Below are positions 1-64,000 of a stretch of DNA of 64,000 bases, piece after piece. The first letter of the stretch is position 1; every line of letters begins with the position of its first letter. This DNA is from an uncultured Actinomycetota bacterium. GTDB lineage: Bacteria > Actinomycetota > Actinomycetes > JAFAQI01. The notes under the pieces are model-generated. The model saw nothing but the letters and a program-made list of their open reading frames with translations. It ran no database searches and was not told the DNA's origin. Location of the stretch: contig CAVYQE010000001.1 in assembly GCA_963770565.1 (NCBI GenBank), positions 1,376,001-1,440,000 on the forward strand, read 5' to 3'. The position numbers and the translations under genes are program-made.

Positions 1-23
1 CTTCTGGCACTAGGATCACACCC

Positions 24-1238
24 GTGTCAGCCTCTCGGCGGCTTCGGATCGGCGTGGGCTGTGCTGCGCTGGCCTCGCTGAGCGCGCTCGTGCTCGCACC
101 GGCACCCGCCCTCGCCTCGCACGGCGGCGGCCCCAGTGCCGGAGCGATCGCCCGCAGCCAGCGTGAGGTGGCCAATCGCGAGCGTCAGGTGAAGGCGGCC
201 GCAACCGCGGTCGCCGATGCGAAGTTGAGGCTGGCCCGGCTCAACGTGACCGCCGAGGTGGCATTCGAGGCCTACGACGGCGCGAAGGTCAAGCTTGTCG
301 CGGCCCAACGTGCGGTCTCGACTGCGCATCGCGTCCTCGCCGGGGCGACCGCGCAGGTGGCCCATGGCGAGGCCAGGGTGCGCAAGTTCGTGACCGCGGC
401 GTACGAGACCGGCGGCCTGTCCGCGATCGACGCCTACCTGGCGCCCGGTGGTGCGGCCCAGTTGGTGTCGCGGGTCGGCGCGATCGCGGCGATTTCGAGC
501 TCGGAACACACCACCTTGCAGCAGCTTGACGCGGCCCGGATCTACCAGGGCGTGGTGAGCCGGCAGGCGGAGGGCGTCGCGGCGACCGCTGCTACGGCGG
601 CTGCGGCCGCCAACCGGGCCAAGACCGTGGCCCTCGCCGCGGTCAGGCGCCAGACTGCGGAGCTCGCCACCCTCAATCGGACCCAGGCGAAGCTTCGCGG
701 CTTGCTCGCGCAGGCCAAGTCGCACGAGTCCAAGCTGCAGCGCGAGCGGCTGGCCGCGATCGCGGCGGCGCGTGCCCGGGCGATCGCGCGGGCCGCCCGC
801 CAGCACTCCTCGTCGCCAGGCCCGTACTCCGGGCAGTCCGGCAACCTGTCCGGCACCGTGTCGGCGTCCACCGAGGCCACCGCGCTTCACGACGCGGAGT
901 CCCAGATCGGCAAGCCGTATCAGTGGGCCGCGGCCGGGCCCAACTCCTACGACTGCTCCGGGCTGGTCATGTGGGCCTATAACAAGGTCGGCGTCCATCT
1001 CGACCACTTCACCGGCGACCAGTGGAACGAGGGTGCGCACGTCAGCCGCGCCGATCTGCAGCCGGGCGACCTGGTCTTCTTCGCGACGAACACCTCCGAC
1101 CCTTCGACGATCCATCACGTCGGGCTCTATGTCGGCGGCTCGGAGATGGTGAATGCGCCGTACACCGGTGTCGACGTGCGCTACGACTCGATCGACCGGC
1201 CCGACTACATCGGCGCGGTCCGCCCCTACCAGCGGTGA
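24..1238 (+). CDS. Secreted NlpC/P60 (C40) peptidoglycan endopeptidase with N-terminal coiled coil (RipA/PcsB-like)
   Basis: Signal peptide, long Ala-rich coiled coil, C-terminal [25 protein letters not shown]...HHVGLYVG catalytic motifs. Confidence 0.93.
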
Positions 1239-2311
1239 GCCCCGACTCGGGGGGAGCGGCCCGGCGGATCCGGGTCGCGGTGATCTTCGGTGGCCGCAGC
1301 AGCGAACACGCGATCTCCTGCATCACCGCCGGCAGCGTGCTCGGCGCGCTCGACCCGGACCGGTACGACGTCGTCCCGATCGGCATCACGATGGAAGGCC
1401 GGTGGGTCGCCAGCGACGCCCGCGCGCTGCAGATGCGCGGCCGTGAGCTGCCCGCGGTCTCGCCGGCGGGTGCCTCGGTCGCGATTCCCGGCGACCCGAC
1501 TGCGTTGCCCGCCGAGTTCGGTCAGGTCGACGTGGTGTTTCCCCTCCTGCACGGCCCGTACGGCGAGGACGGCACCATCCAGGGCCTGCTCGAGCTCGCC
1601 GGCGTGCCGTATGTGGGCTCCGGGGTGTTCGCCTCGGCCGCCGCGATGGACAAGCAGCACATGAAGCGGTTGCTGACGCAGGCCGGTCTCGACGTGGCGC
1701 CATATGTCGTCGCGCGGGCGGGCCAGCCGATCCCGGCCACGATCGCGGACCTGGGCCTGCCGGTGTTCGTCAAGCCCGCGCGCGGCGGGTCGAGCATCGG
1801 CATCTCGAAGGTCGAGCGGCGCGAGGACCTCGAGGCCGCGCTGGATTCGGCGTACGAACACGATCCGAAGGCCCTGGTCGAAGCCGCGGTCGCGGGCCGC
1901 GAGGTGGAGTGCGGCGTGCTGGCCGGCGTCGACGGCGGGCCGCCCGAGGCATCCCTGCCAGCCGAGATCAGGGTCGCGCCGGGCGCGCAGTTCTACGACT
2001 TCGAGGCGAAGTACATGCCCGACAGCGGCACCGAGTTCGACATCCCGCCGAAGCTGCCCGACGAGGTGATCGAGGGAGTCCGGACGGCCGCGATCGACGC
2101 CTTCGTGGCGCTGGACTGCGAAGGGCTGGCCCGGGTCGACTTCTTCCTGGCCGACGACGACCGGCTGCTGGTCAACGAGGTCAACACGATGCCGGGCTTC
2201 ACGCCGGTGTCGATGTTCCCGCAGATGTGGGCTGCGACCGGCGTCGACTACCCGACCCTGGTGAGCCGGCTGATCGACGACGCGATCCGCCGCGGCACCG
2301 GGCTGCGCTGA
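1235..2311 (+). CDS. ddl: D-alanine--D-alanine ligase
   Basis: [45 protein letters not shown] motifs; GTG start at 1235 overlaps upstream TGA. Confidence 0.96.
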
Positions 2312-2321
2312 CCGCCGCCGG

Positions 2322-2786
2322 CTAGGGGAGCGCGGTCTTCAGCGCCGCGGCCAGGTCGACCAGGAAGGCGCCCTGGACCTGATAGTGGGTCGGCACCTCG
2401 AGCCGGGCGAAGATCGGCTGGTGCGCGGTGATGCCAGGCCGGATGGCGGTCCAGGTCACGACCTTCTCGCCCGGCTGCTGGTACCAGTTCACCCCGTTGA
2501 CGGCGGTCACCTCGCTCGATGACGCGGAGTAGCCGGCCGGGACCGACACCCCGCAGGTCAGGACGACCGCCGGCGAGCCCCAGGCGTGCACGAGCGGCGA
2601 CCGGGGGCTGATGACCCGGGGTTTCAGCGACTCGAGCCGTTGCGGCAGCACGTTCCCCAGCTGTGCGCAGCGCTCGGCTACCGCTCCGCTGGGCGCGGGT
2701 GGGCGGACCGAGACGGTGTTCTTCGTGCAGCCCGACAGCGCCAGGACGACCGTGGCCGCGATGATGACGGCGGTGGCAGCTCTCAG
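2322..2786 (-). CDS. DUF3515-like lipoprotein; start uncertain (possibly CTG at 2786)
   Basis: Frame stays open upstream of the listed ORF and gives hydrophobic VIIAATVVLALSGC lipobox; AWGSPAVVLTCGV and VNGVNWY motifs; typical neighbour of ddl/AsnC/thiL. Confidence 0.7.
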   Translation of the reverse strand: MRAATAVIIAATVVLALSGCTKNTVSVRPPAPSGAVAERCAQLGNVLPQRLESLKPRVISPRSPLVHAWGSPAVVLTCGVSVPAGYSASSSEVTAVNGVNWYQQPGEKVVTWTAIRPGITAHQPIFARLEVPTHYQVQGAFLVDLAAALKTALP

Positions 2787-3019
2787 AGGTGGACGACCGG
2801 GCAGGTCAGGGTGCGGGTGATACCGGGCACGGCCTGGACCCTGGCCACGACCAGCTTCCCGAGCTCGTCGACGTTGCGCGCCTCGCTGCGGACGATGACG
2901 TCGTACGGCCCGGTGACGTCCTCGGCCATCGTGACACCCTTGATGTTGGCGATCTCGGTTGCTACCGACGCGGCCTTTCCGACCTCGGTCTGGATCAAGA
3001 TGTAAGCCTGGACGGTCAT
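2783..3019 (-). CDS. Stand-alone Lrp/AsnC ligand-binding (RAM) domain protein
   Basis: [16 protein letters not shown]...VTGPYDVIV...[12 protein letters not shown], the small actinobacterial AsnC protein next to thiL. Confidence 0.9.
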
Positions 3020-3081
3020 CGGGCGCTCCTCACCTGAGCAGGGCTGGCGCTGGAAGCACCGACGGTATCCGACGGGAGAGG

Positions 3082-4041
3082 GTGGCTGTCATCTCGGTAA
3101 CGGACGAGGGTGAGTTCGCGCTGATCCGGCGGATCATCGCCCGGCTCGGTGCCGGCGGCGACCTCGTGGTCGGCCCCGGCGACGACGCCGCGGTGATCGC
3201 CGCGCCGGACGCCCGCGTGGTCGCAACCACCGACCTGATGGTGGAGGGCCGGCACTTCCGCCGCGAGTGGTCGAGCGCGTACGACGTCGGCCGCAAGGCG
3301 GCCGCGGCGAACCTGGCCGACATCGTGGCGATGGGCGCGCGCCCGACCGCGGTGGTGGTGGGACTGGCGATGCCGGTGGACACCCCGGTCGAGTGGGTCG
3401 ACGGTCTCGCCGACGGCCTGCGGGACGAGTGCGCGCTGGTCGGGGCGGTGGTCGCCGGCGGCGACATCGTCCGCAGCGACACGCTCACGATCGCGGTGAC
3501 CGCGCTCGGCGACCTCGAAGGGCGCGCGCCGATCACCCGGAGCGGCGCGCAGCCGGGCGACCACGTCGTGCTGGCCGGGATGCCGGGCCGGGCCGCCGCC
3601 GGCCTGGCGCTGCTCGAGGCCGGCTACACCGCGGATCCGCTCACCGCGGCCCACCGGCGCCCCGAACCGCCGTACGACGCGGCTCTCGCCCTCGGCACCG
3701 AGGGCGGCGCGACCGCGATGATCGACATCTCCGACGGACTCGTGGCCGACCTCGACCACGTCGCGTCTGCCTCCGCGGTGCGGATCGAGCTCACCGCTGC
3801 ATCGCTTCCGGTCGACTCCGCGGTCGCGGATGCGGCCGCGCGGCTCGGCGTCGATCCGTTCGACTGGATCGCGGGCGGCGGCGACGACCACTGCATCGCG
3901 GCGACCGTCCCTGCAGATGCGACCGTCGACCTGCCGCGGATCGGTGTCGTGGCCGCGCTGTCGACAGGTGAGGGGCCGAGCGTGCACTTCACCGACCGGG
4001 CCCGGCCGGCGGTCGGAGGGCACGAGCACTTCCGTTCGTAG
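3082..4041 (+). CDS. thiL: Thiamine-monophosphate kinase
   Basis: [43 protein letters not shown] motifs. Confidence 0.95.
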
Positions 4042-4051
4042 GCTGGGTGCC

Positions 4052-4855
4052 ATGCCGGCCGAGACTCCGCCCCGTGTCCTGTCGGTCGCGGGCTCCGACT
4101 CGGGCGGTGGCGCCGGGATCCAGGCCGACCTGAAGACCATGCTCGCGCTCGGCGTACACGGGATGAGCGTCGTGACCGCGGTGACGGCGCAGGACTCGAC
4201 CGGGGTGCACGGCTACTGGGAGCTGCCCGCTGAGGCGGTCGACGCCCAGCTAGCGGCCGTGCTCGACGACATCGGCGTCGACGCGGTCAAGACCGGCATG
4301 CTCGCCTCGCCCGACCTGGTCGCGGTGATCGCCGCCCGGTTGCGGGGGGTTGACGCACCGCTCGTGGTCGACCCGGTGTGCGTGTCGAAGCACGGGGACC
4401 CGCTGCTCGTGCCGGCCGCGGTCGACGCGATCGTGTCCGACCTGCTGCCGATCGCGACCCTCGTGACACCCAACCTGCTCGAGGTGACCCGGCTCACCGG
4501 TCTCGTGGTCGACGACGTAGCGGGACAGCGGCGGGCGGCTGAGGCGTTGCTCGCGCTGGGGTCGCGCTGGGTGCTGGTCAAGGGCGGCCACCTGCCCGGT
4601 GACCCGGTCGACCTGCTCACCGACGGCGACACCGTGCTGGAGCTGACCGGGCCGCGGCTGGACAACCGGCACACCCATGGCACCGGGTGCACCCTGGCGT
4701 CCGCCATCGCGTCCTACCTTGCGCTCGGGCGGAGCATGCCGGACGCGGTCAGGGCCGCGAAGGACTACGTGAGCGGTGCGATTGCCGCCGGATTCGCGCT
4801 CGGTGCCGGGATCGGCCCGGTCGACCATGGCTGGCGCATGCGCGCTAGCGAGTGA
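4052..4855 (+). CDS. thiD: Hydroxymethylpyrimidine/phosphomethylpyrimidine kinase
   Basis: [38 protein letters not shown]. Confidence 0.96.
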
Positions 4856-5033
4856 CTTTGCCCGCCTTCAGGCAGCCGGTGCAGACGTTGAGCCGCTTGC
4901 GGGTGCCGCGACCGACGATGGCCCGGACCGGCTGGATGTTGGGGTTGAAGCGGCGGCGGGTGCGCCGGTGCGAGTGCGACACGCTCATGCCGAACCCGGG
5001 ACCCTTGCCACACACATCACAGACGGAAGCCAC
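4845..5033 (-). CDS. rpmB: 50S ribosomal protein L28 (Zn-binding form)
   Basis: [34 protein letters not shown]...[11 protein letters not shown]. Confidence 0.97.
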
Positions 5034-5136
5034 GGCGACAGGGTAGCCCGGGCCGCGGGCCGGACTCAAAACGCGGCGGGCGCTCGCGGGGGCTGTCGGT
5101 CAACCGTCCTACGCTGCCGCGGGGAGGTTGAGGTTG

Positions 5137-7308
5137 GTGGATCAGGCCGCGCCGCTGAAGGCACTGGTCGGGGGCAGGACCGCGGCCGCGCTGCAGAAGG
5201 CGTTCGGGCACCAGAGCGCCGGCGACCTGCTGCGGCACTACCCGCGGCGATACGCCGAACGATCCGTCCTGAGCCCGCTCGCCGAGTTGCGCGAGGACGA
5301 GTACGTCACCGTCATGGCGCAGATCGACAAGGTTGATGTGCGCCCGATGCGCCAGCGCAAGGGCACGTTGCTCGAAGTCTGGCTCGGCGACGGCAAGGGC
5401 AAGCTGAAGCTCACGTTCTTCAACCAGGCCTGGCGGGCGAAGGAGCTGGTCGAGGGCCGCCGCGGGCTGTTCGCCGGCAAGGTCAGCTCGTTCAACAACG
5501 TCCGCCAGCTCACCCACCCCGACTACCAGCTGCTCGACGACGGCGACGAGACGTCGGTCGACCAGGTTCTGCTGAGCGGCTTGATCCCGGTCTATCCGGC
5601 GACCGCCGCGCTCACCTCGTGGAATATCGCAAAAGCGGTCCAGACCGCGCTCGACTCGGTCGACCTCGACGTCGACCCATTGCCGGCCACACTGCGCGAC
5701 GAGCACGACCTGGTCGGGCTCGGGCAGGCGCTGCGCTGGATCCATCGACCCGACACCCGCGCACAGGTCGCGCGGGCGGAAGCCCGGCTGAGGTACGACG
5801 AGGCTTTCCTGTTGCAGATCGTGCTCGCCCAGCGGCGCAACCTGGCCGCGCTCGAGCCGGCGACGCCGCGGGCGGCCCGGCCCGGCGGGTTGCTGGAGGC
5901 CTTCGATGCCCGGCTGCCCTTCACCCTGACCGCCGGCCAGCAGGAGGTCGGCGCACAGCTGATGGCGGACCTGGCCCGTCCGGTGCCGATGCACCGGCTG
6001 CTGCAGGGCGAGGTCGGCTCCGGCAAGACCGTGGTCGCACTGCGCGCGATGCTCGCGGTGGTGGACTCCGGCGGCCAGGCGGTCCTGCTCGCCCCGACCG
6101 AGGTGCTCGCGCAACAACATGCCCGCTCGATCGACGCGTTGCTCGGCCCGCTCGGCCGGCAGGGCGAGCTGGGTGCGGCCGACCAGGCCACCCGGGTCGC
6201 CCTCGTCACCGGGTCGATGAGCGCCCCGGCCCGGCGCCAGGCGTTGCTCGACATCGGGGTCGGGGATGCCGGCATCGTGGTCGGCACGCACGCGCTGCTG
6301 GAAAACACCGTGCAGTTCTTCGATCTCGGGTTGGTCGTGGTCGACGAGCAGCACCGGTTCGGGGTGGAGCAGCGAGATGCGTTGCGGAGCAAGGGATCGA
6401 CGCCCCCGCACGTGCTCGTGATGACCGCGACGCCGATCCCGCGCACGGTCGCGATGACGGTTTACGGCGACCTCGAGACCTCGACCCTCACCGAGCTGCC
6501 GGTCGGCCGGCAGCCGATCTCGACCACGGTCGTGCCGACCTCGGACAAGCCGGGCTGGCTCGACCGGGTCTGGGCGCGCGCCCGCGAGGAGGTCGAGAGC
6601 GGCCGCCAGGTCTACGTCGTCTGCCCACGGATCGATGCCGATCAGCGCGAGGACGACGACCCGGTGATCGAGCCCGACGCCGGAGACTCCTGGCGACGCG
6701 CGGCTTCGGTCGAGGACTGGGCGCCGCAACTGGTCGCCGGGCCGCTGGCCGGTCTGCGGGTCGAGGTGCTGCACGGCCGGCTGGCGCCGGAGGTGAAGGA
6801 CGAGGTGATGCGGCGGTTCGCCGCCGGCGGGATCGACGTACTGGTCGCGACGACGGTGATCGAGGTGGGGGTCGACGTCGCGAACGCCACGACGATGGTG
6901 GTGCTGGACGCCGAGCGGTTCGGAATCTCCCAGCTGCACCAGCTCCGGGGGCGGATCGGCCGGGGCGAGCACCCGGGGGTCTGCCTGCTGGTGACCTCGG
7001 CGGAGGCCGGCACGCCTGCGCGGGAACGGCTCGACGGCGTAGCCAAGACAGTCGACGGGTTCGAGCTGGCCCGGCTCGACCTCGAGCAACGGCGGGAAGG
7101 GGACGTCCTGGGCGAGACCCAGTCGGGTCGCCGATCGCACCTGAAGCTGCTCCGCCTGCTCCGCGACGAGGCGGTGATCGAGCAGGCCCGCGACGATGCC
7201 CGCCTGCTCGTCGGCGCCGATCCGTTGCTGTCGAAGCACCCGGGCCTCGCGGCGGCAGTCGCCGCGCTGGTCGACGACGAGCGCGCGGACTACCTGGAAA
7301 AGACATGA
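5137..7308 (+). CDS. recG: ATP-dependent DNA helicase RecG
   Basis: OB wedge domain, RLLQGEVGSGKT, VVDEQHRFG, MTATPIPRT, QLHQLRGRIGRG; GGGGAGG RBS at 5121-5127 (start could be 5128 or 5134). Confidence 0.97.
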   Translation: MDQAAPLKALVGGRTAAALQKAFGHQSAGDLLRHYPRRYAERSVLSPLAELREDEYVTVMAQIDKVDVRPMRQRKGTLLEVWLGDGKGKLKLTFFNQAWRAKELVEGRRGLFAGKVSSFNNVRQLTHPDYQLLDDGDETSVDQVLLSGLIPVYPATAALTSWNIAKAVQTALDSVDLDVDPLPATLRDEHDLVGLGQALRWIHRPDTRAQVARAEARLRYDEAFLLQIVLAQRRNLAALEPATPRAARPGGLLEAFDARLPFTLTAGQQEVGAQLMADLARPVPMHRLLQGEVGSGKTVVALRAMLAVVDSGGQAVLLAPTEVLAQQHARSIDALLGPLGRQGELGAADQATRVALVTGSMSAPARRQALLDIGVGDAGIVVGTHALLENTVQFFDLGLVVVDEQHRFGVEQRDALRSKGSTPPHVLVMTATPIPRTVAMTVYGDLETSTLTELPVGRQPISTTVVPTSDKPGWLDRVWARAREEVESGRQVYVVCPRIDADQREDDDPVIEPDAGDSWRRAASVEDWAPQLVAGPLAGLRVEVLHGRLAPEVKDEVMRRFAAGGIDVLVATTVIEVGVDVANATTMVVLDAERFGISQLHQLRGRIGRGEHPGVCLLVTSAEAGTPARERLDGVAKTVDGFELARLDLEQRREGDVLGETQSGRRSHLKLLRLLRDEAVIEQARDDARLLVGADPLLSKHPGLAAAVAALVDDERADYLEKT

Positions 7309-7856
7309 GCCGGGTGATCGCCGGTACCGCGGGCGGGCGCCGGCTCGTCACGCCAGCCGGGCCGGCCACCCGGCCGACCACGGATCGCGCCCGCGAGGGG
7401 CTGTTCTCGACCCTGACCTCGCTGCGCGGGTCGCTGGCCGGCGCCGGTTTCCTCGACCTGTACGCCGGCTCGGGCGCGGTCGGGCTCGAGGCGGCCAGCC
7501 GGGGCGCGACCGAGGTGGTGCTGGTCGAGCGCGACCCGCGCGCGCTGCAGGCGTTGCGGGCCAACGTCGAGACGCTGGCCCTGCCCGGGGTCGAGATCCG
7601 CGGCGAGCCGGTCGATCGGGTCCTCGCCCACCCGGCGAGCCGGGGCTTCGACGTGGTGTTCGTCGACCCGCCGTACGCCGATCCGGTCGAGCCGGTGCTC
7701 GAGGCCTTGCTGGCGGGCGGCTGGGTAGCAGCCGGCGGCGTCGTCGCGGTCGAGCGGGCCACCCGCGGCGCCGAGCCGGCCTGGCCGGCCGGGCTCGAGG
7801 CGCTGCGGTCGAGGCGATATGGCGAAGCGACCCTCTGGTACGGTCGCCGACCATGA
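7305..7856 (+). CDS. rsmD: 16S rRNA (guanine966-N2)-methyltransferase
   Basis: MSRVIAG..GGRRL, TRPTTDRAREGLF, LDLYAGSGAVGLEA, DPPY. Confidence 0.95.
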   Translation: MSRVIAGTAGGRRLVTPAGPATRPTTDRAREGLFSTLTSLRGSLAGAGFLDLYAGSGAVGLEAASRGATEVVLVERDPRALQALRANVETLALPGVEIRGEPVDRVLAHPASRGFDVVFVDPPYADPVEPVLEALLAGGWVAAGGVVAVERATRGAEPAWPAGLEALRSRRYGEATLWYGRRP

Positions 7857-8329
7857 GGCGGGCGGCTTGTCCAGGCTCGTTCGACCCGATCACGAACGGC
7901 CATCTCGACGTCATCGAGCGGACCAGCAGGCTGTTCGACGAGGTCGTGGTCGCGGTCGGCGTCAACGTGTCGAAGAACCGCTTCTTCGAGCCCGGCGAGC
8001 GGGTCGACATGATCCGCGAGGCGACCGGGCACCTGCCCAACGTCTCGGTCGACACCTTCGAGGGCCTGATCGTGGAGTTCTGCACCTCCCGCGGGATCCA
8101 GGCCATCGTCAAGGGCCTGCGCGCCGTCAGCGACTTCGACTACGAGCTCCAGATGGGGCAGATGAACCGGTCGCTCGCCGACATCGACACGTTGTTCATG
8201 CCGACCCACCCGCATTACAGTTTCTTGTCGTCAAGCCTCGTGCGAGAGGTCGCGACGTACGGCGGGGACATCTCGGGCCTGGTGCCCGAGCCGGTGCTTC
8301 GCCGGTTGCGGGAGCGGCTCGGGGGCTAG
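7853..8329 (+). CDS. coaD: Phosphopantetheine adenylyltransferase
   Basis: CPGSFDPITNGHLD, KGLRAVSDFDYE, SSSLVREVA. Confidence 0.97.
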   Translation: MRRAACPGSFDPITNGHLDVIERTSRLFDEVVVAVGVNVSKNRFFEPGERVDMIREATGHLPNVSVDTFEGLIVEFCTSRGIQAIVKGLRAVSDFDYELQMGQMNRSLADIDTLFMPTHPHYSFLSSSLVREVATYGGDISGLVPEPVLRRLRERLGG

Positions 8330-8364
8330 CGCTTTCGCGGGCATACGACGGGAAAGGGCGCTTG

Positions 8365-8865
8365 GTGGACATCTCCGCACAACTCGACGAGCTCGCCGCA
8401 CTGATCGAGGCGGCTCGGGCCATGCCGATGTCGGCATCGTGCATCGTCAACCGGGCCGAGGTGCTCGAGGCGATCGAGGCCCTGCGGGCGTCGCTGCCGG
8501 ACGAGCTGACCGTCGCCAGGGGCCTGCTCGACGAGCAGGCCGCCGTGGTTGAGGAAGGCCGGGTCGAGGCGGCCCGGATCATCGACGAGGCGGTGGCCGA
8601 GCGCGACAAGCTCGTTGCCCGCACCACGGTGGTGAAGGAGGCGGCTCGCGAGGCGCAGCGCCGGATCGACGCCGCGCAGGCCGAGACCGACCGGATGCGC
8701 CTGGAGGTCGACGACTACGTCGATGCCAAGTTGGCCAACTTCGAGATCATCTTGCGCAAGACCCTCGGGGCGGTCGAGCACGGCCGCGACAAGATCAGCG
8801 GCCGGATCGACGAGCTCGAGGCGCTGACCGACGCCCCCGGCGAAGTCGAGCCGCTGCCGAGCTGA
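8365..8865 (+). CDS. Conserved actinobacterial coiled-coil protein (SepIVA/DivIVA-like)
   Basis: ARAMPMSASCIVNR and DDYVDAKLANFE motifs; conserved position between coaD and yceD. Confidence 0.8.
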   Translation: MDISAQLDELAALIEAARAMPMSASCIVNRAEVLEAIEALRASLPDELTVARGLLDEQAAVVEEGRVEAARIIDEAVAERDKLVARTTVVKEAAREAQRRIDAAQAETDRMRLEVDDYVDAKLANFEIILRKTLGAVEHGRDKISGRIDELEALTDAPGEVEPLPS

Positions 8866-8930
8866 CCGCCTCCGGTAGGCTGGATTAGCGGCACACGCGC
8901 CGCCTACCCCAGATCGTGAGACTCCTCGTC

Positions 8931-9536
8931 ATGCCCGCCCGTCACCCCGCACCCGCGGACCCCCGGTCGTCGTTCGTGATCGACACCCGCGAGCTCGGTC
9001 GCCGCCCCGGCTCGATGCGCGAACTGCGTCGTGAGTTCGCCGCGCCCGCGGGTTGGGGCCTCGAGCTGGTCCGGGTGCCGCCCGGCGGCCCGGTCGAGCT
9101 CGACCTGCGGCTCGAGTCCGTGGTGGAGGGCGTCTGGGTCTCGGCCGAGCTGCACGCTCCGCTCGAGGCCGAGTGCGGCCGCTGCCTGGAGCCGGTGAGC
9201 GCCAAGATCGACCTTCCGGTGGCGGAGCTGTTCGTCTACGAGCCAGAGCCCGACGACGACGAGGTGCCGGTTCTCGACGGCGACCTGATCGACCTCGAGC
9301 CGATCCTGCGGGATGCCGTCGTACTCGCGCTGCCGCTCAACCCGGTCTGCGCCGAGGACTGCGCCGGGCTGTGCCCCCGCTGCGGGGCCCGCCGATCCGA
9401 GGTTGGGCCCGATCATGCGCACGACGACCTTGACCAGCGCTGGGCGGCGCTTGCACCCTTGCAGGACAGCTCTGCGGAATCAGCAAGAATGGACCCGGCC
9501 GGCACACAGTCCGGCGACAACCCTGAGGAGCACTGA
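8931..9536 (+). CDS. YceD/DUF177 metal-binding protein
   Basis: ECGRCLEP and [19 protein letters not shown] motifs; directly upstream of rpmF. Confidence 0.92.
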
Positions 9537-9538
9537 CC

Positions 9539-9712
9539 GTGGCCGTTCCCAAGCGCCGAATGTCGCGCAGCAACACGCGTTCGCGCCGTGCGCAGTGGAA
9601 GGCCACCGCGCCGACCCTCGTCGACTGCCCGCGCTGCCGGCAACCCAAGCTGCCGCACGTGGCCTGCACGGTGTGCGGCACGTACAACGACCGCCAGGTA
9701 GTCAAGGTCTGA
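9539..9712 (+). CDS. rpmF: 50S ribosomal protein L32 (not in ORF track)
   Basis: Translated by hand: [57 protein letters not shown]. Confidence 0.96.
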
Positions 9713-9722
9713 CGGCGCGCAG

Positions 9723-10007
9723 GTGTCCGCTGGGTTCGACGCGCTCGACGCGGTCCGCACCGCGGTTGCGATCGTGTGCCAGGTCGAGCCCGGCCCCTTG
9801 AACGCGTCGACCCGCTTCGATGCCGTCGGCGCCGACTCTCTAGCGCGGATCAGCATCGCCGACCTGGTCGAGGCGCGGGTTGCCGCGGCCGGTGGCGAGT
9901 TGTTCCTCGACGACGCCGGGTTGTGCCGGATGGCGTCGCTCGGCGACCTGGTGGCCGACATCGAGTCGCGGCTGGCAACCCACGACGGCGTGGCGGTGGC
10001 CTCGTGA
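9723..10007 (+). CDS. Acyl carrier protein-like (phosphopantetheine-binding) protein
   Basis: 94 aa, acidic, helical; [12 protein letters not shown] matches the (L)GxDSL attachment motif. Confidence 0.75.
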
Positions 10008-10017
10008 CCTCGCCGTC

Positions 10018-10764
10018 GTGACCGAGCGCACCACCGACGACGCCGCCGATGTCAGCGGCCTGATCGAGTCGTTGGGCGGCTCGGTCGACCGCGCGATGAT
10101 CGAGTTGGCGATGACTCATCGTTCGTACGCCTATGAAAACGGCGGTCTGCCCACCAACGAGCGGTTGGAGTTCCTCGGCGACGCGGTGCTCGGCGTGATC
10201 ATCACCGAGGAGCTCTTCCGCCGCCATGCCGACCTGCCTGAGGGGCAGCTGGCGAAGCTGCGGGCCGCGATCGTCAACTCCCGCGCCCTTGCGGTGGTGG
10301 GCCGGACCATCGAGGTCGGCCGGTTCGTCCGGCTCGGCCGGGGCGAGCAGGCCAGCGGCGGCCGCGAGAAGGCCTCGATCGTCGCGGACGCGGTCGAGGC
10401 ACTGATCGGCGCCTACTACCTCGACCGCGGCACCGAGGCGACCCGGGCGCTGGTCCTGCGGTTGTTCGCCAACGCCCTCGACGATGCCGCCAACCTCGGC
10501 GCCGGCCTCGACTGGAAGACCTCGCTCCAGGAGCTTGCCGCCGAGCGGACCCTGGGATCTCCCGAGTACGTCGTCCAGGAAAGCGGTCCGGACCATCAGA
10601 AGGCCTTCCACGCCAAGGTGGTGGTCGATGGCGCGGAGGTCGGCGAAGGCCGGGGCAACAGCAAGAAGCAGGCCGAGCAGCTGGCCGCCGAGCAGGCCTG
10701 GAACGCCCTGTCCGCCCAGGACCGAAACGCGCGGTCGGCCGAGGATCCCGAGGCGGATGCCTGA
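10018..10764 (+). CDS. rnc: Ribonuclease III
   Basis: [30 protein letters not shown], dsRBD (DWKTSLQE...[10 protein letters not shown]). Confidence 0.97.
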
Positions 10765-11617
10765 GCTTCCCGAGGTAGAGACAGTCCGGCTCGGTCTCGA
10801 ACGCTGGGTCGTCGGCCGCCGGATCGCGGGTGTCGAGGTGTTCGGGGCGCGGACCCTGCGCCGCTATCCGCCGGGCGCGGAGGAGTTCGCGGCCCGGCTG
10901 GTCGGGCGTCGGGTGGTCGCGGCCCGGCGGCGCGGCAAGTACCTGTGGCTGCCGCTCGACGACGGCACCGCAGTGCTCGCGCACCTCGGGATGTCTGGAC
11001 AGTTCCTCGCGGTCCCACCCGACGATCCGGTCGGCGCGCATCTGAGGGCCCGGTTCCGTTTCGACGACGACGGGCTCGAGTTGCGCTTCCTGGACCAGCG
11101 CACGTTCGGCGGGCTCGCATTTGCCGACGGCCTGGGTCCGGACGGCGTTCCGCCCGCCTTCGCGCACGTCGCGCCGGACCCGTTCGAGGCCGCCTTCGAC
11201 CCGGTGGTGTTCTCCGCCGCCTTGCGGCGGCGTCGGACCGGGGTGAAGCGCGCCCTGCTCGACCAGACCCTGATCTCCGGGGTCGGCAACATCTACGCCG
11301 ACGAGGCGCTGTGGCGGGCGCAGCTGCACTACGCCCGGGCCACCGACCGGCTCCGCCGCCCGGACGTCGATCGGCTGCTGGCCGCGGTCCAGGGCGTGAT
11401 GCGGGCGGCGATCGACGCGGGCGGTACGTCGTTCGATGCGCTCTACGTTGCGGTCAATGGCGAAAGCGGCTGGTTCGACCGCTCGCTCGAGGTCTACGGG
11501 CGCGAGGGCGAGCCCTGCTCGCGGTGCGGCACCCCGATCGTGCGCAGCCAGTTCATGAACCGGTCGTCGTACTTCTGCCCGCGCTGCCAGCGCCGGCCCC
11601 GCGACGGCCGATGGTGA
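10757..11617 (+). CDS. mutM: Formamidopyrimidine-DNA glycosylase
   Basis: [30 protein letters not shown]-terminal CSRC...CPRCQ zinc finger. Confidence 0.97.
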
Positions 11618-11889
11618 GCGAGGTTCGACTCACCGCGTGGATGCACGGCCGGGTGCAAGGCGTCGGGATGCGCTGGTGGGTCCGCTCGCGGGCCCTCGAG
11701 CTGGGGGTGGCGGGCTGGGCCCGGAACCTGCCCGACGGCCGGGTCGAGGTTGTGGCAGAAGGGGCCGATGAGGCCTGCCGGACGATGCTGGCGCTCCTGC
11801 GCGATCCGGGTGCGCCGGGGCGGGTCGACCGCGTCATCGAGCGCTGGTCGCAGGCTCAAGGGATCGCCCCCGGTTTCGTCGAACGATGA
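11611..11889 (+). CDS. acyP: Acylphosphatase
   Basis: [28 protein letters not shown]. Confidence 0.93.
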
Positions 11890-11902
11890 CCCTTGTGGTC
11901 CC

Positions 11903-11931
11903 TTGACCCGCCCCCAGGAGGGGTTCACACT
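11903..11931 (+). promoter_or_regulatory. Putative housekeeping sigma-70 promoter
   Basis: TTGACC (11903-11908), 17-bp spacer, CACACT (11926-11931) upstream of the small gene at 12057. Confidence 0.5.
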
Positions 11932-12056
11932 GGAACGGACCGCGACGCGGGACCTTGCGCGGATTTGAACTCGAACCGCAACCCGGTTCCCACACCGTCG
12001 GGGGATGCCCTCACCAGGGTGTTCGCGACACGTCCTCAACTGGAGGATCGGCAACG

Positions 12057-12275
12057 ATGGCGAAGGCTCTACTCGGTCATGTTGGGAATGATCTCGACGT
12101 TCGGGTGGTGTCCGAGCTGCGGCGGCTGCGAAATCGCGTCCGTGAGCTCGAGCACGAGGTGGCACGTCTGGAAGCCGCCAACAAGGCGCTGTCGAGCGGT
12201 TTGGTGCTCGACGACGACATGCTGACCCTCTCGGTTCACGAGCCGGTCAGCGAGCGGGAGCCCGCTCTTACGTAA
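12057..12275 (+). CDS. Small conserved actinobacterial coiled-coil protein upstream of smc
   Basis: GGAGG RBS; MAKALLGHVG...ELRRLRNRVRELEHEVARLEAANKAL heptad pattern. Confidence 0.8.
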   Translation: MAKALLGHVGNDLDVRVVSELRRLRNRVRELEHEVARLEAANKALSSGLVLDDDMLTLSVHEPVSEREPALT

Positions 12276-12372
12276 CACGCGGCGCCGGGTGCCGGTGCTG
12301 CGCAACGTGGTCGGCTAACGTGGCGACCGACCTTCCCCACCCGTCGCCGACACGTTCCCTGGAGCCCTGCGG

Positions 12373-15300
12373 GTGCACCTCTCGAGCCTGACCCTGAGAG
12401 GGTTCAAGTCGTTTGCGTCGTCGACGACGCTGCGCTTCGAGCCCGGCATCACCGTCGTCGTCGGACCCAACGGTTCGGGCAAGTCCAACGTCGTCGACGC
12501 GATCGCCTGGGTGCTCGGCGAGCAGGGGGCGAAGTCGCTGCGCGGCGGCAAGATGGAAGACGTCATCTTCGCCGGCACCGCCGGGCGTCCCGCGCTCGGC
12601 CGGGCCGAGGTCGTGCTGACGATCGACAACAGCGACGGCGCGCTGCCGATCGACTTCAGCGAAGTGACGATCTCGCGGACGATGTTCCGCAACGGCGGGT
12701 CGGACTATGCGATCAACGGCAGCCCGTGCCGGCTGCTCGATGTCCAGGAGCTGCTGTCGGACTCCGGGATCGGCCGGGAGATGCACGTGATCGTCGGGCA
12801 GGGCCAGCTCGACGCGATCCTGCATGCCGCGCCCGAGGATCGCCGCGCCTTCATCGAAGAGGCGGCCGGGGTGCTCAAGCACCGCAAGCGCAAGGAAAAG
12901 GCGCTCCGCAAGCTCGAGGCGATGCAAGTCAACCTCAACCGGCTGCAGGACCTGACCAACGAGTTGCGCCGCCAGCTCAAGCCGCTCGGCCGCCAGGCCG
13001 AGGTCGCCCGCCGCGCAAGCGCGATCCAGGCCGAGCTACGTGACTCGCGGTTGCGGTTGTTCGCCGACGATCTGTCCCAGCTGCAGACGACGCTGAACGC
13101 CGAGGTCGCCGACGAGACCGCCCTGCTCGAGCGGCGGGCCAAGGTCGAGGCCGACGTCGCGGCCGCGGCTGCCCGCGAGAGCGAGCTGGAGGCGGCACTC
13201 GCCGCCCAGACGCCACGGTTGGCCCGGGCCCAGGAGACCTGGTACCGGCTGGCCGGCCTGCGCGAGCGGTTGCGGGGGACCGCGTCGCTTGCCGCCGAGC
13301 GGCAGCGCCACGTCACGATTGCGGTCGACCTCGACGTCGCCGGCCGCGACCCGGAGGCCTGGCGCGCCGAGGTCGACGCGATCCGGGTGGACGAGGCCGC
13401 GGTTGCCCGTGCGCTGGTCGAGGATCGGGCCCGGCTCGACGCGGCGGAGGCCGAGCGGGTCGGGCTCGAGGCGCAGCTCGCCGAGGCCGAGGCGGCACTG
13501 CGCGCCGCGCATCAGGCCCGCTCGGACCGACGTGAGGGCCGAGTGCGGCTCCAGGGCGAGGTCAACGCCCTGCGCACCCGGGCCGCAGCCGCCGGCGAGG
13601 AGATCGGCCGACTCACGGCGGCCTGGGAGGCGGCCAAGGCTCGCTCCGCCGCCGCTCAGGCCCAGTTCGCGGCGCTCGAGACCGAGGTGGCCGGGCTCGA
13701 CTCCGGCGAAGTCGACCTCGATGCGGTGTACGAAGCGGCCGCCGCGACCCTCGCGGCGGCCGAGGAGAACGTCACGGCACTGCAGACCGAGGAGCACGAG
13801 GTCGAGCGGCAGCGCAGCGCCGCCGCCGCCCGGCGCGATGCACTAGCGATCGGCCTGAACCGCAAGGACGGCTCGGCCGCGCTGATCGCCGCGCGGCACT
13901 CACTGCCAGGCGTGCTCGGCACGGTCGCCGACGTGGTGACGGTCGACGCCGGCTACGAGACCGCGGTGGCCGCCGCGCTCGGCGTGGCCGCGGACGCGGT
14001 CGCCGTCCGCTCGCTCGCCGATGCGGCCGAGGCGATCGCCCTGCTCAAGCGCGACGACGCCGGCCGGGCCGGGCTGCTCGTCGGCGGGCCGGCCGACCCC
14101 ACCGACACCGCGCCGCTATTGCCGGCCGGAGCCCGTTACGCGATTGATGTCGTGAGCGCGCCGGAACTGTTGCGGCCGGCCCTTCGACAGCTGCTCGACC
14201 GCACCGCGCTAGTCGCCGATGTCGCGGCCGCGCAACGGCTGGTCGCGGCCTTGCCGGCGGTCCGCGCGGTTACGTCGGACGGCGACATCATCGGCGTCGG
14301 CTGGTCCGCGGGCGGGTCGGCCGCAGTGCCGTCGCTGCTGGAGGTCCGGGCCGCACACAGCGAAGCCGCGCAGCTGGTCGCCACCCTGGGTCATCGAGCC
14401 GAGCGGCTTCGCTTCGCGCTCTCGGCCGCCACCGAGGCCGCGGCAGCCGCGCAGGACGAGGTGGACACCGCGCTCGCGGAGCTGCACGAGTCCGACGCCC
14501 GGCTGGCCGGCGTGGCCGAGCGACTCGGCCAGCTCGGCGCAGCGGCTCGCGCCGCCGCCGGCGAGACCGAGCGATACGCCACCGGCCTCCAGGAAGCCTC
14601 AACGGCGCATGACCGTGACCTCGCCGGGTTGGCCGCGCTCGAGGCGAGACTTGTCGCTGCCGAGGCCGCGCCCGACGACGCCGAACCGGACGAGACCGAG
14701 CGCGACCGGGTCGACGCGATGGTGGTCGCTGCCCGGGCCACCGAGGTCGAGGCGCGGCTGGCGGTCCGCACCGGCGAGGAGCGCGCGCATGCGCTGGCGG
14801 CCCGGATCGAACAGATCGAGCAAGCCGCCGCGGCCGAGCGCGAAGCCCGCGAACGGGCCGCCGCACTGGCCCGGCGACGAGCCCGGGAAGCCGTCGTCGC
14901 GGCCGCGATCGCGACGGTGACCGAACAGGCACTGGCGGCAATCGACCGTTCGCTGGCCGCCGCGGCGGCCGAACGGACCGCGACCGAAGAGCAGCGGATG
15001 GTGACCGAGGGCGAGCTGCTCGCGATCCGCGCGACCGCGCGCGAGCTCGCCGGCGAGCTCGAGGTGCTGACCGGTGCGGTACACCGCGACGAGGTCGCCC
15101 GGGCCGAGCAACGACTGCGGATCGAGTCGCTCGAGACCAAGGTGGCGGAGGACTTCGGGATCGAGCCCGAGACGCTGCTGGCGGAGTACGGACCCGAGGT
15201 GCTCGTGCCGCCCGCGCCCGACGCCCCCGAGGGCACCGAACCGACGGCGTACGACCGGGGCGAGCAAGAGAAGCGCTGGCGGGCGGCCGAACGTGCCCTG

Positions 15301-15921
15301 GCGCTGCTCGGCAAGGTCAACCCGTTGGCGCTGGAGGAGTTCGCGGCGCTGGAGGACCGGCACAAGTTCCTGTCGGACCAGCTCGAGGACCTCAAGGCCT
15401 CCCGCCGCGACCTGCTCGTGGTGATCAAGGAGGTCGACGACCGGGTCGAGCAGATCTTCCGGTCGGCCTACGAAGACGTCGCCCGCGAGTTCGAGATCGT
15501 CTTCGCCGCCCTTTTCCCCGGCGGCGCCGGACGGCTGGTGCTCACCGATCCCGACGACTGGCTCACGACCGGGGTCGAGGTCGAGGCGCGCCCGCCCGGC
15601 AAGAAGGTCAAGCGACTCTCGCTGCTGTCCGGCGGCGAGCGGTCGCTGACCGCGATCGCGTTGCTGGTCGCGATCTTCCGGGCCCGGCCGTCGCCCTTCT
15701 ACGTGCTCGACGAGGTCGAGGCCGCGCTCGACGACCGCAATCTCTCCCGCCTGGTCGACCTGCTCGCAGAGCTGAAGTCGGCGTCGCAGCTGATCGTGAT
15801 CACGCACCAGAAGCGCACGATGGAGGTCGCCGACACCCTGTACGGCGTCTCGATGCGGGGTGACGGGATCACCGAAGTGATCAGCCAGCGGTTGCGCGAG
15901 CCGGAGCCAGAGCCGGTCTGA
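12373..15921 (+). CDS. smc: Chromosome segregation protein SMC
   Basis: GFKSF, GPNGSGKSN Walker A, long coiled coils with hinge, LSGGE, LDEVEAALD. Confidence 0.98.
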   Translation: MHLSSLTLRGFKSFASSTTLRFEPGITVVVGPNGSGKSNVVDAIAWVLGEQGAKSLRGGKMEDVIFAGTAGRPALGRAEVVLTIDNSDGALPIDFSEVTISRTMFRNGGSDYAINGSPCRLLDVQELLSDSGIGREMHVIVGQGQLDAILHAAPEDRRAFIEEAAGVLKHRKRKEKALRKLEAMQVNLNRLQDLTNELRRQLKPLGRQAEVARRASAIQAELRDSRLRLFADDLSQLQTTLNAEVADETALLERRAKVEADVAAAAARESELEAALAAQTPRLARAQETWYRLAGLRERLRGTASLAAERQRHVTIAVDLDVAGRDPEAWRAEVDAIRVDEAAVARALVEDRARLDAAEAERVGLEAQLAEAEAALRAAHQARSDRREGRVRLQGEVNALRTRAAAAGEEIGRLTAAWEAAKARSAAAQAQFAALETEVAGLDSGEVDLDAVYEAAAATLAAAEENVTALQTEEHEVERQRSAAAARRDALAIGLNRKDGSAALIAARHSLPGVLGTVADVVTVDAGYETAVAAALGVAADAVAVRSLADAAEAIALLKRDDAGRAGLLVGGPADPTDTAPLLPAGARYAIDVVSAPELLRPALRQLLDRTALVADVAAAQRLVAALPAVRAVTSDGDIIGVGWSAGGSAAVPSLLEVRAAHSEAAQLVATLGHRAERLRFALSAATEAAAAAQDEVDTALAELHESDARLAGVAERLGQLGAAARAAAGETERYATGLQEASTAHDRDLAGLAALEARLVAAEAAPDDAEPDETERDRVDAMVVAARATEVEARLAVRTGEERAHALAARIEQIEQAAAAEREARERAAALARRRAREAVVAAAIATVTEQALAAIDRSLAAAAAERTATEEQRMVTEGELLAIRATARELAGELEVLTGAVHRDEVARAEQRLRIESLETKVAEDFGIEPETLLAEYGPEVLVPPAPDAPEGTEPTAYDRGEQEKRWRAAERALALLGKVNPLALEEFAALEDRHKFLSDQLEDLKASRRDLLVVIKEVDDRVEQIFRSAYEDVAREFEIVFAALFPGGAGRLVLTDPDDWLTTGVEVEARPPGKKVKRLSLLSGGERSLTAIALLVAIFRARPSPFYVLDEVEAALDDRNLSRLVDLLAELKSASQLIVITHQKRTMEVADTLYGVSMRGDGITEVISQRLREPEPEPV

Positions 15922-15935
15922 CAGGATCTGGCGTC

Positions 15936-17021
15936 GTGACCTTCGTCATTGTCGCAGTTGCGGTTGCGGCCGTCCTGGTCGTCGGGCTGGCGACGTACTT
16001 CTTCGGGCCCGGGCGCCGGCACCCGCACCACGTCCTGCCGGACTCGACCACGGTGCCGGTCGTCGAACGGGCGCCGGAGCCGGCGGTCGAGACGCCGCCA
16101 CCGTCGGCCGGGCGGATGGTGCGGCTGCGCGACCGGCTCTCGGGCTCGCAGTCAACCCTGGGTCGCGGACTGCTCGAGCTGCTCTCCCGCAACACGATCG
16201 ACGATGCCGTCTGGGACGACGTCGAAGAGATCTTGCTGACGAGCGACGTCGGCGTCGGGGCAACACACGACCTGGTCGACCGGTTGCGGGAGCGGGTCCG
16301 GGTGCTCGGGACCCGCTCGCCGCAGCAGGTGCACGACCTACTCCGCGCCGAGCTGGTCGACACGATCGGGCCCGACGTCGACCGGACGTTGCACACCTTG
16401 CCGCACGATGAGCGGCCAGCCGTCGTACTGGTCGTGGGGGTCAACGGGACCGGCAAGACGACCACCTGCGGCAAGCTGGCCCGGGCGCTGGTCGGTGATG
16501 GCCGCACCGTGTTGCTGGGCGCTGCCGACACGTTCCGGGCGGCGGCCGCGGACCAGCTCGCGACCTGGGGCGAGCGGGTTGGAGCAACCGTGGTCCGCGG
16601 GCCCGAAGGGTCCGACCCGGCGAGTGTCGCCTTCGATGCGGTCGCCGACGGCACCGAGCTCGGCGTCGACACGGTGGTGATCGACACCGCCGGCCGGCTG
16701 CACACCAAGACGCCGTTGATGGACGAGCTGGCCAAGGTCAAACGGGTGGTCGAGCGGCAGCGCCCGGTCGACGAGGTGTTGCTGGTCCTCGACGCCACGA
16801 CCGGCCAGAACGGGCTGATCCAGGCCCGGATGTTCGGGGCCGCGGTCGGCGTGACCGGCGTCGTGCTGACCAAGCTCGACGGCACCGCCAAGGGCGGCAT
16901 CGTCTTCGCCGTGCAGCGCGAGCTCGGCGTACCGGTCAAGCTGGTCGGGCTCGGTGAGGGCCCGGATGACCTCGCGCCGTTCGAGCCCGAGGTGTTCGTC
17001 GCTGCGCTGCTCGACGGTTAA
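15936..17021 (+). CDS. ftsY: SRP receptor FtsY
   Basis: GVNGTGKTTT, DTFRAAA, DTAGR, TKLDGTAKGG; N-terminal TM helix. Confidence 0.97.
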   Translation: MTFVIVAVAVAAVLVVGLATYFFGPGRRHPHHVLPDSTTVPVVERAPEPAVETPPPSAGRMVRLRDRLSGSQSTLGRGLLELLSRNTIDDAVWDDVEEILLTSDVGVGATHDLVDRLRERVRVLGTRSPQQVHDLLRAELVDTIGPDVDRTLHTLPHDERPAVVLVVGVNGTGKTTTCGKLARALVGDGRTVLLGAADTFRAAAADQLATWGERVGATVVRGPEGSDPASVAFDAVADGTELGVDTVVIDTAGRLHTKTPLMDELAKVKRVVERQRPVDEVLLVLDATTGQNGLIQARMFGAAVGVTGVVLTKLDGTAKGGIVFAVQRELGVPVKLVGLGEGPDDLAPFEPEVFVAALLDG

Positions 17022-17054
17022 CCGGGCCGAAACACGTTGTCACCGCACGGAAAC
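17018..17054 (+). promoter_or_regulatory. Tandem GlnR-box-like site
   Basis: TTAAC-n6-GAAAC-n5-GTCAC-n6-GAAAC, compared with the actinobacterial GlnR consensus gTnAc-n6-GaAAc repeated; sits upstream of glnD. Confidence 0.75.
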
Positions 17055-17103
17055 TGCGATCTGGTTCGCTGATCGGCGACGAGGGGAGCGCAACGACGTG
17101 CGG

Positions 17104-19420
17104 GTGACTCACGCTCACTGAACACGCGGCGGCGAGCCTGCGCGCGCTGCGCGCCGAGACGCTGGCCCGGCCGGGCCTGGCCGGGCCGGAGCTGCGCGCC
17201 GCGCTGACCTCGGCGGCCGACGAGTGGCTGCGCGACCGGCTCGGCCCGGCCGAGGACGTCGCGCTGGTCGCGGTGGGCGGCTACGGCCGTCGCGAGCCGG
17301 CCGCCGGCAGCGACCTCGACCTGCTGCTCCTGCATCGCGACGGAGTCGATGTCACCGACCTCGCCGACTCGCTGTGGTACCCGATCTGGGATGCCGGCGT
17401 CGGCCTCGACCACTCGGTGCGCACCGTCGACCAGGCGCTCGCCGTCGCACGCACCGACCTCAAGGCCGCCCTCGGCCTGCTCGACGGGCGGCATGTCGCC
17501 GGCGACCCGTCCCTCACCGCGCGGCTGCACGAGTCGATGTACGCCGCCTGGCGGCGCGAGGCCGGCAAGCGACTGCCGGAGCTGGTCACCGCGGTGCGGG
17601 AGCGGGCCGAACGGGTCGGGGAGCTGGCCTTCCTGCTCGAGCCGGACCTCAAGGAAGCCCGCGGCGGCTTACGCGACGTCCACGCGATCAGGGCGATCGC
17701 GGCCGCCTGGGTGGCGGATGCACCGGACGACCGGGTGCTGGCCGCGTACGAGTGGCTGCTCGACGTGCGTGGCGAGCTGCACCGCCGTTCGGCGCGCGGG
17801 AGCGATCGCCTGGTGCAGCAGGAGCAGGGCCCGGTCGCGGCGGCCCTCGGCGTGGTCGACGCCGACGAGCTGATGCGCCGGGTGTTCGATGCCGCGCGGA
17901 CGATCTCGTTCGCCACCGACGAAGCCTGCCGGCGGGTCGCCGCGAGCGTCCGCCCGATCCGGCGGTGGCCGAGGTCCCGCGCGCCGGAGCGGCGCCCGCT
18001 CGCCGACGGAGTGGTCGAACAGGACGGGTGGGTGGCGCTCGCGCGTGACGCCGATCCGGCCGCCGATCCCGGCCTGGTCCTCCGGGTCGCCGCCGCGGCC
18101 GCCCAGGCCGACCTGCCGATCAGCGCCCATACCCTGCAGCGGCTCGCCGGCGAGTCGGCGCCGCTGCCGCACCCGTGGCCCGAGCAGGCCCGGCAGGCCC
18201 TCGTCGCGGTCCTCGGCGCCGGCCGACCGGCCATCGCGGTCTTCGAGGCGCTCGACCAGGCCGGACTGCTGGTGCGGTTGCTGCCGGAGTGGGCGGCAGT
18301 GCGCTGCCGCCCGCAGCACAACCCGGTGCACCGGTTCACCGTTGACCGCCATCTGGTCGAGACGGCGGCGGAGGCCGCCGCCCTGAGCCGCCAGGTGGGC
18401 CGCCCGGACCTGTTGTTGCTCGGTGGGCTGCTGCACGACATCGGCAAGGGCTATCCCGGCGACCACACCGAGGCCGGCGTCGCGATCGTGCCCGGGATCG
18501 CGGCCCGGATCGGCCTGGCGCCGCCGGATGCGGACACGGTGACGGCGCTCGTCCGGCACCATCTCCTCCTGCCGGAGACGGCGACCAATCGCGATCTCAG
18601 GGATCCGGCCACCGTCGAGGCGGTCGTGTCGGCCGTCGGTGACCGGCCGACCCTCGAGCTGTTGCACGCGCTGACGGTCGCCGACGCAGCGGCGACCGGG
18701 CCAGGCGCCTGGGGCGAGTGGAAGGCCGGACTGGTGGTCGAGCTGGTCGAGCGAGCCGGCGCGTCGATGTCGGGTGAGCCGGTCGAGCCGACGCACCCCC
18801 TCGATGCCGGCCAGCTGGCGCTGGCGGCCCGGGGCGAGCTCGCCGTCGAGCTGGTCGGGTCGCGAGTGACGATCGTCGCCCCCGACCGGCCCGGGCTGCT
18901 GTGGCGGTGGGCCGGCGCGCTCGCGCTCCAGCGGCTGGAGATCCGCTCCGCGATCGCGACCACCGCGGGCTCGGTCAACGGCCCGATGGCGGTGACCATC
19001 TGCGAGGTCGCGCCGCGCTTCGGGTCGCTGCCGGAGCAGCACGAGCTTTTCGCTGCGGTGCAACGAGTTTCCGACGACGCGACCGCGCTGGCCGCCCGGC
19101 TCGCCGAACGCGAGCGCACGTACGCCGCGGCCCGGCACGGCGTGGTCGTGCCGCCGCGGGTGCTGTGGGTGGACGCGGCGTCACGGCACGCGACCGTCGT
19201 CGAGGTCCGGGCGCATGACACCGAGGGCCTGCTCTACCGGCTGACCAAGGCGATCAGCGATGCCGGGCTCGATGTGCGCTCCGCGCGGATCCACACCATG
19301 GGTGCCGAAGCCGTCGACACGTTCTACGTCGTCGACGAGCGGGGCGAGCCGCTCCCCGACGACGTACGCCGGGAGCGAATCGAGTACGCACTGCTGGCCG
19401 CGTGCCAGCCGCTCAGCTGA
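17104..19420 (+). CDS. glnD: [Protein-PII] uridylyl/adenylyltransferase; 5' end lacks an in-frame canonical start
   Basis: VGGYGRRE..GSDLDL nucleotidyltransferase, EPDLKEARGGLRD, LLHDIGKG HD domain, two ACT-like domains; frame open from 17108, GTG at 17104 is one base out of frame. Confidence 0.9.
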
Positions 19421-19937
19421 AGCTGATCGTCAAGCGCGCAGTCGCGACTGAATCGCTCGCACAGAACAGCACGGCGGCGGCCAGGCCCGGGTTGAGTGGG
19501 TCGCATTCGATGCCGCGGTGCCGCAGGCCGGCGGCCAGGTCGGGCGCGTCGACGCCGGTGCCGATCTCGACCAACACCCCACGGTGCCGCGCCGCCATGT
19601 CCGGCGCGAGTGCGGCCCGGACCACCCGCCGGAGCTCGGCGGCTCCGATCGCGACCACGACATCGATCGGCCCGAGCCGCTGCTCGACCTGCGGAGCGAC
19701 CCGCTCCCACACTGCGGGGCTCGACGGATCGGCGGCCAGCCCGAGAACGGTGGCGTCGAGGTACTCGGCCGCCTCGACCGCCTGATCGACCGCGGCCCGG
19801 TCGGCGGAGACGACAGCGATCAGCGCGCCGTTTGCCGCGAGGCCGGCGACCACCTCTCCGAGGCCACGCCCATCACCGGCAACGACGACCGCCTTGCCGG
19901 TCAGGTCGGCGAAGCGCGGGGTCCAACCACTCGTCAC
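19413..19937 (-). CDS. Truncated SDR-like Rossmann-fold protein
   Basis: DLTGKAVVVAGDGRGLG and LGPIDVVV SDR N-terminal motifs; no YxxxK; 174 aa. Confidence 0.65.
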   Translation of the reverse strand: MTSGWTPRFADLTGKAVVVAGDGRGLGEVVAGLAANGALIAVVSADRAAVDQAVEAAEYLDATVLGLAADPSSPAVWERVAPQVEQRLGPIDVVVAIGAAELRRVVRAALAPDMAARHRGVLVEIGTGVDAPDLAAGLRHRGIECDPLNPGLAAAVLFCASDSVATARLTISFS

Positions 19938-19966
19938 AGGAGGATTGTCCGTCGTACGGTTCTGCG

Positions 19967-21778
19967 ATGAGCGTTCACCCTCGCACCGTCCTCGATGGCT
20001 TCCTGCGTACCGTCCGCCGCCAACCGGACGACGTGGCGATCTACGACCTCGAGGGCTTCGGTGTGGCCAGCCCGCAGCGGCTGACCTGGACCGACTACGC
20101 CGCACAGGTCGCGCAGGTGGCCGGCGGGCTTGCGTCCTTGGGTGTCGGGCCTGGGGACCGGGTCGTGTTGATGATGCCCAACCGGGTGGAGTTCCACGTC
20201 GCCGATCTCGCCGTCACCGCCCTCGGCGCGACGCCGATCTCGATCTACAACTCCTCCTCGCCCGAGCAGATCGCCTACCTGGTCGGCCACAGCAAAGCGT
20301 GCGTGGCGGTGGCCGCCGACGGCAGCTACATCGAGCGGATCCTCGCGGCGGCGGGCGACTGTCCCGGTCTCCGGTCGGTCGTCGTGGTCGGCGACGCGCC
20401 GCAGGGAACGGTCGCGTGGGCCGAGGTGTTCGCGGGAGCGTCGATCGACCTCGACCACGCAGAGACGACCCTCGACCCGTCGGATCTGCTGACGGTGATC
20501 TACACGTCGGGCACGACCGGCCCGCCCAAGGGCGTGATGCTCGACCACAAGAACGTGCTGGCCTCCTCGGCCGGGTTCTCCTACTACAGCGGCCGCGACT
20601 TCGACACCGGGTTGCGGTTGGTGTCGTACCTGCCGATGGCGCACATCGCCGAGCGGATGGTCAGCCATTACAACCACATGCTGCGCGGGTCGGAGGTCGT
20701 GCCGTGCGCGGACATGACTCAGCTGATGTCCTACCTGCCCGCGGTACGGCCCTCCGCGTTGTTCGGGCCGCCGCGGGTGTGGGAGAAGCTCGTCGCCGGC
20801 ATCGAGGCCAAGGTCGCGGCGCGCGGACCCGAGGCAGCGGCCGGCTTCGCCGACGCGATGCGGGTGGGCCGCCAGGTCCAGGAGCTCCGGGCCAGGGGCG
20901 AGGAACCGGCCGGCGAGCTCGCCGAAACGTGGAAGTTCGTCGACGAGGTCGCGTTCGCCCCGATCCGTACGGCGGTCGGCCTTGACCAGTGCGAGTACGT
21001 GTTCAGCGGCGCGGCGCCGATCCCGCCGGAGGTCATCGACTACCTGCGCGACATCGGACTGCCGATGAGCGAGATCTATGGCATGAGCGAGAACTGCGGG
21101 GGCATGACCTGGGAGCCGGTGCTGGTGAAAACGGGCCGGGTCGGCCGGTCCTACCCGGGAAACGAGGTCGTCACCGGACCCGACGGCGAAGTGCTGTGCC
21201 GGGGTCCGATCGTCTTCAGCGGCTATCTCGACGACCCCGACCGGACCGCCGAGGCACTGGATGCCGACGGCTGGCTGCACACCGGCGACATCGGGGAGTT
21301 CGACGACGACGGTTACCTGAAGATCGTCGACCGCAAGAAGGAGCTGATCATCACCGGCGGCGGCAAGAACGTCTCGCCGGCCAACGTCGAAGCCGTTCTG
21401 AAGACCGTGCCGCTGGTCGCGCAGGCAATGGCGGTCGGCGACGCCCGGCCTTACCTGGTCGCGCTGCTCACGCTGGATCCGGACGCCGTGAGCGTCCGCT
21501 ACCCAGGGAGATCGGTCGAGGACGTCGCGACCGACCCTGAGGCCCTCGCGGAGATTGCGCGCGAAGTGGCGGATGCGAGTGGCCGGCTCTCGCGGGTCGA
21601 GCAGCCGCGCCGGGTGCAGGTCCTCGGCGAGGAGTGGCTGCCGGACAGCGACGTGCTGACGCCGACGATGAAGCTCAAGCGGCGCGGAGTACTCGGCCGG
21701 TACGGCGAGCAGATCGAGGCGATGTACGCCGGTGGTGGCATCGAGATCAGCGCCGCCGCCGCGCCGGCATCGGTCTGA
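19967..21778 (+). CDS. Long-chain fatty-acid--CoA ligase (AMP-binding, FadD family)
   Basis: IYTSGTTGPPKGV, SYLPMAHIAER, YGMSE, WLHTGDIG, DRKKELIIT, LTPTMKLKR. Confidence 0.92.
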   Translation: MSVHPRTVLDGFLRTVRRQPDDVAIYDLEGFGVASPQRLTWTDYAAQVAQVAGGLASLGVGPGDRVVLMMPNRVEFHVADLAVTALGATPISIYNSSSPEQIAYLVGHSKACVAVAADGSYIERILAAAGDCPGLRSVVVVGDAPQGTVAWAEVFAGASIDLDHAETTLDPSDLLTVIYTSGTTGPPKGVMLDHKNVLASSAGFSYYSGRDFDTGLRLVSYLPMAHIAERMVSHYNHMLRGSEVVPCADMTQLMSYLPAVRPSALFGPPRVWEKLVAGIEAKVAARGPEAAAGFADAMRVGRQVQELRARGEEPAGELAETWKFVDEVAFAPIRTAVGLDQCEYVFSGAAPIPPEVIDYLRDIGLPMSEIYGMSENCGGMTWEPVLVKTGRVGRSYPGNEVVTGPDGEVLCRGPIVFSGYLDDPDRTAEALDADGWLHTGDIGEFDDDGYLKIVDRKKELIITGGGKNVSPANVEAVLKTVPLVAQAMAVGDARPYLVALLTLDPDAVSVRYPGRSVEDVATDPEALAEIAREVADASGRLSRVEQPRRVQVLGEEWLPDSDVLTPTMKLKRRGVLGRYGEQIEAMYAGGGIEISAAAAPASV

Positions 21779-21808
21779 GACCGAGCGTGCCGACGTAGCC
21801 TTGCCCTG

Positions 21809-23341
21809 ATGTTCGAAACCCTCTCCAGCCGGCTCGAGTCGGCGTTCGCGTCGCTGCGGGGCAAAGGCCGGCTCTCCGACGCCGACATCGACGCCACCGC
21901 GCGCGAGATCCGGATCGCCCTGCTCGAGGCCGACGTGGCACTGCCGGCGGTGCGGGAGTTCGTCGCGGCGGTCAAGGAGCGTGCGCACGGCGCGCAGGTC
22001 AGCCGCGCGCTTAACCCGGCCCAGCAGGTCATCAAGATCGTCAACGACGAGCTCGTCGAGATCCTCGGTGGCGAGACCCGCACGCTCACCCTCGCCAAGC
22101 ATCCGCCGACCGTGATCATGTTGGCCGGCCTGCAGGGCACCGGAAAGACCACGCTGGCGGGAAAGCTGGGTCGCTGGCTCAAGAACCAGCGGCATGCGCC
22201 CCTGCTCGTCGCGGCCGACCTCCAACGTCCGAACGCGGTCCAGCAGCTGCAGGTGGTCGGCGGCCAGGCCGGCGTGGACGTGTTCGCCCCCGAGCCCGGC
22301 AACGGGGTCGGCGATCCGGTCGCGGTCGCCAGGGCGGCCATCGAGCACGCGAAGCGGCTCGGGCACGACGTCGTCGTCGTCGACACCGCTGGCCGGCTCG
22401 GCCTCGACGCCGAGCTGATGGCGCAGGCCGCGGCGATCCGCGATGCGGTCCAGCCCGACGAGATCCTGTTCGTGGTCGACGCGATGATCGGCCAGGACGC
22501 CGTGACGACCGCCGAGGCGTTCCGCGACGGGGTCGGGTTCACCGGCGTGGTCCTGACCAAGCTCGACGGCGATGCCCGCGGCGGTGCCGCGCTCTCCGTT
22601 GCGAACGTCACGGGGCGGCCGATTCTGTTTGCCTCCACCGGGGAGAAGCTCGACGACTTCGACGTCTTCCACCCGGAGCGGATGGCGTCGCGCATTCTCG
22701 GCATGGGCGACATGCTGACCTTGATCGAGCAGGCCGAGCGGACGTTCGAAGCCGACGAGACCGCTCGGATGGCCGAGCGGATGCTCGGCGGCGACGGCGA
22801 GCTGACCCTCGAGGACTTCCTCGAGCAGATGCTGATGGTCAAGCGGATGGGGCCGATCGGCAACATCCTCGGGATGCTGCCCGGCATGGGTCAGATGAAG
22901 GACGCGATCGCGCAGATCGACGACCGCGATCTGGACCGGGTGGCCGCGATCATCCGCTCGATGACCCCGGCCGAGCGGCAGGACCCGAAGATCCTCAACG
23001 GCTCCCGCCGGGTACGAATTGCCCGCGGTGCCGGCGTCACCGTCAACGACGTCAACCAGCTCGTGAACCGCTTCGCCGACGCCCGCAAGATGATGAAGCA
23101 GGTCACCGGCGGGATGGCCGGTCCGGGCATGCGGCGCGCGACCAAGAAGGGCAAGAAGGGCAAGGGATCCTCGGCTCGATCCGGTCAGGGTGGCCGGTCG
23201 GGGCAGGGCGGCCGGATGCCGATGCGACCGGGTGCACCGGGGCTGTCCGGACTGAACCTCCCGCCCGGGATGTCGCTTCCGCCCGGATTGGCGCCGGATT
23301 TGTCCAACCTCAAGCTGCCGGGCGGCCCGGAGCCGACGTAG
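21809..23341 (+). CDS. ffh: Signal recognition particle protein
   Basis: GLQGTGKTT, DTAGR, TKLDGDARGG, RILGMGD, SMTPAER M-domain. Confidence 0.98.
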   Translation: MFETLSSRLESAFASLRGKGRLSDADIDATAREIRIALLEADVALPAVREFVAAVKERAHGAQVSRALNPAQQVIKIVNDELVEILGGETRTLTLAKHPPTVIMLAGLQGTGKTTLAGKLGRWLKNQRHAPLLVAADLQRPNAVQQLQVVGGQAGVDVFAPEPGNGVGDPVAVARAAIEHAKRLGHDVVVVDTAGRLGLDAELMAQAAAIRDAVQPDEILFVVDAMIGQDAVTTAEAFRDGVGFTGVVLTKLDGDARGGAALSVANVTGRPILFASTGEKLDDFDVFHPERMASRILGMGDMLTLIEQAERTFEADETARMAERMLGGDGELTLEDFLEQMLMVKRMGPIGNILGMLPGMGQMKDAIAQIDDRDLDRVAAIIRSMTPAERQDPKILNGSRRVRIARGAGVTVNDVNQLVNRFADARKMMKQVTGGMAGPGMRRATKKGKKGKGSSARSGQGGRSGQGGRMPMRPGAPGLSGLNLPPGMSLPPGLAPDLSNLKLPGGPEPT

Positions 23342-23384
23342 CGGCGTACTGAAGTGCCGGCTCCGACCGGCCGATGCAGCCAAG

Positions 23385-23765
23385 GTGGAGTCCTGCTACG
23401 CCTGCGGCGCGTCGCTGAGCGAAGCCGCGCAGTGGTGCGGGCAGTGCTATGCCCCGCGCGGACGGGCCGCGAACGCACCGTCACCCACGATGACGGCGAC
23501 GATGGCGCCGACCCGGCCGATGCCGGCGAAGGCAACCCTGCCCCCGCAGGTGGTCAAGACCCGGTGGCGCAAGACCCAGACCACGTTCGGTCCGATCGGC
23601 CGGGTGCTGTGCACGCTCGGGCTGGTCATCGTGTTCATCGTGCTGGTGGTCGCCGCCATCCTCACCGGTGGCTTGGGCGTGTTCGGCGCCTGCTTGTGGG
23701 GCTTCGTGGTGATGCCCTGGGCATTGCGCGACGTGTGGCGGGCCGGAGCGCTGCCGGTCAGCTAG
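23385..23765 (+). CDS. Hypothetical membrane protein with N-terminal zinc ribbon
   Basis: CYACG...WCGQC followed by two hydrophobic helices. Confidence 0.65.
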
Positions 23766-23774
23766 AGCCGTCGT

Positions 23775-23797
23775 CCCGCCCGCTGGGCGGGTTCCTC
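23775..23797 (+). terminator. Possible intrinsic terminator hairpin
   Basis: CCCGCCC-GCT-GGGCGGG stem-loop followed by TTCCTC after the 23385 gene. Confidence 0.3.
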
Positions 23798-23893
23798 TGG
23801 CAGAATGGCCGGGAGCACTCGGCAGACCAGGCGCGCCAGGCCGGCTTCAGCACGAAGCGTACGTCGCGCACATATTTGGGAGAGCAACACTTC

Positions 23894-24514
23894 GTGGCAA
23901 CCAAGATCCGACTCATGCGCCTCGGCAAGATCCGCGCACCGTACTACCGAATCGTCGTCGCCGACGCACGCACCAAGCGTGAGGGTCGCGTGATCGAGAC
24001 GATCGGCAAGTACCACCCGAAGCAGGACCCCTCGCTGATCGAGGTCGACTCCGAGCGGGCCCGCTACTGGTTGTCGGTCGGTGCCCAGCCGACCGAGCCG
24101 GTGGCCGCGATCCTGAAGCTGACCGGCGACTGGCAGGCCCATCACGGCCAGCCGGCACCCGAGCACGGCGTCCGCACCGCGGCCCCGCGCGAGGACCGCA
24201 AGGCGATCTTCGACGCGGCCGCGAAGGAAACCCTCGAGGCCGCCGAGAAGCCGGCCAAGAAGACCGCGGCGAAGAAGGCCGCGCCGGCAAAGAAGGCCGC
24301 CGCGCCGGCAGAGCCGGCTGAGGAAGCCGCCGCGCCGGCTGCGGAAGCCGCGCCAGCCGCGGAAGAGGCGCCGGCTGCGGAAGAGGCGCCGGCTGCGGAA
24401 GCCGCACCTGCCGCGGAGGAAGCCGCGCCCGCTGCGGAGGACGCCGCGCCCGCTGCGGAAGAGGCGCCGGCTGCGGAGGAAGCGCCGGCCGCTGAAGCGG
24501 AAGCCGCAGAATAG
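23894..24514 (+). CDS. rpsP: 30S ribosomal protein S16 with long Ala/Glu/Pro tail
   Basis: [49 protein letters not shown]. Confidence 0.97.
24320..24511 (+). repeat. Imperfect in-frame 18-21 nt tandem repeats encoding (A)APAAEE in the S16 tail
   Basis: Units such as GCGGAAGAGGCGCCGGCT recur in tandem. Confidence 0.85.
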
Positions 24515-24753
24515 TGCTCGAGGACGCGCTGGAGCACCTGGTGCGTGGGATCGTCGATCATCCCGATGACGTCACGGTCGACCTGATCGAGCGCCGGCAG
24601 GGCCGGGTGCTCGAGGTCCGGGTCCACCCTGACGATCTCGGCAAGGTGATCGGGCGGGCCGGCCGAACCGCCAAGGCGCTGCGTACGGTGATGACCGCGC
24701 TCGGCGGTCGGGGGATTCGGGTCGACCTGGTGGACGTCGACCGCGGCCGGTAG
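24514..24753 (+). CDS. khpA: KH-domain RNA-binding protein
   Basis: DLGKVIGRAGRTAKALR GxxG KH motif; rpsP-rimM context. Confidence 0.93.
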   Translation: MLEDALEHLVRGIVDHPDDVTVDLIERRQGRVLEVRVHPDDLGKVIGRAGRTAKALRTVMTALGGRGIRVDLVDVDRGR

Positions 24754-24757
24754 TCCG

Positions 24758-25267
24758 GTGCAGCTCGTCGTCGGGCGGATCGCGAAGGCACACGGCATCG
24801 GTGGCGAGGTTTCGGTCGACGTCCGCACCGACGACCCGGACCACCGCTTCGCCGACGGCGCGAAGCTCGACACCGAACCGGCCGATCGCGGGCCGCTCGT
24901 CGTACAAGCCACCCGCTGGCATTCCGGCCGGCTGCTGGTCCGCTTCGCCGGTGTCGGCGATCGCAGCGCCGCTGAGGCCCTGCGCGGCGCCCTGCTGGTG
25001 GCCGACTCCGCGACCAGCGCCGCCTCAGCGGACGACGACGAGTTCTGGGACCACGACCTGATCGGCCTCGACGCGGTCGGCGCGGACCAGGCGCTGATCG
25101 GCCAGGTCGCCGACGTCTTGCACCCGCCGGGGTCGGACCTGCTGGTGATCCGCCGGCCGGACGGAACCGAAGCGCTCGTGCCGTTCGTCGCCGCGATGGT
25201 GCCGGCCGTGCAGCTGGCCGCCCGCCGGATCGTCATCACGCCCCCGCCGGGACTGTTGGAGCTGTGA
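24758..25267 (+). CDS. rimM: Ribosome maturation factor RimM
   Basis: VGRIAKAHGIGGEV, EFWDHDLIGL, LVPFV. Confidence 0.95.
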   Translation: MQLVVGRIAKAHGIGGEVSVDVRTDDPDHRFADGAKLDTEPADRGPLVVQATRWHSGRLLVRFAGVGDRSAAEALRGALLVADSATSAASADDDEFWDHDLIGLDAVGADQALIGQVADVLHPPGSDLLVIRRPDGTEALVPFVAAMVPAVQLAARRIVITPPPGLLEL

Positions 25268-25962
25268 TGCGGATCGACGTCATCACGATCTTTCCGGACT
25301 ACTTCGCCCCGCTCGATGTCTCGCTGCTCGGAAAGGCACGCTCCGGCGGCTTGCTCGACGTACGGGTGCACAACCTGCGTGACCACACCGACGACGTGCA
25401 TCGAAGCGTCGACGACTCGCCGTACGGCGGCGGGCCGGGGATGCTGATGCGACCGGAGCCTTGGGGGAGAGCGATCGACGCGGTGGTCGCGGACTCGTCC
25501 GGACCGCCGTCGCTGCTGGTCGTGCCGACCCCCTCCGGCCGGCGCTTCACCCAGGCGGACGCGCTGGCCTGGAGCGAGCTGCCCGGCCTGGTCGTGGCCT
25601 GTGGTCGCTACGAGGGCATCGACGCCCGCGTGGTGGCCGACGCCGAGACCCGGATGCCGGTCGCGGAGGTGTCGATCGGCGACTACGTGCTGGCCGGCGG
25701 CGAGGCGGCGGCTCTGGTCATCATCGAAACCGTCGCGAGGCTGTTGCCGGGGTTCATGGGCAACGCCGCGTCGCCGCTCGACGACTCGTTCTCCGCCCAT
25801 CCGGGCCGGCTCGAGGCGCCGTCCTACACCCGGCCGCCGGTCTGGCGCGGTCTCGGGGTGCCCGACGTCCTGCTCTCCGGTGACCACGCCGCGATCGCGC
25901 GCTGGCGCGCGGCCGAATCGCTGCGGCGGACCCGCGATCGACGACCCGACCTGGCCGACTGA
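25267..25962 (+). CDS. trmD: tRNA (guanine37-N1)-methyltransferase
   Basis: [43 protein letters not shown]. Confidence 0.97.
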
Positions 25963-26084
25963 GATGCCCGGCCGGCGCCGATCGCCGATTACCCCCTCCC
26001 GGGCCGGTTGTGGCACAGTGGAGGGCACCGCCTGACCTGCTGCGCTGCGTTTCGGCGCGCCCGCGAACCAAGGAATCGACGACC

Positions 26085-26444
26085 ATGCAGACGCTCGACT
26101 CGATCGATGCGGCATCGCTGCGCAGCGACATCCCGGCGTTTCGCCCCGGCGACACCGTCAAGGTGCACGTCAAGGTGGTCGAGGGCACCCGCAGCCGGGT
26201 GCAGGTCTTCCAGGGCGTGGTCATCCGCCGTCACGGCGGCGGCGTACGCGAGACCTTCACGGTCCGCAAGGTGAGCTTCGGCGTCGGGGTCGAGCGGACC
26301 TTCCCGGTACATTCACCGGTCGTCGACCACCTCGAAGTCGTGATGCGTGGCGACGTACGACGGGCCAAGCTCTACTACCTGCGCGACCTGCGCGGCAAGA
26401 AGGCGAAGATCAAGGAGAAGCGCGACGCGGTTCCCAGCCGCTGA
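26085..26444 (+). CDS. rplS: 50S ribosomal protein L19
   Basis: [44 protein letters not shown]. Confidence 0.98.
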
Positions 26445-26470
26445 CCTCCCTGCATCGCCCCGCCGTTGCC

Positions 26471-27235
26471 ATGAGTGAGAGCGTCGATGAGACGGTGGTG
26501 CTCCCGGGCAAGCATCGCGCCCCGTCGTCCGGCCGCTCCTTCTGGCGCGAGCTCCCGGTCCTCGTCATCGTGGCCCTCGTTCTGGCCCTGTTGATCAAGA
26601 CCTTTCTCGTGCAGGCGTTCTACATCCCGTCCGCGTCGATGGAGGACACCTTGCAGGGCGGGCCGGAGTTTCCCGGTGGCCCGACCGCCGGCCATCCCTA
26701 CGACCGGGTGCTGGTCAACAAGCTGGTCTATGACTTCCGCAGCCCGCGTCGCGGCGAGGTCATCGTGTTCAAGAAGCCGCCGGGGTGGCCCAACGAGTCG
26801 ACCATCACGACGCCGAGCAACCCGATCGCCAGGTTCTTCCACGAGATCGCATCGGCGATCGGCATCGCCCCGTCCGGCGGCAGCGACTTCATCAAGCGGG
26901 TCATCGGGGTGGCCGGCGACCACGTTGCCTGCTGCAACGCGAACAACCAGATCACCGTCAACGGGCATGCGCTGACCGAGCCCTACATCGACCTGACCAC
27001 CGCCGATCCGGGCCAGCACGCAGCGGCGTACCAGCCGTTCCACATCACCGTGCCGGCCGGCGACCTGTTCGTGATGGGCGACCACCGGGACGACTCCGAC
27101 GACTCGCGGATCAACGGCCCGGTTCCGGTGAGCGACGTGATCGGGCGGGCGTTCGTGGTGATCTGGCCGCACTCCGACTGGAAGACCTTGCCGGTGCCTG
27201 AGACCTTCGACCAACCCGGTCTGAAGGGCGGCTGA
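26471..27235 (+). CDS. lepB: Signal peptidase I (copy 1)
   Basis: IPSASMEDTL (Ser), FIKRVIG (Lys), MGDHRDDSDDSR. Confidence 0.95.
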   Translation: MSESVDETVVLPGKHRAPSSGRSFWRELPVLVIVALVLALLIKTFLVQAFYIPSASMEDTLQGGPEFPGGPTAGHPYDRVLVNKLVYDFRSPRRGEVIVFKKPPGWPNESTITTPSNPIARFFHEIASAIGIAPSGGSDFIKRVIGVAGDHVACCNANNQITVNGHALTEPYIDLTTADPGQHAAAYQPFHITVPAGDLFVMGDHRDDSDDSRINGPVPVSDVIGRAFVVIWPHSDWKTLPVPETFDQPGLKGG

Positions 27236-27271
27236 TAGTCCGGGCGGGGCTGGCCACGTACGCTTCCACAG

Positions 27272-28132
27272 ATGCCTGACGCCGACCACGTTGACGCCAA
27301 GGCACGCCCGAAGGGCACGCCGCTCTGGCAGGAGTTCCCGGTGCTCCTGGTCATCGCGCTCGTGCTGGCGCTCGTGATCAAGACCTTCCTGGTGCAGGCG
27401 TTCTACATCCCGTCCGCGTCGATGGAGAACACCCTTCAGGGCGGCAACCCGACCGGTGCACCCGGGACCAGCGCGGGTCATCCCTACGACCGGGTGCTGG
27501 TCAACAAGCTCGCCTACGACTTCTCCTCGCCGCGACGCGGCGACATCGTGGTGTTCAAAGGCCCGCCGAGCTGGCCGGACGAGTCGGAGTTCACCACGCC
27601 GAGCAACCCGATCGAGCGGGTGCTGCACGACATCGGTGCGGCGATCGGGCTGGCGCCGTCGACGAGCAGCGACTTCGTTAAGCGGGTCATCGGTGTCGGT
27701 GGCGACACGATCACCTGCAAGCACGACGTGCTCGCGGTCAACGGGCATCCACTGTCCGAGCCGTATCTGTATCCCCACTCGCATCCCTGCTCCTCGGACC
27801 AGTTCGCGGGCAAGACCGTCCATGTCGGCGCCGGCCAGATCTTCGTCATGGGTGACCACCGCGACAACTCGGAGGACTCCCGGGTCAACGGCCCGGTCCC
27901 GGTCAGCGACGTGATCGGCCGGGCGTTCGTGGTGATCTGGCCGATCTCGCAGTGGAAGACCCTGCCGGTGCCGGCCACCTTCAGCCAGCCCGGGCTCGCG
28001 GCCGCGAGCACTCACACCGGCTGGCTGGTGCTCGCCCTCGTCCTCGTGGCGATCGCGGTCGTCATCGCGCTGATCGCGGTGGTGCGCCGACGTCGCCGGG
28101 CCCCGCCGACGTACGCTGCCGGGGATGGCTGA
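27272..28132 (+). CDS. lepB: Signal peptidase I (copy 2, extra C-terminal TM helix)
   Basis: [29 protein letters not shown], then hydrophobic helix and RRRRR. Confidence 0.94.
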
Positions 28133-28838
28133 GCCGGCTCCGCGCGCTGACGTGCTGACCCGCACGACGGTACGTCGTGACGCGGGCCTGTACGGCTACG
28201 AGCGCGCCCTCGCCCGGCGCGGGCTGACCCCGGTGGCAGGCGTCGACGAGGCCGGTCGCGGTGCCTGCGCGGGACCGCTCGTGGTCGCGGCCGCGGTGCT
28301 GCCGCCCGGCAAGCGCGGCGAGGTGCCCGGGCTGGCCGACTCGAAGCTGCTGACCCCACTGGCCCGGGAGCGGGTCTACGCCCAGATCATCCGGCGGGCG
28401 GCTTCGTGGTCGGCGATCGTCATCCCGCCCCAGGAGGTCGACCGGATCGGGCTGCACGTGGCGAACGTCCTGGGCATGCGCCGCGCACTCGCTCAGCTGA
28501 CGGTGACCCCGGCGTATGCACTGACCGACGGGTTCCCGGTGCCGGGGCTCGACGTACCAGGCCTTGCGGTGTGGAAGGGCGACCGGGTGGCGGCCTGCAT
28601 CGCGGCCGCTTCAGTGGTGGCCAAGGTCACCCGGGACCGGCTGATGGTGGCGCTGCACGAACACTGGCCGGTGTATGACTTCGCGACCCACAAGGGCTAT
28701 TGCACGGCTGACCATCAGGCCGCGCTGGACGAGCATGGGCCGTGTCCGGAGCACCGCCGCTCGTATGTCAACGTTCGAGCCGCCGAATCGGCCGCAGCCG
28801 CCGATCGGGATCTCGAGGAATGGGGGCTGATCTCGTGA
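28125..28838 (+). CDS. rnhB: Ribonuclease HII
   Basis: [39 protein letters not shown]. Confidence 0.96.
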
Positions 28839-29146
28839 GCGCCGAGGATCTCGAGAAGTACGAGACCGACATGGAGCTTCAGCTGTATCGGGAGTATCGC
28901 GACGTCGTTCGGCTGTTCAGCTACGTCGTCGAGACCGAGCGGCGCTTCTACCTCACCAACGACGTCGAGCTGATCCAGCACACCGAGGGCGGCGAGACCT
29001 ACTTCGAGGCGATCATGCAGGACGCCTGGGTCTGGGACATGTATCGCCCGGCCCGCTTCGTGAAGAACGTCCGGGTGCTGACGTTCAAGGACGTCAACAT
29101 CGAGGAGCTGCCGAAGTCCGACCTCGAGGTCCCCGAAGGCCACTAG
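28835..29146 (+). CDS. DUF2469 family protein
   Basis: [22 protein letters not shown]...[15 protein letters not shown], highly conserved actinobacterial protein. Confidence 0.93.
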
Positions 29147-29155
29147 CGACACCTG

Positions 29156-29193
29156 GTCCACAGCCGCCGCTCGTTCGCCCGCCGTCCACAACC
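29156..29193 (+). promoter_or_regulatory. Direct-repeat motif GTCCACA(G/A)CC upstream of yraN-comM-dprA
   Basis: GTCCACAGCC at 29156 and GTCCACAACC at 29184; same motif twice upstream of the M23 gene. Confidence 0.5.
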
Positions 29194-29252
29194 ACCGACT
29201 GCCGGCCCACTGCACCTGCCCGCTGACCGATGGTGGTCGCGGAGGTGGTCAC

Positions 29253-29606
29253 ATGCTCGCCAAGGATTCGGTGGGGAAGCACGGCGAGGATCTCGCGGCC
29301 CGGCATTTCGTCGGGGCCGGCATGGTCGTGCTCGCGCGCAACTGGCGCTGCCCGGTGGGCGAGATCGACATCGTCGCTCGCGACGGCTCGGCGCTGGTGA
29401 TCGCCGAGGTCAAGACCCGGACGTCGACCGCCTTCGGCCGGCCGGTGGAGGCGGTCACCGAGCGCAAGGCGGACAAGCTCCGCGAGCTCGCCCTGATGTG
29501 GCTGCGCGAGCATCCGCACCGCGGCGCGGTCCGCTTCGATGTCGTCGGGGTGTTGCTGCCGAAGTCGGGCTCGGCCCAGCTCGAGCACCTGCGCGGGGTG
29601 CTCTAG
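29253..29606 (+). CDS. YraN/UPF0102 family putative nuclease
   Basis: GKHGEDLA, RNWRCPVGEIDIVA, EVKTR, VRFDVV. Confidence 0.93.
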   Translation: MLAKDSVGKHGEDLAARHFVGAGMVVLARNWRCPVGEIDIVARDGSALVIAEVKTRTSTAFGRPVEAVTERKADKLRELALMWLREHPHRGAVRFDVVGVLLPKSGSAQLEHLRGVL

Positions 29607-31153
29607 TGGCACTCGGGCAGACGTTGTCGGTGGTGCTCACCGGCCTGGAGGCCCGGGTCGTGACGGTCGAGGCCGATATCGGCACCGGGCTTCCGACCAT
29701 GGCGTGGACCGGCCTTCCGGACACCGCGGTGCGCCAGTCCGAGAAGCGGATCAGATCGGCGGTGGGCAGCTCCCGCGAGCCGTGGCCACAGCACCGGATC
29801 ACGGTCGGGTTGTCCCCGGCGTCGGTGCCCAAGTCGGGCAGCGGCTTCGACCTCGCGATCGCGGTCGCGGTGCTCGCCGGCTCGGGTGCGATCGAGCCGG
29901 CCTCGGTGCGCGAGGTCGTGATGATCGGTGAGTTGGGGCTCGACGGCCGGGTGCACTCGGTGCCGGGGGTGCTGCCGGCCGTGATCGGGGCGGTCCGGAG
30001 CGGCTGTGTGAGCGTGGTGGTGCCACGGGCGAACGCCGGCGAGGCGATGCTCGTCCCCGGGGTCGATGTTGTCGCGGTCGGCTCGCTCGCCGAGTTGTGT
30101 GCCCGGTTGCGCGGTGAGCCGGTCGAGGTCGAAGACCTGCCGGCGGCTGCGCCCCGCGCGGCCGAGGCACTGCCCGACCTGTGTGACGTGGTCGGCCAGG
30201 ACGAGGCTCGCCGGGCGATGGAGATCGCCGCAGCCGGCGGCCACCACGTCCTGCTCACCGGGCCGCCCGGGGTCGGCAAGACCATGCTGGCTGAACGGCT
30301 GCCCGGTCTGCTGCCCGACCTGCTCCCCGACGAGGCGCTCGAGGTGACCGCGATCCACTCGCTGCTCGGTCGGTTGCCGGCCGGCCGGCCTTTGATCATC
30401 CGGCCACCGTTCTGCGCCCCGCACCATTCGGCCTCGGTCGCGTCGCTGGTCGGCGGCGGCTCCGGCATCCCCGGTCCCGGCACGATCTCGCTGGCCCACC
30501 GAGGGGTGCTGTTCATCGACGAGGCCACCGAGTTCGCGCAGCGCGCCCTCGACGCACTGCGGCAGCCGATCGAGTCGGGCACGATCACGATCAACCGGGC
30601 CGGCGCCGCGGCGACCTACCCGTCCCGCTTCCAACTCGTCCTGGCGGCGAACCCCTGCCCGTGCGCCAAGGGCGGCCGGTCGACCGATCCCTCCAACTGC
30701 GTGTGTACGTCGGTCCAGCTGCGGGCGTACCAGAACCGGCTCTCCGGCCCGCTGCTCGACCGGATCGACCTGCGGGCCCGGCTGGCCCCGATCAGCCGTG
30801 CCGTCCTGACCGCCGGCGCGTCCGGGGAGCCCAGCGAGGTGGTGCGGGAGCGAGTCGCGGCCGCGCGGGACCGGGCCGGCCGCCGACTGCGGGGAACGCC
30901 GTGGACGACGAACGCGCAGGTCCCCGGCCCGGTGTTGCGACGGCGCTGGGCGCTCCCGGCGGAGGCGCTGGGGCCGCTGAAGCTCGACGTCGACCGGCAG
31001 AAGCTGTCCACTCGCGGGATCGACCGGGTGCTCAAGGTCGCCTGGACGGTGGCGGATCTCGCCGGTCGAGACCTGCCCAACCTCGACGACGTCGAGACCG
31101 CGAGGTCGCTTCGCTTCGGCTCGGAGCCGGCCCGGCTGGTCCGGTCGGCATGA
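29606..31153 (+). CDS. comM: YifB/ComM Mg-chelatase-like AAA+ ATPase
   Basis: GSGFDLAIA, GPPGVGKTMLA, APHHSAS, SLAHRGVLFIDE, LSGPLLDRID. Confidence 0.93.
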   Translation: MALGQTLSVVLTGLEARVVTVEADIGTGLPTMAWTGLPDTAVRQSEKRIRSAVGSSREPWPQHRITVGLSPASVPKSGSGFDLAIAVAVLAGSGAIEPASVREVVMIGELGLDGRVHSVPGVLPAVIGAVRSGCVSVVVPRANAGEAMLVPGVDVVAVGSLAELCARLRGEPVEVEDLPAAAPRAAEALPDLCDVVGQDEARRAMEIAAAGGHHVLLTGPPGVGKTMLAERLPGLLPDLLPDEALEVTAIHSLLGRLPAGRPLIIRPPFCAPHHSASVASLVGGGSGIPGPGTISLAHRGVLFIDEATEFAQRALDALRQPIESGTITINRAGAAATYPSRFQLVLAANPCPCAKGGRSTDPSNCVCTSVQLRAYQNRLSGPLLDRIDLRARLAPISRAVLTAGASGEPSEVVRERVAAARDRAGRRLRGTPWTTNAQVPGPVLRRRWALPAEALGPLKLDVDRQKLSTRGIDRVLKVAWTVADLAGRDLPNLDDVETARSLRFGSEPARLVRSA

Positions 31154-32331
31154 GTGTCCCCGACGAGGAGCGGATCGCCCGGGCCGTCTTGCTGCGGGTC
31201 ACCGAGCCTGCCGTGCCCGGTGTCGTCCACCATGTGCGTGCGGTCGGGCCGCAACAAGCGGTCGAGGACATCCGGCGAGGGGTGCCGATCGGCCGGATCG
31301 ACGTCGAGGCGCTGACGCTGCGTGCCCTCGACGCCTCGGGTGAGCGCGATCTCGAAGCGGCCGGCCGGCTGGGCGCCCGGCTGGTCTGTCCCGGCGACGA
31401 CGAGTGGCCGCCCGGCCTGTCCGATCTCGACCACCATCACGCCGACTGCCTCGGGCTGTGGGTGCGCGGCCAACTGTCGTTGCGCGAGTCCTGCGAGCAG
31501 GCGGTGGCGATCGTCGGCACCCGGGCCGCGACCGACTACGGCCTCACGATCGCGGCCGACCTCGGGGTCGGCCTGGCCGAGCGCGGGTGGACCGTGGTCT
31601 CGGGGCTGGCATTCGGCATCGATGCCGCGGCGCATCGCGGTGCGCTCGCTGCCGGCGGTGCCACGATCGCCGTGCTCGCCTGTGGTGTAGACGTCGCCTA
31701 TCCCCGCGCGCACCGCCCGCTCTACGACCAGGTCGTCGCCGACGGTCTCGCGGTCAGCGAGCATCCGCCCGCCGCGGCGCCGCAACGAGCTCGGTTCCTG
31801 GTGCGCAACCGGTTGATCGCGGCGCTCAGCTCGGGCACCGTCGTGGTGGAGGCGGCACCGCGGAGCGGAGCCCGCTCGACCGCCCGGCACGCGGGCGAGC
31901 TGTTCCGGCAGGTCATGGCGGTGCCCGGTCCGATCACCTCGACGCTGTCCGCCGGCTGCCACCAGCTGCTCCGCGACCGACCGGACACCGTGCTGGTCAC
32001 CAAGACCGACGAGGTGCTCGAGCAGGTCGGAGCGCTCGGTGAGTTCGCCGAGCGGGTCAGCGGGCCGGTGCGGCGCCGCGACCTGCTCGGCCCGACCGTG
32101 AGCCGGGTGCTCGACGCGGTGCCGGTGATGAAGCGGGCGCCGGTGCCGCGGATCGCGCTCACGGCCGGCATGGCCGTCGATGCGGTCGCGGCCGCGCTCG
32201 CGGCGTTGGCCGTGCAGGGCTTGGTCGAGGCCGAGGGCGAGGAGTGGGGGATGACGACCCTCGGCCGGCGCGAGCGGCGCGCCGACTCGACCCCGGATGC
32301 CGGCGCCGAGCTTCCCCTCGGGTGGTGGTGA
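31150..32331 (+). CDS. dprA: DNA-processing protein DprA
   Basis: AIVGTRAAT.YG, VSGLAFGIDAAAHRGAL, RFLVRNRLIAALS, VVEAAPRSG. Confidence 0.96.
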   Translation: MSVPDEERIARAVLLRVTEPAVPGVVHHVRAVGPQQAVEDIRRGVPIGRIDVEALTLRALDASGERDLEAAGRLGARLVCPGDDEWPPGLSDLDHHHADCLGLWVRGQLSLRESCEQAVAIVGTRAATDYGLTIAADLGVGLAERGWTVVSGLAFGIDAAAHRGALAAGGATIAVLACGVDVAYPRAHRPLYDQVVADGLAVSEHPPAAAPQRARFLVRNRLIAALSSGTVVVEAAPRSGARSTARHAGELFRQVMAVPGPITSTLSAGCHQLLRDRPDTVLVTKTDEVLEQVGALGEFAERVSGPVRRRDLLGPTVSRVLDAVPVMKRAPVPRIALTAGMAVDAVAAALAALAVQGLVEAEGEEWGMTTLGRRERRADSTPDAGAELPLGWW

Positions 32332-32403
32332 ACCGGGTGATCATCGCGACCAGGCCCGCGTGGTGGCTTGACGCATGCTCGCGGCGACCGCAGCGTGGTC
32401 CGT

Positions 32404-33327
32404 GTGGATTCGACGGCCGCGGACCTCCCTCCCGGCTTTGCGTCGGTCCAGGAGCGCTATCTCGACCACCTCACCTTCGAGCGCGGTCTCAGCGAGCACA
32501 CCGTGCGGGCGTATGCCGGCGACGTCGCGAGCCTGCTCGACCACGCGGTCCGGATGCGGTGCGAGGATCCGTCCGACCTCACGATCGGGATCCTGCGGTC
32601 GTGGCTGGCCAGGCTCCACACCGCGGGGGCGAGCCGGGCCACGCTGGCGCGCCGGGCCGCGGCCGCCCGCGGGTTCACCGCCTGGGCCGCCCGCGACGGT
32701 CTGCTCGCGGCCGACCCGGGTGTCCTGCTGGCCTCGCCGAAGGGCCGGCGCCCACTTCCCGAGGTCCTGCGGATCGACGAGGCGGCGCAGGTCATGAAGG
32801 CCGCGGCCGACGACACCAGCCCGCGCGGGTTGCGCAACGCGGCGATCGTGGAGCTGCTGTACGCGACCGGAGCCCGGGTCAGCGAGCTGTGCGGGCTCGA
32901 TGTCGACGACCTCGACGACGCTCGGCGTACCGTCCGGCTGCTCGGCAAGGGGGCCAAGGAGCGCACCGTCCCGGTCGGCGAGCCGGCCGCAGCGGCGGTC
33001 GCCGCCTGGCTGAGCCGGGGCCGGCCACGCTTCGCCACGCTCGACAGCGGGGCCGCCCTGCTGCTCGGCGCCCGCGGGGGCCGGCTCGGCCCGCGGACCG
33101 CCCGGCAGGTGGTCCACGACCGGCTCAGGGCGGTGCCAGGGGTGGCGGATCTCGGCCCGCACGGGCTGCGGCACACCGCCGCAACACACCTGCTGGAGGG
33201 TGGAGCTGACCTGAGGAGCGTCCAGGAACTGCTCGGTCACGCTACCCTCGCTACAACGCAGATCTATACACATGTGTCCATCGAGCGACTGAGGGCAACG
33301 TATGAGCGGGCGCACCCCAGAGCGTGA
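32404..33327 (+). CDS. xerC: Tyrosine recombinase XerC
   Basis: [45 protein letters not shown]...TQIYTH; standard position after dprA. Confidence 0.9.
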
Positions 33328-33331
33328 TCAA

Positions 33332-34139
33332 GTGACGCTCGAGCCCGACGACGCCGAAGCCAGATCCGGCCGCGGTCGATGCGGCGATCGCCGAGCTGTG
33401 GCGGGAGTACAAAACCACCGAGGAACCGCACCTGCGCGAGCGGCTGATCCTGCACTACTCCCCGCTGGTGAAGTACGTCGCCGGCCGAGTCGGCGTCGGC
33501 CTGCCGCCGAACATCGAGCAGGCCGATCTGGTCTCCTACGGCATCTTCGGCCTGATCGACGCGATCCAGAAGTTCGACATCGAACGAGCGATCAAGTTCG
33601 AGACGTACGCGATCAGCCGGATCAAGGGCGCGATCATCGACGAGCTCCGGGCCATCGACTGGATCCCGCGTTCGGTGCGTTACAAGGCGCGCGAGGTGGA
33701 GAAGGCGTACGCCGCGCTCGAGTCGCGGCTGCACCGCACCCCCAACGAGGCCGAGGTCGCCGAAGAGCTGGGGATCAAGCTCGAGGACCTGCATTCGATC
33801 TTCTCCCAGGTCTCCTTCGTCAACGTGATCGCGCTCGACGAGCTGCTCAATGTCGGTGGCGAGCGCGGCGACAAGCTGTCCCTGGTCGACACCCTCGAGG
33901 ACACCAAGGCCGAGGACCCGGTCGCGGCGTTCGAGACCGAGGAGACGAAGTACCTGCTCGCGCGGGCGATCAACACGCTGCCGGAGCGGGAGAAGATCGT
34001 GGTGACCCTCTACTACTACGAGGGCCTCACCCTCGCCGAGATCGGCCAGGTCCTCGGTGTCACCGAGAGCCGGATCTGCCAGATGCACACCAAGGCGGTC
34101 CTCCAGCTGCGCGGCAAGCTCGCCGACCAGAAGGATTGA
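33332..34139 (+). CDS. whiG: FliA/WhiG (sigma-28) family RNA polymerase sigma factor; apparent +1 frameshift near the 5' end
   Basis: [71 protein letters not shown]; main frame has a TGA at 33333 and the GTG at 33332 is out of frame. Confidence 0.88.
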
Positions 34140-34639
34140 TCCGCCGGCTCGGCCCCACCGAGTGGGAGCTGCTTCGCGACGTGCGGCTCGCCTCGCTGGC
34201 TGACTCACCCGGAGCGTTTGCCTCGACCCACGCGCGGGAGGCCGGCTTCGACGAGGCGACCTGGCGCGAGCGAGTGGCGGGCAACGCGTGGTTCGTGGGG
34301 TCCGGCCACGAGCCCGGACCGGAGCTCGTCACAGGCGTCGTGGCCGGCCGGCACGATCCGAGCTCGCCGGCGTACCAGCATCATCTGATCGCGATGTGGG
34401 TAGCCCCACCGGCCCGCGGCACCGGCCTGGCCACGGAACTGGTCGAGGCAGTCGCCCGATGGGCGCGCGAGGACGGTGCCACCGAGCTCACCCTCGGAGT
34501 CACCGCGGGCAACCATCGCGCCTGCGCGCTCTACCTCAAGTGCGGCTTCGTCGCGACCGGTGAGACGTTCCTGCTCAGCGGCGACGCAACCAGGCCGTAC
34601 GACCTGTTCTCCCGCTCGCTGCCCCCGTCGGCCGACTAG
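34136..34639 (+). CDS. GNAT family N-acetyltransferase
   Basis: [32 protein letters not shown]; TTGA overlap with whiG stop. Confidence 0.88.
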
Positions 34640-35127
34640 TCGAGCGGGAGCAGGCGGACCTGTTCGAGACCGAGCAGGGCGAGCGGGTCGAGGTAGTCGC
34701 TGCCGCGCAGCAGGCCCCAGTGCAGGCAGGCCGCCGGCAAACAGTGCGACCCGGCCAGCGTCAGCCGCCCCAGCACGGCGCCGGCCGCCACCTGCTGGCC
34801 GCGGTGGACTCGGACCGTCAGTGGCTCGTACGTCGTGCGCAGCGGGCCGGACGTGACGCTCACGACACCGACCCCGGCGATCACCCCGGCGAAGCTGACC
34901 TCGCCGGCGCCGGCCGCCCGCACCCGCTCGCCGGCCTGGCCGGCGAGGTCGACGCCCCGGTTGCCCGCCAGCCACGGTCGCGGCGGCGGGTCGAAGTCGC
35001 GGACCACCCGGTCCGGCCCCGGCCGCAGCGGCCACTGCCAGCCCGGAATGGCCGGCGTACCGGGCGCCCCGAAGGGCGTCGCGAAGGCGAAGCCGAGCGC
35101 AACCACCAACAGCCATCGAGCCCCCAT
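34636..35127 (-). CDS. Secreted M23 family peptidase
   Basis: Signal peptide; WQWPL, GNRGVDL (first Zn-ligand His appears as Asn), LRTTYEP, CLHWGL, YLDPLALL. Confidence 0.85.
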   Translation of the reverse strand: MGARWLLVVALGFAFATPFGAPGTPAIPGWQWPLRPGPDRVVRDFDPPPRPWLAGNRGVDLAGQAGERVRAAGAGEVSFAGVIAGVGVVSVTSGPLRTTYEPLTVRVHRGQQVAAGAVLGRLTLAGSHCLPAACLHWGLLRGSDYLDPLALLGLEQVRLLPLD

Positions 35128-35186
35128 CTCCGCACCTCCGAGCCGATCATGAGCGCGGCGGAAGCGGTTCGGGCCCGGCCGGAGCA

Positions 35187-35215
35187 GGCTGTGGACGGCC
35201 CGCCCGGCTGTGGAC
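35187..35215 (-). promoter_or_regulatory. Direct-repeat motif GTCCACAGCC x2 upstream of the M23 gene
   Basis: GGCTGTGGAC at 35187-35196 and 35206-35215 on the plus strand. Confidence 0.5.
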
Positions 35216-35224
35216 GTAGACTGG

Positions 35225-35387
35225 CGCCAGCGATCCGCGCGAGCGGGTCGACTTCGCACGCCACCAGACCGCCCGGATCCTCACTCGGACGGGGCGCGCC
35301 GATCGGTCCCCAGCGGGGTCCGGCGCGCCGGCGGCGTCAGGCGCGATGGCCGACCGGCCGCCGCGGAAAACCGGGAGGAGCACATCC
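35225..35387 (+). ncRNA. Putative structured rpsB 5' leader (S2 autoregulation, t44-like)
   Basis: TAGACT -10 at 35217-35222, long UTR with GCGCGCCG...CGGCGCGC stem; rpsB leaders are known regulatory RNAs. Confidence 0.5.
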
Positions 35388-36248
35388 ATGGCCGTCGTCA
35401 CGATGCGCCAGCTGCTCGAGAGCGGCGTCCACTTCGGGCATCAGACCCGCCGGTGGAACCCGAAGATGAAGCGTTTCATCTTCACCGAGCGCAACGGCAT
35501 CTACATCATCGACCTGCAGCAGTCGCTGACCTACATCGACCGCGCGTACGACTTCGTCAAGGAGACCGTCGCGCACGGCGGCTCGATCCTGTTCATCGGA
35601 ACGAAGAAGCAGGGCCAGGACGCGATCGCGGAGCAGGCCACCCGGGTGGGCATGCCGTTCGTCAACCAGCGCTGGCTCGGCGGGATGCTGACTAACTTCT
35701 CGACCGTGCACAAGCGCCTGCAGCGGCTCAAGGAGCTCGAGGTCATCGAGTCCACCGGTGGTTCGACCGTCACCACCAAGAAGGAAGCGCTGATGATGTC
35801 GCGCGAGCGCGAGAAGCTCGCCCGCACCCTCGGCGGCATCCGCGACATGAGCAAGCTGCCGAGCGCGGTCTGGATCGTCGACACCAACAAGGAGCACATC
35901 GCGGTCGCCGAGGCGCGCAAGCTCAAGATCCCGGTCGTCGCGATCCTTGACAGCAACTGCGATCCGGACCTGGTCGACTATCCGATTCCGGGCAACGACG
36001 ACGCGATCCGGTCGGTCGCGACCCTGACCCGGGTGGTCGCCGACGCGGTCGCCGAAGGGTTGATCGCGCGCGCCGCTGCCGCCGCCGGTGACGACAAGCC
36101 GGAGCCGGGTGCGCTCGGCGCGGACGAGCCGCTCGCCGACTGGGAGCGCGAGCTCCTGCAGGGCGAGCAGGTCCTGGCCGCGGACACCGTGGTCGCGATC
36201 GACCTCACCCCGGCCCCGGAAACGGCGGAGCCAACCCCAGAGGCCTGA
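35388..36248 (+). CDS. rpsB: 30S ribosomal protein S2
   Basis: [38 protein letters not shown]. Confidence 0.98.
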
Positions 36249-36289
36249 GGCCTCATCACGACGTACGACGAGGAAGAGAGAGCACCGAG

Positions 36290-37106
36290 ATGGCGGTCAG
36301 CGCTGCTGACGTGAAGAAGCTCCGCGACCTGACCGGCGCGGGGATGATGGACTGCAAGCGCGCCCTCGAGGAAGCCGACGGCGACTTCGACAAGGCGATC
36401 GAGATCCTGCGGGTCAAGCAGGGCGCCAAGGTTGCCAAGCGGGGCTCGGAGCGCGAGGCGACGAACGGCCTCGTGGTAGCCGCCGAGGGCGCGATGATCG
36501 CTCTCAACAGCGAGACCGACTTCGTGGCCAAGAACGAGGAGTTCCAGACCCTCGCCGCCGACATCGTCGCGCTCGCTGCCCAGACCCGGTCGGGCGATGT
36601 CGAGACGCTGTCAGCGGCCACGCTGTCCGACGGCCGGACGGTGGCGACCGCGATCGAGCAGACCGCTGCAGCGATCGGCGAGAAGCTCGAGCTCGGTCAG
36701 GTCGCGGTCTTCGACGGCAAGACGACCACCTACCTGCACCGGCGCGCGACCGACCTGCCTCCGCAGATCGGCGTCCTCGTGCAGTTCGAGGGTGACGACG
36801 CGGAGACCGCCCGCGGCGTGGCGATGCAGGTGGCGACCTTCAACCCGCCGTACCTGCGCGCGGGACGACGTGCCGGCCGACCTGGTCGAGTCCGAGCGGC
36901 GGATCGCCGAGGACAAGGCCCGGCACGAGGGCAAGCCGGAGCAGGCGCTACCCAAGATCATCGAGGGCATGCTCAACGGCTTCTACAAGGACAAGGTGCT
37001 GCTCGAGCAGGCCTACGTCCGCGACAACAAGCAGACCGTGCAGAAGGTGCTCGACGACGCCGGTGTCACGGTCACAAAGTTCGTGCGTTTCGCCGTGGGT
37101 GGGTAA
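36290..37106 (+). CDS. tsf: Elongation factor Ts, split by a +1 frameshift near 36857-36860
   Basis: [19 protein letters not shown] and SETDFVA in one frame; [14 protein letters not shown]...[13 protein letters not shown]...LLEQAYV...FVRFAVG in the next. Confidence 0.93.
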
Positions 37107-37116
37107 GACTCGACCC

Positions 37117-37866
37117 ATGGACTATGCCCCGGCGCAATGGAACCGCGTCCTGCTGAAGCTCGGCGGCGAGATGTTCGGCGGCGGCGAGGTGGGCGTCGAC
37201 CCTGATGTCGTCCAGGATGTCGCGGCACAGATCGCCGATGTCGTGGCCACCGGGGTCCAGGTCGCCGTCGTGATCGGCGGCGGCAACTTCTTCCGCGGCC
37301 AGGAACTCTCCGAGCGCGGCATGGACCGCGGCCGCGCGGACTACATGGGCATGCTCGGCACGGTGATGAACTGCCTCGCGCTGCAGGACTTCCTGGAGAA
37401 GCAGGGCGTCGAGACCCGGGTGCAGACCGCGATCACGATGGGTCAGGTCGCCGAGCCCTACATCCCGCGCCGGGCGATCCGGCACCTCGAGAAGGGCCGG
37501 GTCGTGATCTTCGGCGCCGGGCTCGGTGCGCCGTTCTTCTCGACCGACACCTGCGGGGCACAGCGCGCGCTCGAGATCGGTGCCGAGGTCCTGCTGATGG
37601 CGAAGGCGGTCGACGGCGTGTACGACGCGGACCCCCGCGAGCATCCCGACGCACACCGCTACGAGCGGATCAGCTACGCCGACGTGCTGGCCAAGGGGTT
37701 GAAGGTCGCCGATCTCACCGCGTTCACGCTCTGCATGGACAACGGGCTGCCGATCGTGGTCTTCGACCTGCTCGTTCATGGCAATATCGGGCGAGCGGTT
37801 CGTGGCGAGAGCATCGGGACGCTGGTGAGCAGCACCGCCGCAGCCGGGGATGGAGCGAACGCGTGA
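37117..37866 (+). CDS. pyrH: UMP kinase
   Basis: [43 protein letters not shown]. Confidence 0.97.
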
Positions 37867-38420
37867 TCGACGAGACGTTGTTCGAGGCCGAGGAGAAGAT
37901 GGACAAGGCGGTCGGCGTGCTGCGCGACGACCTGGCCTCGATCCGGACCGGGCGCGCGACACCGCAGATGTTCGCCAAGATCGTCGTCGACTACTACGGC
38001 GCCATGACTCCGGTGAACCAGCTCGCGACACTCACCGTCCCCGAACCTCGGATGGCGGTCCTCTCGCCGTACGACAAGTCCTCGTTGAACGCGATCGAGA
38101 AGGCGATCCGCGACAGCGACCTCGGGGTGAACCCCACCAGTGACGGCACGATCATCCGGGTCAGCTTCCCGCAGCTGACCGAGGAGCGGCGGCGTGACCT
38201 GATCAAGGTCGCGCGCGCGAAGGCCGAGGACGGGCGGATCGCGATCCGCAACGTCCGCCGGCACGCCAAGGAGGCCCTCGACAAGCTGGCCAAGGACGGC
38301 GAGACCGGCAAGGACGACGTCGAGCGGGCCGAGAAGGAGCTCGAGAAGACGACCCATCGCTACGTCGAGTCGGTCGACGAGGCCCTGGCGTCCAAGGAAT
38401 CCGAACTGCTCGAGGTCTGA
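37863..38420 (+). CDS. frr: Ribosome recycling factor
   Basis: [32 protein letters not shown]. Confidence 0.98.
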
Positions 38421-38427
38421 GAGCCCG

Positions 38428-39291
38428 GTGGTCGAGGTGAGCGAGCGACCAGCGGCGCCGGCGGACCCGGGCGGGAGCTCCGGCCGGGCCGGGCGCAACC
38501 TTCCGGTCGCCCTAGCGATCGGCCTGGCGATGGGCGCGATCGTGCTCGTCACCCTCTACACCGCGAAGCCGGTCTTCCTGGCCGTCGTCGTGCTGGCCAT
38601 CGTGGTCGGTGTCCACGAGTTCAGCCGGGCGCTCGCCAGCAAGGCCATCAACGCGCCGTTCATCCCGCTCGCGCTCGGGTCGACCGCGATCCTGTGTACG
38701 TCGTACGCGGTCGGGCGCCATGCGATGACCGCGGCGATGCTGTTCACGATCCCGCTGCTGGTCGCCTGGCGGGTCGTGCAGGGCAGTGACGGGTTGGTCG
38801 CGGATCTGTCCGCCTCGCTGCTGGTGTTGCTGTATCTCGGCTTCCTGGCCGGCTTCTGCGGCCTGATGCTGGCCGGGCACGACGGCGACCGGCGGGTCAC
38901 CTGCTTCGTCGCGACCGTCGTTGCGAGCGACAGCGGCGGCTACGCCACCGGGGTGCTGTTCGGCCGACATCTGCTGGCGCCACGAATCAGCCCGAAGAAG
39001 TCCTGGGAGGGCCTGATCGGCTCGACCATCATGTGCGCCTCGGTCGGGGTGATCCTGTGCACGTCGCTGCTGCACACGCAGTGGTGGCAGGGCGTGGTCT
39101 TCGGCGTGGCCGTCATGACGTCGGCGACGCTGGGCGACCTCGGCGAGTCGATGGTCAAGCGCGACCTCGGGGTCAAGGACATGGGCAACCTGCTGCCCGG
39201 GCACGGCGGCATCCTCGACCGGCTCGACTCGCTGCTGCCGACCGCGCCGGTCGCGTGGGCATTGCTCGCCGCCTTCGTGCCGGTCCATTGA
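38428..39291 (+). CDS. cdsA: Phosphatidate cytidylyltransferase
   Basis: Multi-TM; [42 protein letters not shown]. Confidence 0.96.
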
Positions 39292-40355
39292 GCCAGCCGC
39301 TGGTCTTCGACGCGCCGCGGCGCGGGAAGCCGCCGCGTCACCTCGCCGATCTCGACCTGGCCGAGCGGCGGGCGGCCCTCGAGGCGTACGGCGAGCCGGC
39401 GTACCGCGCCGATCAGCTCTCCCGGCACTACTTCGGCCGCACCGTGACGGACCCGGCTGAGATGACCGACCTGCCGGCGCAGTCCCGGGGCCGAATCGTC
39501 GAGGCGCTCATGCCCGCGTTGCTCACCGCGGTCCGGACCCAGGAGTGCGATCGCGGCGAGACCCGCAAGACGCTGTGGCGGCTGCACGATGGTGCGCTGG
39601 TCGAGAGCGTCTTCATGCGCTACCCGAACCGGGTCACGATGTGCGTGTCGTCGCAGGCCGGCTGCGGGATGGCCTGTCCGTTCTGCGCGACCGGCCAGGC
39701 CGGGCTGCTCCGCAATCTCTCGACCGCCGAGATCGTCGAACAGGTCGTGCGCGGCGGTCGCGGGGAAGTCGACAACATCGTCTTCATGGGGATGGGCGAG
39801 CCGCTGGCCAACTACAACGCCCTGCTGCGCGCCGTGCGCCGGATCACCGACCCGCCGCCGGCGGGTCTCGGCATCGGCCAGCGCCACGTCGTGGTCTCGA
39901 CCGTCGGCCTGGTACCGGCGATCGAACGGCTGACCGGCGAAGGGCTCCAGGTCACCCTCGCGGTGTCGCTGCATGCACCGGACGATGCGTTGCGCGACAC
40001 GCTGGTGCCGGTCAACACCCGCTGGCCGGTCCGCGAGGTGCTCGGCGCGGCCTGGCGGTACGCCGACGTGACCGGTCGGCGGATCTCGATCGAGTACGCA
40101 CTGATCCGCGACATCAACGACCAGCCGCGTCGGGCCGAGCAGCTCGCGCGGCTGCTCAAGGGCAAGCTGGTGCACGTCAACCTGATCCCGCTCAACCCGA
40201 CCCCCGGCTCGGTGTGGACGGCGTCGACCCTGGAGCGGGAGCAGGAGTTCGTGAACCTGCTGCGATCCGCAGGGGTCGCGACTACCGTTCGGGATACGCG
40301 CGGCCGCGAGATCGACGGGGCTTGCGGTCAGCTCGCGGCGCAGGAGGGAAGCTGA
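39288..40355 (+). CDS. rlmN: Dual-specificity RNA methyltransferase RlmN (radical SAM)
   Basis: [41 protein letters not shown]. Confidence 0.96.
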
Positions 40356-40357
40356 TC

Positions 40358-41062
40358 ATGACGGCCAACGCCAGGGTGTTGATCGCGGTCTCAGCCGCTC
40401 TGACACTCGCCGGCTCGCTCGCGACGACGGCGTCCGCCGCGCCGTCGACGACGCCAATCGCGAGCAAGACCTTCGCCGGCTACGAGGTCACCAAGACCAA
40501 GACCCACGTCAGCTCGGTCACCACGACCTTCGCAGTCCCCACCATCACCTGCAAGAAGAGCCTGAGCGGGGTGGGGCCGTCGATCGTCGTGCAGACCACG
40601 CCCAACAAGAAGAACACCTACGCCATCGATGCGGCCGCGGTCGGAGTGGGCTGTGTGAAGGGTAAGCCGGAGTACGAGTCGATCATCGAGGTCAACAGCA
40701 CCAGCTTCAACGACTTCCCGTTCTCGGCCGGCGACAAGGTCAAGGTGACCATCACGCTGAACAAGAAGAAGACGTCGGTCACGGTCGACGACCTCACCTC
40801 GAAGACCTCGAAGACCCGCACCGGCGCCGGCCGGCTCGGTGAGTACGCCTACCTCGGCGACGAGGGCTTGGAGATCAACTCCAAGAAGACCGGGCTCGAC
40901 CCGTTCACCAAGACTTCGTTCACCGGCTCGGAGGTCAACGGCAAGTCGCTCAGCGCGGAGAAGGCGGTCGCCTACGAGGCGAAGCGCGGCAAGACCCTGC
41001 TGATCGCAGTGAGCAAGTTGAGCAAGGGCAAGGACTTCGAGCTCACCTTCGAGCACAGTTGA
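40358..41062 (+). CDS. Secreted Lys/Thr-rich protein with degenerate glutamic peptidase (G1/A4) fold
   Basis: Signal peptide; FAGY, VPTITC, SAGDKVKV, LDPFTKTSFT..VNG and DFELTF follow the order of G1 motifs; catalytic Gln motif absent. Confidence 0.6.
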   Translation: MTANARVLIAVSAALTLAGSLATTASAAPSTTPIASKTFAGYEVTKTKTHVSSVTTTFAVPTITCKKSLSGVGPSIVVQTTPNKKNTYAIDAAAVGVGCVKGKPEYESIIEVNSTSFNDFPFSAGDKVKVTITLNKKKTSVTVDDLTSKTSKTRTGAGRLGEYAYLGDEGLEINSKKTGLDPFTKTSFTGSEVNGKSLSAEKAVAYEAKRGKTLLIAVSKLSKGKDFELTFEHS

Positions 41063-41793
41063 TCCGCTTCGGGGTCGACATCGGCGGCACCGGGGTCAAG
41101 GGCGCCCTGGTCGACATCACGACCGGTCAGCTGGTCAGCGAGCGGGTCCGGGTCCCGACGCCGCATCCGGCCACCCCGGAGTCGGTGGTGCCCGTGGTCG
41201 CCGACCTGGTGCGCCAAGCGTCGTACGACGGGCCGGTCGGGTGTGCGTTCCCGGCCGTGATCAAAGGCGGCATCGCGCAGACCGCCGCGAACATCGATCC
41301 GTCCTGGATCGGCACCTCGGTCGAGTCGACGGTCTCCGGCCAGCTCGGCGGCATCGCGGTCACCGCGATCAACGACGCAGACGCCGCCGGGCTGGCCGAG
41401 ATGCGGTTCGGGGCCGGCCGCGACGTCGCCGGTTTGGTCGTGCTGCTGACCGTCGGCACGGGTATCGGCTCTGCGGTGTTCGTCGACGGTGAGCTGTTGC
41501 CCAACACCGAGCTCGGCCACCTCGAGGTCGACGGTCACATCGCCGAACGCCGGGCGTCGGAGATCGCGCGCGAGGAGCAGCAGCTCAGTCACCGGCACTG
41601 GGCGAAGCGCTTCAACCGCTATCTCGAGGTGCTGGAAGGGCTGTTGTGGCCGGACCTGCTGATCATCGGTGGTGGGGTGAGCAAGGCGCCGGAGAAGTTC
41701 ATGCCGCTGCTCGAGTCGAGGGCAACGCTCGTGCCGGCGACACTGGCCAACACGGCCGGGATCGTCGGCGCGGCGCTGGCCAGCGTGCAGTAG
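41059..41793 (+). CDS. ppgK: Polyphosphate glucokinase (ROK family)
   Basis: [46 protein letters not shown]. Confidence 0.9.
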
Positions 41794-41796
41794 GGC

Positions 41797-43134
41797 TCAG
41801 CCGGTCAGCTTCTCGAGCAGGGCGGCCCGGCGGGCCGGCTTGCCAGACTTCGCCTCGGCACGGTCGGCCGAGGCCATCAAGGCGGTCATCCCACGCACCC
41901 CCAGCCAGCGCAGCGGCTCCGGCTCCCAGCGCCGCCAGCGGTGGCCGACCCACGGCAGATGGGTGCGGTCGGTGTCCCGCTTGAGGATGAGATCGGCCAG
42001 GGTCCGGCCGGCGAGCGCGGTGCAGGCCACTCCGTCACCGACGTAGCCGCCGGCCCAGCCGATGCCGGACTCGCGATCGAGGGTGACCGACGGCATGAAG
42101 TCGCGCGGCACGCCGATGACCCCGCCCCAGCGGTGCGTGATCCTGGCCTGGGCGACCTGGGGGAGCAGTTCGCGCAGGGTCTCCTCGAGCCCGGCGTAGG
42201 TCTCGTCGTGTCCGACCGAACCGCCGGTGCGAGAGCCGAACCGGTACGGCGCACCGCGACCGCCGAAGACGATCCGGCCGTCAGCGGTGCGCTGGGCATA
42301 GATGATCAGGTGCCGCTCGTCGTTGAGCGTCTCCCGCTGGCGCCAGCCGATCCGTTCCCAGGTTTCGGCATCGAGCGGCTCGGTGGCGATGATCAGCGAC
42401 CAGATCGGCGCGAGCAGCCGATGGGTGGCGGGGATGTCGGCGGTGTATCCCTCGGTCGCCCGGATCACGGTGTCGGCCCGCAGGGTGCCGTGCGGGGTCA
42501 CGACCCGGCCGGGATGCACCGCGGTCGCTGCAGTCCGCTCGTAGATCGTCGCGCCCTGGCGCTCGACCACCCGGGCCAGGCCCCGGACCAGGCGGCCGGG
42601 ATGGATCGCCGCACAGTGCCTGGTGAAGCTTGCGCCATCGACATCGGACGCCGCGATCCGCTCGCGCGCCGCTGCGGCATCCAGCCAGCTGCCACCGTGA
42701 CCGTCGCCGCCCGCGCGCAGCCGGGTGACCTGGGCCGGGCCGCGGGCCAGAGACAGCGTGCCGCCCTTGGCATAGTGCGCGTCGACGTCGTGGTCGCGGC
42801 ACCAGTCCCCGACGTCGTCGACGGTGCGCTGGAGGGTGGCCTCCATCCGCCGGGCCGCGTCCGCGCCGTGCTCGCGCGCGATCCGTGACCACGGCACCGG
42901 GAACAGTGCAGAGCACCAGCCGCCGTTGCGCCCGGAGGCTCCCCAGCCCGCGATCTCGCGCTCGACTACCGCAACGCGCAGGCTCGGCTCGTGCCGCAGC
43001 AGGTGGTGGGCGGTCCACAGCCCGGTGAAGCCGGCCCCGACGATCGCGACGTCGACGCCGACGTTGCCCGGCAGGGCGGGACGGGCGGTCAGGTCGTCCT
43101 CACAGGTCTCGAGCCACAGCGATGGGAGCGTCAT
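41797..43134 (-). CDS. FAD-dependent amine/amino-acid oxidoreductase (DAO/PuuB-OrdL family)
   Basis: [56 protein letters not shown]. Confidence 0.88.
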
Positions 43135-43769
43135 CCGCGGTGCCACCTCGTGACGTACGACGGGGGTTTGCCGCCGAGTTCGGTGATCGGCCGGCCCGGG
43201 CGCAGCCGCAGCGGGACCACCCCGGCCCACGGGGACCAGCCCTCGTCGTCCGCGACGAACTCGGGCGGGCTGTCGCTGACCTTCACCGACCACTCCTCGA
43301 TCGGGACTGCGATCACCGAGGTCGCGGCCAGCTCGCGGCGGTTCGGCGGCCGGGCGTCTGCCCGCCGACCGGGCAGCAGCGCGTCGGCGAGCAGGTCGAG
43401 CGCGCGCCGCTTGTCGTCGCCGCGCAGCGCCGTGCCCTGACCGAGCACGACCGCGCTGCGGTAGTGCATCGAGGACTCGAACAGCGACGTCGCGACCACC
43501 AGGCCGTCGAGCAGAGTGACCGTCACGCAAGCGGGGTGCCCACCGCCGAGGGCTCGAAACAACCGGCTACCGGTCGATCCGTGCAGGAGGACCCGGTCGC
43601 CGTCGCGGGCGTACCCGCAAGGCATCACGAACGGCTGCGCGCCGACCGCGATGCCGACGTGCGCCACGATGCCCGCGTCGAGGACCTCGTTGAGGACGGC
43701 CCGGTCGGACACAGCCTTCTCCGGCAGCCGCCGGATCCGGGTGCGGGCCGAGCCTAGGTGGGTCGCCAT
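43131..43769 (-). CDS. Pyridoxamine 5'-phosphate oxidase-like flavin-binding protein
   Basis: LLHGSTGSR, VTVTLLDGLV, SSMHYRSAVV, WAGVVPL. Confidence 0.85.
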   Translation of the reverse strand: MATHLGSARTRIRRLPEKAVSDRAVLNEVLDAGIVAHVGIAVGAQPFVMPCGYARDGDRVLLHGSTGSRLFRALGGGHPACVTVTLLDGLVVATSLFESSMHYRSAVVLGQGTALRGDDKRRALDLLADALLPGRRADARPPNRRELAATSVIAVPIEEWSVKVSDSPPEFVADDEGWSPWAGVVPLRLRPGRPITELGGKPPSYVTRWHRG

Positions 43770-43771
43770 GC

Positions 43772-45151
43772 TTACAGGTGCGACCAGGCCTCGGTCAGCA
43801 CGCTACGGAGCACCTGCTCGATCTCGTCGAACTGGGTCTGGTCGCAGGTCAGTGGCGGTGAGATCTGGATGACCGGGTCGCCCCGGTCGTCGGCCCGGCA
43901 GACCAGGCCGGCCTCGAACAACGCCCCGGACAAGAACCCGCGCAGCAGCCGCTCGCTCTCGTCGTCGTCGAAGGTCTCCTTGGTGGTCTTGTCCTTGACC
44001 AGCTCGATCCCGTAGAAGTAGCCGTCGCCGCGCACGTCACCGACGATCGGCAGGTCGCAGAGCCGTTCGAGGGTGGCCCGGAACTCGGGCTCGTTGGTGC
44101 GCACGTGCTCGAGCAGGCCCTCGCGCTCGAAGATGTCGAGGTTGGCCAGCGCGATCGCACACGACACCGGGTGGCCGGCAAAGGTGATGCCGTGCAGGAA
44201 GGCCGAATCGCCGTGCAGGAACGGCTCGATCAGCTTGTCGGAGGCGAGCATCGCGCCGATCGGGGCGTAGCCGCTGCTCATTCCCTTGGCCACGGTGATG
44301 ATGTCCGGCTGGTAGCCGTAGCGCTCCGCGCCGAACCAGTAGCCGAGCCGGCCGAAAGCGCAGATCACCTCGTCGCTGACCAGGAGTACGCCGTAGCGGT
44401 CGCAGATCTCGCGTACCTGGGCGAAGTAGCCGGGCGGCGGCGTGAAACAACCGCCGGAGTTCTGAACCGGCTCCAGGAAGACCGCCGCGACCGACTCCGG
44501 GCCCTCGCGCAGGATCGCCCGCTCGATCTCGTCGGCGGCCCACTGGCCGAAGCGGGCCAGGTCCTCGCCGTGCTCCGGGGCGCGATAGAAGTTCGTGTTC
44601 GGCACGCGCACGCTGCCCGGGACGAGCGGCTCGAAGATGTTCTTGATCGCGGTGACGCCGTTGATCGAAAGCGCGCCCATCGTGGTGCCGTGGTAGGCGA
44701 TGTCGCGGCTGATCACCTTGTAGCGACCCGGCTCGCCCATCTGGCGGAAATACTGCCGAGCGAGCTTCCAGGCGCTTTCGACCGCTTCGGACCCGCCGGT
44801 GGTGAAGAAGACCCGGTTGATGTCGCCGGGGGCGTAGGAGGCCAGCCGCTCGGCCAACTCGATCGCCGAGGGGTGCGCGTAGGACCACAGCGGGAAGTAG
44901 GCCAGCTGCGCGGCCTGCTTCGCCGACGCGTCCGCCATCTCCTGCCGGCCGTGCCCGGCCTGGACCACGAACAGCCCGGACAGGCCGTCGAGATAGCGCT
45001 TGCCCTTAGAGTCCCAGACGTAGGCGCCTTCGCCACGCTCGATGATCGGGATGTCGTGGTCGGCGTACGTCGACATCCGGGTGAAGTGCATCCACAGGTG
45101 CCGGCGAGCGGCCTCCTGAAGGTGCGTGGCGTCTTGCTGTGAACTACTCAT
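43772..45151 (-). CDS. Class III aminotransferase, probable putrescine/diamine aminotransferase
   Basis: HLWMHFT, GSEAVESA, AYHGTT, EPVQNSGG, DEVICAFGRLG, VAKGMSSGY (PLP Lys), HGITFAGHP; polyamine context. Confidence 0.88.
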   Translation of the reverse strand: MSSSQQDATHLQEAARRHLWMHFTRMSTYADHDIPIIERGEGAYVWDSKGKRYLDGLSGLFVVQAGHGRQEMADASAKQAAQLAYFPLWSYAHPSAIELAERLASYAPGDINRVFFTTGGSEAVESAWKLARQYFRQMGEPGRYKVISRDIAYHGTTMGALSINGVTAIKNIFEPLVPGSVRVPNTNFYRAPEHGEDLARFGQWAADEIERAILREGPESVAAVFLEPVQNSGGCFTPPPGYFAQVREICDRYGVLLVSDEVICAFGRLGYWFGAERYGYQPDIITVAKGMSSGYAPIGAMLASDKLIEPFLHGDSAFLHGITFAGHPVSCAIALANLDIFEREGLLEHVRTNEPEFRATLERLCDLPIVGDVRGDGYFYGIELVKDKTTKETFDDDESERLLRGFLSGALFEAGLVCRADDRGDPVIQISPPLTCDQTQFDEIEQVLRSVLTEAWSHL

Positions 45152-45609
45152 CGGGTGCCCCAGGTGTAGGTCTGTTTGGCCAGTTTGAGGTAGACGAATG
45201 TCTCCGAGTCGCGAACTCCGGGTACGGCGCGAATCGCGTTGTTGAGCAGTGCGAGCAGGTGCTGGTCGTCGTTGCAGACGACCTCCACGAGCAGGTCGAA
45301 CGAGCCCGCCGTGACCACCACGTAGTCGACCTCGGGCAGGGCGGCCAGCTTGTCGGCCACCTCGGCCAGGTCGCCGTCGGCGCGCACCCCGACCATGGCC
45401 TGGCGGGTGAAGCCGAGCTGCATCGGGTCGGTCACCGCGACGATCTGCATGACCCCGGAGTCGAGCAGTCGTTGGACGCGTTGGCGGACGGCGGCCTCGG
45501 ACAAACCGACCGCGGTCGCGATCGCGGCGTACGAGCGACGGCCGTCAGCCTGCAACTGCTCGATGATGGCGCGGTTCGCGCTGTCGAGGGTGGTCGTGGT
45601 CGCAGGCAC
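45148..45609 (-). CDS. Lrp/AsnC family transcriptional regulator (start may be 45639)
   Basis: LDSANRAIIEQLQADGRRSYAAIA..VGLSEAAVRQRV HTH, VTAGSFDLLVE RAM domain. Confidence 0.93.
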   Translation of the reverse strand: MPATTTTLDSANRAIIEQLQADGRRSYAAIATAVGLSEAAVRQRVQRLLDSGVMQIVAVTDPMQLGFTRQAMVGVRADGDLAEVADKLAALPEVDYVVVTAGSFDLLVEVVCNDDQHLLALLNNAIRAVPGVRDSETFVYLKLAKQTYTWGTR

Positions 45610-45640
45610 CCCTCGACTGTGCCGTTGCGGCGCGACCATT

Positions 45641-45688
45641 GCAAGTGAATCCGTCGATAATTCGGGGTATTGCTGCGGATTCCCTTGC
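45641..45688. promoter_or_regulatory. Inverted-repeat operator, probable Lrp/AsnC binding sites
   Basis: GCAAGTGAATCCG (45641-45653) and CGGATTCCCTTGC (45676-45688) are 12/13 reverse-complementary; centres 31 bp apart. Confidence 0.7.
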
Positions 45689-45720
45689 TGAAGGCTCCGT
45701 CCGATGCCAGAGTCAGCCCT

Positions 45721-47151
45721 ATGGGTCTTCAGGCGGCACACAACGTCATCGGCGGCGAGGAGTCAGGTGCGGTCGACGGTCGCACGAGCGAAATCATCGA
45801 CCCGACGACCGGCGAGACCTATGCCACCGCCCCGGTCAGCGGTCCGGCCGATGTCGATCGTGCGTTCGCAGCGGCCGAGATTGGCTTCGAGACCTGGCGG
45901 GAGGCGACCCCGGCGGAGCGCCAGGTCGCGCTGCTGCGGCTCGCCGACGCGGTCGAGGCGCGGGCCGAGGAGCTCATCGACATCGAGTGCACGAACACCG
46001 GCAAGCCGCGCGGCCTGACCAGGGCCGAGGAGATCCCTCCGGCGGTCGACCAGATCCGGTTCTTCGCCGGTGCGGCGCGGATGCTCGAGGGTCGCTCCGC
46101 GGGGGAGTACATGGCCGGCCACACCTCGATGATCCGCCGCGAACCGGTCGGGGTCTGCGCGCAGGTCACGCCGTGGAACTACCCGATGATGATGGCGGTG
46201 TGGAAGTTCGCGCCGGCGATCGCCGCGGGCAACGCGATCGTGCTCAAGCCGTCGGACACCACCCCGATGTCCACGGTCTGGATGGCCGACCTCGCGCAGG
46301 AGTTCCTGCCGCCGGGGGTCTTCAACGTGATCTGCGGCGACCGCGACACCGGTCGGGAGCTGGTTGCCCACAAGACCCCGCGGATGGTGTCGATCACCGG
46401 CAGCGTGCGGGCCGGTCGCGAGGTCGCGGAAGCGGCTGCGGGCGACCTCAAGCGGGTCCACCTCGAGCTCGGCGGCAAGGCACCGTGCATCATCTTCGAC
46501 GATGCCGACGTCGAGGCCGCGGCGGCCGGGATCGCCATGGCCGGCTACTTCAACGCCGGCCAGGACTGTACGGCGGCCACCCGGGTGCTCGCTGGTCCGC
46601 GGGTCCACGACGACTTCCTCGACGCGCTGACCGAGGCGGCCAAGGGCCAGACCACCGGCGGGCACGACATCGAGGCCGACTACGGCCCGCTCAACAACGC
46701 CAACCAGCTCGCCCGGGTCAGCGGTTTCATCGAGCGGAAGCCCGCGCACGCCTCGGTCCGCACCGGCGGCGAACGGGTCGGGGACAAGGGGTACTTCTAC
46801 GCGCCGACCGTCGTCGCCGGGCTGGAGCAGGACGACGAGATGATCCAGGACGAGATCTTCGGCCCGGTCATCACGGTTCAGAAGTTCGCCGCGGAGGAAC
46901 AAGCGCTGGAGTGGGCGAACGGCGTGGAGTACGGTCTCGCGTCGTCGGTGTGGACCAAGGATCACGGTAGGGCGATGCGGATGGCGAAACGGCTCGACTT
47001 CGGCTGCGTGTGGATCAACACCCACATCCCGTTCGTGTCCGAGATGCCGCACGGTGGGTTCAAACACTCCGGCTACGGCAAGGATCTGTCCATGTACGGC
47101 TTCGAGGACTACACCCGGGTCAAGCACGTGATGAGCAGCCTCGGCGAGTGA
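45721..47151 (+). CDS. patD: Gamma-aminobutyraldehyde dehydrogenase (PatD/YdcW family)
   Basis: [62 protein letters not shown]. Confidence 0.88.
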
Positions 47152-48317
47152 GCGTCAACGTGAGCGAGGCCCGGCGCGAGGACCCACCGCGCTCGGCAGA
47201 TGTCGCCATCGAGCTGGTGGGTGTCGCCAAGCAGTTCGTCAGCCAGAAAGACACCGTCGCGGCGGTCGACCACATCGACCTGACGATCGAGGAGGGCGAG
47301 TTCTTCTCCTTGCTCGGCCCGAGCGGCTGTGGCAAGACGACGACGCTGCGAATGATCGCCGGGTTCGAGGAGCCGACCAGCGGCAAGGTCCTGCTCTACG
47401 GCACCGATGTGACCTCGGCGCCGCCTAACCACCGCGACGTCAACATGGTGTTCCAGAACTACGCGTTGTTCCCGCACATGACGGTGGCCGAGAACATTGC
47501 CTTCGGTTTGGAGCGCAAGGGCGTCGGCAAGGGCGAGGTCCGGCGCCGGGTGTCGGAGTCGCTCGACCTGGTGGAGCTCACCGGCCGCGACCGCCGGCGC
47601 CCGAAGGAGCTCTCGGGCGGCCAGCAGCAGCGGGTCGCCCTGGCCCGCGCGCTGATCAACCGGCCGCGTGCCCTGCTGCTCGACGAGCCACTCGGCGCGC
47701 TCGACCTGAAGCTGCGGCAGAACATGCAGATCGAGCTCAAGCGGATCCAGCGCGAGGTCGGGATCACCTTCGTTTACGTGACCCACGACCAGAGCGAGGC
47801 GTTGACGATGTCGGACCGGCTCGCGGTCATGAGGGACGGCAAGATCGAGCAGCTCGGGCCGCCGCGCGAGCTCTACGAGCAGCCGACCACCCGGTTCGTG
47901 GCCGGGTTCATCGGGACCTCCAACATCGTGCACGGCACGGTCGAGTCGATCTCCGACGACGGCGCGGTCATGCGCACCTCCGCGACCGAATCGGCCGTCG
48001 TACCGCTGCGCTCGCCGGTGGCAGTCGGCCAGGCGGTGGCGGCCACGGTCCGGCCGGAGAAGATGACGATGTCGATCGACCGGCCGAATCTCGGTTGCGC
48101 GCTGCGCGCCCGGATCAGCGAGGTCGTCTATCTCGGTACGTCGACGAACTACAACGTCGCGACCTCGTTGGGGGACCTGGTCGTCTACCAGCTCAACGCG
48201 GGCGACGACCTGATCGCGCCACAGCGCGGCGACGAGGTCTGGGTCGGCTGGACGCCGCAGCACTCCTACCAGCTGTTCGATGCAGAGCCCACCGAGGAGG
48301 CCCGCGATGACGAGTGA
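47148..48317 (+). CDS. potA: Polyamine ABC transporter ATPase (PotA-like)
   Basis: [47 protein letters not shown] domain. Confidence 0.9.
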
Positions 48318-49551
48318 ACCCACGCACAGCCCGCTGCGACTGGGGCGGCGCGACCTGCTGCGCTACGCCGGCATGGGGGCGGGTCTCGCGACGCTGGCCG
48401 CCTGCGGGGTCAGCGGCGAGGGCAAGAAGCAGGTCACCGGCTCGACGCTCGACCAGCAGATCAAGGCGTTCTGGGCCGGCAAGAAGCAGACCGGCCAGGT
48501 CAACTGGGCGCAGTGGCCGCTCTACATCGACGTCGGGAAGAACAAGGGCGACCACCCCTCGATCGACCAGTTCACCGCGGCTACCGGCATCAAGGTCAAC
48601 TACAGCGAGCCGATCCAGGACGACGACACCTTCTTCGCGAAGGTGCAGCCGACGTTGTCCGCCGGGCAGTACTCCGGCTACGACATCGCGGTCATCACGA
48701 ACGGGATCGACTTCGACAAGTTCACCGAGCTCGGGTTGTTCGTGCCGCTGGACCACTCGTACCTGATCAACTACGAGAAGTACGCCGGCTCCACCTACAA
48801 GCACTCGGCCTACGACCCGGGCAACGTCTACAGCGTCCCCTGGCAGTCCGGGATCACCGGGATCGCTTACAACACCAAGAAGGTGCCGAAGCCGCTGACC
48901 AGTTTCTTCGACCTGTGGAATCCGGCCCTCAAAGGCAAGGTCGGGATGTTCGCCGACAACGAAGACCTGCCGACGCCGGTCCTGGTGGCGATGTTCGGCG
49001 ACCCGCAGAAGACCGGCCCGACCCAGTGGCGGCAGGCGGCGGCGAAGCTGACCCAGCAGCGCAAGGCCGGCATCGTGCGCAAGTACTACCAGCAGGACTA
49101 CATCGGCGCGTTGAGCACCGGTGACATCTGGGCCTGCCAGGCGTGGTCGGGCGACATCTTCCAGGCGTTGGAGTCCGGCGCGAAGGACCTCGTGTTCGTG
49201 ATCCCGTCCGAAGGCGCGGTGTTGTGGACCGACAACATGGTCCTGCTGAAGAACATCAAGAACCCGGTGTCGTCGATGAAGCTGATCGACTGGTACTACC
49301 AGCCGAAGATCGCCGCTGAGGTCGCGGAGTACGTCAACTACATCACGCCGGTGCCCGCCGCCCAGGCGGTCGTCAAGTCCGATGCGCAGAAGGCGACCGG
49401 GTCCAACCGGGCCGCTCTCTCCTCGATTGCGAAGAGCCCTCTGGTCTTCCCGACCCCCGCCGACTACAGCAAGCTCTATCGCTACCGCACGCTGACCAAC
49501 ACCGAGCTCACCACCTGGAACGAGATCTTCGAACCGATCTATCAATCATGA
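48307..49551 (+). CDS. potD: Polyamine ABC transporter substrate-binding Tat lipoprotein (PotD/PotF-like)
   Basis: RRDLL twin-Arg plus LAAC lipobox; WPLYID, YSVPWQSG, AWSGD, IPSEG..WTDNM. Confidence 0.87.
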   Translation: MTSEPTHSPLRLGRRDLLRYAGMGAGLATLAACGVSGEGKKQVTGSTLDQQIKAFWAGKKQTGQVNWAQWPLYIDVGKNKGDHPSIDQFTAATGIKVNYSEPIQDDDTFFAKVQPTLSAGQYSGYDIAVITNGIDFDKFTELGLFVPLDHSYLINYEKYAGSTYKHSAYDPGNVYSVPWQSGITGIAYNTKKVPKPLTSFFDLWNPALKGKVGMFADNEDLPTPVLVAMFGDPQKTGPTQWRQAAAKLTQQRKAGIVRKYYQQDYIGALSTGDIWACQAWSGDIFQALESGAKDLVFVIPSEGAVLWTDNMVLLKNIKNPVSSMKLIDWYYQPKIAAEVAEYVNYITPVPAAQAVVKSDAQKATGSNRAALSSIAKSPLVFPTPADYSKLYRYRTLTNTELTTWNEIFEPIYQS

Positions 49552-50414
49552 TTCGACGGCTTCGATCGGCGAGCGGGCCGTACCTGGCCGTGCTGCCGGG
49601 TGGACTGTGGTTGGCGATCTTCTTCGTCCTGCCGCTGTTCGTGATGGTGTCGCTGTCGGTGCAGACCGGAAACCTCATCACCGGCTTCCAGCAGACATTC
49701 CATTTCGCCAACTACTCGAACATGCTCTCGCTGTATCACGAGCAGCTGCTGCGGTCCTTGTGGTACGGCGTGATCGCCACCGTGCTCTGCGTGATGCTGG
49801 CGTATCCGATGGCGTACTGGATCGCGTTCTTCGGTGGCCGCAACAAGTCGACGTACCTGTTCCTGGTACTGCTGCCGTTCTTCGTCACCTTCGTGCTCCG
49901 CACGGTGGCGTGGCAGTTCCTCCTGGGCGACCAGGGTCTCGTGCTGAGCTGGCTGAAGGACACCGGCATCGTGTCGCAGGACTTCCACGTGCTGGCCACC
50001 GCGACCGCGGTAATCGCCGGACTGGTCTACAACTACCTGCCGTTCATGCTGTTGCCGATCTATGTCGCGCTCGAACGGATCGACCCGAGCCTGCTCGAAG
50101 CGGCCGGAGACCTGTACGCGACCCGCCGGCAGACCTTCCTGCGGATCGTGTTCCCCCTGACCATTCCGGGGATCTTCGCCGGCGTGCTGCTGACCTTCGT
50201 GCCGGTCGTGTCCGACTACGTCAACGCATCGATCCTCGGCGGCACCGGTCAGACCATGATCGGCAACATCATCCAGACCCTCTACCTGACCAACAGCGAC
50301 TATCCGAACGCGTCCGCGTTGTCGATCGTGCTGATGGGGATCCTGATGATCGGGATCTTCGTCTACGCGCGCGCACTCGGCACCCGCGACCTGCTCGATG
50401 CGGCGGCCGGATGA
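49548..50414 (+). CDS. potB: Polyamine ABC transporter permease (PotB-like)
   Basis: YNYLPFMLLPIYVALERID..LLEAAGDL, MIGNII. Confidence 0.88.
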   Translation: MIRRLRSASGPYLAVLPGGLWLAIFFVLPLFVMVSLSVQTGNLITGFQQTFHFANYSNMLSLYHEQLLRSLWYGVIATVLCVMLAYPMAYWIAFFGGRNKSTYLFLVLLPFFVTFVLRTVAWQFLLGDQGLVLSWLKDTGIVSQDFHVLATATAVIAGLVYNYLPFMLLPIYVALERIDPSLLEAAGDLYATRRQTFLRIVFPLTIPGIFAGVLLTFVPVVSDYVNASILGGTGQTMIGNIIQTLYLTNSDYPNASALSIVLMGILMIGIFVYARALGTRDLLDAAAG

Positions 50415-51214
50415 GCACCGCCACGAATGCCGCGGCCGGCCGGGTCGGCAGCCGCATCATGCAGGTCTACACCTGGCTGATCATCCTCTGGCTGATGCTG
50501 CCGATCTTCGTGATCATCGCCTTCGGCTTCAACAACACCAAGGGGAAGTTCAACTACACCTGGCAGGGTGTCACCCTGCACTGGTACCGCCACCTGTTCG
50601 ACATTCCCGACCTCACCAACGCGCTGATCAACTCGCTCACCATCGCGGCGATCGTGACCGTGATCTCCGGCATCCTCGGCACCGGGATGGGCTTCGCCCT
50701 GGGCCGCTGGAAGTTCCGCGGCACCGTGATCACCGAGCTGACGCTGTTCGCCAACATCGCCGCGCCGGAGATCACGCTGGCGACCGCCCTGCTGTCACTG
50801 TTCATCACCGCCAACGTCGCCCGCGGCTACTGGACGATCGTCATCGCACAAGTGATGTTCGACATCGCCTACGTCGCGGTGACGGTGCGGGCCCGGATGG
50901 CCGGGTACGACGTCCATCTGGAGGAGGCCGCGCGCGACCTCGGCGCCGGACCGCTGACCACCTTCCGGCTGATCACCTTGCCGTTGCTGCTGCCGGGCAT
51001 CGTCGCGGGTTGCCTGCTGGCCTTCGCGCTGTCCATCGACGACTTCGTGATCACGCAGTTCAACGCCGGCCAGACGCTGACCTTCCCGTTGTGGGTGTTC
51101 GGCGCCACCCGGTTGGGTGTGCCGCCACAGGTCAACGTGATGGGTACCTTGATCTTCGTGGGCGGCGTACTGATCGCGATCTCGAGCGTCCTGCTGTCGC
51201 GTCGACGGACCTAG
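50411..51214 (+). CDS. potC: Polyamine ABC transporter permease (PotC-like)
   Basis: LEEAARDLGA EAA motif, FALSIDDFVIT, TFPLWVF. Confidence 0.88.
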   Translation: MSTATNAAAGRVGSRIMQVYTWLIILWLMLPIFVIIAFGFNNTKGKFNYTWQGVTLHWYRHLFDIPDLTNALINSLTIAAIVTVISGILGTGMGFALGRWKFRGTVITELTLFANIAAPEITLATALLSLFITANVARGYWTIVIAQVMFDIAYVAVTVRARMAGYDVHLEEAARDLGAGPLTTFRLITLPLLLPGIVAGCLLAFALSIDDFVITQFNAGQTLTFPLWVFGATRLGVPPQVNVMGTLIFVGGVLIAISSVLLSRRRT

Positions 51215-51220
51215 CCGGCA

Positions 51221-52592
51221 ATGGTGAGCTACTGGCTCGATCGCGATCGAGGTGCGGCATCGCCGCACCGGTCACCGTTGAAGGGCGACCAACAGGCCGA
51301 CATCGCCATCATCGGCGGCGGTTTCACCGGGTTGTGGACCGCGATCGAGCTGCTCGAGCGCGCGCAGCCGCTGCGGGTGGTGATCTGTGAGGCCGACGTC
51401 GTGGGGTACGGCGCCTCCGGGCGCAACGGCGGCTTCCTCGACCCGTCGCTCACGCACGGCCTGCTGAACGGGATCCGGCACTTCCCCGACGAGATCGCGC
51501 ATCTCGACGTGCTCGGGGTAGAGAACTACGGCCGGATGTGCAAGGCGTTCGACAACTACGGGATCGACGCCGACTTCGAACCGGTCGGCAACATCGAGGT
51601 GGCGACCCGGGCGCACCAGCTGCCGGATCTGGCCGAGTGGGCCGAGACCGAACAGCAGTACGGGCATCGGGCCGAGGTGCTCGACCAGGCCCAGGCCAGG
51701 GCCCGGCTGAACTCACCGGCCGTGCTCGGCGGGATTCGCCGACCGGATGCCGGCGGCGTGCTCGACCCGGTCAAGCTCTGCCACGGGCTGGCGGCGGCCG
51801 CTGAAGGGCTGAGCGCGGTCATCCACGAGGGCACCCCGGTCACGGCGATCGAGCGGGCCGGGTCGGGGGTCCGGTTGCGCACCCGCGAACGGCACGTTGC
51901 GCTGCGAGCAAGCCGTGCTCGCCACCAACGCCTACAGCGGCCGGGTCCTGCGCCGGACCCGCCGGCACTTCGTGCCGGTCTACGACTACGTCCTGGTCTC
52001 CGACCCGCTCACCGAGGATCAGCGGGCCGCGATCGGCTGGTCCGGTCGCGAGGGGATGTCGGACTCCGGCCACCAGTTCCACTACTTCCGGCTCACCGCG
52101 GACGACCGGATCCTGTGGGGCGGTTACGACGCGGTCTACTACCCGGGCGGACGGGTGGGCCCGCGCTACGACCACCGGCCGGCGACGTACGCGACCCTCG
52201 AGCACAACTTTGCGGCGATGTTCCCGCAGCTGGCTGACCTGAAGTTCCCCTACCGGTGGGGCGGACCGATCGCCACCACGAGTCGGTTCACCCCGGTGTT
52301 CGGGACCGCGATGGGCGGCCGGATCGGCTACGCGCTCGGCTACACCGGGCTGGGTGTCGCGACCACCTGCTTCGCGGCCCGGATCCTCGCCGACATGTTG
52401 TTCGATCCCGGCTCGGACCTGTTGCAGCTGGACTACGTGCGCCGGGCACCGTTTCCGTTCCCGCCCGAGCCGTTGCGGTCCGCGGTGGTCGCGATGACGC
52501 GTCGGGAGATCGCCCGCTCCGACAACCGTGAGGGGCGGCGCGGGCTGTGGTTGCGGATGCTCGACCGGTTCGGGATCGGCTTCGACTCATGA
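51221..52592 (+). CDS. FAD-dependent oxidoreductase (PuuB/OrdL-like), split by a +1 frameshift near 51884-51887
   Basis: [20 protein letters not shown] in the first frame; LATNAY, FHYFRLTADDRILWGG, GYTGLGV, FPPEPLR in the next. Confidence 0.85.
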
Positions 52593-52605
52593 ACTGCTGT
52601 CGACC

Positions 52606-53898
52606 GTGGCGACCTTCCTGTTCTTTCCCGAGGCCGCGTTCGGTCCGACGAACAACTGCGTCGGGATCGGCAACGTCCTCCAACAACGCGGGCATCGGGT
52701 CGTGTTCGTGGTCGAGGAGTCCTTCGCCGGCACCCTCGCGGCGCGCGGCTTCGAGGAGCGGCTGGTCCAGCTGGCGCCGCCGCCCGAGACGCCGCAGGCG
52801 CCGGGACAGTTCTGGAAGGACTTCGTCCGCGACACCTCGCCGATCTTCCGCCGGCCGACGATCGAGGCGCTGGCCGGCTTCGTTCAGCCCACCTTCCAGG
52901 CACTGTGCGACGGCGCGAGGTACGTCGACCAGCGGCTCGCCGAGGTGCTCGACGAGGTCGACCCCGACGTCGTGATCGAGGACAACGTGGTGTCGTTCCC
53001 GGCCATCCTCGCGCGCCGGAAGCCCTGGGTCCGGATCATGTCGTGCAACCCGCTCGAGCTGCCCGACCCGGACCTGCCTCCGGTCTTCTCCGGCTACCCG
53101 ACCGACGACCGCCGCGACTGGGCCGGGTTCCGCGCCGAGGCCGAGCAGGTGCTCGGCCCGCTGCACGCCGAGTTCAACCAGGCCTGCCTCGACCGGGGTG
53201 CGCCCGCGCTGCCGCCCGGTGAGTTCATCCACTCCTCGGCCTGGCTGAATCTCGGGCTGTATCCCTCGGAGCTCGACTACGTGCGCTCGGAGCCGTTGCC
53301 CAACACCTGGCACACCCTGCCGGCGAACGTGCGCGAGAGCGAGTCCGGCTACGAGATTCCCGACCTCGGCGACCCGTCGCTGCCGCTGGTCTACCTCAGC
53401 CTCGGCTCGCTCGGCAGTGCCGACCTGCCGCTCATGCAGCGGCTGGTCGAGCTGCTCGCGCTGACCCGCTGCCGGGTGATCGTCTCCAAGGGCCCGCTGC
53501 ACGACCAGCTCGAACTGCCGGCCGGCATGAGCGGTGCGGAGTACCTGCCCCAGATCGCGGTGCTGCCGCAGGTCGACGCGGTCATCACCCACGGCGGCAA
53601 CAACACGGTCACCGAGTGCCTCTACTTCGGCAAGCCGATGATCGTGCTTCCGTTGTTCTGGGACCAGTTCGACAACGCCCAGCGGGTCCAGGAGTGCGGG
53701 CTCGGCATCCGGCTTCCGACCTACGACGCAAGCGCCGAGGAGTTCACCGCGGCCCTCGACGACGTGCTCACCGAACCGACCCGGCTGGCCCGGCTGGCCG
53801 CGATCTCGGCCGGCTTGCACGCCACCCCGGGCACCGAGCGGGCCGCCGGCCTGCTCCAGGACCTCGTCCAGCGGGGAGATCGGATGGACCACTCGTGA
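52606..53898 (+). CDS. GT1 (UDP-glycosyltransferase/MGT-like) glycosyltransferase
   Basis: LQQRGHRVVF, VYLSLGSLG, YLPQ..VLPQVDAVITHGGNNTVTE..FGKPMIVLPLFWDQFDNA donor-binding signature. Confidence 0.9.
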   Translation: MATFLFFPEAAFGPTNNCVGIGNVLQQRGHRVVFVVEESFAGTLAARGFEERLVQLAPPPETPQAPGQFWKDFVRDTSPIFRRPTIEALAGFVQPTFQALCDGARYVDQRLAEVLDEVDPDVVIEDNVVSFPAILARRKPWVRIMSCNPLELPDPDLPPVFSGYPTDDRRDWAGFRAEAEQVLGPLHAEFNQACLDRGAPALPPGEFIHSSAWLNLGLYPSELDYVRSEPLPNTWHTLPANVRESESGYEIPDLGDPSLPLVYLSLGSLGSADLPLMQRLVELLALTRCRVIVSKGPLHDQLELPAGMSGAEYLPQIAVLPQVDAVITHGGNNTVTECLYFGKPMIVLPLFWDQFDNAQRVQECGLGIRLPTYDASAEEFTAALDDVLTEPTRLARLAAISAGLHATPGTERAAGLLQDLVQRGDRMDHS

Positions 53899-54854
53899 CC
53901 CGAGCGCCTATGTTCGGCCCGGACGTGACCTTCCTCGGGGTCGATCGCTGCGACCTCGCGGACGGCGCGTCGTTCGCCGGCGCCGACATCGTCATCATCG
54001 GCGCGCCGTTCGACAGCGGGACGTCGTACCGGTCGGGAGCCCGGTTCGGCCCGATGGCGATCCGGTCGACCGACTACCTCCCGCACGACGGCTCGCGGCC
54101 GCACCTGGCCCTCGGCGTCGATCCGCTGAAGGACCTGCGGGTGGTCGATGCCGGCGACATCGAGATGCCGCCGACCGAGACCGAGCTCTCGCTCAACCGG
54201 CTCGAGGACGCGGTCTTTGCGGTGGCCGCGGCCGGCGCGATCCCGGTGATCCTCGGCGGCGACCACACGATCGCCTGGCCGGACATCGCGGGCGTCGCCC
54301 GCCACCTCGGCGCCGGCCGAGTGTCGGTGATCCACTTCGACGCGCACGCCGACACCGGCGAGGAGCAGTGGGGATCGCTCTACGGCCACGGCACGCCGAT
54401 GCGCCGGCTGATCGAGAGCGGGTCGGCGCGCGGCGACCGGTTCCTGCAGGTCGGTCTGCGGGGCTACTGGCCCGAGCCGCCGACGCTGGCCTGGATGGCC
54501 GAGCAGGGCATGCGCTGGTTCGAGATGACCGAGGTGGTCGAGCGCGGCCTCGACGCCTGCCTCGACGAGGCCGAAACGGTCGCCCTCGACGACTGCGACG
54601 GCGTCTTCCTCTCGATCGATGTGGACGTCGTCGACCCCGGGATGGCGCCCGGCACCGGAACCCCCGAGCCGGGCGGCCTGACCGGCCGCCAACTGCTCGA
54701 CGCGGTCCGGCGGCTCGCGATCCGGCTGCCGATCGTCGGGATCGACGTCGTGGAGGTGGCGCCCGCCTATGACAGCGCGGACGTCACCGCCATGCTGGCC
54801 AACCGGGTCGTGCTCGAGGTGCTGTCCGGGATCGCGGTCCGCCGCCGGGGTTAG
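53895..54854 (+). CDS. speB: Agmatinase-type ureohydrolase
   Basis: GARFGP, LGGDH, HFDAHAD, HGTP, SIDVDVVDP..APGTGTPEPGG; exact substrate (agmatine or guanidinobutyrate) uncertain. Confidence 0.85.
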   Translation: MTRAPMFGPDVTFLGVDRCDLADGASFAGADIVIIGAPFDSGTSYRSGARFGPMAIRSTDYLPHDGSRPHLALGVDPLKDLRVVDAGDIEMPPTETELSLNRLEDAVFAVAAAGAIPVILGGDHTIAWPDIAGVARHLGAGRVSVIHFDAHADTGEEQWGSLYGHGTPMRRLIESGSARGDRFLQVGLRGYWPEPPTLAWMAEQGMRWFEMTEVVERGLDACLDEAETVALDDCDGVFLSIDVDVVDPGMAPGTGTPEPGGLTGRQLLDAVRRLAIRLPIVGIDVVEVAPAYDSADVTAMLANRVVLEVLSGIAVRRRG

Positions 54855-56563
54855 TGCTCGGCCTCGTCCACGCCCGGGACCGGGGTCGGGCCGGTCGGCT
54901 CGTCGTACTCCGGCGGCACCAGCGGCATGTCGGCCGGGACGTCGTCCCTGCCGATCTGCGGCGGGTAGCCGGCCGGCACGCCGGTGACCTCGGGGACCAG
55001 GGTCGGCGTATGCACGTTCAGCACCTCGCCGCGGAAGAATGCCGGTCGGGCGACTCCGTAGGTCACCATCGCGATCAGGCCGACCAGCCCGGCCCCGACG
55101 ACCAGCACCGCGACACCGCCGACCGCCCAGTGCGGCGGGAACGTCATCTGCCAGCCGGTGAAGCTTGCTTCGGTCGGGTTGTAGTTCTTCGCGTACGGGT
55201 TGAGCCAGTCGAGATAGGCGCTCCAGCCCATCACGATGAACAGGATGACGCCGCCGGTCACCGGGATGATGCCCTGCATGAACAGGTCACGGGTGTTCTT
55301 CGTCAGGGTCTTGCGGTACCACCAGGCGCAGGCGAAACCGGTGGTGCCGTAGTAGAGCGCGATGAAAACGCCGCAGGCGGTCACCGAGTCGCTGATGACC
55401 TGGCCACCCGACAGGTAGTTCATGATCACGTAGAGCACCGCGGAGACCGCGCCCATCGCGACGGTCGAGTTGGTCGGGGTCAGGTGCCGCTTGTGGATCT
55501 TGGCGAACGTGGTCGGGATCGCGCGGTAGACCGCCATCGCCAGCGACGTCCGCGCGGTGGGCAGGATCGTCGTCTGGGTGGACGCCGCGGCCGAGCTCAG
55601 CACCATCAGCAGCAGCAGCTTGACGAAGATGGTGCCGACCGAGGAGTGGCCGAAGACCGCCCGCCCGAGCACGTTGAGCACGTCGTTCGAGTGGTCCGGG
55701 TTGCCGAGACCGATTCCGTGGACTCCGACACCGGCGAAGGACTGCGCAGCCAGGATGACCACCGCGTAGATCGCGAGCAGCAGGACGGTAGAGATCACCG
55801 CCGCGCGCCCAGGGGTGGTCGCCGGGTCCTTGGTCTCCTCGTTGACCGTGACCGCGGTGTCCCAGCCCCAGTAGATGAAGATCATCAGGATCAGGCCGGC
55901 CACGAAGGCCGAGACGCTGGGGATGTTGAACGGGTTGAACCAGCTCCACGACGGGTCGACGTGGGTCGGCCCGGCGTGGCCGGTCCCGACCTTGATCAGG
56001 GCGACCGCGGCGAAGACGATCAGCATGCCGGCCTCGATCGCCAGCAGGCCCTTCTGCATGTTCGCCGAGACCTCGATCCCGCGGTAGCAGATGTAGGTCA
56101 TCAGCGCGATCCAGATCAACCCGACCAGCAGCACCCAGCCACTCGCCGCGTTGTCGCCGATCCCGTTCGCGCCGAACAGCAGGAAGACGTACTGACCGGC
56201 GATCTGGGCCAGGCTGGCCATGATCAGCACGTCGGAGGCGATGATCCCCCAGCCGCCCATGTACCAGCCGGCCCGCGGGCCGAACATCCGGGTGGCCCAG
56301 GTGAAGGTGGTGCCGCAGTCCGGGTCCTGCTTGTTCAGCTCGCTGTAGCCGACCGAGATCATCCACATCGGGATGAAGGCGAGGACCGCCACGACGGCGG
56401 ACTGAAGCCCGACGAAGGCGACGATGAAGCCGAGCGTCGCGGCCAGGCTGTAGGCCGGCGCGGTCGAGGCGACGCCGACGACCACGGTCGACCAGAGGCC
56501 GAGGGTGCCGCCCTTCAGACCCTTGCCGGTCGGCGATTCCGTCGAGGTAACGGTGGCTGACAT
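54851..56563 (-). CDS. APC family amino acid/polyamine permease
   Basis: Multi-TM; GVASTAPAYSL, FIYWGWD..VNEETKDP motifs. Confidence 0.88.
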   Translation of the reverse strand: MSATVTSTESPTGKGLKGGTLGLWSTVVVGVASTAPAYSLAATLGFIVAFVGLQSAVVAVLAFIPMWMISVGYSELNKQDPDCGTTFTWATRMFGPRAGWYMGGWGIIASDVLIMASLAQIAGQYVFLLFGANGIGDNAASGWVLLVGLIWIALMTYICYRGIEVSANMQKGLLAIEAGMLIVFAAVALIKVGTGHAGPTHVDPSWSWFNPFNIPSVSAFVAGLILMIFIYWGWDTAVTVNEETKDPATTPGRAAVISTVLLLAIYAVVILAAQSFAGVGVHGIGLGNPDHSNDVLNVLGRAVFGHSSVGTIFVKLLLLMVLSSAAASTQTTILPTARTSLAMAVYRAIPTTFAKIHKRHLTPTNSTVAMGAVSAVLYVIMNYLSGGQVISDSVTACGVFIALYYGTTGFACAWWYRKTLTKNTRDLFMQGIIPVTGGVILFIVMGWSAYLDWLNPYAKNYNPTEASFTGWQMTFPPHWAVGGVAVLVVGAGLVGLIAMVTYGVARPAFFRGEVLNVHTPTLVPEVTGVPAGYPPQIGRDDVPADMPLVPPEYDEPTGPTPVPGVDEAEH

Positions 56564-56617
56564 CCCATGCCCTCCCAGAGGTGTAGATGAAGGTTCTCGC
56601 ACTAAACGGGGGTCTTG

Positions 56618-56664
56618 GCAAGCGTTTCCGTCGAAAAAGGCCCCTCGAACCTCGTATTCCGTCG
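56618..56664. promoter_or_regulatory. Second pair of probable Lrp/AsnC sites
   Basis: GCAAGCGTTTCCGTCG (56618-56633) matches GCAAGTGAATCCGTCG (45641-45656) at 13/16; second TATTCCGTCG lies 31 bp downstream. Confidence 0.62.
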
Positions 56665-56686
56665 CGGTCGGCGCTAATGTGCGCCA

Positions 56687-57904
56687 ATGCGAGCAGTCAT
56701 CCTCGGGTCGGGCGGGGTCGGCGCCGCGGCCGCCCGGATCGCCAAGAGCCGCGAGTTCCTCACCTCGGTCGTGCTGGCCGACTACGACGAGGAGCGGGCC
56801 AAGTCCGCCGCGGCGGCGACCGGCGACCCGCGGTTCAGCGGGGTGCAGGTCGACGCCAGCGACGCGAGTGCAGTCGCGGAGCTCCTCAAGACCACGAAGG
56901 CCGACGCGGTCCTGAATGCTTGCGACCCCCGCTTCGTGATGCCGATCTTCGACGCCGCGTTCGAGTCCGGTACGACGTACCTGGACATGGCGATGTCGCT
57001 CTCGCACGCCCATCCCGACGAGCCGTACGCGAAGACCGGCGTGATGCTCGGCGACGAGCAGTTCGCGAGAGCGGCCGAGTGGGAGAGCCGCGGCGTGTTC
57101 GCGCTGGCCGGGATCGGCGTCGAGCCCGGCCTCTCGGACATCTTCGCGCGCTATGCCGCCGACCAGCTGTTCTCCTCGATCGACGAGCTCGGGGTGCGCG
57201 ACGGCGCCAACCTGGTGGTCGAGGGCTACGACTTCGCGCCGACCTTCTCGATCTGGACCACGATCGAGGAGTGCCTGAACCCGCCGGTGATCTGGGAGAA
57301 GGGCCGGGGCTGGTTCACCACGCCGCCGTTCAGCGAGCCGGAGGTCTTCGACTTCCCGGAGGGAATCGGCCCGGTCGAGTGCGTCAACGTCGAGCACGAG
57401 GAAGTGCTCCTGATGCCACGCTGGATCGACGCCAACCGGGTCACCTTCAAGTACGGCCTCGGCGACGAGTTCATCAACGTCCTGCGCACGCTGCACAAGC
57501 TCGGCCTCGACTCGATCAAGCCGGTCAACGTCGGCGGCACCTCGGTGTCACCGCGGGACGTCGTCGCGGCCTGCCTGCCCAACCCGGCGACCCTCGGCGA
57601 CCAGATGCGCGGCCGGACCTGCGCCGGCACGCTCGTCACCGGCACCGGTAAGGACGGCAACCCGCGCGAGGTCTACCTCTACCAGGTGGCGGACAACGAG
57701 ACCTGTATGCGCGAGTGGGGCTCCCAGGCGGTGGTGTGGCAGACCGCGGTCAACCCGATCGTGGCGATGGAGCTGATCGACGCGGGCACCTGGTCGGGTG
57801 CCGGCGTACTCGGGCCGGAAGCGCTCGACCCGCAGCCGTTCCTCGACCTGCTGCCCGACTACGGCGCGCCCTGGGGAATGGTCGAGCGCACCCCGCGCGG
57901 CTAA
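56687..57904 (+). CDS. Saccharopine dehydrogenase-family NAD(P) oxidoreductase (carboxy(nor)spermidine dehydrogenase-like)
   Basis: ILGSGGVG Rossmann motif, YLDMA, GIGVEPG, FSIWTTIEE, HEEV, GVLGPEA. Confidence 0.82.
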   Translation: MRAVILGSGGVGAAAARIAKSREFLTSVVLADYDEERAKSAAAATGDPRFSGVQVDASDASAVAELLKTTKADAVLNACDPRFVMPIFDAAFESGTTYLDMAMSLSHAHPDEPYAKTGVMLGDEQFARAAEWESRGVFALAGIGVEPGLSDIFARYAADQLFSSIDELGVRDGANLVVEGYDFAPTFSIWTTIEECLNPPVIWEKGRGWFTTPPFSEPEVFDFPEGIGPVECVNVEHEEVLLMPRWIDANRVTFKYGLGDEFINVLRTLHKLGLDSIKPVNVGGTSVSPRDVVAACLPNPATLGDQMRGRTCAGTLVTGTGKDGNPREVYLYQVADNETCMREWGSQAVVWQTAVNPIVAMELIDAGTWSGAGVLGPEALDPQPFLDLLPDYGAPWGMVERTPRG

Positions 57905-59229
57905 GCCTGCTGGGCGAAGGCCTTCTCGAGCACGCCGAGCGCGTCGTCGAGGAGCTCGTCGGAGATCACCAGCGGCGGCAGGAAGCGCAGCACGTTGCCG
58001 TAGCTGCCCGCGGTAAGGACCAGGACGCCGTCAGCGTGGCAGGCCGCGGCCACCCGCTTCGTCAGGTCGGCGTCCGGGGTGATCCCGTCGGCCTCGACCA
58101 GCTCGATCGCGATCATCGCGCCCCGGCCGCGCACCTCACCGATGGCGGGGTGGCACGCCGCCAGGGCCTGCAGCCGGGCGGTCATCAGCGTGCCGATCGC
58201 CGTGGCCCGCTCGAGCAGGCCGTCCGCCTCGATCGTCTCGATCGCAGCGAGCGCCGCAGCGCATGACAGCGGGTTGCCACCGAACGTGCCGCCGAGCCCG
58301 CCGGCGTGAACCTGGTCGACCAGCTCGGCGCGCGCGGTGACACCCGCGATCGGCAGGCCGCCGCCGAGACCCTTGGCGGTCGCGACGAGGTCGGGCACGA
58401 CGCCCTCGTGCTCGCAGGCGAACCACGCCCCGGTGCGCGCGATCCCGGTCTGCACCTCGTCGGCGACCAGGAGGGCTCCGTTGTCGTGGCACCAGTTGGC
58501 GAGACCGTTCAGCCAGCCTGGCTCCGGCACGATGAACCCGCCCTCGCCGGCGATCGGCTCGACCACGATGCAGGCGATGTTGGTCGCGCCGACGGTCTTG
58601 TCGAGGAAGGCCAGGGTCGAGGCCAGGTCGCCGGTGCCGCGGAAGGGATAGGAGTACTGCGCCCGGTAGACCTCGGGAGCGAACGGGCCGAAGCCCTGCT
58701 TGTAGGGCATCACCTTGCCGGTGAGGCTCATGCCGAGCAGGGTGCGGCCGTGGAAGCCGTGATCGAACGCCACCACCGCGTCGCGCCCGGTGACGTAGCG
58801 GGCGATCTTGACGGTGTTCTCCACCGCTTCCGCGCCGGAGTTGACCAGGTACGACCGCTTGTCGTGGTCTCCCGGCGTCAAGCTGTTGAGCCGCTCGCAG
58901 ACCTCGATGTAGGACTCGTACGGCGTGACCTGGAAGCAGGTGTGGGTGAACCGCTCGACCTGCTCGGTGACCGCACTGACCACGCGGGGCGCGGCCGAGC
59001 CGACCGTCGTGACCGCGATGCCGGCGGCGAGGTCGATGAAGCGGTTGCCGTCGACGTCCTCGACGATGCCGCCCGAGGCGCGCACCGCGAAGACCGGCAG
59101 CGTGGTGCCGACCGCGGTGGGCAGCGCGGCCGAACGGCGGGCCATCAGCGCCTGCGAGTTCGGGCCGGGCACCGCGGTTGCCAGCCGGCGTTGCTGCGGA
59201 AGGGCCTCGGGCGCTGCGGAGTCAGCCAT
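57901..59229 (-). CDS. gabT: 4-aminobutyrate--2-oxoglutarate transaminase
   Basis: [65 protein letters not shown]. Confidence 0.93.
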
Positions 59230-59295
59230 GCGGACGAGGATATCGCCGCTTCTCGTGCTCAGCGATCCCTCAGCCGATCAGCGACAATGGAGCCT

Positions 59296-60495
59296 GTGAC
59301 CCGCGATGTCGTACTGCTCGGGTCGACCGGATCGGTCGGCACCCAGGCGATCGATGTCGTGCGCCGCAACCCGGATCGGTTCCGGGTGGTCGGGATCGCA
59401 GCCGGTGGCGAACGCCCTGATCTGCTTGCCGATCAGGCGCTGGACCTGGGCGTCGAGGTGGTCGGCGTCGCGAAGCCGCAGGCGCTGGAAGACCTCCAGC
59501 TCGCGCTGTATGCGCAGGCGCAACGGCGCGGCTTCAGCCGCGGCGAGTTCACCGTGCCCAAGCTGCTGGCCGGGTCGGATGCGGCCGAGCAGGTGGCCGC
59601 CTGGCCGTGCGACGTCGTCCTGAACGGGATGACCGGGTCGGTCGGACTCGGCCCGACCCTCGCCGCGCTCGACGCCGGCCGGGTCCTCGCGCTGGCCAAC
59701 AAGGAGTCGCTGATCGCCGGCGGGTCGCTGGTCACCTCCCGGGCCCGGCCGGGTCAGATCGTGCCGGTCGACTCCGAGCACTCCGCGATCGCGCAATGCC
59801 TTCGGTCGGGGACGCGTGGCGAGGTCAGGCGCCTGGTGTTGACCGCGAGCGGGGGCCCGTTCCGCGGTAAGACCAGCGACCAGCTACGCGAGGTCACGCT
59901 GGCCGAGGCGCTCGCCCACCCGACCTGGGACATGGGCCCGGTGATCACGGTCAACTCGGCCACCCTGGTCAACAAAGGGCTGGAGCTGATCGAGGCGCAC
60001 TGGCTGTTCGACGTCGACTTCGATGCGATCGACGTGGTCGTCCACCCGCAGTCGGTCGTGCACTCGATGGTCGAGTACGTCGACGGCTCCACGATCGCCC
60101 AGGCCAGCCCGCCGGACATGCACCTGCCGATCGCGCTCGCGCTCGCCTGGCCGGACCGAGTGCCCGACGCCGCGTCGGCGGTGGACTGGACCGCGTCGCC
60201 GACGTGGACCTTCGAGCCGCTGGACAACACGGCGTTCCCGGCGGTTGAGCTCGCCCGTGCGGCCGGCCAGGCCGGCGGTACCGCGCCCGCTGTCTACAAC
60301 GCGGCCAACGAGGAGGCGGTGGCGGCGTTCGTGGCCGGCACGCTGCCGTTCCTCGGGATCGTCGACACGGTGGCCGAGGTGGTCGGCAGCGCGGTGAACC
60401 TCACGAGGGTGACCTCCGCTGCCGAAGTAAAGGAAGCAGAGGACTGGGCCAGGGGCCGGGTCCACGAGCTCGTCGCGAAGGAGACGGCCAGGTGA
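59296..60495 (+). CDS. dxr: 1-deoxy-D-xylulose-5-phosphate reductoisomerase
   Basis: [46 protein letters not shown]. Confidence 0.97.
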
Positions 60496-61676
60496 GCTAC
60501 GCGCTCGGCGTGATCGCCTTCTCCTTCGCGTTGCTGCTGTCGGTGATGCTGCACGAAGCCGGCCACTTCGCGACCGCGAAGGCCTTCGGCATGAAGGCGT
60601 CCCGGTTCTTCGTGGGTTTCGGGCCCACCCTGTGGTCGTTCAAGCGCGGCGAGACCGAGTACGGCATCAAGGCGATCCCGGCCGGCGGCTTCGTGAAGAT
60701 CGAGGGAATGACGGCGCTGGAGGACATCGATCCGGCCGACGCCGACCGCGCCTTCTATAAGCAGCCGGCCGGCAAGCGCACGATCGTGCTCTGTGCGGGG
60801 TCGTTCGTCCACTTCGTGATCGCGATCCTCCTGGTCTTCGGCATTCTCGCGGCGACCGGACAGGACCCGATCCGTACCGACGGGTTCTCGATCGCCGCGG
60901 TCAGCAACTGCGTCACGTCGGCGCCGAGCGGGGTGTGCAAGCCGGGCGACCGGCGCGCTCCCGCACTCGGGGTGCTGCATGCCGGTGACCGGCTGATCAG
61001 CATCAATGGAGTGCCGATCAACAAATCCGGCGAGAACTTCGTCAACATCCTGCGGGGCAGCCCAGGCAAGGCGGTGTCGATCACGTTCATTCGCGACGGT
61101 GCCCGCCGGACGGTGTCGCTCACCCCGCTGCCGGTCGTGGTCAAGGGCAAGACCCAGGGCCGGATCGGAGTCGCAGAGGAGCAGGACGCGGCGCACGTGA
61201 GCGTCGCCGGGGCGATCCCGCGGACCTTCGGCGTGCTCGGCGACTTCATCACCTCGACCGGGAGCGCCATCGGCGGGCTGCCGCACGAAGTTGCGCAGAT
61301 CGTCGAGGGAAAGCCGCGCGGCCAGAACGGTGCGGCAAGCGTGGTCGACGTCGCCCGGGTCAGCGGGCAGATCAGCGCCTCCGGCGCGTCGGTCGGCGAC
61401 ATCATCGCCTCGCTGCTGCTGCTGGTCGCTGAGCTCAACTTGTTCGTCGGGCTGTTCAACCTGTTGCCGTTGCTGCCGCTGGACGGCGGGCATGTCGGCA
61501 TTCTCGTCTTCGAGCAGGCGCGAACCCGGATCTACAAGGCGATCGGCCGCCGCGATCCCGGCCGCGTGGACATCATGAAGGTGCTGCCCCTGACTTACGC
61601 TGTGGTTGCGGCCTTCGTGGGGCTCTCGTTGATCTTGCTCTACGCCGGGATCGTGAACCCGATTCGCCTGCAGTAG
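60492..61676 (+). CDS. rseP: RseP/Rip1 site-2 intramembrane metalloprotease with PDZ domain
   Basis: [30 protein letters not shown]. Confidence 0.93.
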
Positions 61677-61693
61677 GAGAAGAAGCACCCGCC

Positions 61694-62851
61694 ATGACCT
61701 CGGTCTCGCTCGGAATGCCGGAGCTGCCGCCCGCCTCGCTCGCCACCCGCCGGGTGGCGCGAGAGATCCACGTCGGCAAGGTTGCCGTAGGTGGCGGCGC
61801 GCCGGTCAGCGTGCAGTCGATGACCACCACGAAGACGACCGACGTCGACGCAACCCTGCAGCAGATCGCCGAGCTGACCGCGTCCGGCTGCCAGATCGTG
61901 CGGGTCGCGGTGCCGAGCCAGGACGACGCGGACGCGCTGCCGGAGATCGCCAAGCACTCGCAGATCCCGGTCATCGCGGACATCCACTTCCAGCCTCGCT
62001 ACATCTTCGCCGCGATCGATGCCGGCTGCGCCGCGGTCCGGGTCAACCCGGGCAACATCAAGGAGTTCGACGGCCGGGTCCGTGACGTCGCGCTGGCCGC
62101 GAAGTCGGCCGGCATCCCGATCCGGATCGGGGTCAACGCCGGCTCGCTCGACAAGCGCTTCCTCGACAAGTACGGCGGCCCGCGGCCCGAGGCACTGGTC
62201 GAGAGCGCGCTGTGGGAGTGCTCGCTGTTCGAGGCGCACGACTTCAGCGACATCAAGATCTCGGTCAAGCACCACGATCCGGTCGTGATGGTGTCGGCGT
62301 ACCGGATGTTGGCGCAGCGGTGCGACTACCCGCTGCACCTCGGCGTCACCGAGGCCGGGCCGCTGTTCCAGGGCACGATCAAGTCGGCGGTCGCGTTCGG
62401 GGCGCTGCTCGCCGAGGGGATCGGCGACACGATCCGGGTGTCGCTGTCCGCGCCGCCGGTCGAGGAGGTCAAGGTCGGTATCGCGATCCTGGAGTCGCTC
62501 GGCCTGCGCGAGCGCCGGCTGGAGATCGTCTCGTGCCCGTCGTGCGGGCGGGCCCAGGTCGACGTCTACACCCTCGCTGAGCAGGTCCAGGCCGGGCTCG
62601 AGGGCATGACCGTGCCGCTCCGGGTCGCCGTCATGGGCTGTGTCGTAAACGGCCCGGGGGAGGCCCGCGAGGCCGACCTCGGGGTCGCATCCGGCAACGG
62701 CAAGGGCCAGATCTTCGTCAAGGGCGAGGTCATCAAGACCGTGCCGGAGTCGCAGATCGTGGAGACGCTGATCGAGGAAGCGCTGCGGATCGCGGAGCAG
62801 ATGGAGTCGGCCGGGCAGGAGAGCGGCGAGCCAAGCGTGTCGGTCGGCTGA
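61694..62851 (+). CDS. ispG: (E)-4-hydroxy-3-methylbut-2-enyl-diphosphate synthase
   Basis: [46 protein letters not shown]. Confidence 0.98.
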
Positions 62852-62852
62852 G

Positions 62853-63713
62853 GTGCCTCGCAACGCGACGGCGGTGCAGCGCGGCATCGTCCGTCTGCTC
62901 GACGACCGCGACGTGCCGGCGGTGCTGAGCGTGCTCGGCCGCGACCCGATCGGCAACGTCTTCGTGACCTCCCGGGTCGAGGCGGCCGGTCTCGACCCGT
63001 CGCGGCTCGGTGCGCAGGTGTGGGGCTACGACCGCGGTCGCGAGCTGAGCGCCCTCTGCTACGCCGGCGCCAACCTGATCCCGGTCGGTAACGACACCGA
63101 AGCACTCAGCGCATTCGCGTGGTACGCGGCCAGGCAGGGCCGGCGCTGTTCCTCGATCGTCGGGCCGGCGTCGGCGGTCAGCATCATGTGGGAGGTGCTG
63201 CGGCAGTCCTGGGGGCCGGCCCGGGAGGCGCGGCTGCGCCAGCCGTTGATGGTCACGACCACACCGCCGGCGGTCGACCCGGACACCGCGGTCCGTCCGG
63301 TCCGGCTCGACGAGATCGACGTCCTGCTGCCGGCCAGCATCGCGATGTTCACCGAGGAGGTCGGTGTCTCTCCGATCGTCGGCGATGGCGGCGCGCTATA
63401 CCGGAGCCGGATCCGCGAGCTGATCGTGGCGCGCCGCGCGTTCGCTCGCATCGACGACGGCCGGATCGTGTTCAAGGCCGAGGTCGGCGCGGTCACCCGC
63501 GCGGCCTGCCAGGTGCAGGGCGTCTGGGTCGAGCCTGGGCTGCGCGGACGCGGCCTGTCGGTCACCGGGATGGCTGCGGTCGTGGCGGCCTGCCTTCGTG
63601 ACATCGCGCCCGCAGTCTCGTTGTATGTCAACGACTTCAACGCGCCCGCCCGCCGGTCGTACGAGCGAGTCGGCTTCGCCCAGGTGGGGACCTTCGCCTC
63701 GATAATGTTCTGA
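62853..63713 (+). CDS. GNAT family acetyltransferase (conserved after ispG in actinobacteria)
   Basis: RRCSSIVG, MFTEEVGVSP, QVQGVWV..LRGRG, SLYVNDFN..ARRSYERVGF. Confidence 0.88.
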   Translation: MPRNATAVQRGIVRLLDDRDVPAVLSVLGRDPIGNVFVTSRVEAAGLDPSRLGAQVWGYDRGRELSALCYAGANLIPVGNDTEALSAFAWYAARQGRRCSSIVGPASAVSIMWEVLRQSWGPAREARLRQPLMVTTTPPAVDPDTAVRPVRLDEIDVLLPASIAMFTEEVGVSPIVGDGGALYRSRIRELIVARRAFARIDDGRIVFKAEVGAVTRAACQVQGVWVEPGLRGRGLSVTGMAAVVAACLRDIAPAVSLYVNDFNAPARRSYERVGFAQVGTFASIMF

Positions 63714-63745
63714 CGACCCAATCCGCCCCCCGATAGCCTGGCCCG

Positions 63746-64000
63746 ATGGTCGCCCGGATGTCGTCTCTGTTCGTCCGAACCCTGCGCGACGACCCGGCGG
63801 ACGCCGAACTGCCGAGCCACCGCCTGTTGGTCCGGGCCGGCTACATCCGCCGCGTGTCGCCCGGCGTGTATTCCTGGCTGCCGCTCGGCAAGCAGATCCT
63901 CGACAACATCGCGGGCGTCGTGCGCGAAGAGATGGTGCGGATGGGCGGGCAGGAGGTGCTCTTCCCGGCGCTGATCCCGCGCGAGCTCTACGAGGAGAGC
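63746..64000 (+). CDS. proS: Proline--tRNA ligase, N-terminal part (runs off window)
   Basis: Translated by hand: [48 protein letters not shown]. Confidence 0.95.

Follow-up and report, generated by a model that had tools for sequence, protein, structure and literature searches.

A GT1 glycosyltransferase without the catalytic histidine in amine import and breakdown clusters of bacteria and salt-loving archaea: hints of an undescribed sugar-tagging route

Why would a polyamine cluster contain a glycosyltransferase, and on what could this enzyme act without the catalytic histidine of its family? The question is raised by a gene in the window, that is the whole 64-kb stretch of DNA that was analysed (Table 1). 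The genes patD-potA-potD-potB-potC-oxidase-GT-ureohydrolase run in the same direction with gaps of -11 to +13 bp, and the glycosyltransferase (GT, 430 aa, predicted GT1) lies towards the end. The gene begins 13 bp downstream of the oxidase stop (52592) and shares the letters GTGA with the ureohydrolase start; these coordinates agree with the placement at the end of the pot operon in an earlier note on this DNA. The cluster is of the ordinary actinobacterial polyamine type. It lacks the kinase and SIS genes that accompany some other GTs of this clade: neither partner is present in the window, the single match being a mis-called ORF that overlaps a GT gene. A promoter and terminator scan gave no signal above shuffles, and Rfam gave zero matches between 40000 and 60000.

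Table 1. Features of the GT cluster and its surroundings (window positions; numbers joined by "vs" are profile scores and cut-offs)
Feature	Position	Strand	Evidence and remarks
Polyphosphate glucokinase, cluster edge	41059..41793	+	NF045942 348.5 vs 250
Second FAD amine oxidase	41797..43134	-	45-49% identical to GT-near oxidases of L020, L039, L053
Class III aminotransferase; putative putrescine aminotransferase-like from context	43772..45151	-	PRK06541 826.5 vs 574
Divergent Lrp/AsnC regulator, start uncertain	45148..45609	-	profile match
Aminobutyraldehyde dehydrogenase (PatD-like), start codon uncertain	45721..47151	+	PRK13473 705.5 vs 615
PotA-like ABC ATPase	47148..48317	+	TIGR01187 390 vs 355.6
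PotD-like binding protein	48307..49551	+	profile matches; not [DE]RW subtype
PotB-like permease	49548..50414	+	profile matches
PotC-like permease	50411..51214	+	profile matches
FAD amine oxidase, frameshifted near 51890	51221..52592	+	PF01266
His-less GT1 glycosyltransferase (GT-B fold)	52606..53898	+	PF00201; Pro14, Glu9, Asp126, Trp352
Ureohydrolase, agmatinase-like	53895..54854	+	TIGR01230 193.8 vs 174.3; PRK02190 223 vs 302; motifs
APC-family amino acid/amine permease	54851..56563	-	profile match
Saccharopine dehydrogenase / carboxynorspermidine synthase-like	56687..57904	+	profiles; 28% identical relative in Rhizobium GT operon
GABA aminotransferase GabT	57901..59229	-	PRK06058 687.7 vs 639; TIGR00700 573.7 vs 506.65

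The FAD oxidase gene reported upstream of the GT is indeed there, but its reading frame is broken, unnoticed earlier, and the frameshift divides it into two PF01266 pieces. Since the essential gene tsf in the same window is likewise frameshifted and GC3 of the GT and adjoining genes is normal (0.90-0.95), an assembly error is likely. No curated PuuB model matched the oxidase; from gene order it may be orthologous to SCO5671. The ureohydrolase has the Mn-binding motifs GGDH, DAHAD and SIDVDVVDP. Local sugar salvage by the polyphosphate glucokinase at the cluster edge is possible.

The GT matches PF00201 with 65.6 bits (cut-off 19.5), and its structure model (pLDDT 94.7) has the GT-B fold. Among solved proteins the GT comes closest to spider-mite UGTs of bacterial origin, TuUGT203A2 (7lvy/7mco) and TuUGT202A2 (6pnt/8sfy), with E values of 1.8e-66 and 3.1e-51 and the next match at 4.5e-22; on 7mco, 423 of 427 residues are superposed (Z 50.1, rmsd 2.4 Å). 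Two N-domain segments of the mite enzymes, 70-113 and 182-210, are said to be missing in solved bacterial GTs, and both align in this one. Databases automatically name the family 'MGT'. Membership among the macrolide GTs was rejected (TIGR01426 109.2 against a cut-off of 260, Mgt 91 against 700, OleI 58.8 against 700): OleD, OleI and YjiC share the GT-B fold with the GT (Z 39.3 to OleI) but differ in the sub-threshold TIGR01426 score, a structural identity of about 21% and the missing His.

The donor signature is unbroken (H329 GGNN T E337, D353 Q354), as the earlier note had also seen. By transfer of the TuUGT202A2 contacts by hand from alignments, the GT is identical at 9 of the 13 named UDP/UDP-glucose contacts (G13, S146, R243, S294, H329, N333, E337, D353 and Q354, the last five being UDP-glucose contacts); N16 also corresponds to Asn27, which together with Arg252 is named there as a UDP contact. 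The acceptor side is different. In the N-terminal loop, FFPEAAFGPTNNC, Pro14 stands opposite the His of AFGHVNAC in TuUGT203A2 in an ungapped alignment, and it is the counterpart of His25, the catalytic base in TuUGT202A2, where the phmmer alignment to 6pnt has a two-residue gap at the loop and the register was set by hand on the G-H-x-N-x-C pattern. The dyad Asp is retained as Asp126, without the dyad His. In the acceptor pocket, mapped through alignment and not by geometry, Glu9 corresponds to Leu20 of TuUGT202A2, an acceptor contact, and Trp352 to Gly363. The mite enzymes and the GT are thus alike in the UDP-glucose contacts and the dyad Asp, whereas the former have a catalytic His and an open, hydrophobic flavonoid pocket and the GT clade has Pro or Ala, Glu9 and Trp352 and, unlike them, a conserved catabolic gene context.

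In a set of the GT and its 120 best homologues, which were picked by overall similarity, 121 of 121 sequences carry the motif FFPE-x-A-[FY]-GPTNNC. The loss of His is therefore no chance event; a one-off mutation or a sequencing error is ruled out by this conservation, and His-to-Pro is, by sequence comparison, a trait of the clade, which bears out the absence of the catalytic His reported earlier. All nine sister-clade proteins that were picked up without the motif have Glu9, as does 1 of 31 His-bearing relatives. Trp352 occupies 81 of 81 His-less rows versus 0 of 31 His-bearing rows, and Asp126 is kept in all 114 rows. The nearest kin in the tree are Thermoleophilia GTs (the trees omit 7 of the 80 loci, whose GTs are short or uncalled). 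On the direction of His loss or gain the two trees, which include no distant outgroup, disagree: they differ in the position of the His-bearing group with respect to the His-less ones. Atlas searches returned generic GT and SIS clusters only. According to a review, UGT72B1 and PtUGT1 can largely do without the His when they form N-glycosides. Its loss also fits an acceptor carboxylate that is already ionised, or Glu9 as substitute base. The published His-independent N-glycosylations known to us concern aromatic amines; aliphatic amines are protonated and the glycosylamines made from them are labile.

After 39 of 119 loci had been dropped for lack of flanks, 80 GT loci were compared. Polyamine-type transport or catabolism markers are found in 27 of them (L055, where unrelated ABC matches had been summed, was taken out), and a glucosamine-kinase-like and/or GlmS-like SIS gene also in 27 (including the L032 kinase and the L080 SIS, both cut by contig ends). 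Both sets occur together in 18 loci and neither in 44, among them 19 of the 23 Thermoleophilia loci; the neighbours of loci with neither are varied. The co-occurrence of the two sets gives a Fisher p of 1.6e-5, while the few independent pairs left after correction for kinship run in the same direction without significance (median p 0.25). A PatD-like dehydrogenase is present in 21 loci (18 of 21 intact proteins scanned exceed the PRK13473 cut-off), a kinase in 26, SIS in 23, TetR in 14, a [DE]RW-type PotD in 13 and a window-type oxidase in 8; to these eight the C-terminal piece of the window oxidase is 49-54% identical, versus 27-35% for other oxidases there. By comparison, families that are common and multi-copy are found in no more than 3-7 of 80 loci, at greater distances from the GT. 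Kinase and SIS neighbours come from nine named orders, Thermoleophilia and Chloroflexota. The earlier note would have been refuted by GT homologues with no link to polyamine genes; the link is present in 27 of 80 loci and further in a His-less sister clade of Alphaproteobacteria and haloarchaea, so this refutation fails. The earlier note's agmatinase or guanidine link is not upheld as a conserved one: an agmatinase is near the GT in one locus only, 5 kb off and next to a decarboxylase-like gene. Polyphosphate glucokinase, cupin, ROK, phosphomutase, saccharopine-dehydrogenase-like and AsnC genes each gave 0 matches in the 80 loci.

The GT-linked binding protein is a distinct subtype: of the called proteins, 12 of 13 from actinobacteria and 2 of 2 from alphaproteobacteria carry a [DE]RW motif, and it is 55-60% identical across phyla, compared with about 40% for the GTs. 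In the alignment it has Trp at the position of the amine-binding Glu of PotD. The cassette binding protein has 27 PDB matches; the top ones are all polyamine binders, and no opine- or Amadori-named protein is among the 27. In a plasmid collection, all 11 records with a binding protein of at least 53% identity have a GT within 3.5 kb (8 are Rhizobiaceae), and none of 9 weaker matches is among the GT records; the sole kinase and the sole SIS match there both lie beside a GT. The kinase neighbour belongs to the SjGlcNK family (E 6.8e-56 to 6hwj); one kinase scanned against NF041273 scored 273 against a cut-off of 550. The SIS protein resembles GlmS and deaminases and retains the catalytic Glu and His. 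Its model is closer to the GlmS isomerase (Z 34.7, 2.4 Å, 316 aligned) than to FrlB (Z 24.5, 2.8 Å, 286 aligned), at about 16% identity to both, which disfavours an Amadori version of uncapping.

In the His-less sister clade, the order potDBCA-GT-cupin-cupin-ALDH is found in Rhizobium, Pararhizobium and Ruegeria, and GT-cupin-ALDH-ROK-phosphomutase with polyamine-type ABC genes in two haloarchaea. Such a pairing of kinase and phosphomutase would suggest salvage of free sugar rather than reverse transfer. The Natrialba cluster retains a glutamine-synthetase-like ligase and a glutamine amidotransferase, so the GT there is no simple replacement of glutamylation. With these gene sets, the earlier idea of a removable cap acquires partners for sugar salvage, either kinase plus SIS or ROK kinase plus phosphomutase.

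Taken from sequence and gene context, the GT clade quite probably acts on a small amine in amine catabolism. Our main reading, for which we estimate a probability of roughly 0.4, is by analogy that the GT caps the amine nitrogen with sugar from a UDP-sugar, the free end is oxidised, and the sugar is then removed and salvaged. A PotD-type ABC system, as gene linkage indicates, would import the polyamine-like amine. The GT, with its intact donor site, would move a hexose or hexosamine from UDP-sugar onto the amino nitrogen; the amine may sit where His-to-Pro has made room, with Asp126 and Glu9 holding and deprotonating it. FAD oxidase or aminotransferase and aminobutyraldehyde dehydrogenase, families that are seen at these loci, would oxidise the free end, presumably in this order. 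In actinomycetes the glucosamine-kinase-like and GlmS-like SIS proteins could convert a glucosamine-type product to fructose-6-phosphate and amine, while in haloarchaea ROK kinase and phosphomutase could lead back towards UDP-sugar. The route from UDP-glucose to a glucosamine-type product is an unexplained gap in this model.

The overall logic would be that of gamma-glutamylation with sugar in place of glutamate. That pathway (PuuA-B-C-D; GlnA2/GlnA3, SCO5671 and SCO5666 in S. coelicolor) has in common with the window a polyamine-type importer, an FAD oxidase, an aminobutyraldehyde dehydrogenase and GabT, and with the proposed route the order of capping, oxidation and uncapping. It differs in cap and removing enzymes, and the window is without ligase or PuuD-like hydrolase; the ligase gave no tblastn match (Natrialba query) in the window or the 80 loci, and a PuuD-like hydrolase occurs in 1 of 80 (L073, the query itself). 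FrlD/FrlB Amadori catabolism likewise uses a kinase and a double-SIS protein, which could free an amine from a sugar-6-phosphate, but the kinase near the GT has a maltokinase fold and the SIS is nearer GlmS. FrlD is a PfkB-type kinase, and we know of no Frl system with a GT.

Other readings have to be weighed against capping. It is doubtful that the GT instead helps to degrade an imported sugar-amine conjugate (an N-alkyl-glucosamine or a glucosaminide of an amine), stripping the sugar either by reverse transfer to UDP or by UDP-assisted hydrolysis through Glu9/Asp126, with kinase and SIS then using the glucosamine and oxidase and dehydrogenase the amine. Reverse transfer is uphill for low-energy glycosides and would give UDP-sugar, making the kinase superfluous, and no such conjugate is known to us that would be widespread enough to serve microbes of lakes, soils, the sea and hypersaline sites. 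The distinct [DE]RW binding protein, with Trp replacing the PotD Glu, would suit such a substrate, but the window's PotD is ordinary (27-32% identity to the GT-linked subtype); the GlmS/deaminase-like SIS with its catalytic residues and the kinase family, which phosphorylates glucosamine with a Km of 8 mM (PMC6520443), would fit as well. Rather unlikely is an oxygen acceptor within the same pathway, either a hydroxylated amine with Glu9 or the substrate amine as base, or an ionised carboxylate or carbamate (GABA, an amine-CO2 adduct). Glu9 is at an acceptor-contact position, the carboxylate-making dehydrogenase directly adjoins the GT in 12 of 22 loci, and ester-forming GT1s without His are still active at high enzyme load. 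A stable O-glycoside would need a glycosidase, however, and no glycoside hydrolase recurs among the neighbours scanned; the conserved pocket acids Glu9 and Asp126 would also accommodate a cation more readily than a carboxylate.

The kinase-SIS-GT trio was noted by Manso et al. in 2019 (SjGlcNK/MsGlcNK; PMC6520443) with an uncharacterised GT and read as secondary metabolism: kinase, SIS, mutase and nucleotidyltransferase would build activated glucosamine for attachment to a metabolite. The same kinase family adjoins our GT clade, while the window GT has neither kinase nor SIS. Their GT is probably of the same family as the window GT, because M. bacteremicum stands in the accessible part of their Table S2 and is the species of L053 (TetR-GT-kinase-SIS-oxidase). 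We consider their reading improbable here. In its favour, two family members have demonstrated glucosamine kinase activity, prediction placed the trio within biosynthetic clusters of several species (PMC6520443), and the signature Q-x2-RE-x2-YA-x3-LP-x-W is present in 14 of the 25 kinase genes called, a set with 4 truncated or mis-called members. Yet 'No cluster detected' stands in many rows of the accessible part of Table S2, the neighbour families scanned include no recurrent PKS or NRPS family, the cassette persists in a Candidatus Planktophila MAG (L080) and 18 of 27 kinase/SIS loci also hold amine-catabolism genes. The word 'polyamine' is absent from the main text of that paper (PMC6520443). 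We give as little credence to a promiscuous detoxifying O-glucosyltransferase, mite UGT- or OleD-like, with an incidental position in the polyamine cluster. The promiscuous mite UGTs are the best structural relatives and the 44 marker-free loci have varied neighbours; but the mite catalytic base is missing, the pocket positions are near-invariant, TIGR01426 falls far below its cut-off, and a setting of amine catabolism is seen repeatedly, in Actinomycetota, Chloroflexota, Alphaproteobacteria and haloarchaea.

Polyamines commonly serve as a source of nitrogen and carbon. A 2022 review names glutamylation, transamination, direct oxidation, dehydrogenation and acetylation as bacterial polyamine routes, none with sugar. 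Tentatively, a further route may stand beside these five: a His-less GT1 would put a UDP-derived sugar or amino sugar on an aliphatic amine as a cap, which dedicated kinase/SIS or ROK/mutase pairs would strip and recycle. The clusters hint at such an undescribed sugar-tagging route in bacteria and salt-loving archaea, which would join three uncharacterised families (GT, SIS partner and PotD subtype) and a glucosamine kinase in one pathway testable in harmless, tractable hosts. If a GT1 worked on aliphatic amines without the His base, its chemistry would be new and the enzyme useful as an N-glycosylation catalyst. The GT clade also bears on the origin of the mite detoxification UGTs. If capping is true, the orphan actinobacterial glucosamine kinase would gain a physiological role, the route would span Actinomycetota, Chloroflexota, Alphaproteobacteria and haloarchaea, and the clade would be the primary-metabolic source of the mites' detoxifying enzymes.

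The glycosyltransferase of the window (GT, 430 aa) is encoded inside a polyamine cluster (Table). The earlier note had placed its gene 13 bp behind an oxidase stop codon and in a GTGA overlap with a ureohydrolase gene, and both features are seen. GC content is high across the window, and the core genes, judged by their translations, are presumably actinobacterial. The FAD oxidase upstream of GT is split by a frameshift. The tsf gene (EF-Ts) likewise carries a frameshift, which suggests indel errors in the assembly of the window and makes an assembly error the likely cause of the oxidase frameshift. A polyphosphate glucokinase gene lies at the cluster edge; none is found near GT in 80 other loci. 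Between it and rlmN stands a Lys/Thr-rich protein of 234 aa, probably secreted, with no NCBIfam match. The saccharopine-dehydrogenase-like protein scores 188.5 with the carboxynorspermidine synthase model (cut-off 800), and a distant relative is present in the Rhizobium GT operon.

Table. Positions of the features discussed; L followed by a number denotes a genomic locus holding a related GT
Location	Feature	Coordinates
Window	Polyamine cluster, flanked by rlmN and dxr	
Window	Cluster, part 1: two FAD oxidases, class III aminotransferase, AsnC regulator, PatD-like dehydrogenase, potA-D-B-C	
Window	Cluster, part 2: GT, ureohydrolase, APC permease, saccharopine-dehydrogenase-like gene, gabT	
Window	tsf	about 36296-37106
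Window	Frameshift in tsf	near 36860
Window	Lys/Thr-rich protein	40358-41062
Window	Polyphosphate glucokinase	41059-41793
Window	Frameshift in FAD oxidase	near 51890
Window	GT	52606-53898
Window	Saccharopine-dehydrogenase-like gene	56687-57904
L007	[DE]RW-type PotD	13614-14714
L027	NMT1/THI5-like or sulfonate-type ABC genes	1152-2815
L080	Candidatus Planktophila cluster	3636-11881
L120	His-less GT paralogues	8656-9954, 14992-16284
L120	[DE]RW-type PotD	11108-12166
L126	NMT1/THI5-like or sulfonate-type ABC genes	13317-16377

GT is a GT1-type, GT-B protein, with both PF00201 and PF06722 above cut-off and a score far below cut-off for the macrolide GT family. Its nearest solved relatives, in sequence and fold alike, are two spider-mite UGTs. 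The predicted model (pLDDT 94.7) gives Z scores of 50.1 and 45.3 to these UGTs versus 39.3 to OleI. Their bacterial origin is already known from the available parts of PMC10731231 and PMC9113151, and the former proposes two N-domain segments as gains evolved in mites, without counterpart in solved bacterial GTs. In contrast, both segments (PDB entries 6pnt and 7mco) align in the bacterial GT of the window, so they may have arrived in mites with the transferred gene.

In the mite enzyme TuUGT202A2, the catalytic dyad is described as His25 and Asp140, and Leu20 contacts the acceptor (PMC10731231, available part). Mapped by hand on a sequence alignment, His25 is replaced by Pro14 in GT while Asp140 is kept as Asp126; Leu20 becomes Glu9 and Gly363 becomes Trp352. 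The residues binding glucose and diphosphate are retained, so that this alignment bears out the earlier reading of an intact nucleotide-sugar site with the catalytic His absent. The predicted acceptor site has lost the His and contains conserved acids. The motif FFPE-x-A-[FY]-GPTNNC is common to 121 of 121 sequences (the query plus the top 120 among at least 8000 clusters). Among 150 representatives drawn at 50% identity, 80 align across the motif: Glu9 and Pro14 are present in all 29 with at least 45% identity, and a His is present in 33 of the remaining 51, which are more distant. Judged from sequence, His loss is a trait of the clade. We also aligned this main clade with a sister clade that is His-less too (identity about 40%) and with rows chosen for having the His. 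Glu9 occurs in 66/66 scored main-clade rows, which is circular since the motif scan selected for it, in 9/9 sister-clade rows, where it is not circular, and in 1/31 of the rows picked for His. Trp352 is found in 81/81 His-less versus 0/31 His-bearing rows. Gly replaces Gln354 in the sister clade, suggesting a different donor sugar. In one tree without outgroup, the His-less main clade includes the His-bearing mite-like proteins as an inner branch (unstarred support 93), and the His would have been regained if this placement is real.

The motif scan of genome contigs yielded a sample of at least 119 main-clade loci, 80 of them with flanks, and by design excludes His-bearing and sister-clade genes. 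Neighbours in the 80 loci were inventoried by gene calling, clustering and translated searches. A glucosamine-kinase-like gene is found in 26 loci, a GlmS-like SIS protein in 23, a PatD-like dehydrogenase in 21, TetR in 14, PotD of the [DE]RW motif subtype in 13 and the window-type oxidase in 8. The intact dehydrogenases scanned pass the aminobutyraldehyde dehydrogenase cut-off in 18 of 21 cases and have it as best match in all 21. The link to polyamine genes that the earlier note had sought by such a survey is thus found, with at least one amine-catabolism marker in 27/80 loci; its agmatinase linkage does not recur, an agmatinase-like gene being present in a single locus. Kinase or SIS also occurs in 27 loci, 18 loci combine either with an amine marker, and 44 have neither. 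Directly adjacent to GT are TetR (14/14), kinase (13/24) and dehydrogenase (12/22), whereas abundant families such as SDRs occur in only 3-7 of the 80 loci and farther away. The marker signal is uneven (Actinomycetes 19/25, Chloroflexota 7/14, Thermoleophilia 4/23). In the tree the window GT falls in the Thermoleophilia/Chloroflexota branch, where direct links are aminotransferase-GT (L039), GT-oxidase (L020, L005), GT-dehydrogenase-kinase (L049) and GT-kinase-SIS (L024). The association of kinase/SIS with polyamine genes keeps its direction after correction for kinship and is not significant. In a Candidatus Planktophila MAG, the genes for dehydrogenase, ABC importer, GT, kinase and SIS have remained together; lake bacteria of this type have very small genomes. 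NMT1/THI5-like or sulfonate-type ABC genes adjoin GT at several loci (including L027, L049 and L126) and ECF-type transporter genes in Chloroflexota, which may be shared synteny.

In a plasmid collection, GT is found in 14 records. Sister-clade operons of Rhizobium, Pararhizobium and Ruegeria read potD-B-C-A-GT-cupin-cupin-dehydrogenase, with a second divergent GT. Two His-less paralogues per alphaproteobacterial cluster, in divergent operons, are seen at L120, L121 and L128, the second having Ala at the His position. In Natrialba and Natronorubrum the sister clade sits in GT-cupin-dehydrogenase-ROK kinase-phosphomutase clusters, together with polyamine-type ABC genes, FAD oxidoreductases and aminotransferases. 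The binding proteins of alphaproteobacterial and actinobacterial cassettes are 55-60% identical, and the [DE]RW subtype, common to both groups, marks the GT cassette. A reverse search from the binding protein finds GT within 3.5 kb in 11/11 plasmid records at 53% identity or more, 8 of them Rhizobiaceae; none of nine weaker matches, one of which was inspected, is among the GT records. One Streptomyces plasmid GT has no polyamine-type context and another lies in potDBCA-GT; a Pseudomonas plasmid copy is a fragment.

Neither kinase nor SIS genes are present in the window. SIS retains a Glu and a His that align with the catalytic residues of GlcN-6-P deaminases and GlmS, and has Met where Lys stands three residues ahead of the Glu. 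Its predicted model is nearest to the GlmS isomerase domain and more distant from FrlB. The neighbouring kinase belongs to the SjGlcNK family, whose signature is found in 14 of 25 called kinase genes. For this family, the available part of Manso et al. 2019 (PMC6520443) demonstrates glucosamine-6-kinase activity (Km 8 mM) and tight linkage of the kinase gene to a SIS gene and a GT1, in one species also to a mutase and a uridylyltransferase; the operon is interpreted there as secondary metabolism, and the word "polyamine" is absent from that part.

GT is recurrently linked with amine import, amine oxidation, aminoaldehyde oxidation and sugar phosphorylation, the kinase type varying by lineage. 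Our leading reading, at a probability of roughly 0.4, is that GT caps an amine by forward transfer of sugar onto nitrogen; the order of the steps and the uncapping chemistry are likewise proposals. Catabolism of an imported sugar-amine conjugate is a doubtful but credible alternative: it would suit the distinct subtype of the binding protein and the glucosamine-type character of kinase and SIS, but kinase and mutase together favour salvage of a released sugar and so argue for forward capping. A place in secondary metabolism and an incidental role as detoxifier both appear very improbable to us.

The nature of the acceptor atom is not settled by His loss alone, since the His is reported, in the available parts of the sources, as largely dispensable for N-glycosylation (PMC10641439) and likewise, when enzyme load is high, for carboxylate acceptors (PMC12728629). 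The latter would allow an oxygen acceptor in place of nitrogen, which we consider unlikely. With forward N-capping, a sugar cap might coexist with a glutamyl cap: Natrialba retains glutamylation-type genes next to GT, and each type of cap may therefore have its own amines there.

Five bacterial polyamine routes are listed in a 2022 review (PMC9397018), and "glycosyl" occurs neither in its available part nor in that of an S. coelicolor paper (PMC8998196). A search pairing glycosyltransferase with polyamine terms, with subscription journals mostly outside its scope, gave no such pathway among the matches listed, which included one paper on synthetic chemistry. The new element here is a connection that joins the His-less clade, amine catabolism and the kinase-SIS pair and spans four groups. 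The GT clade is real, conserved and uncharacterised, and its catabolic context is well supported; the mechanism is a proposal. If the model holds, capped polyamine catabolism would gain a further, novel variant.
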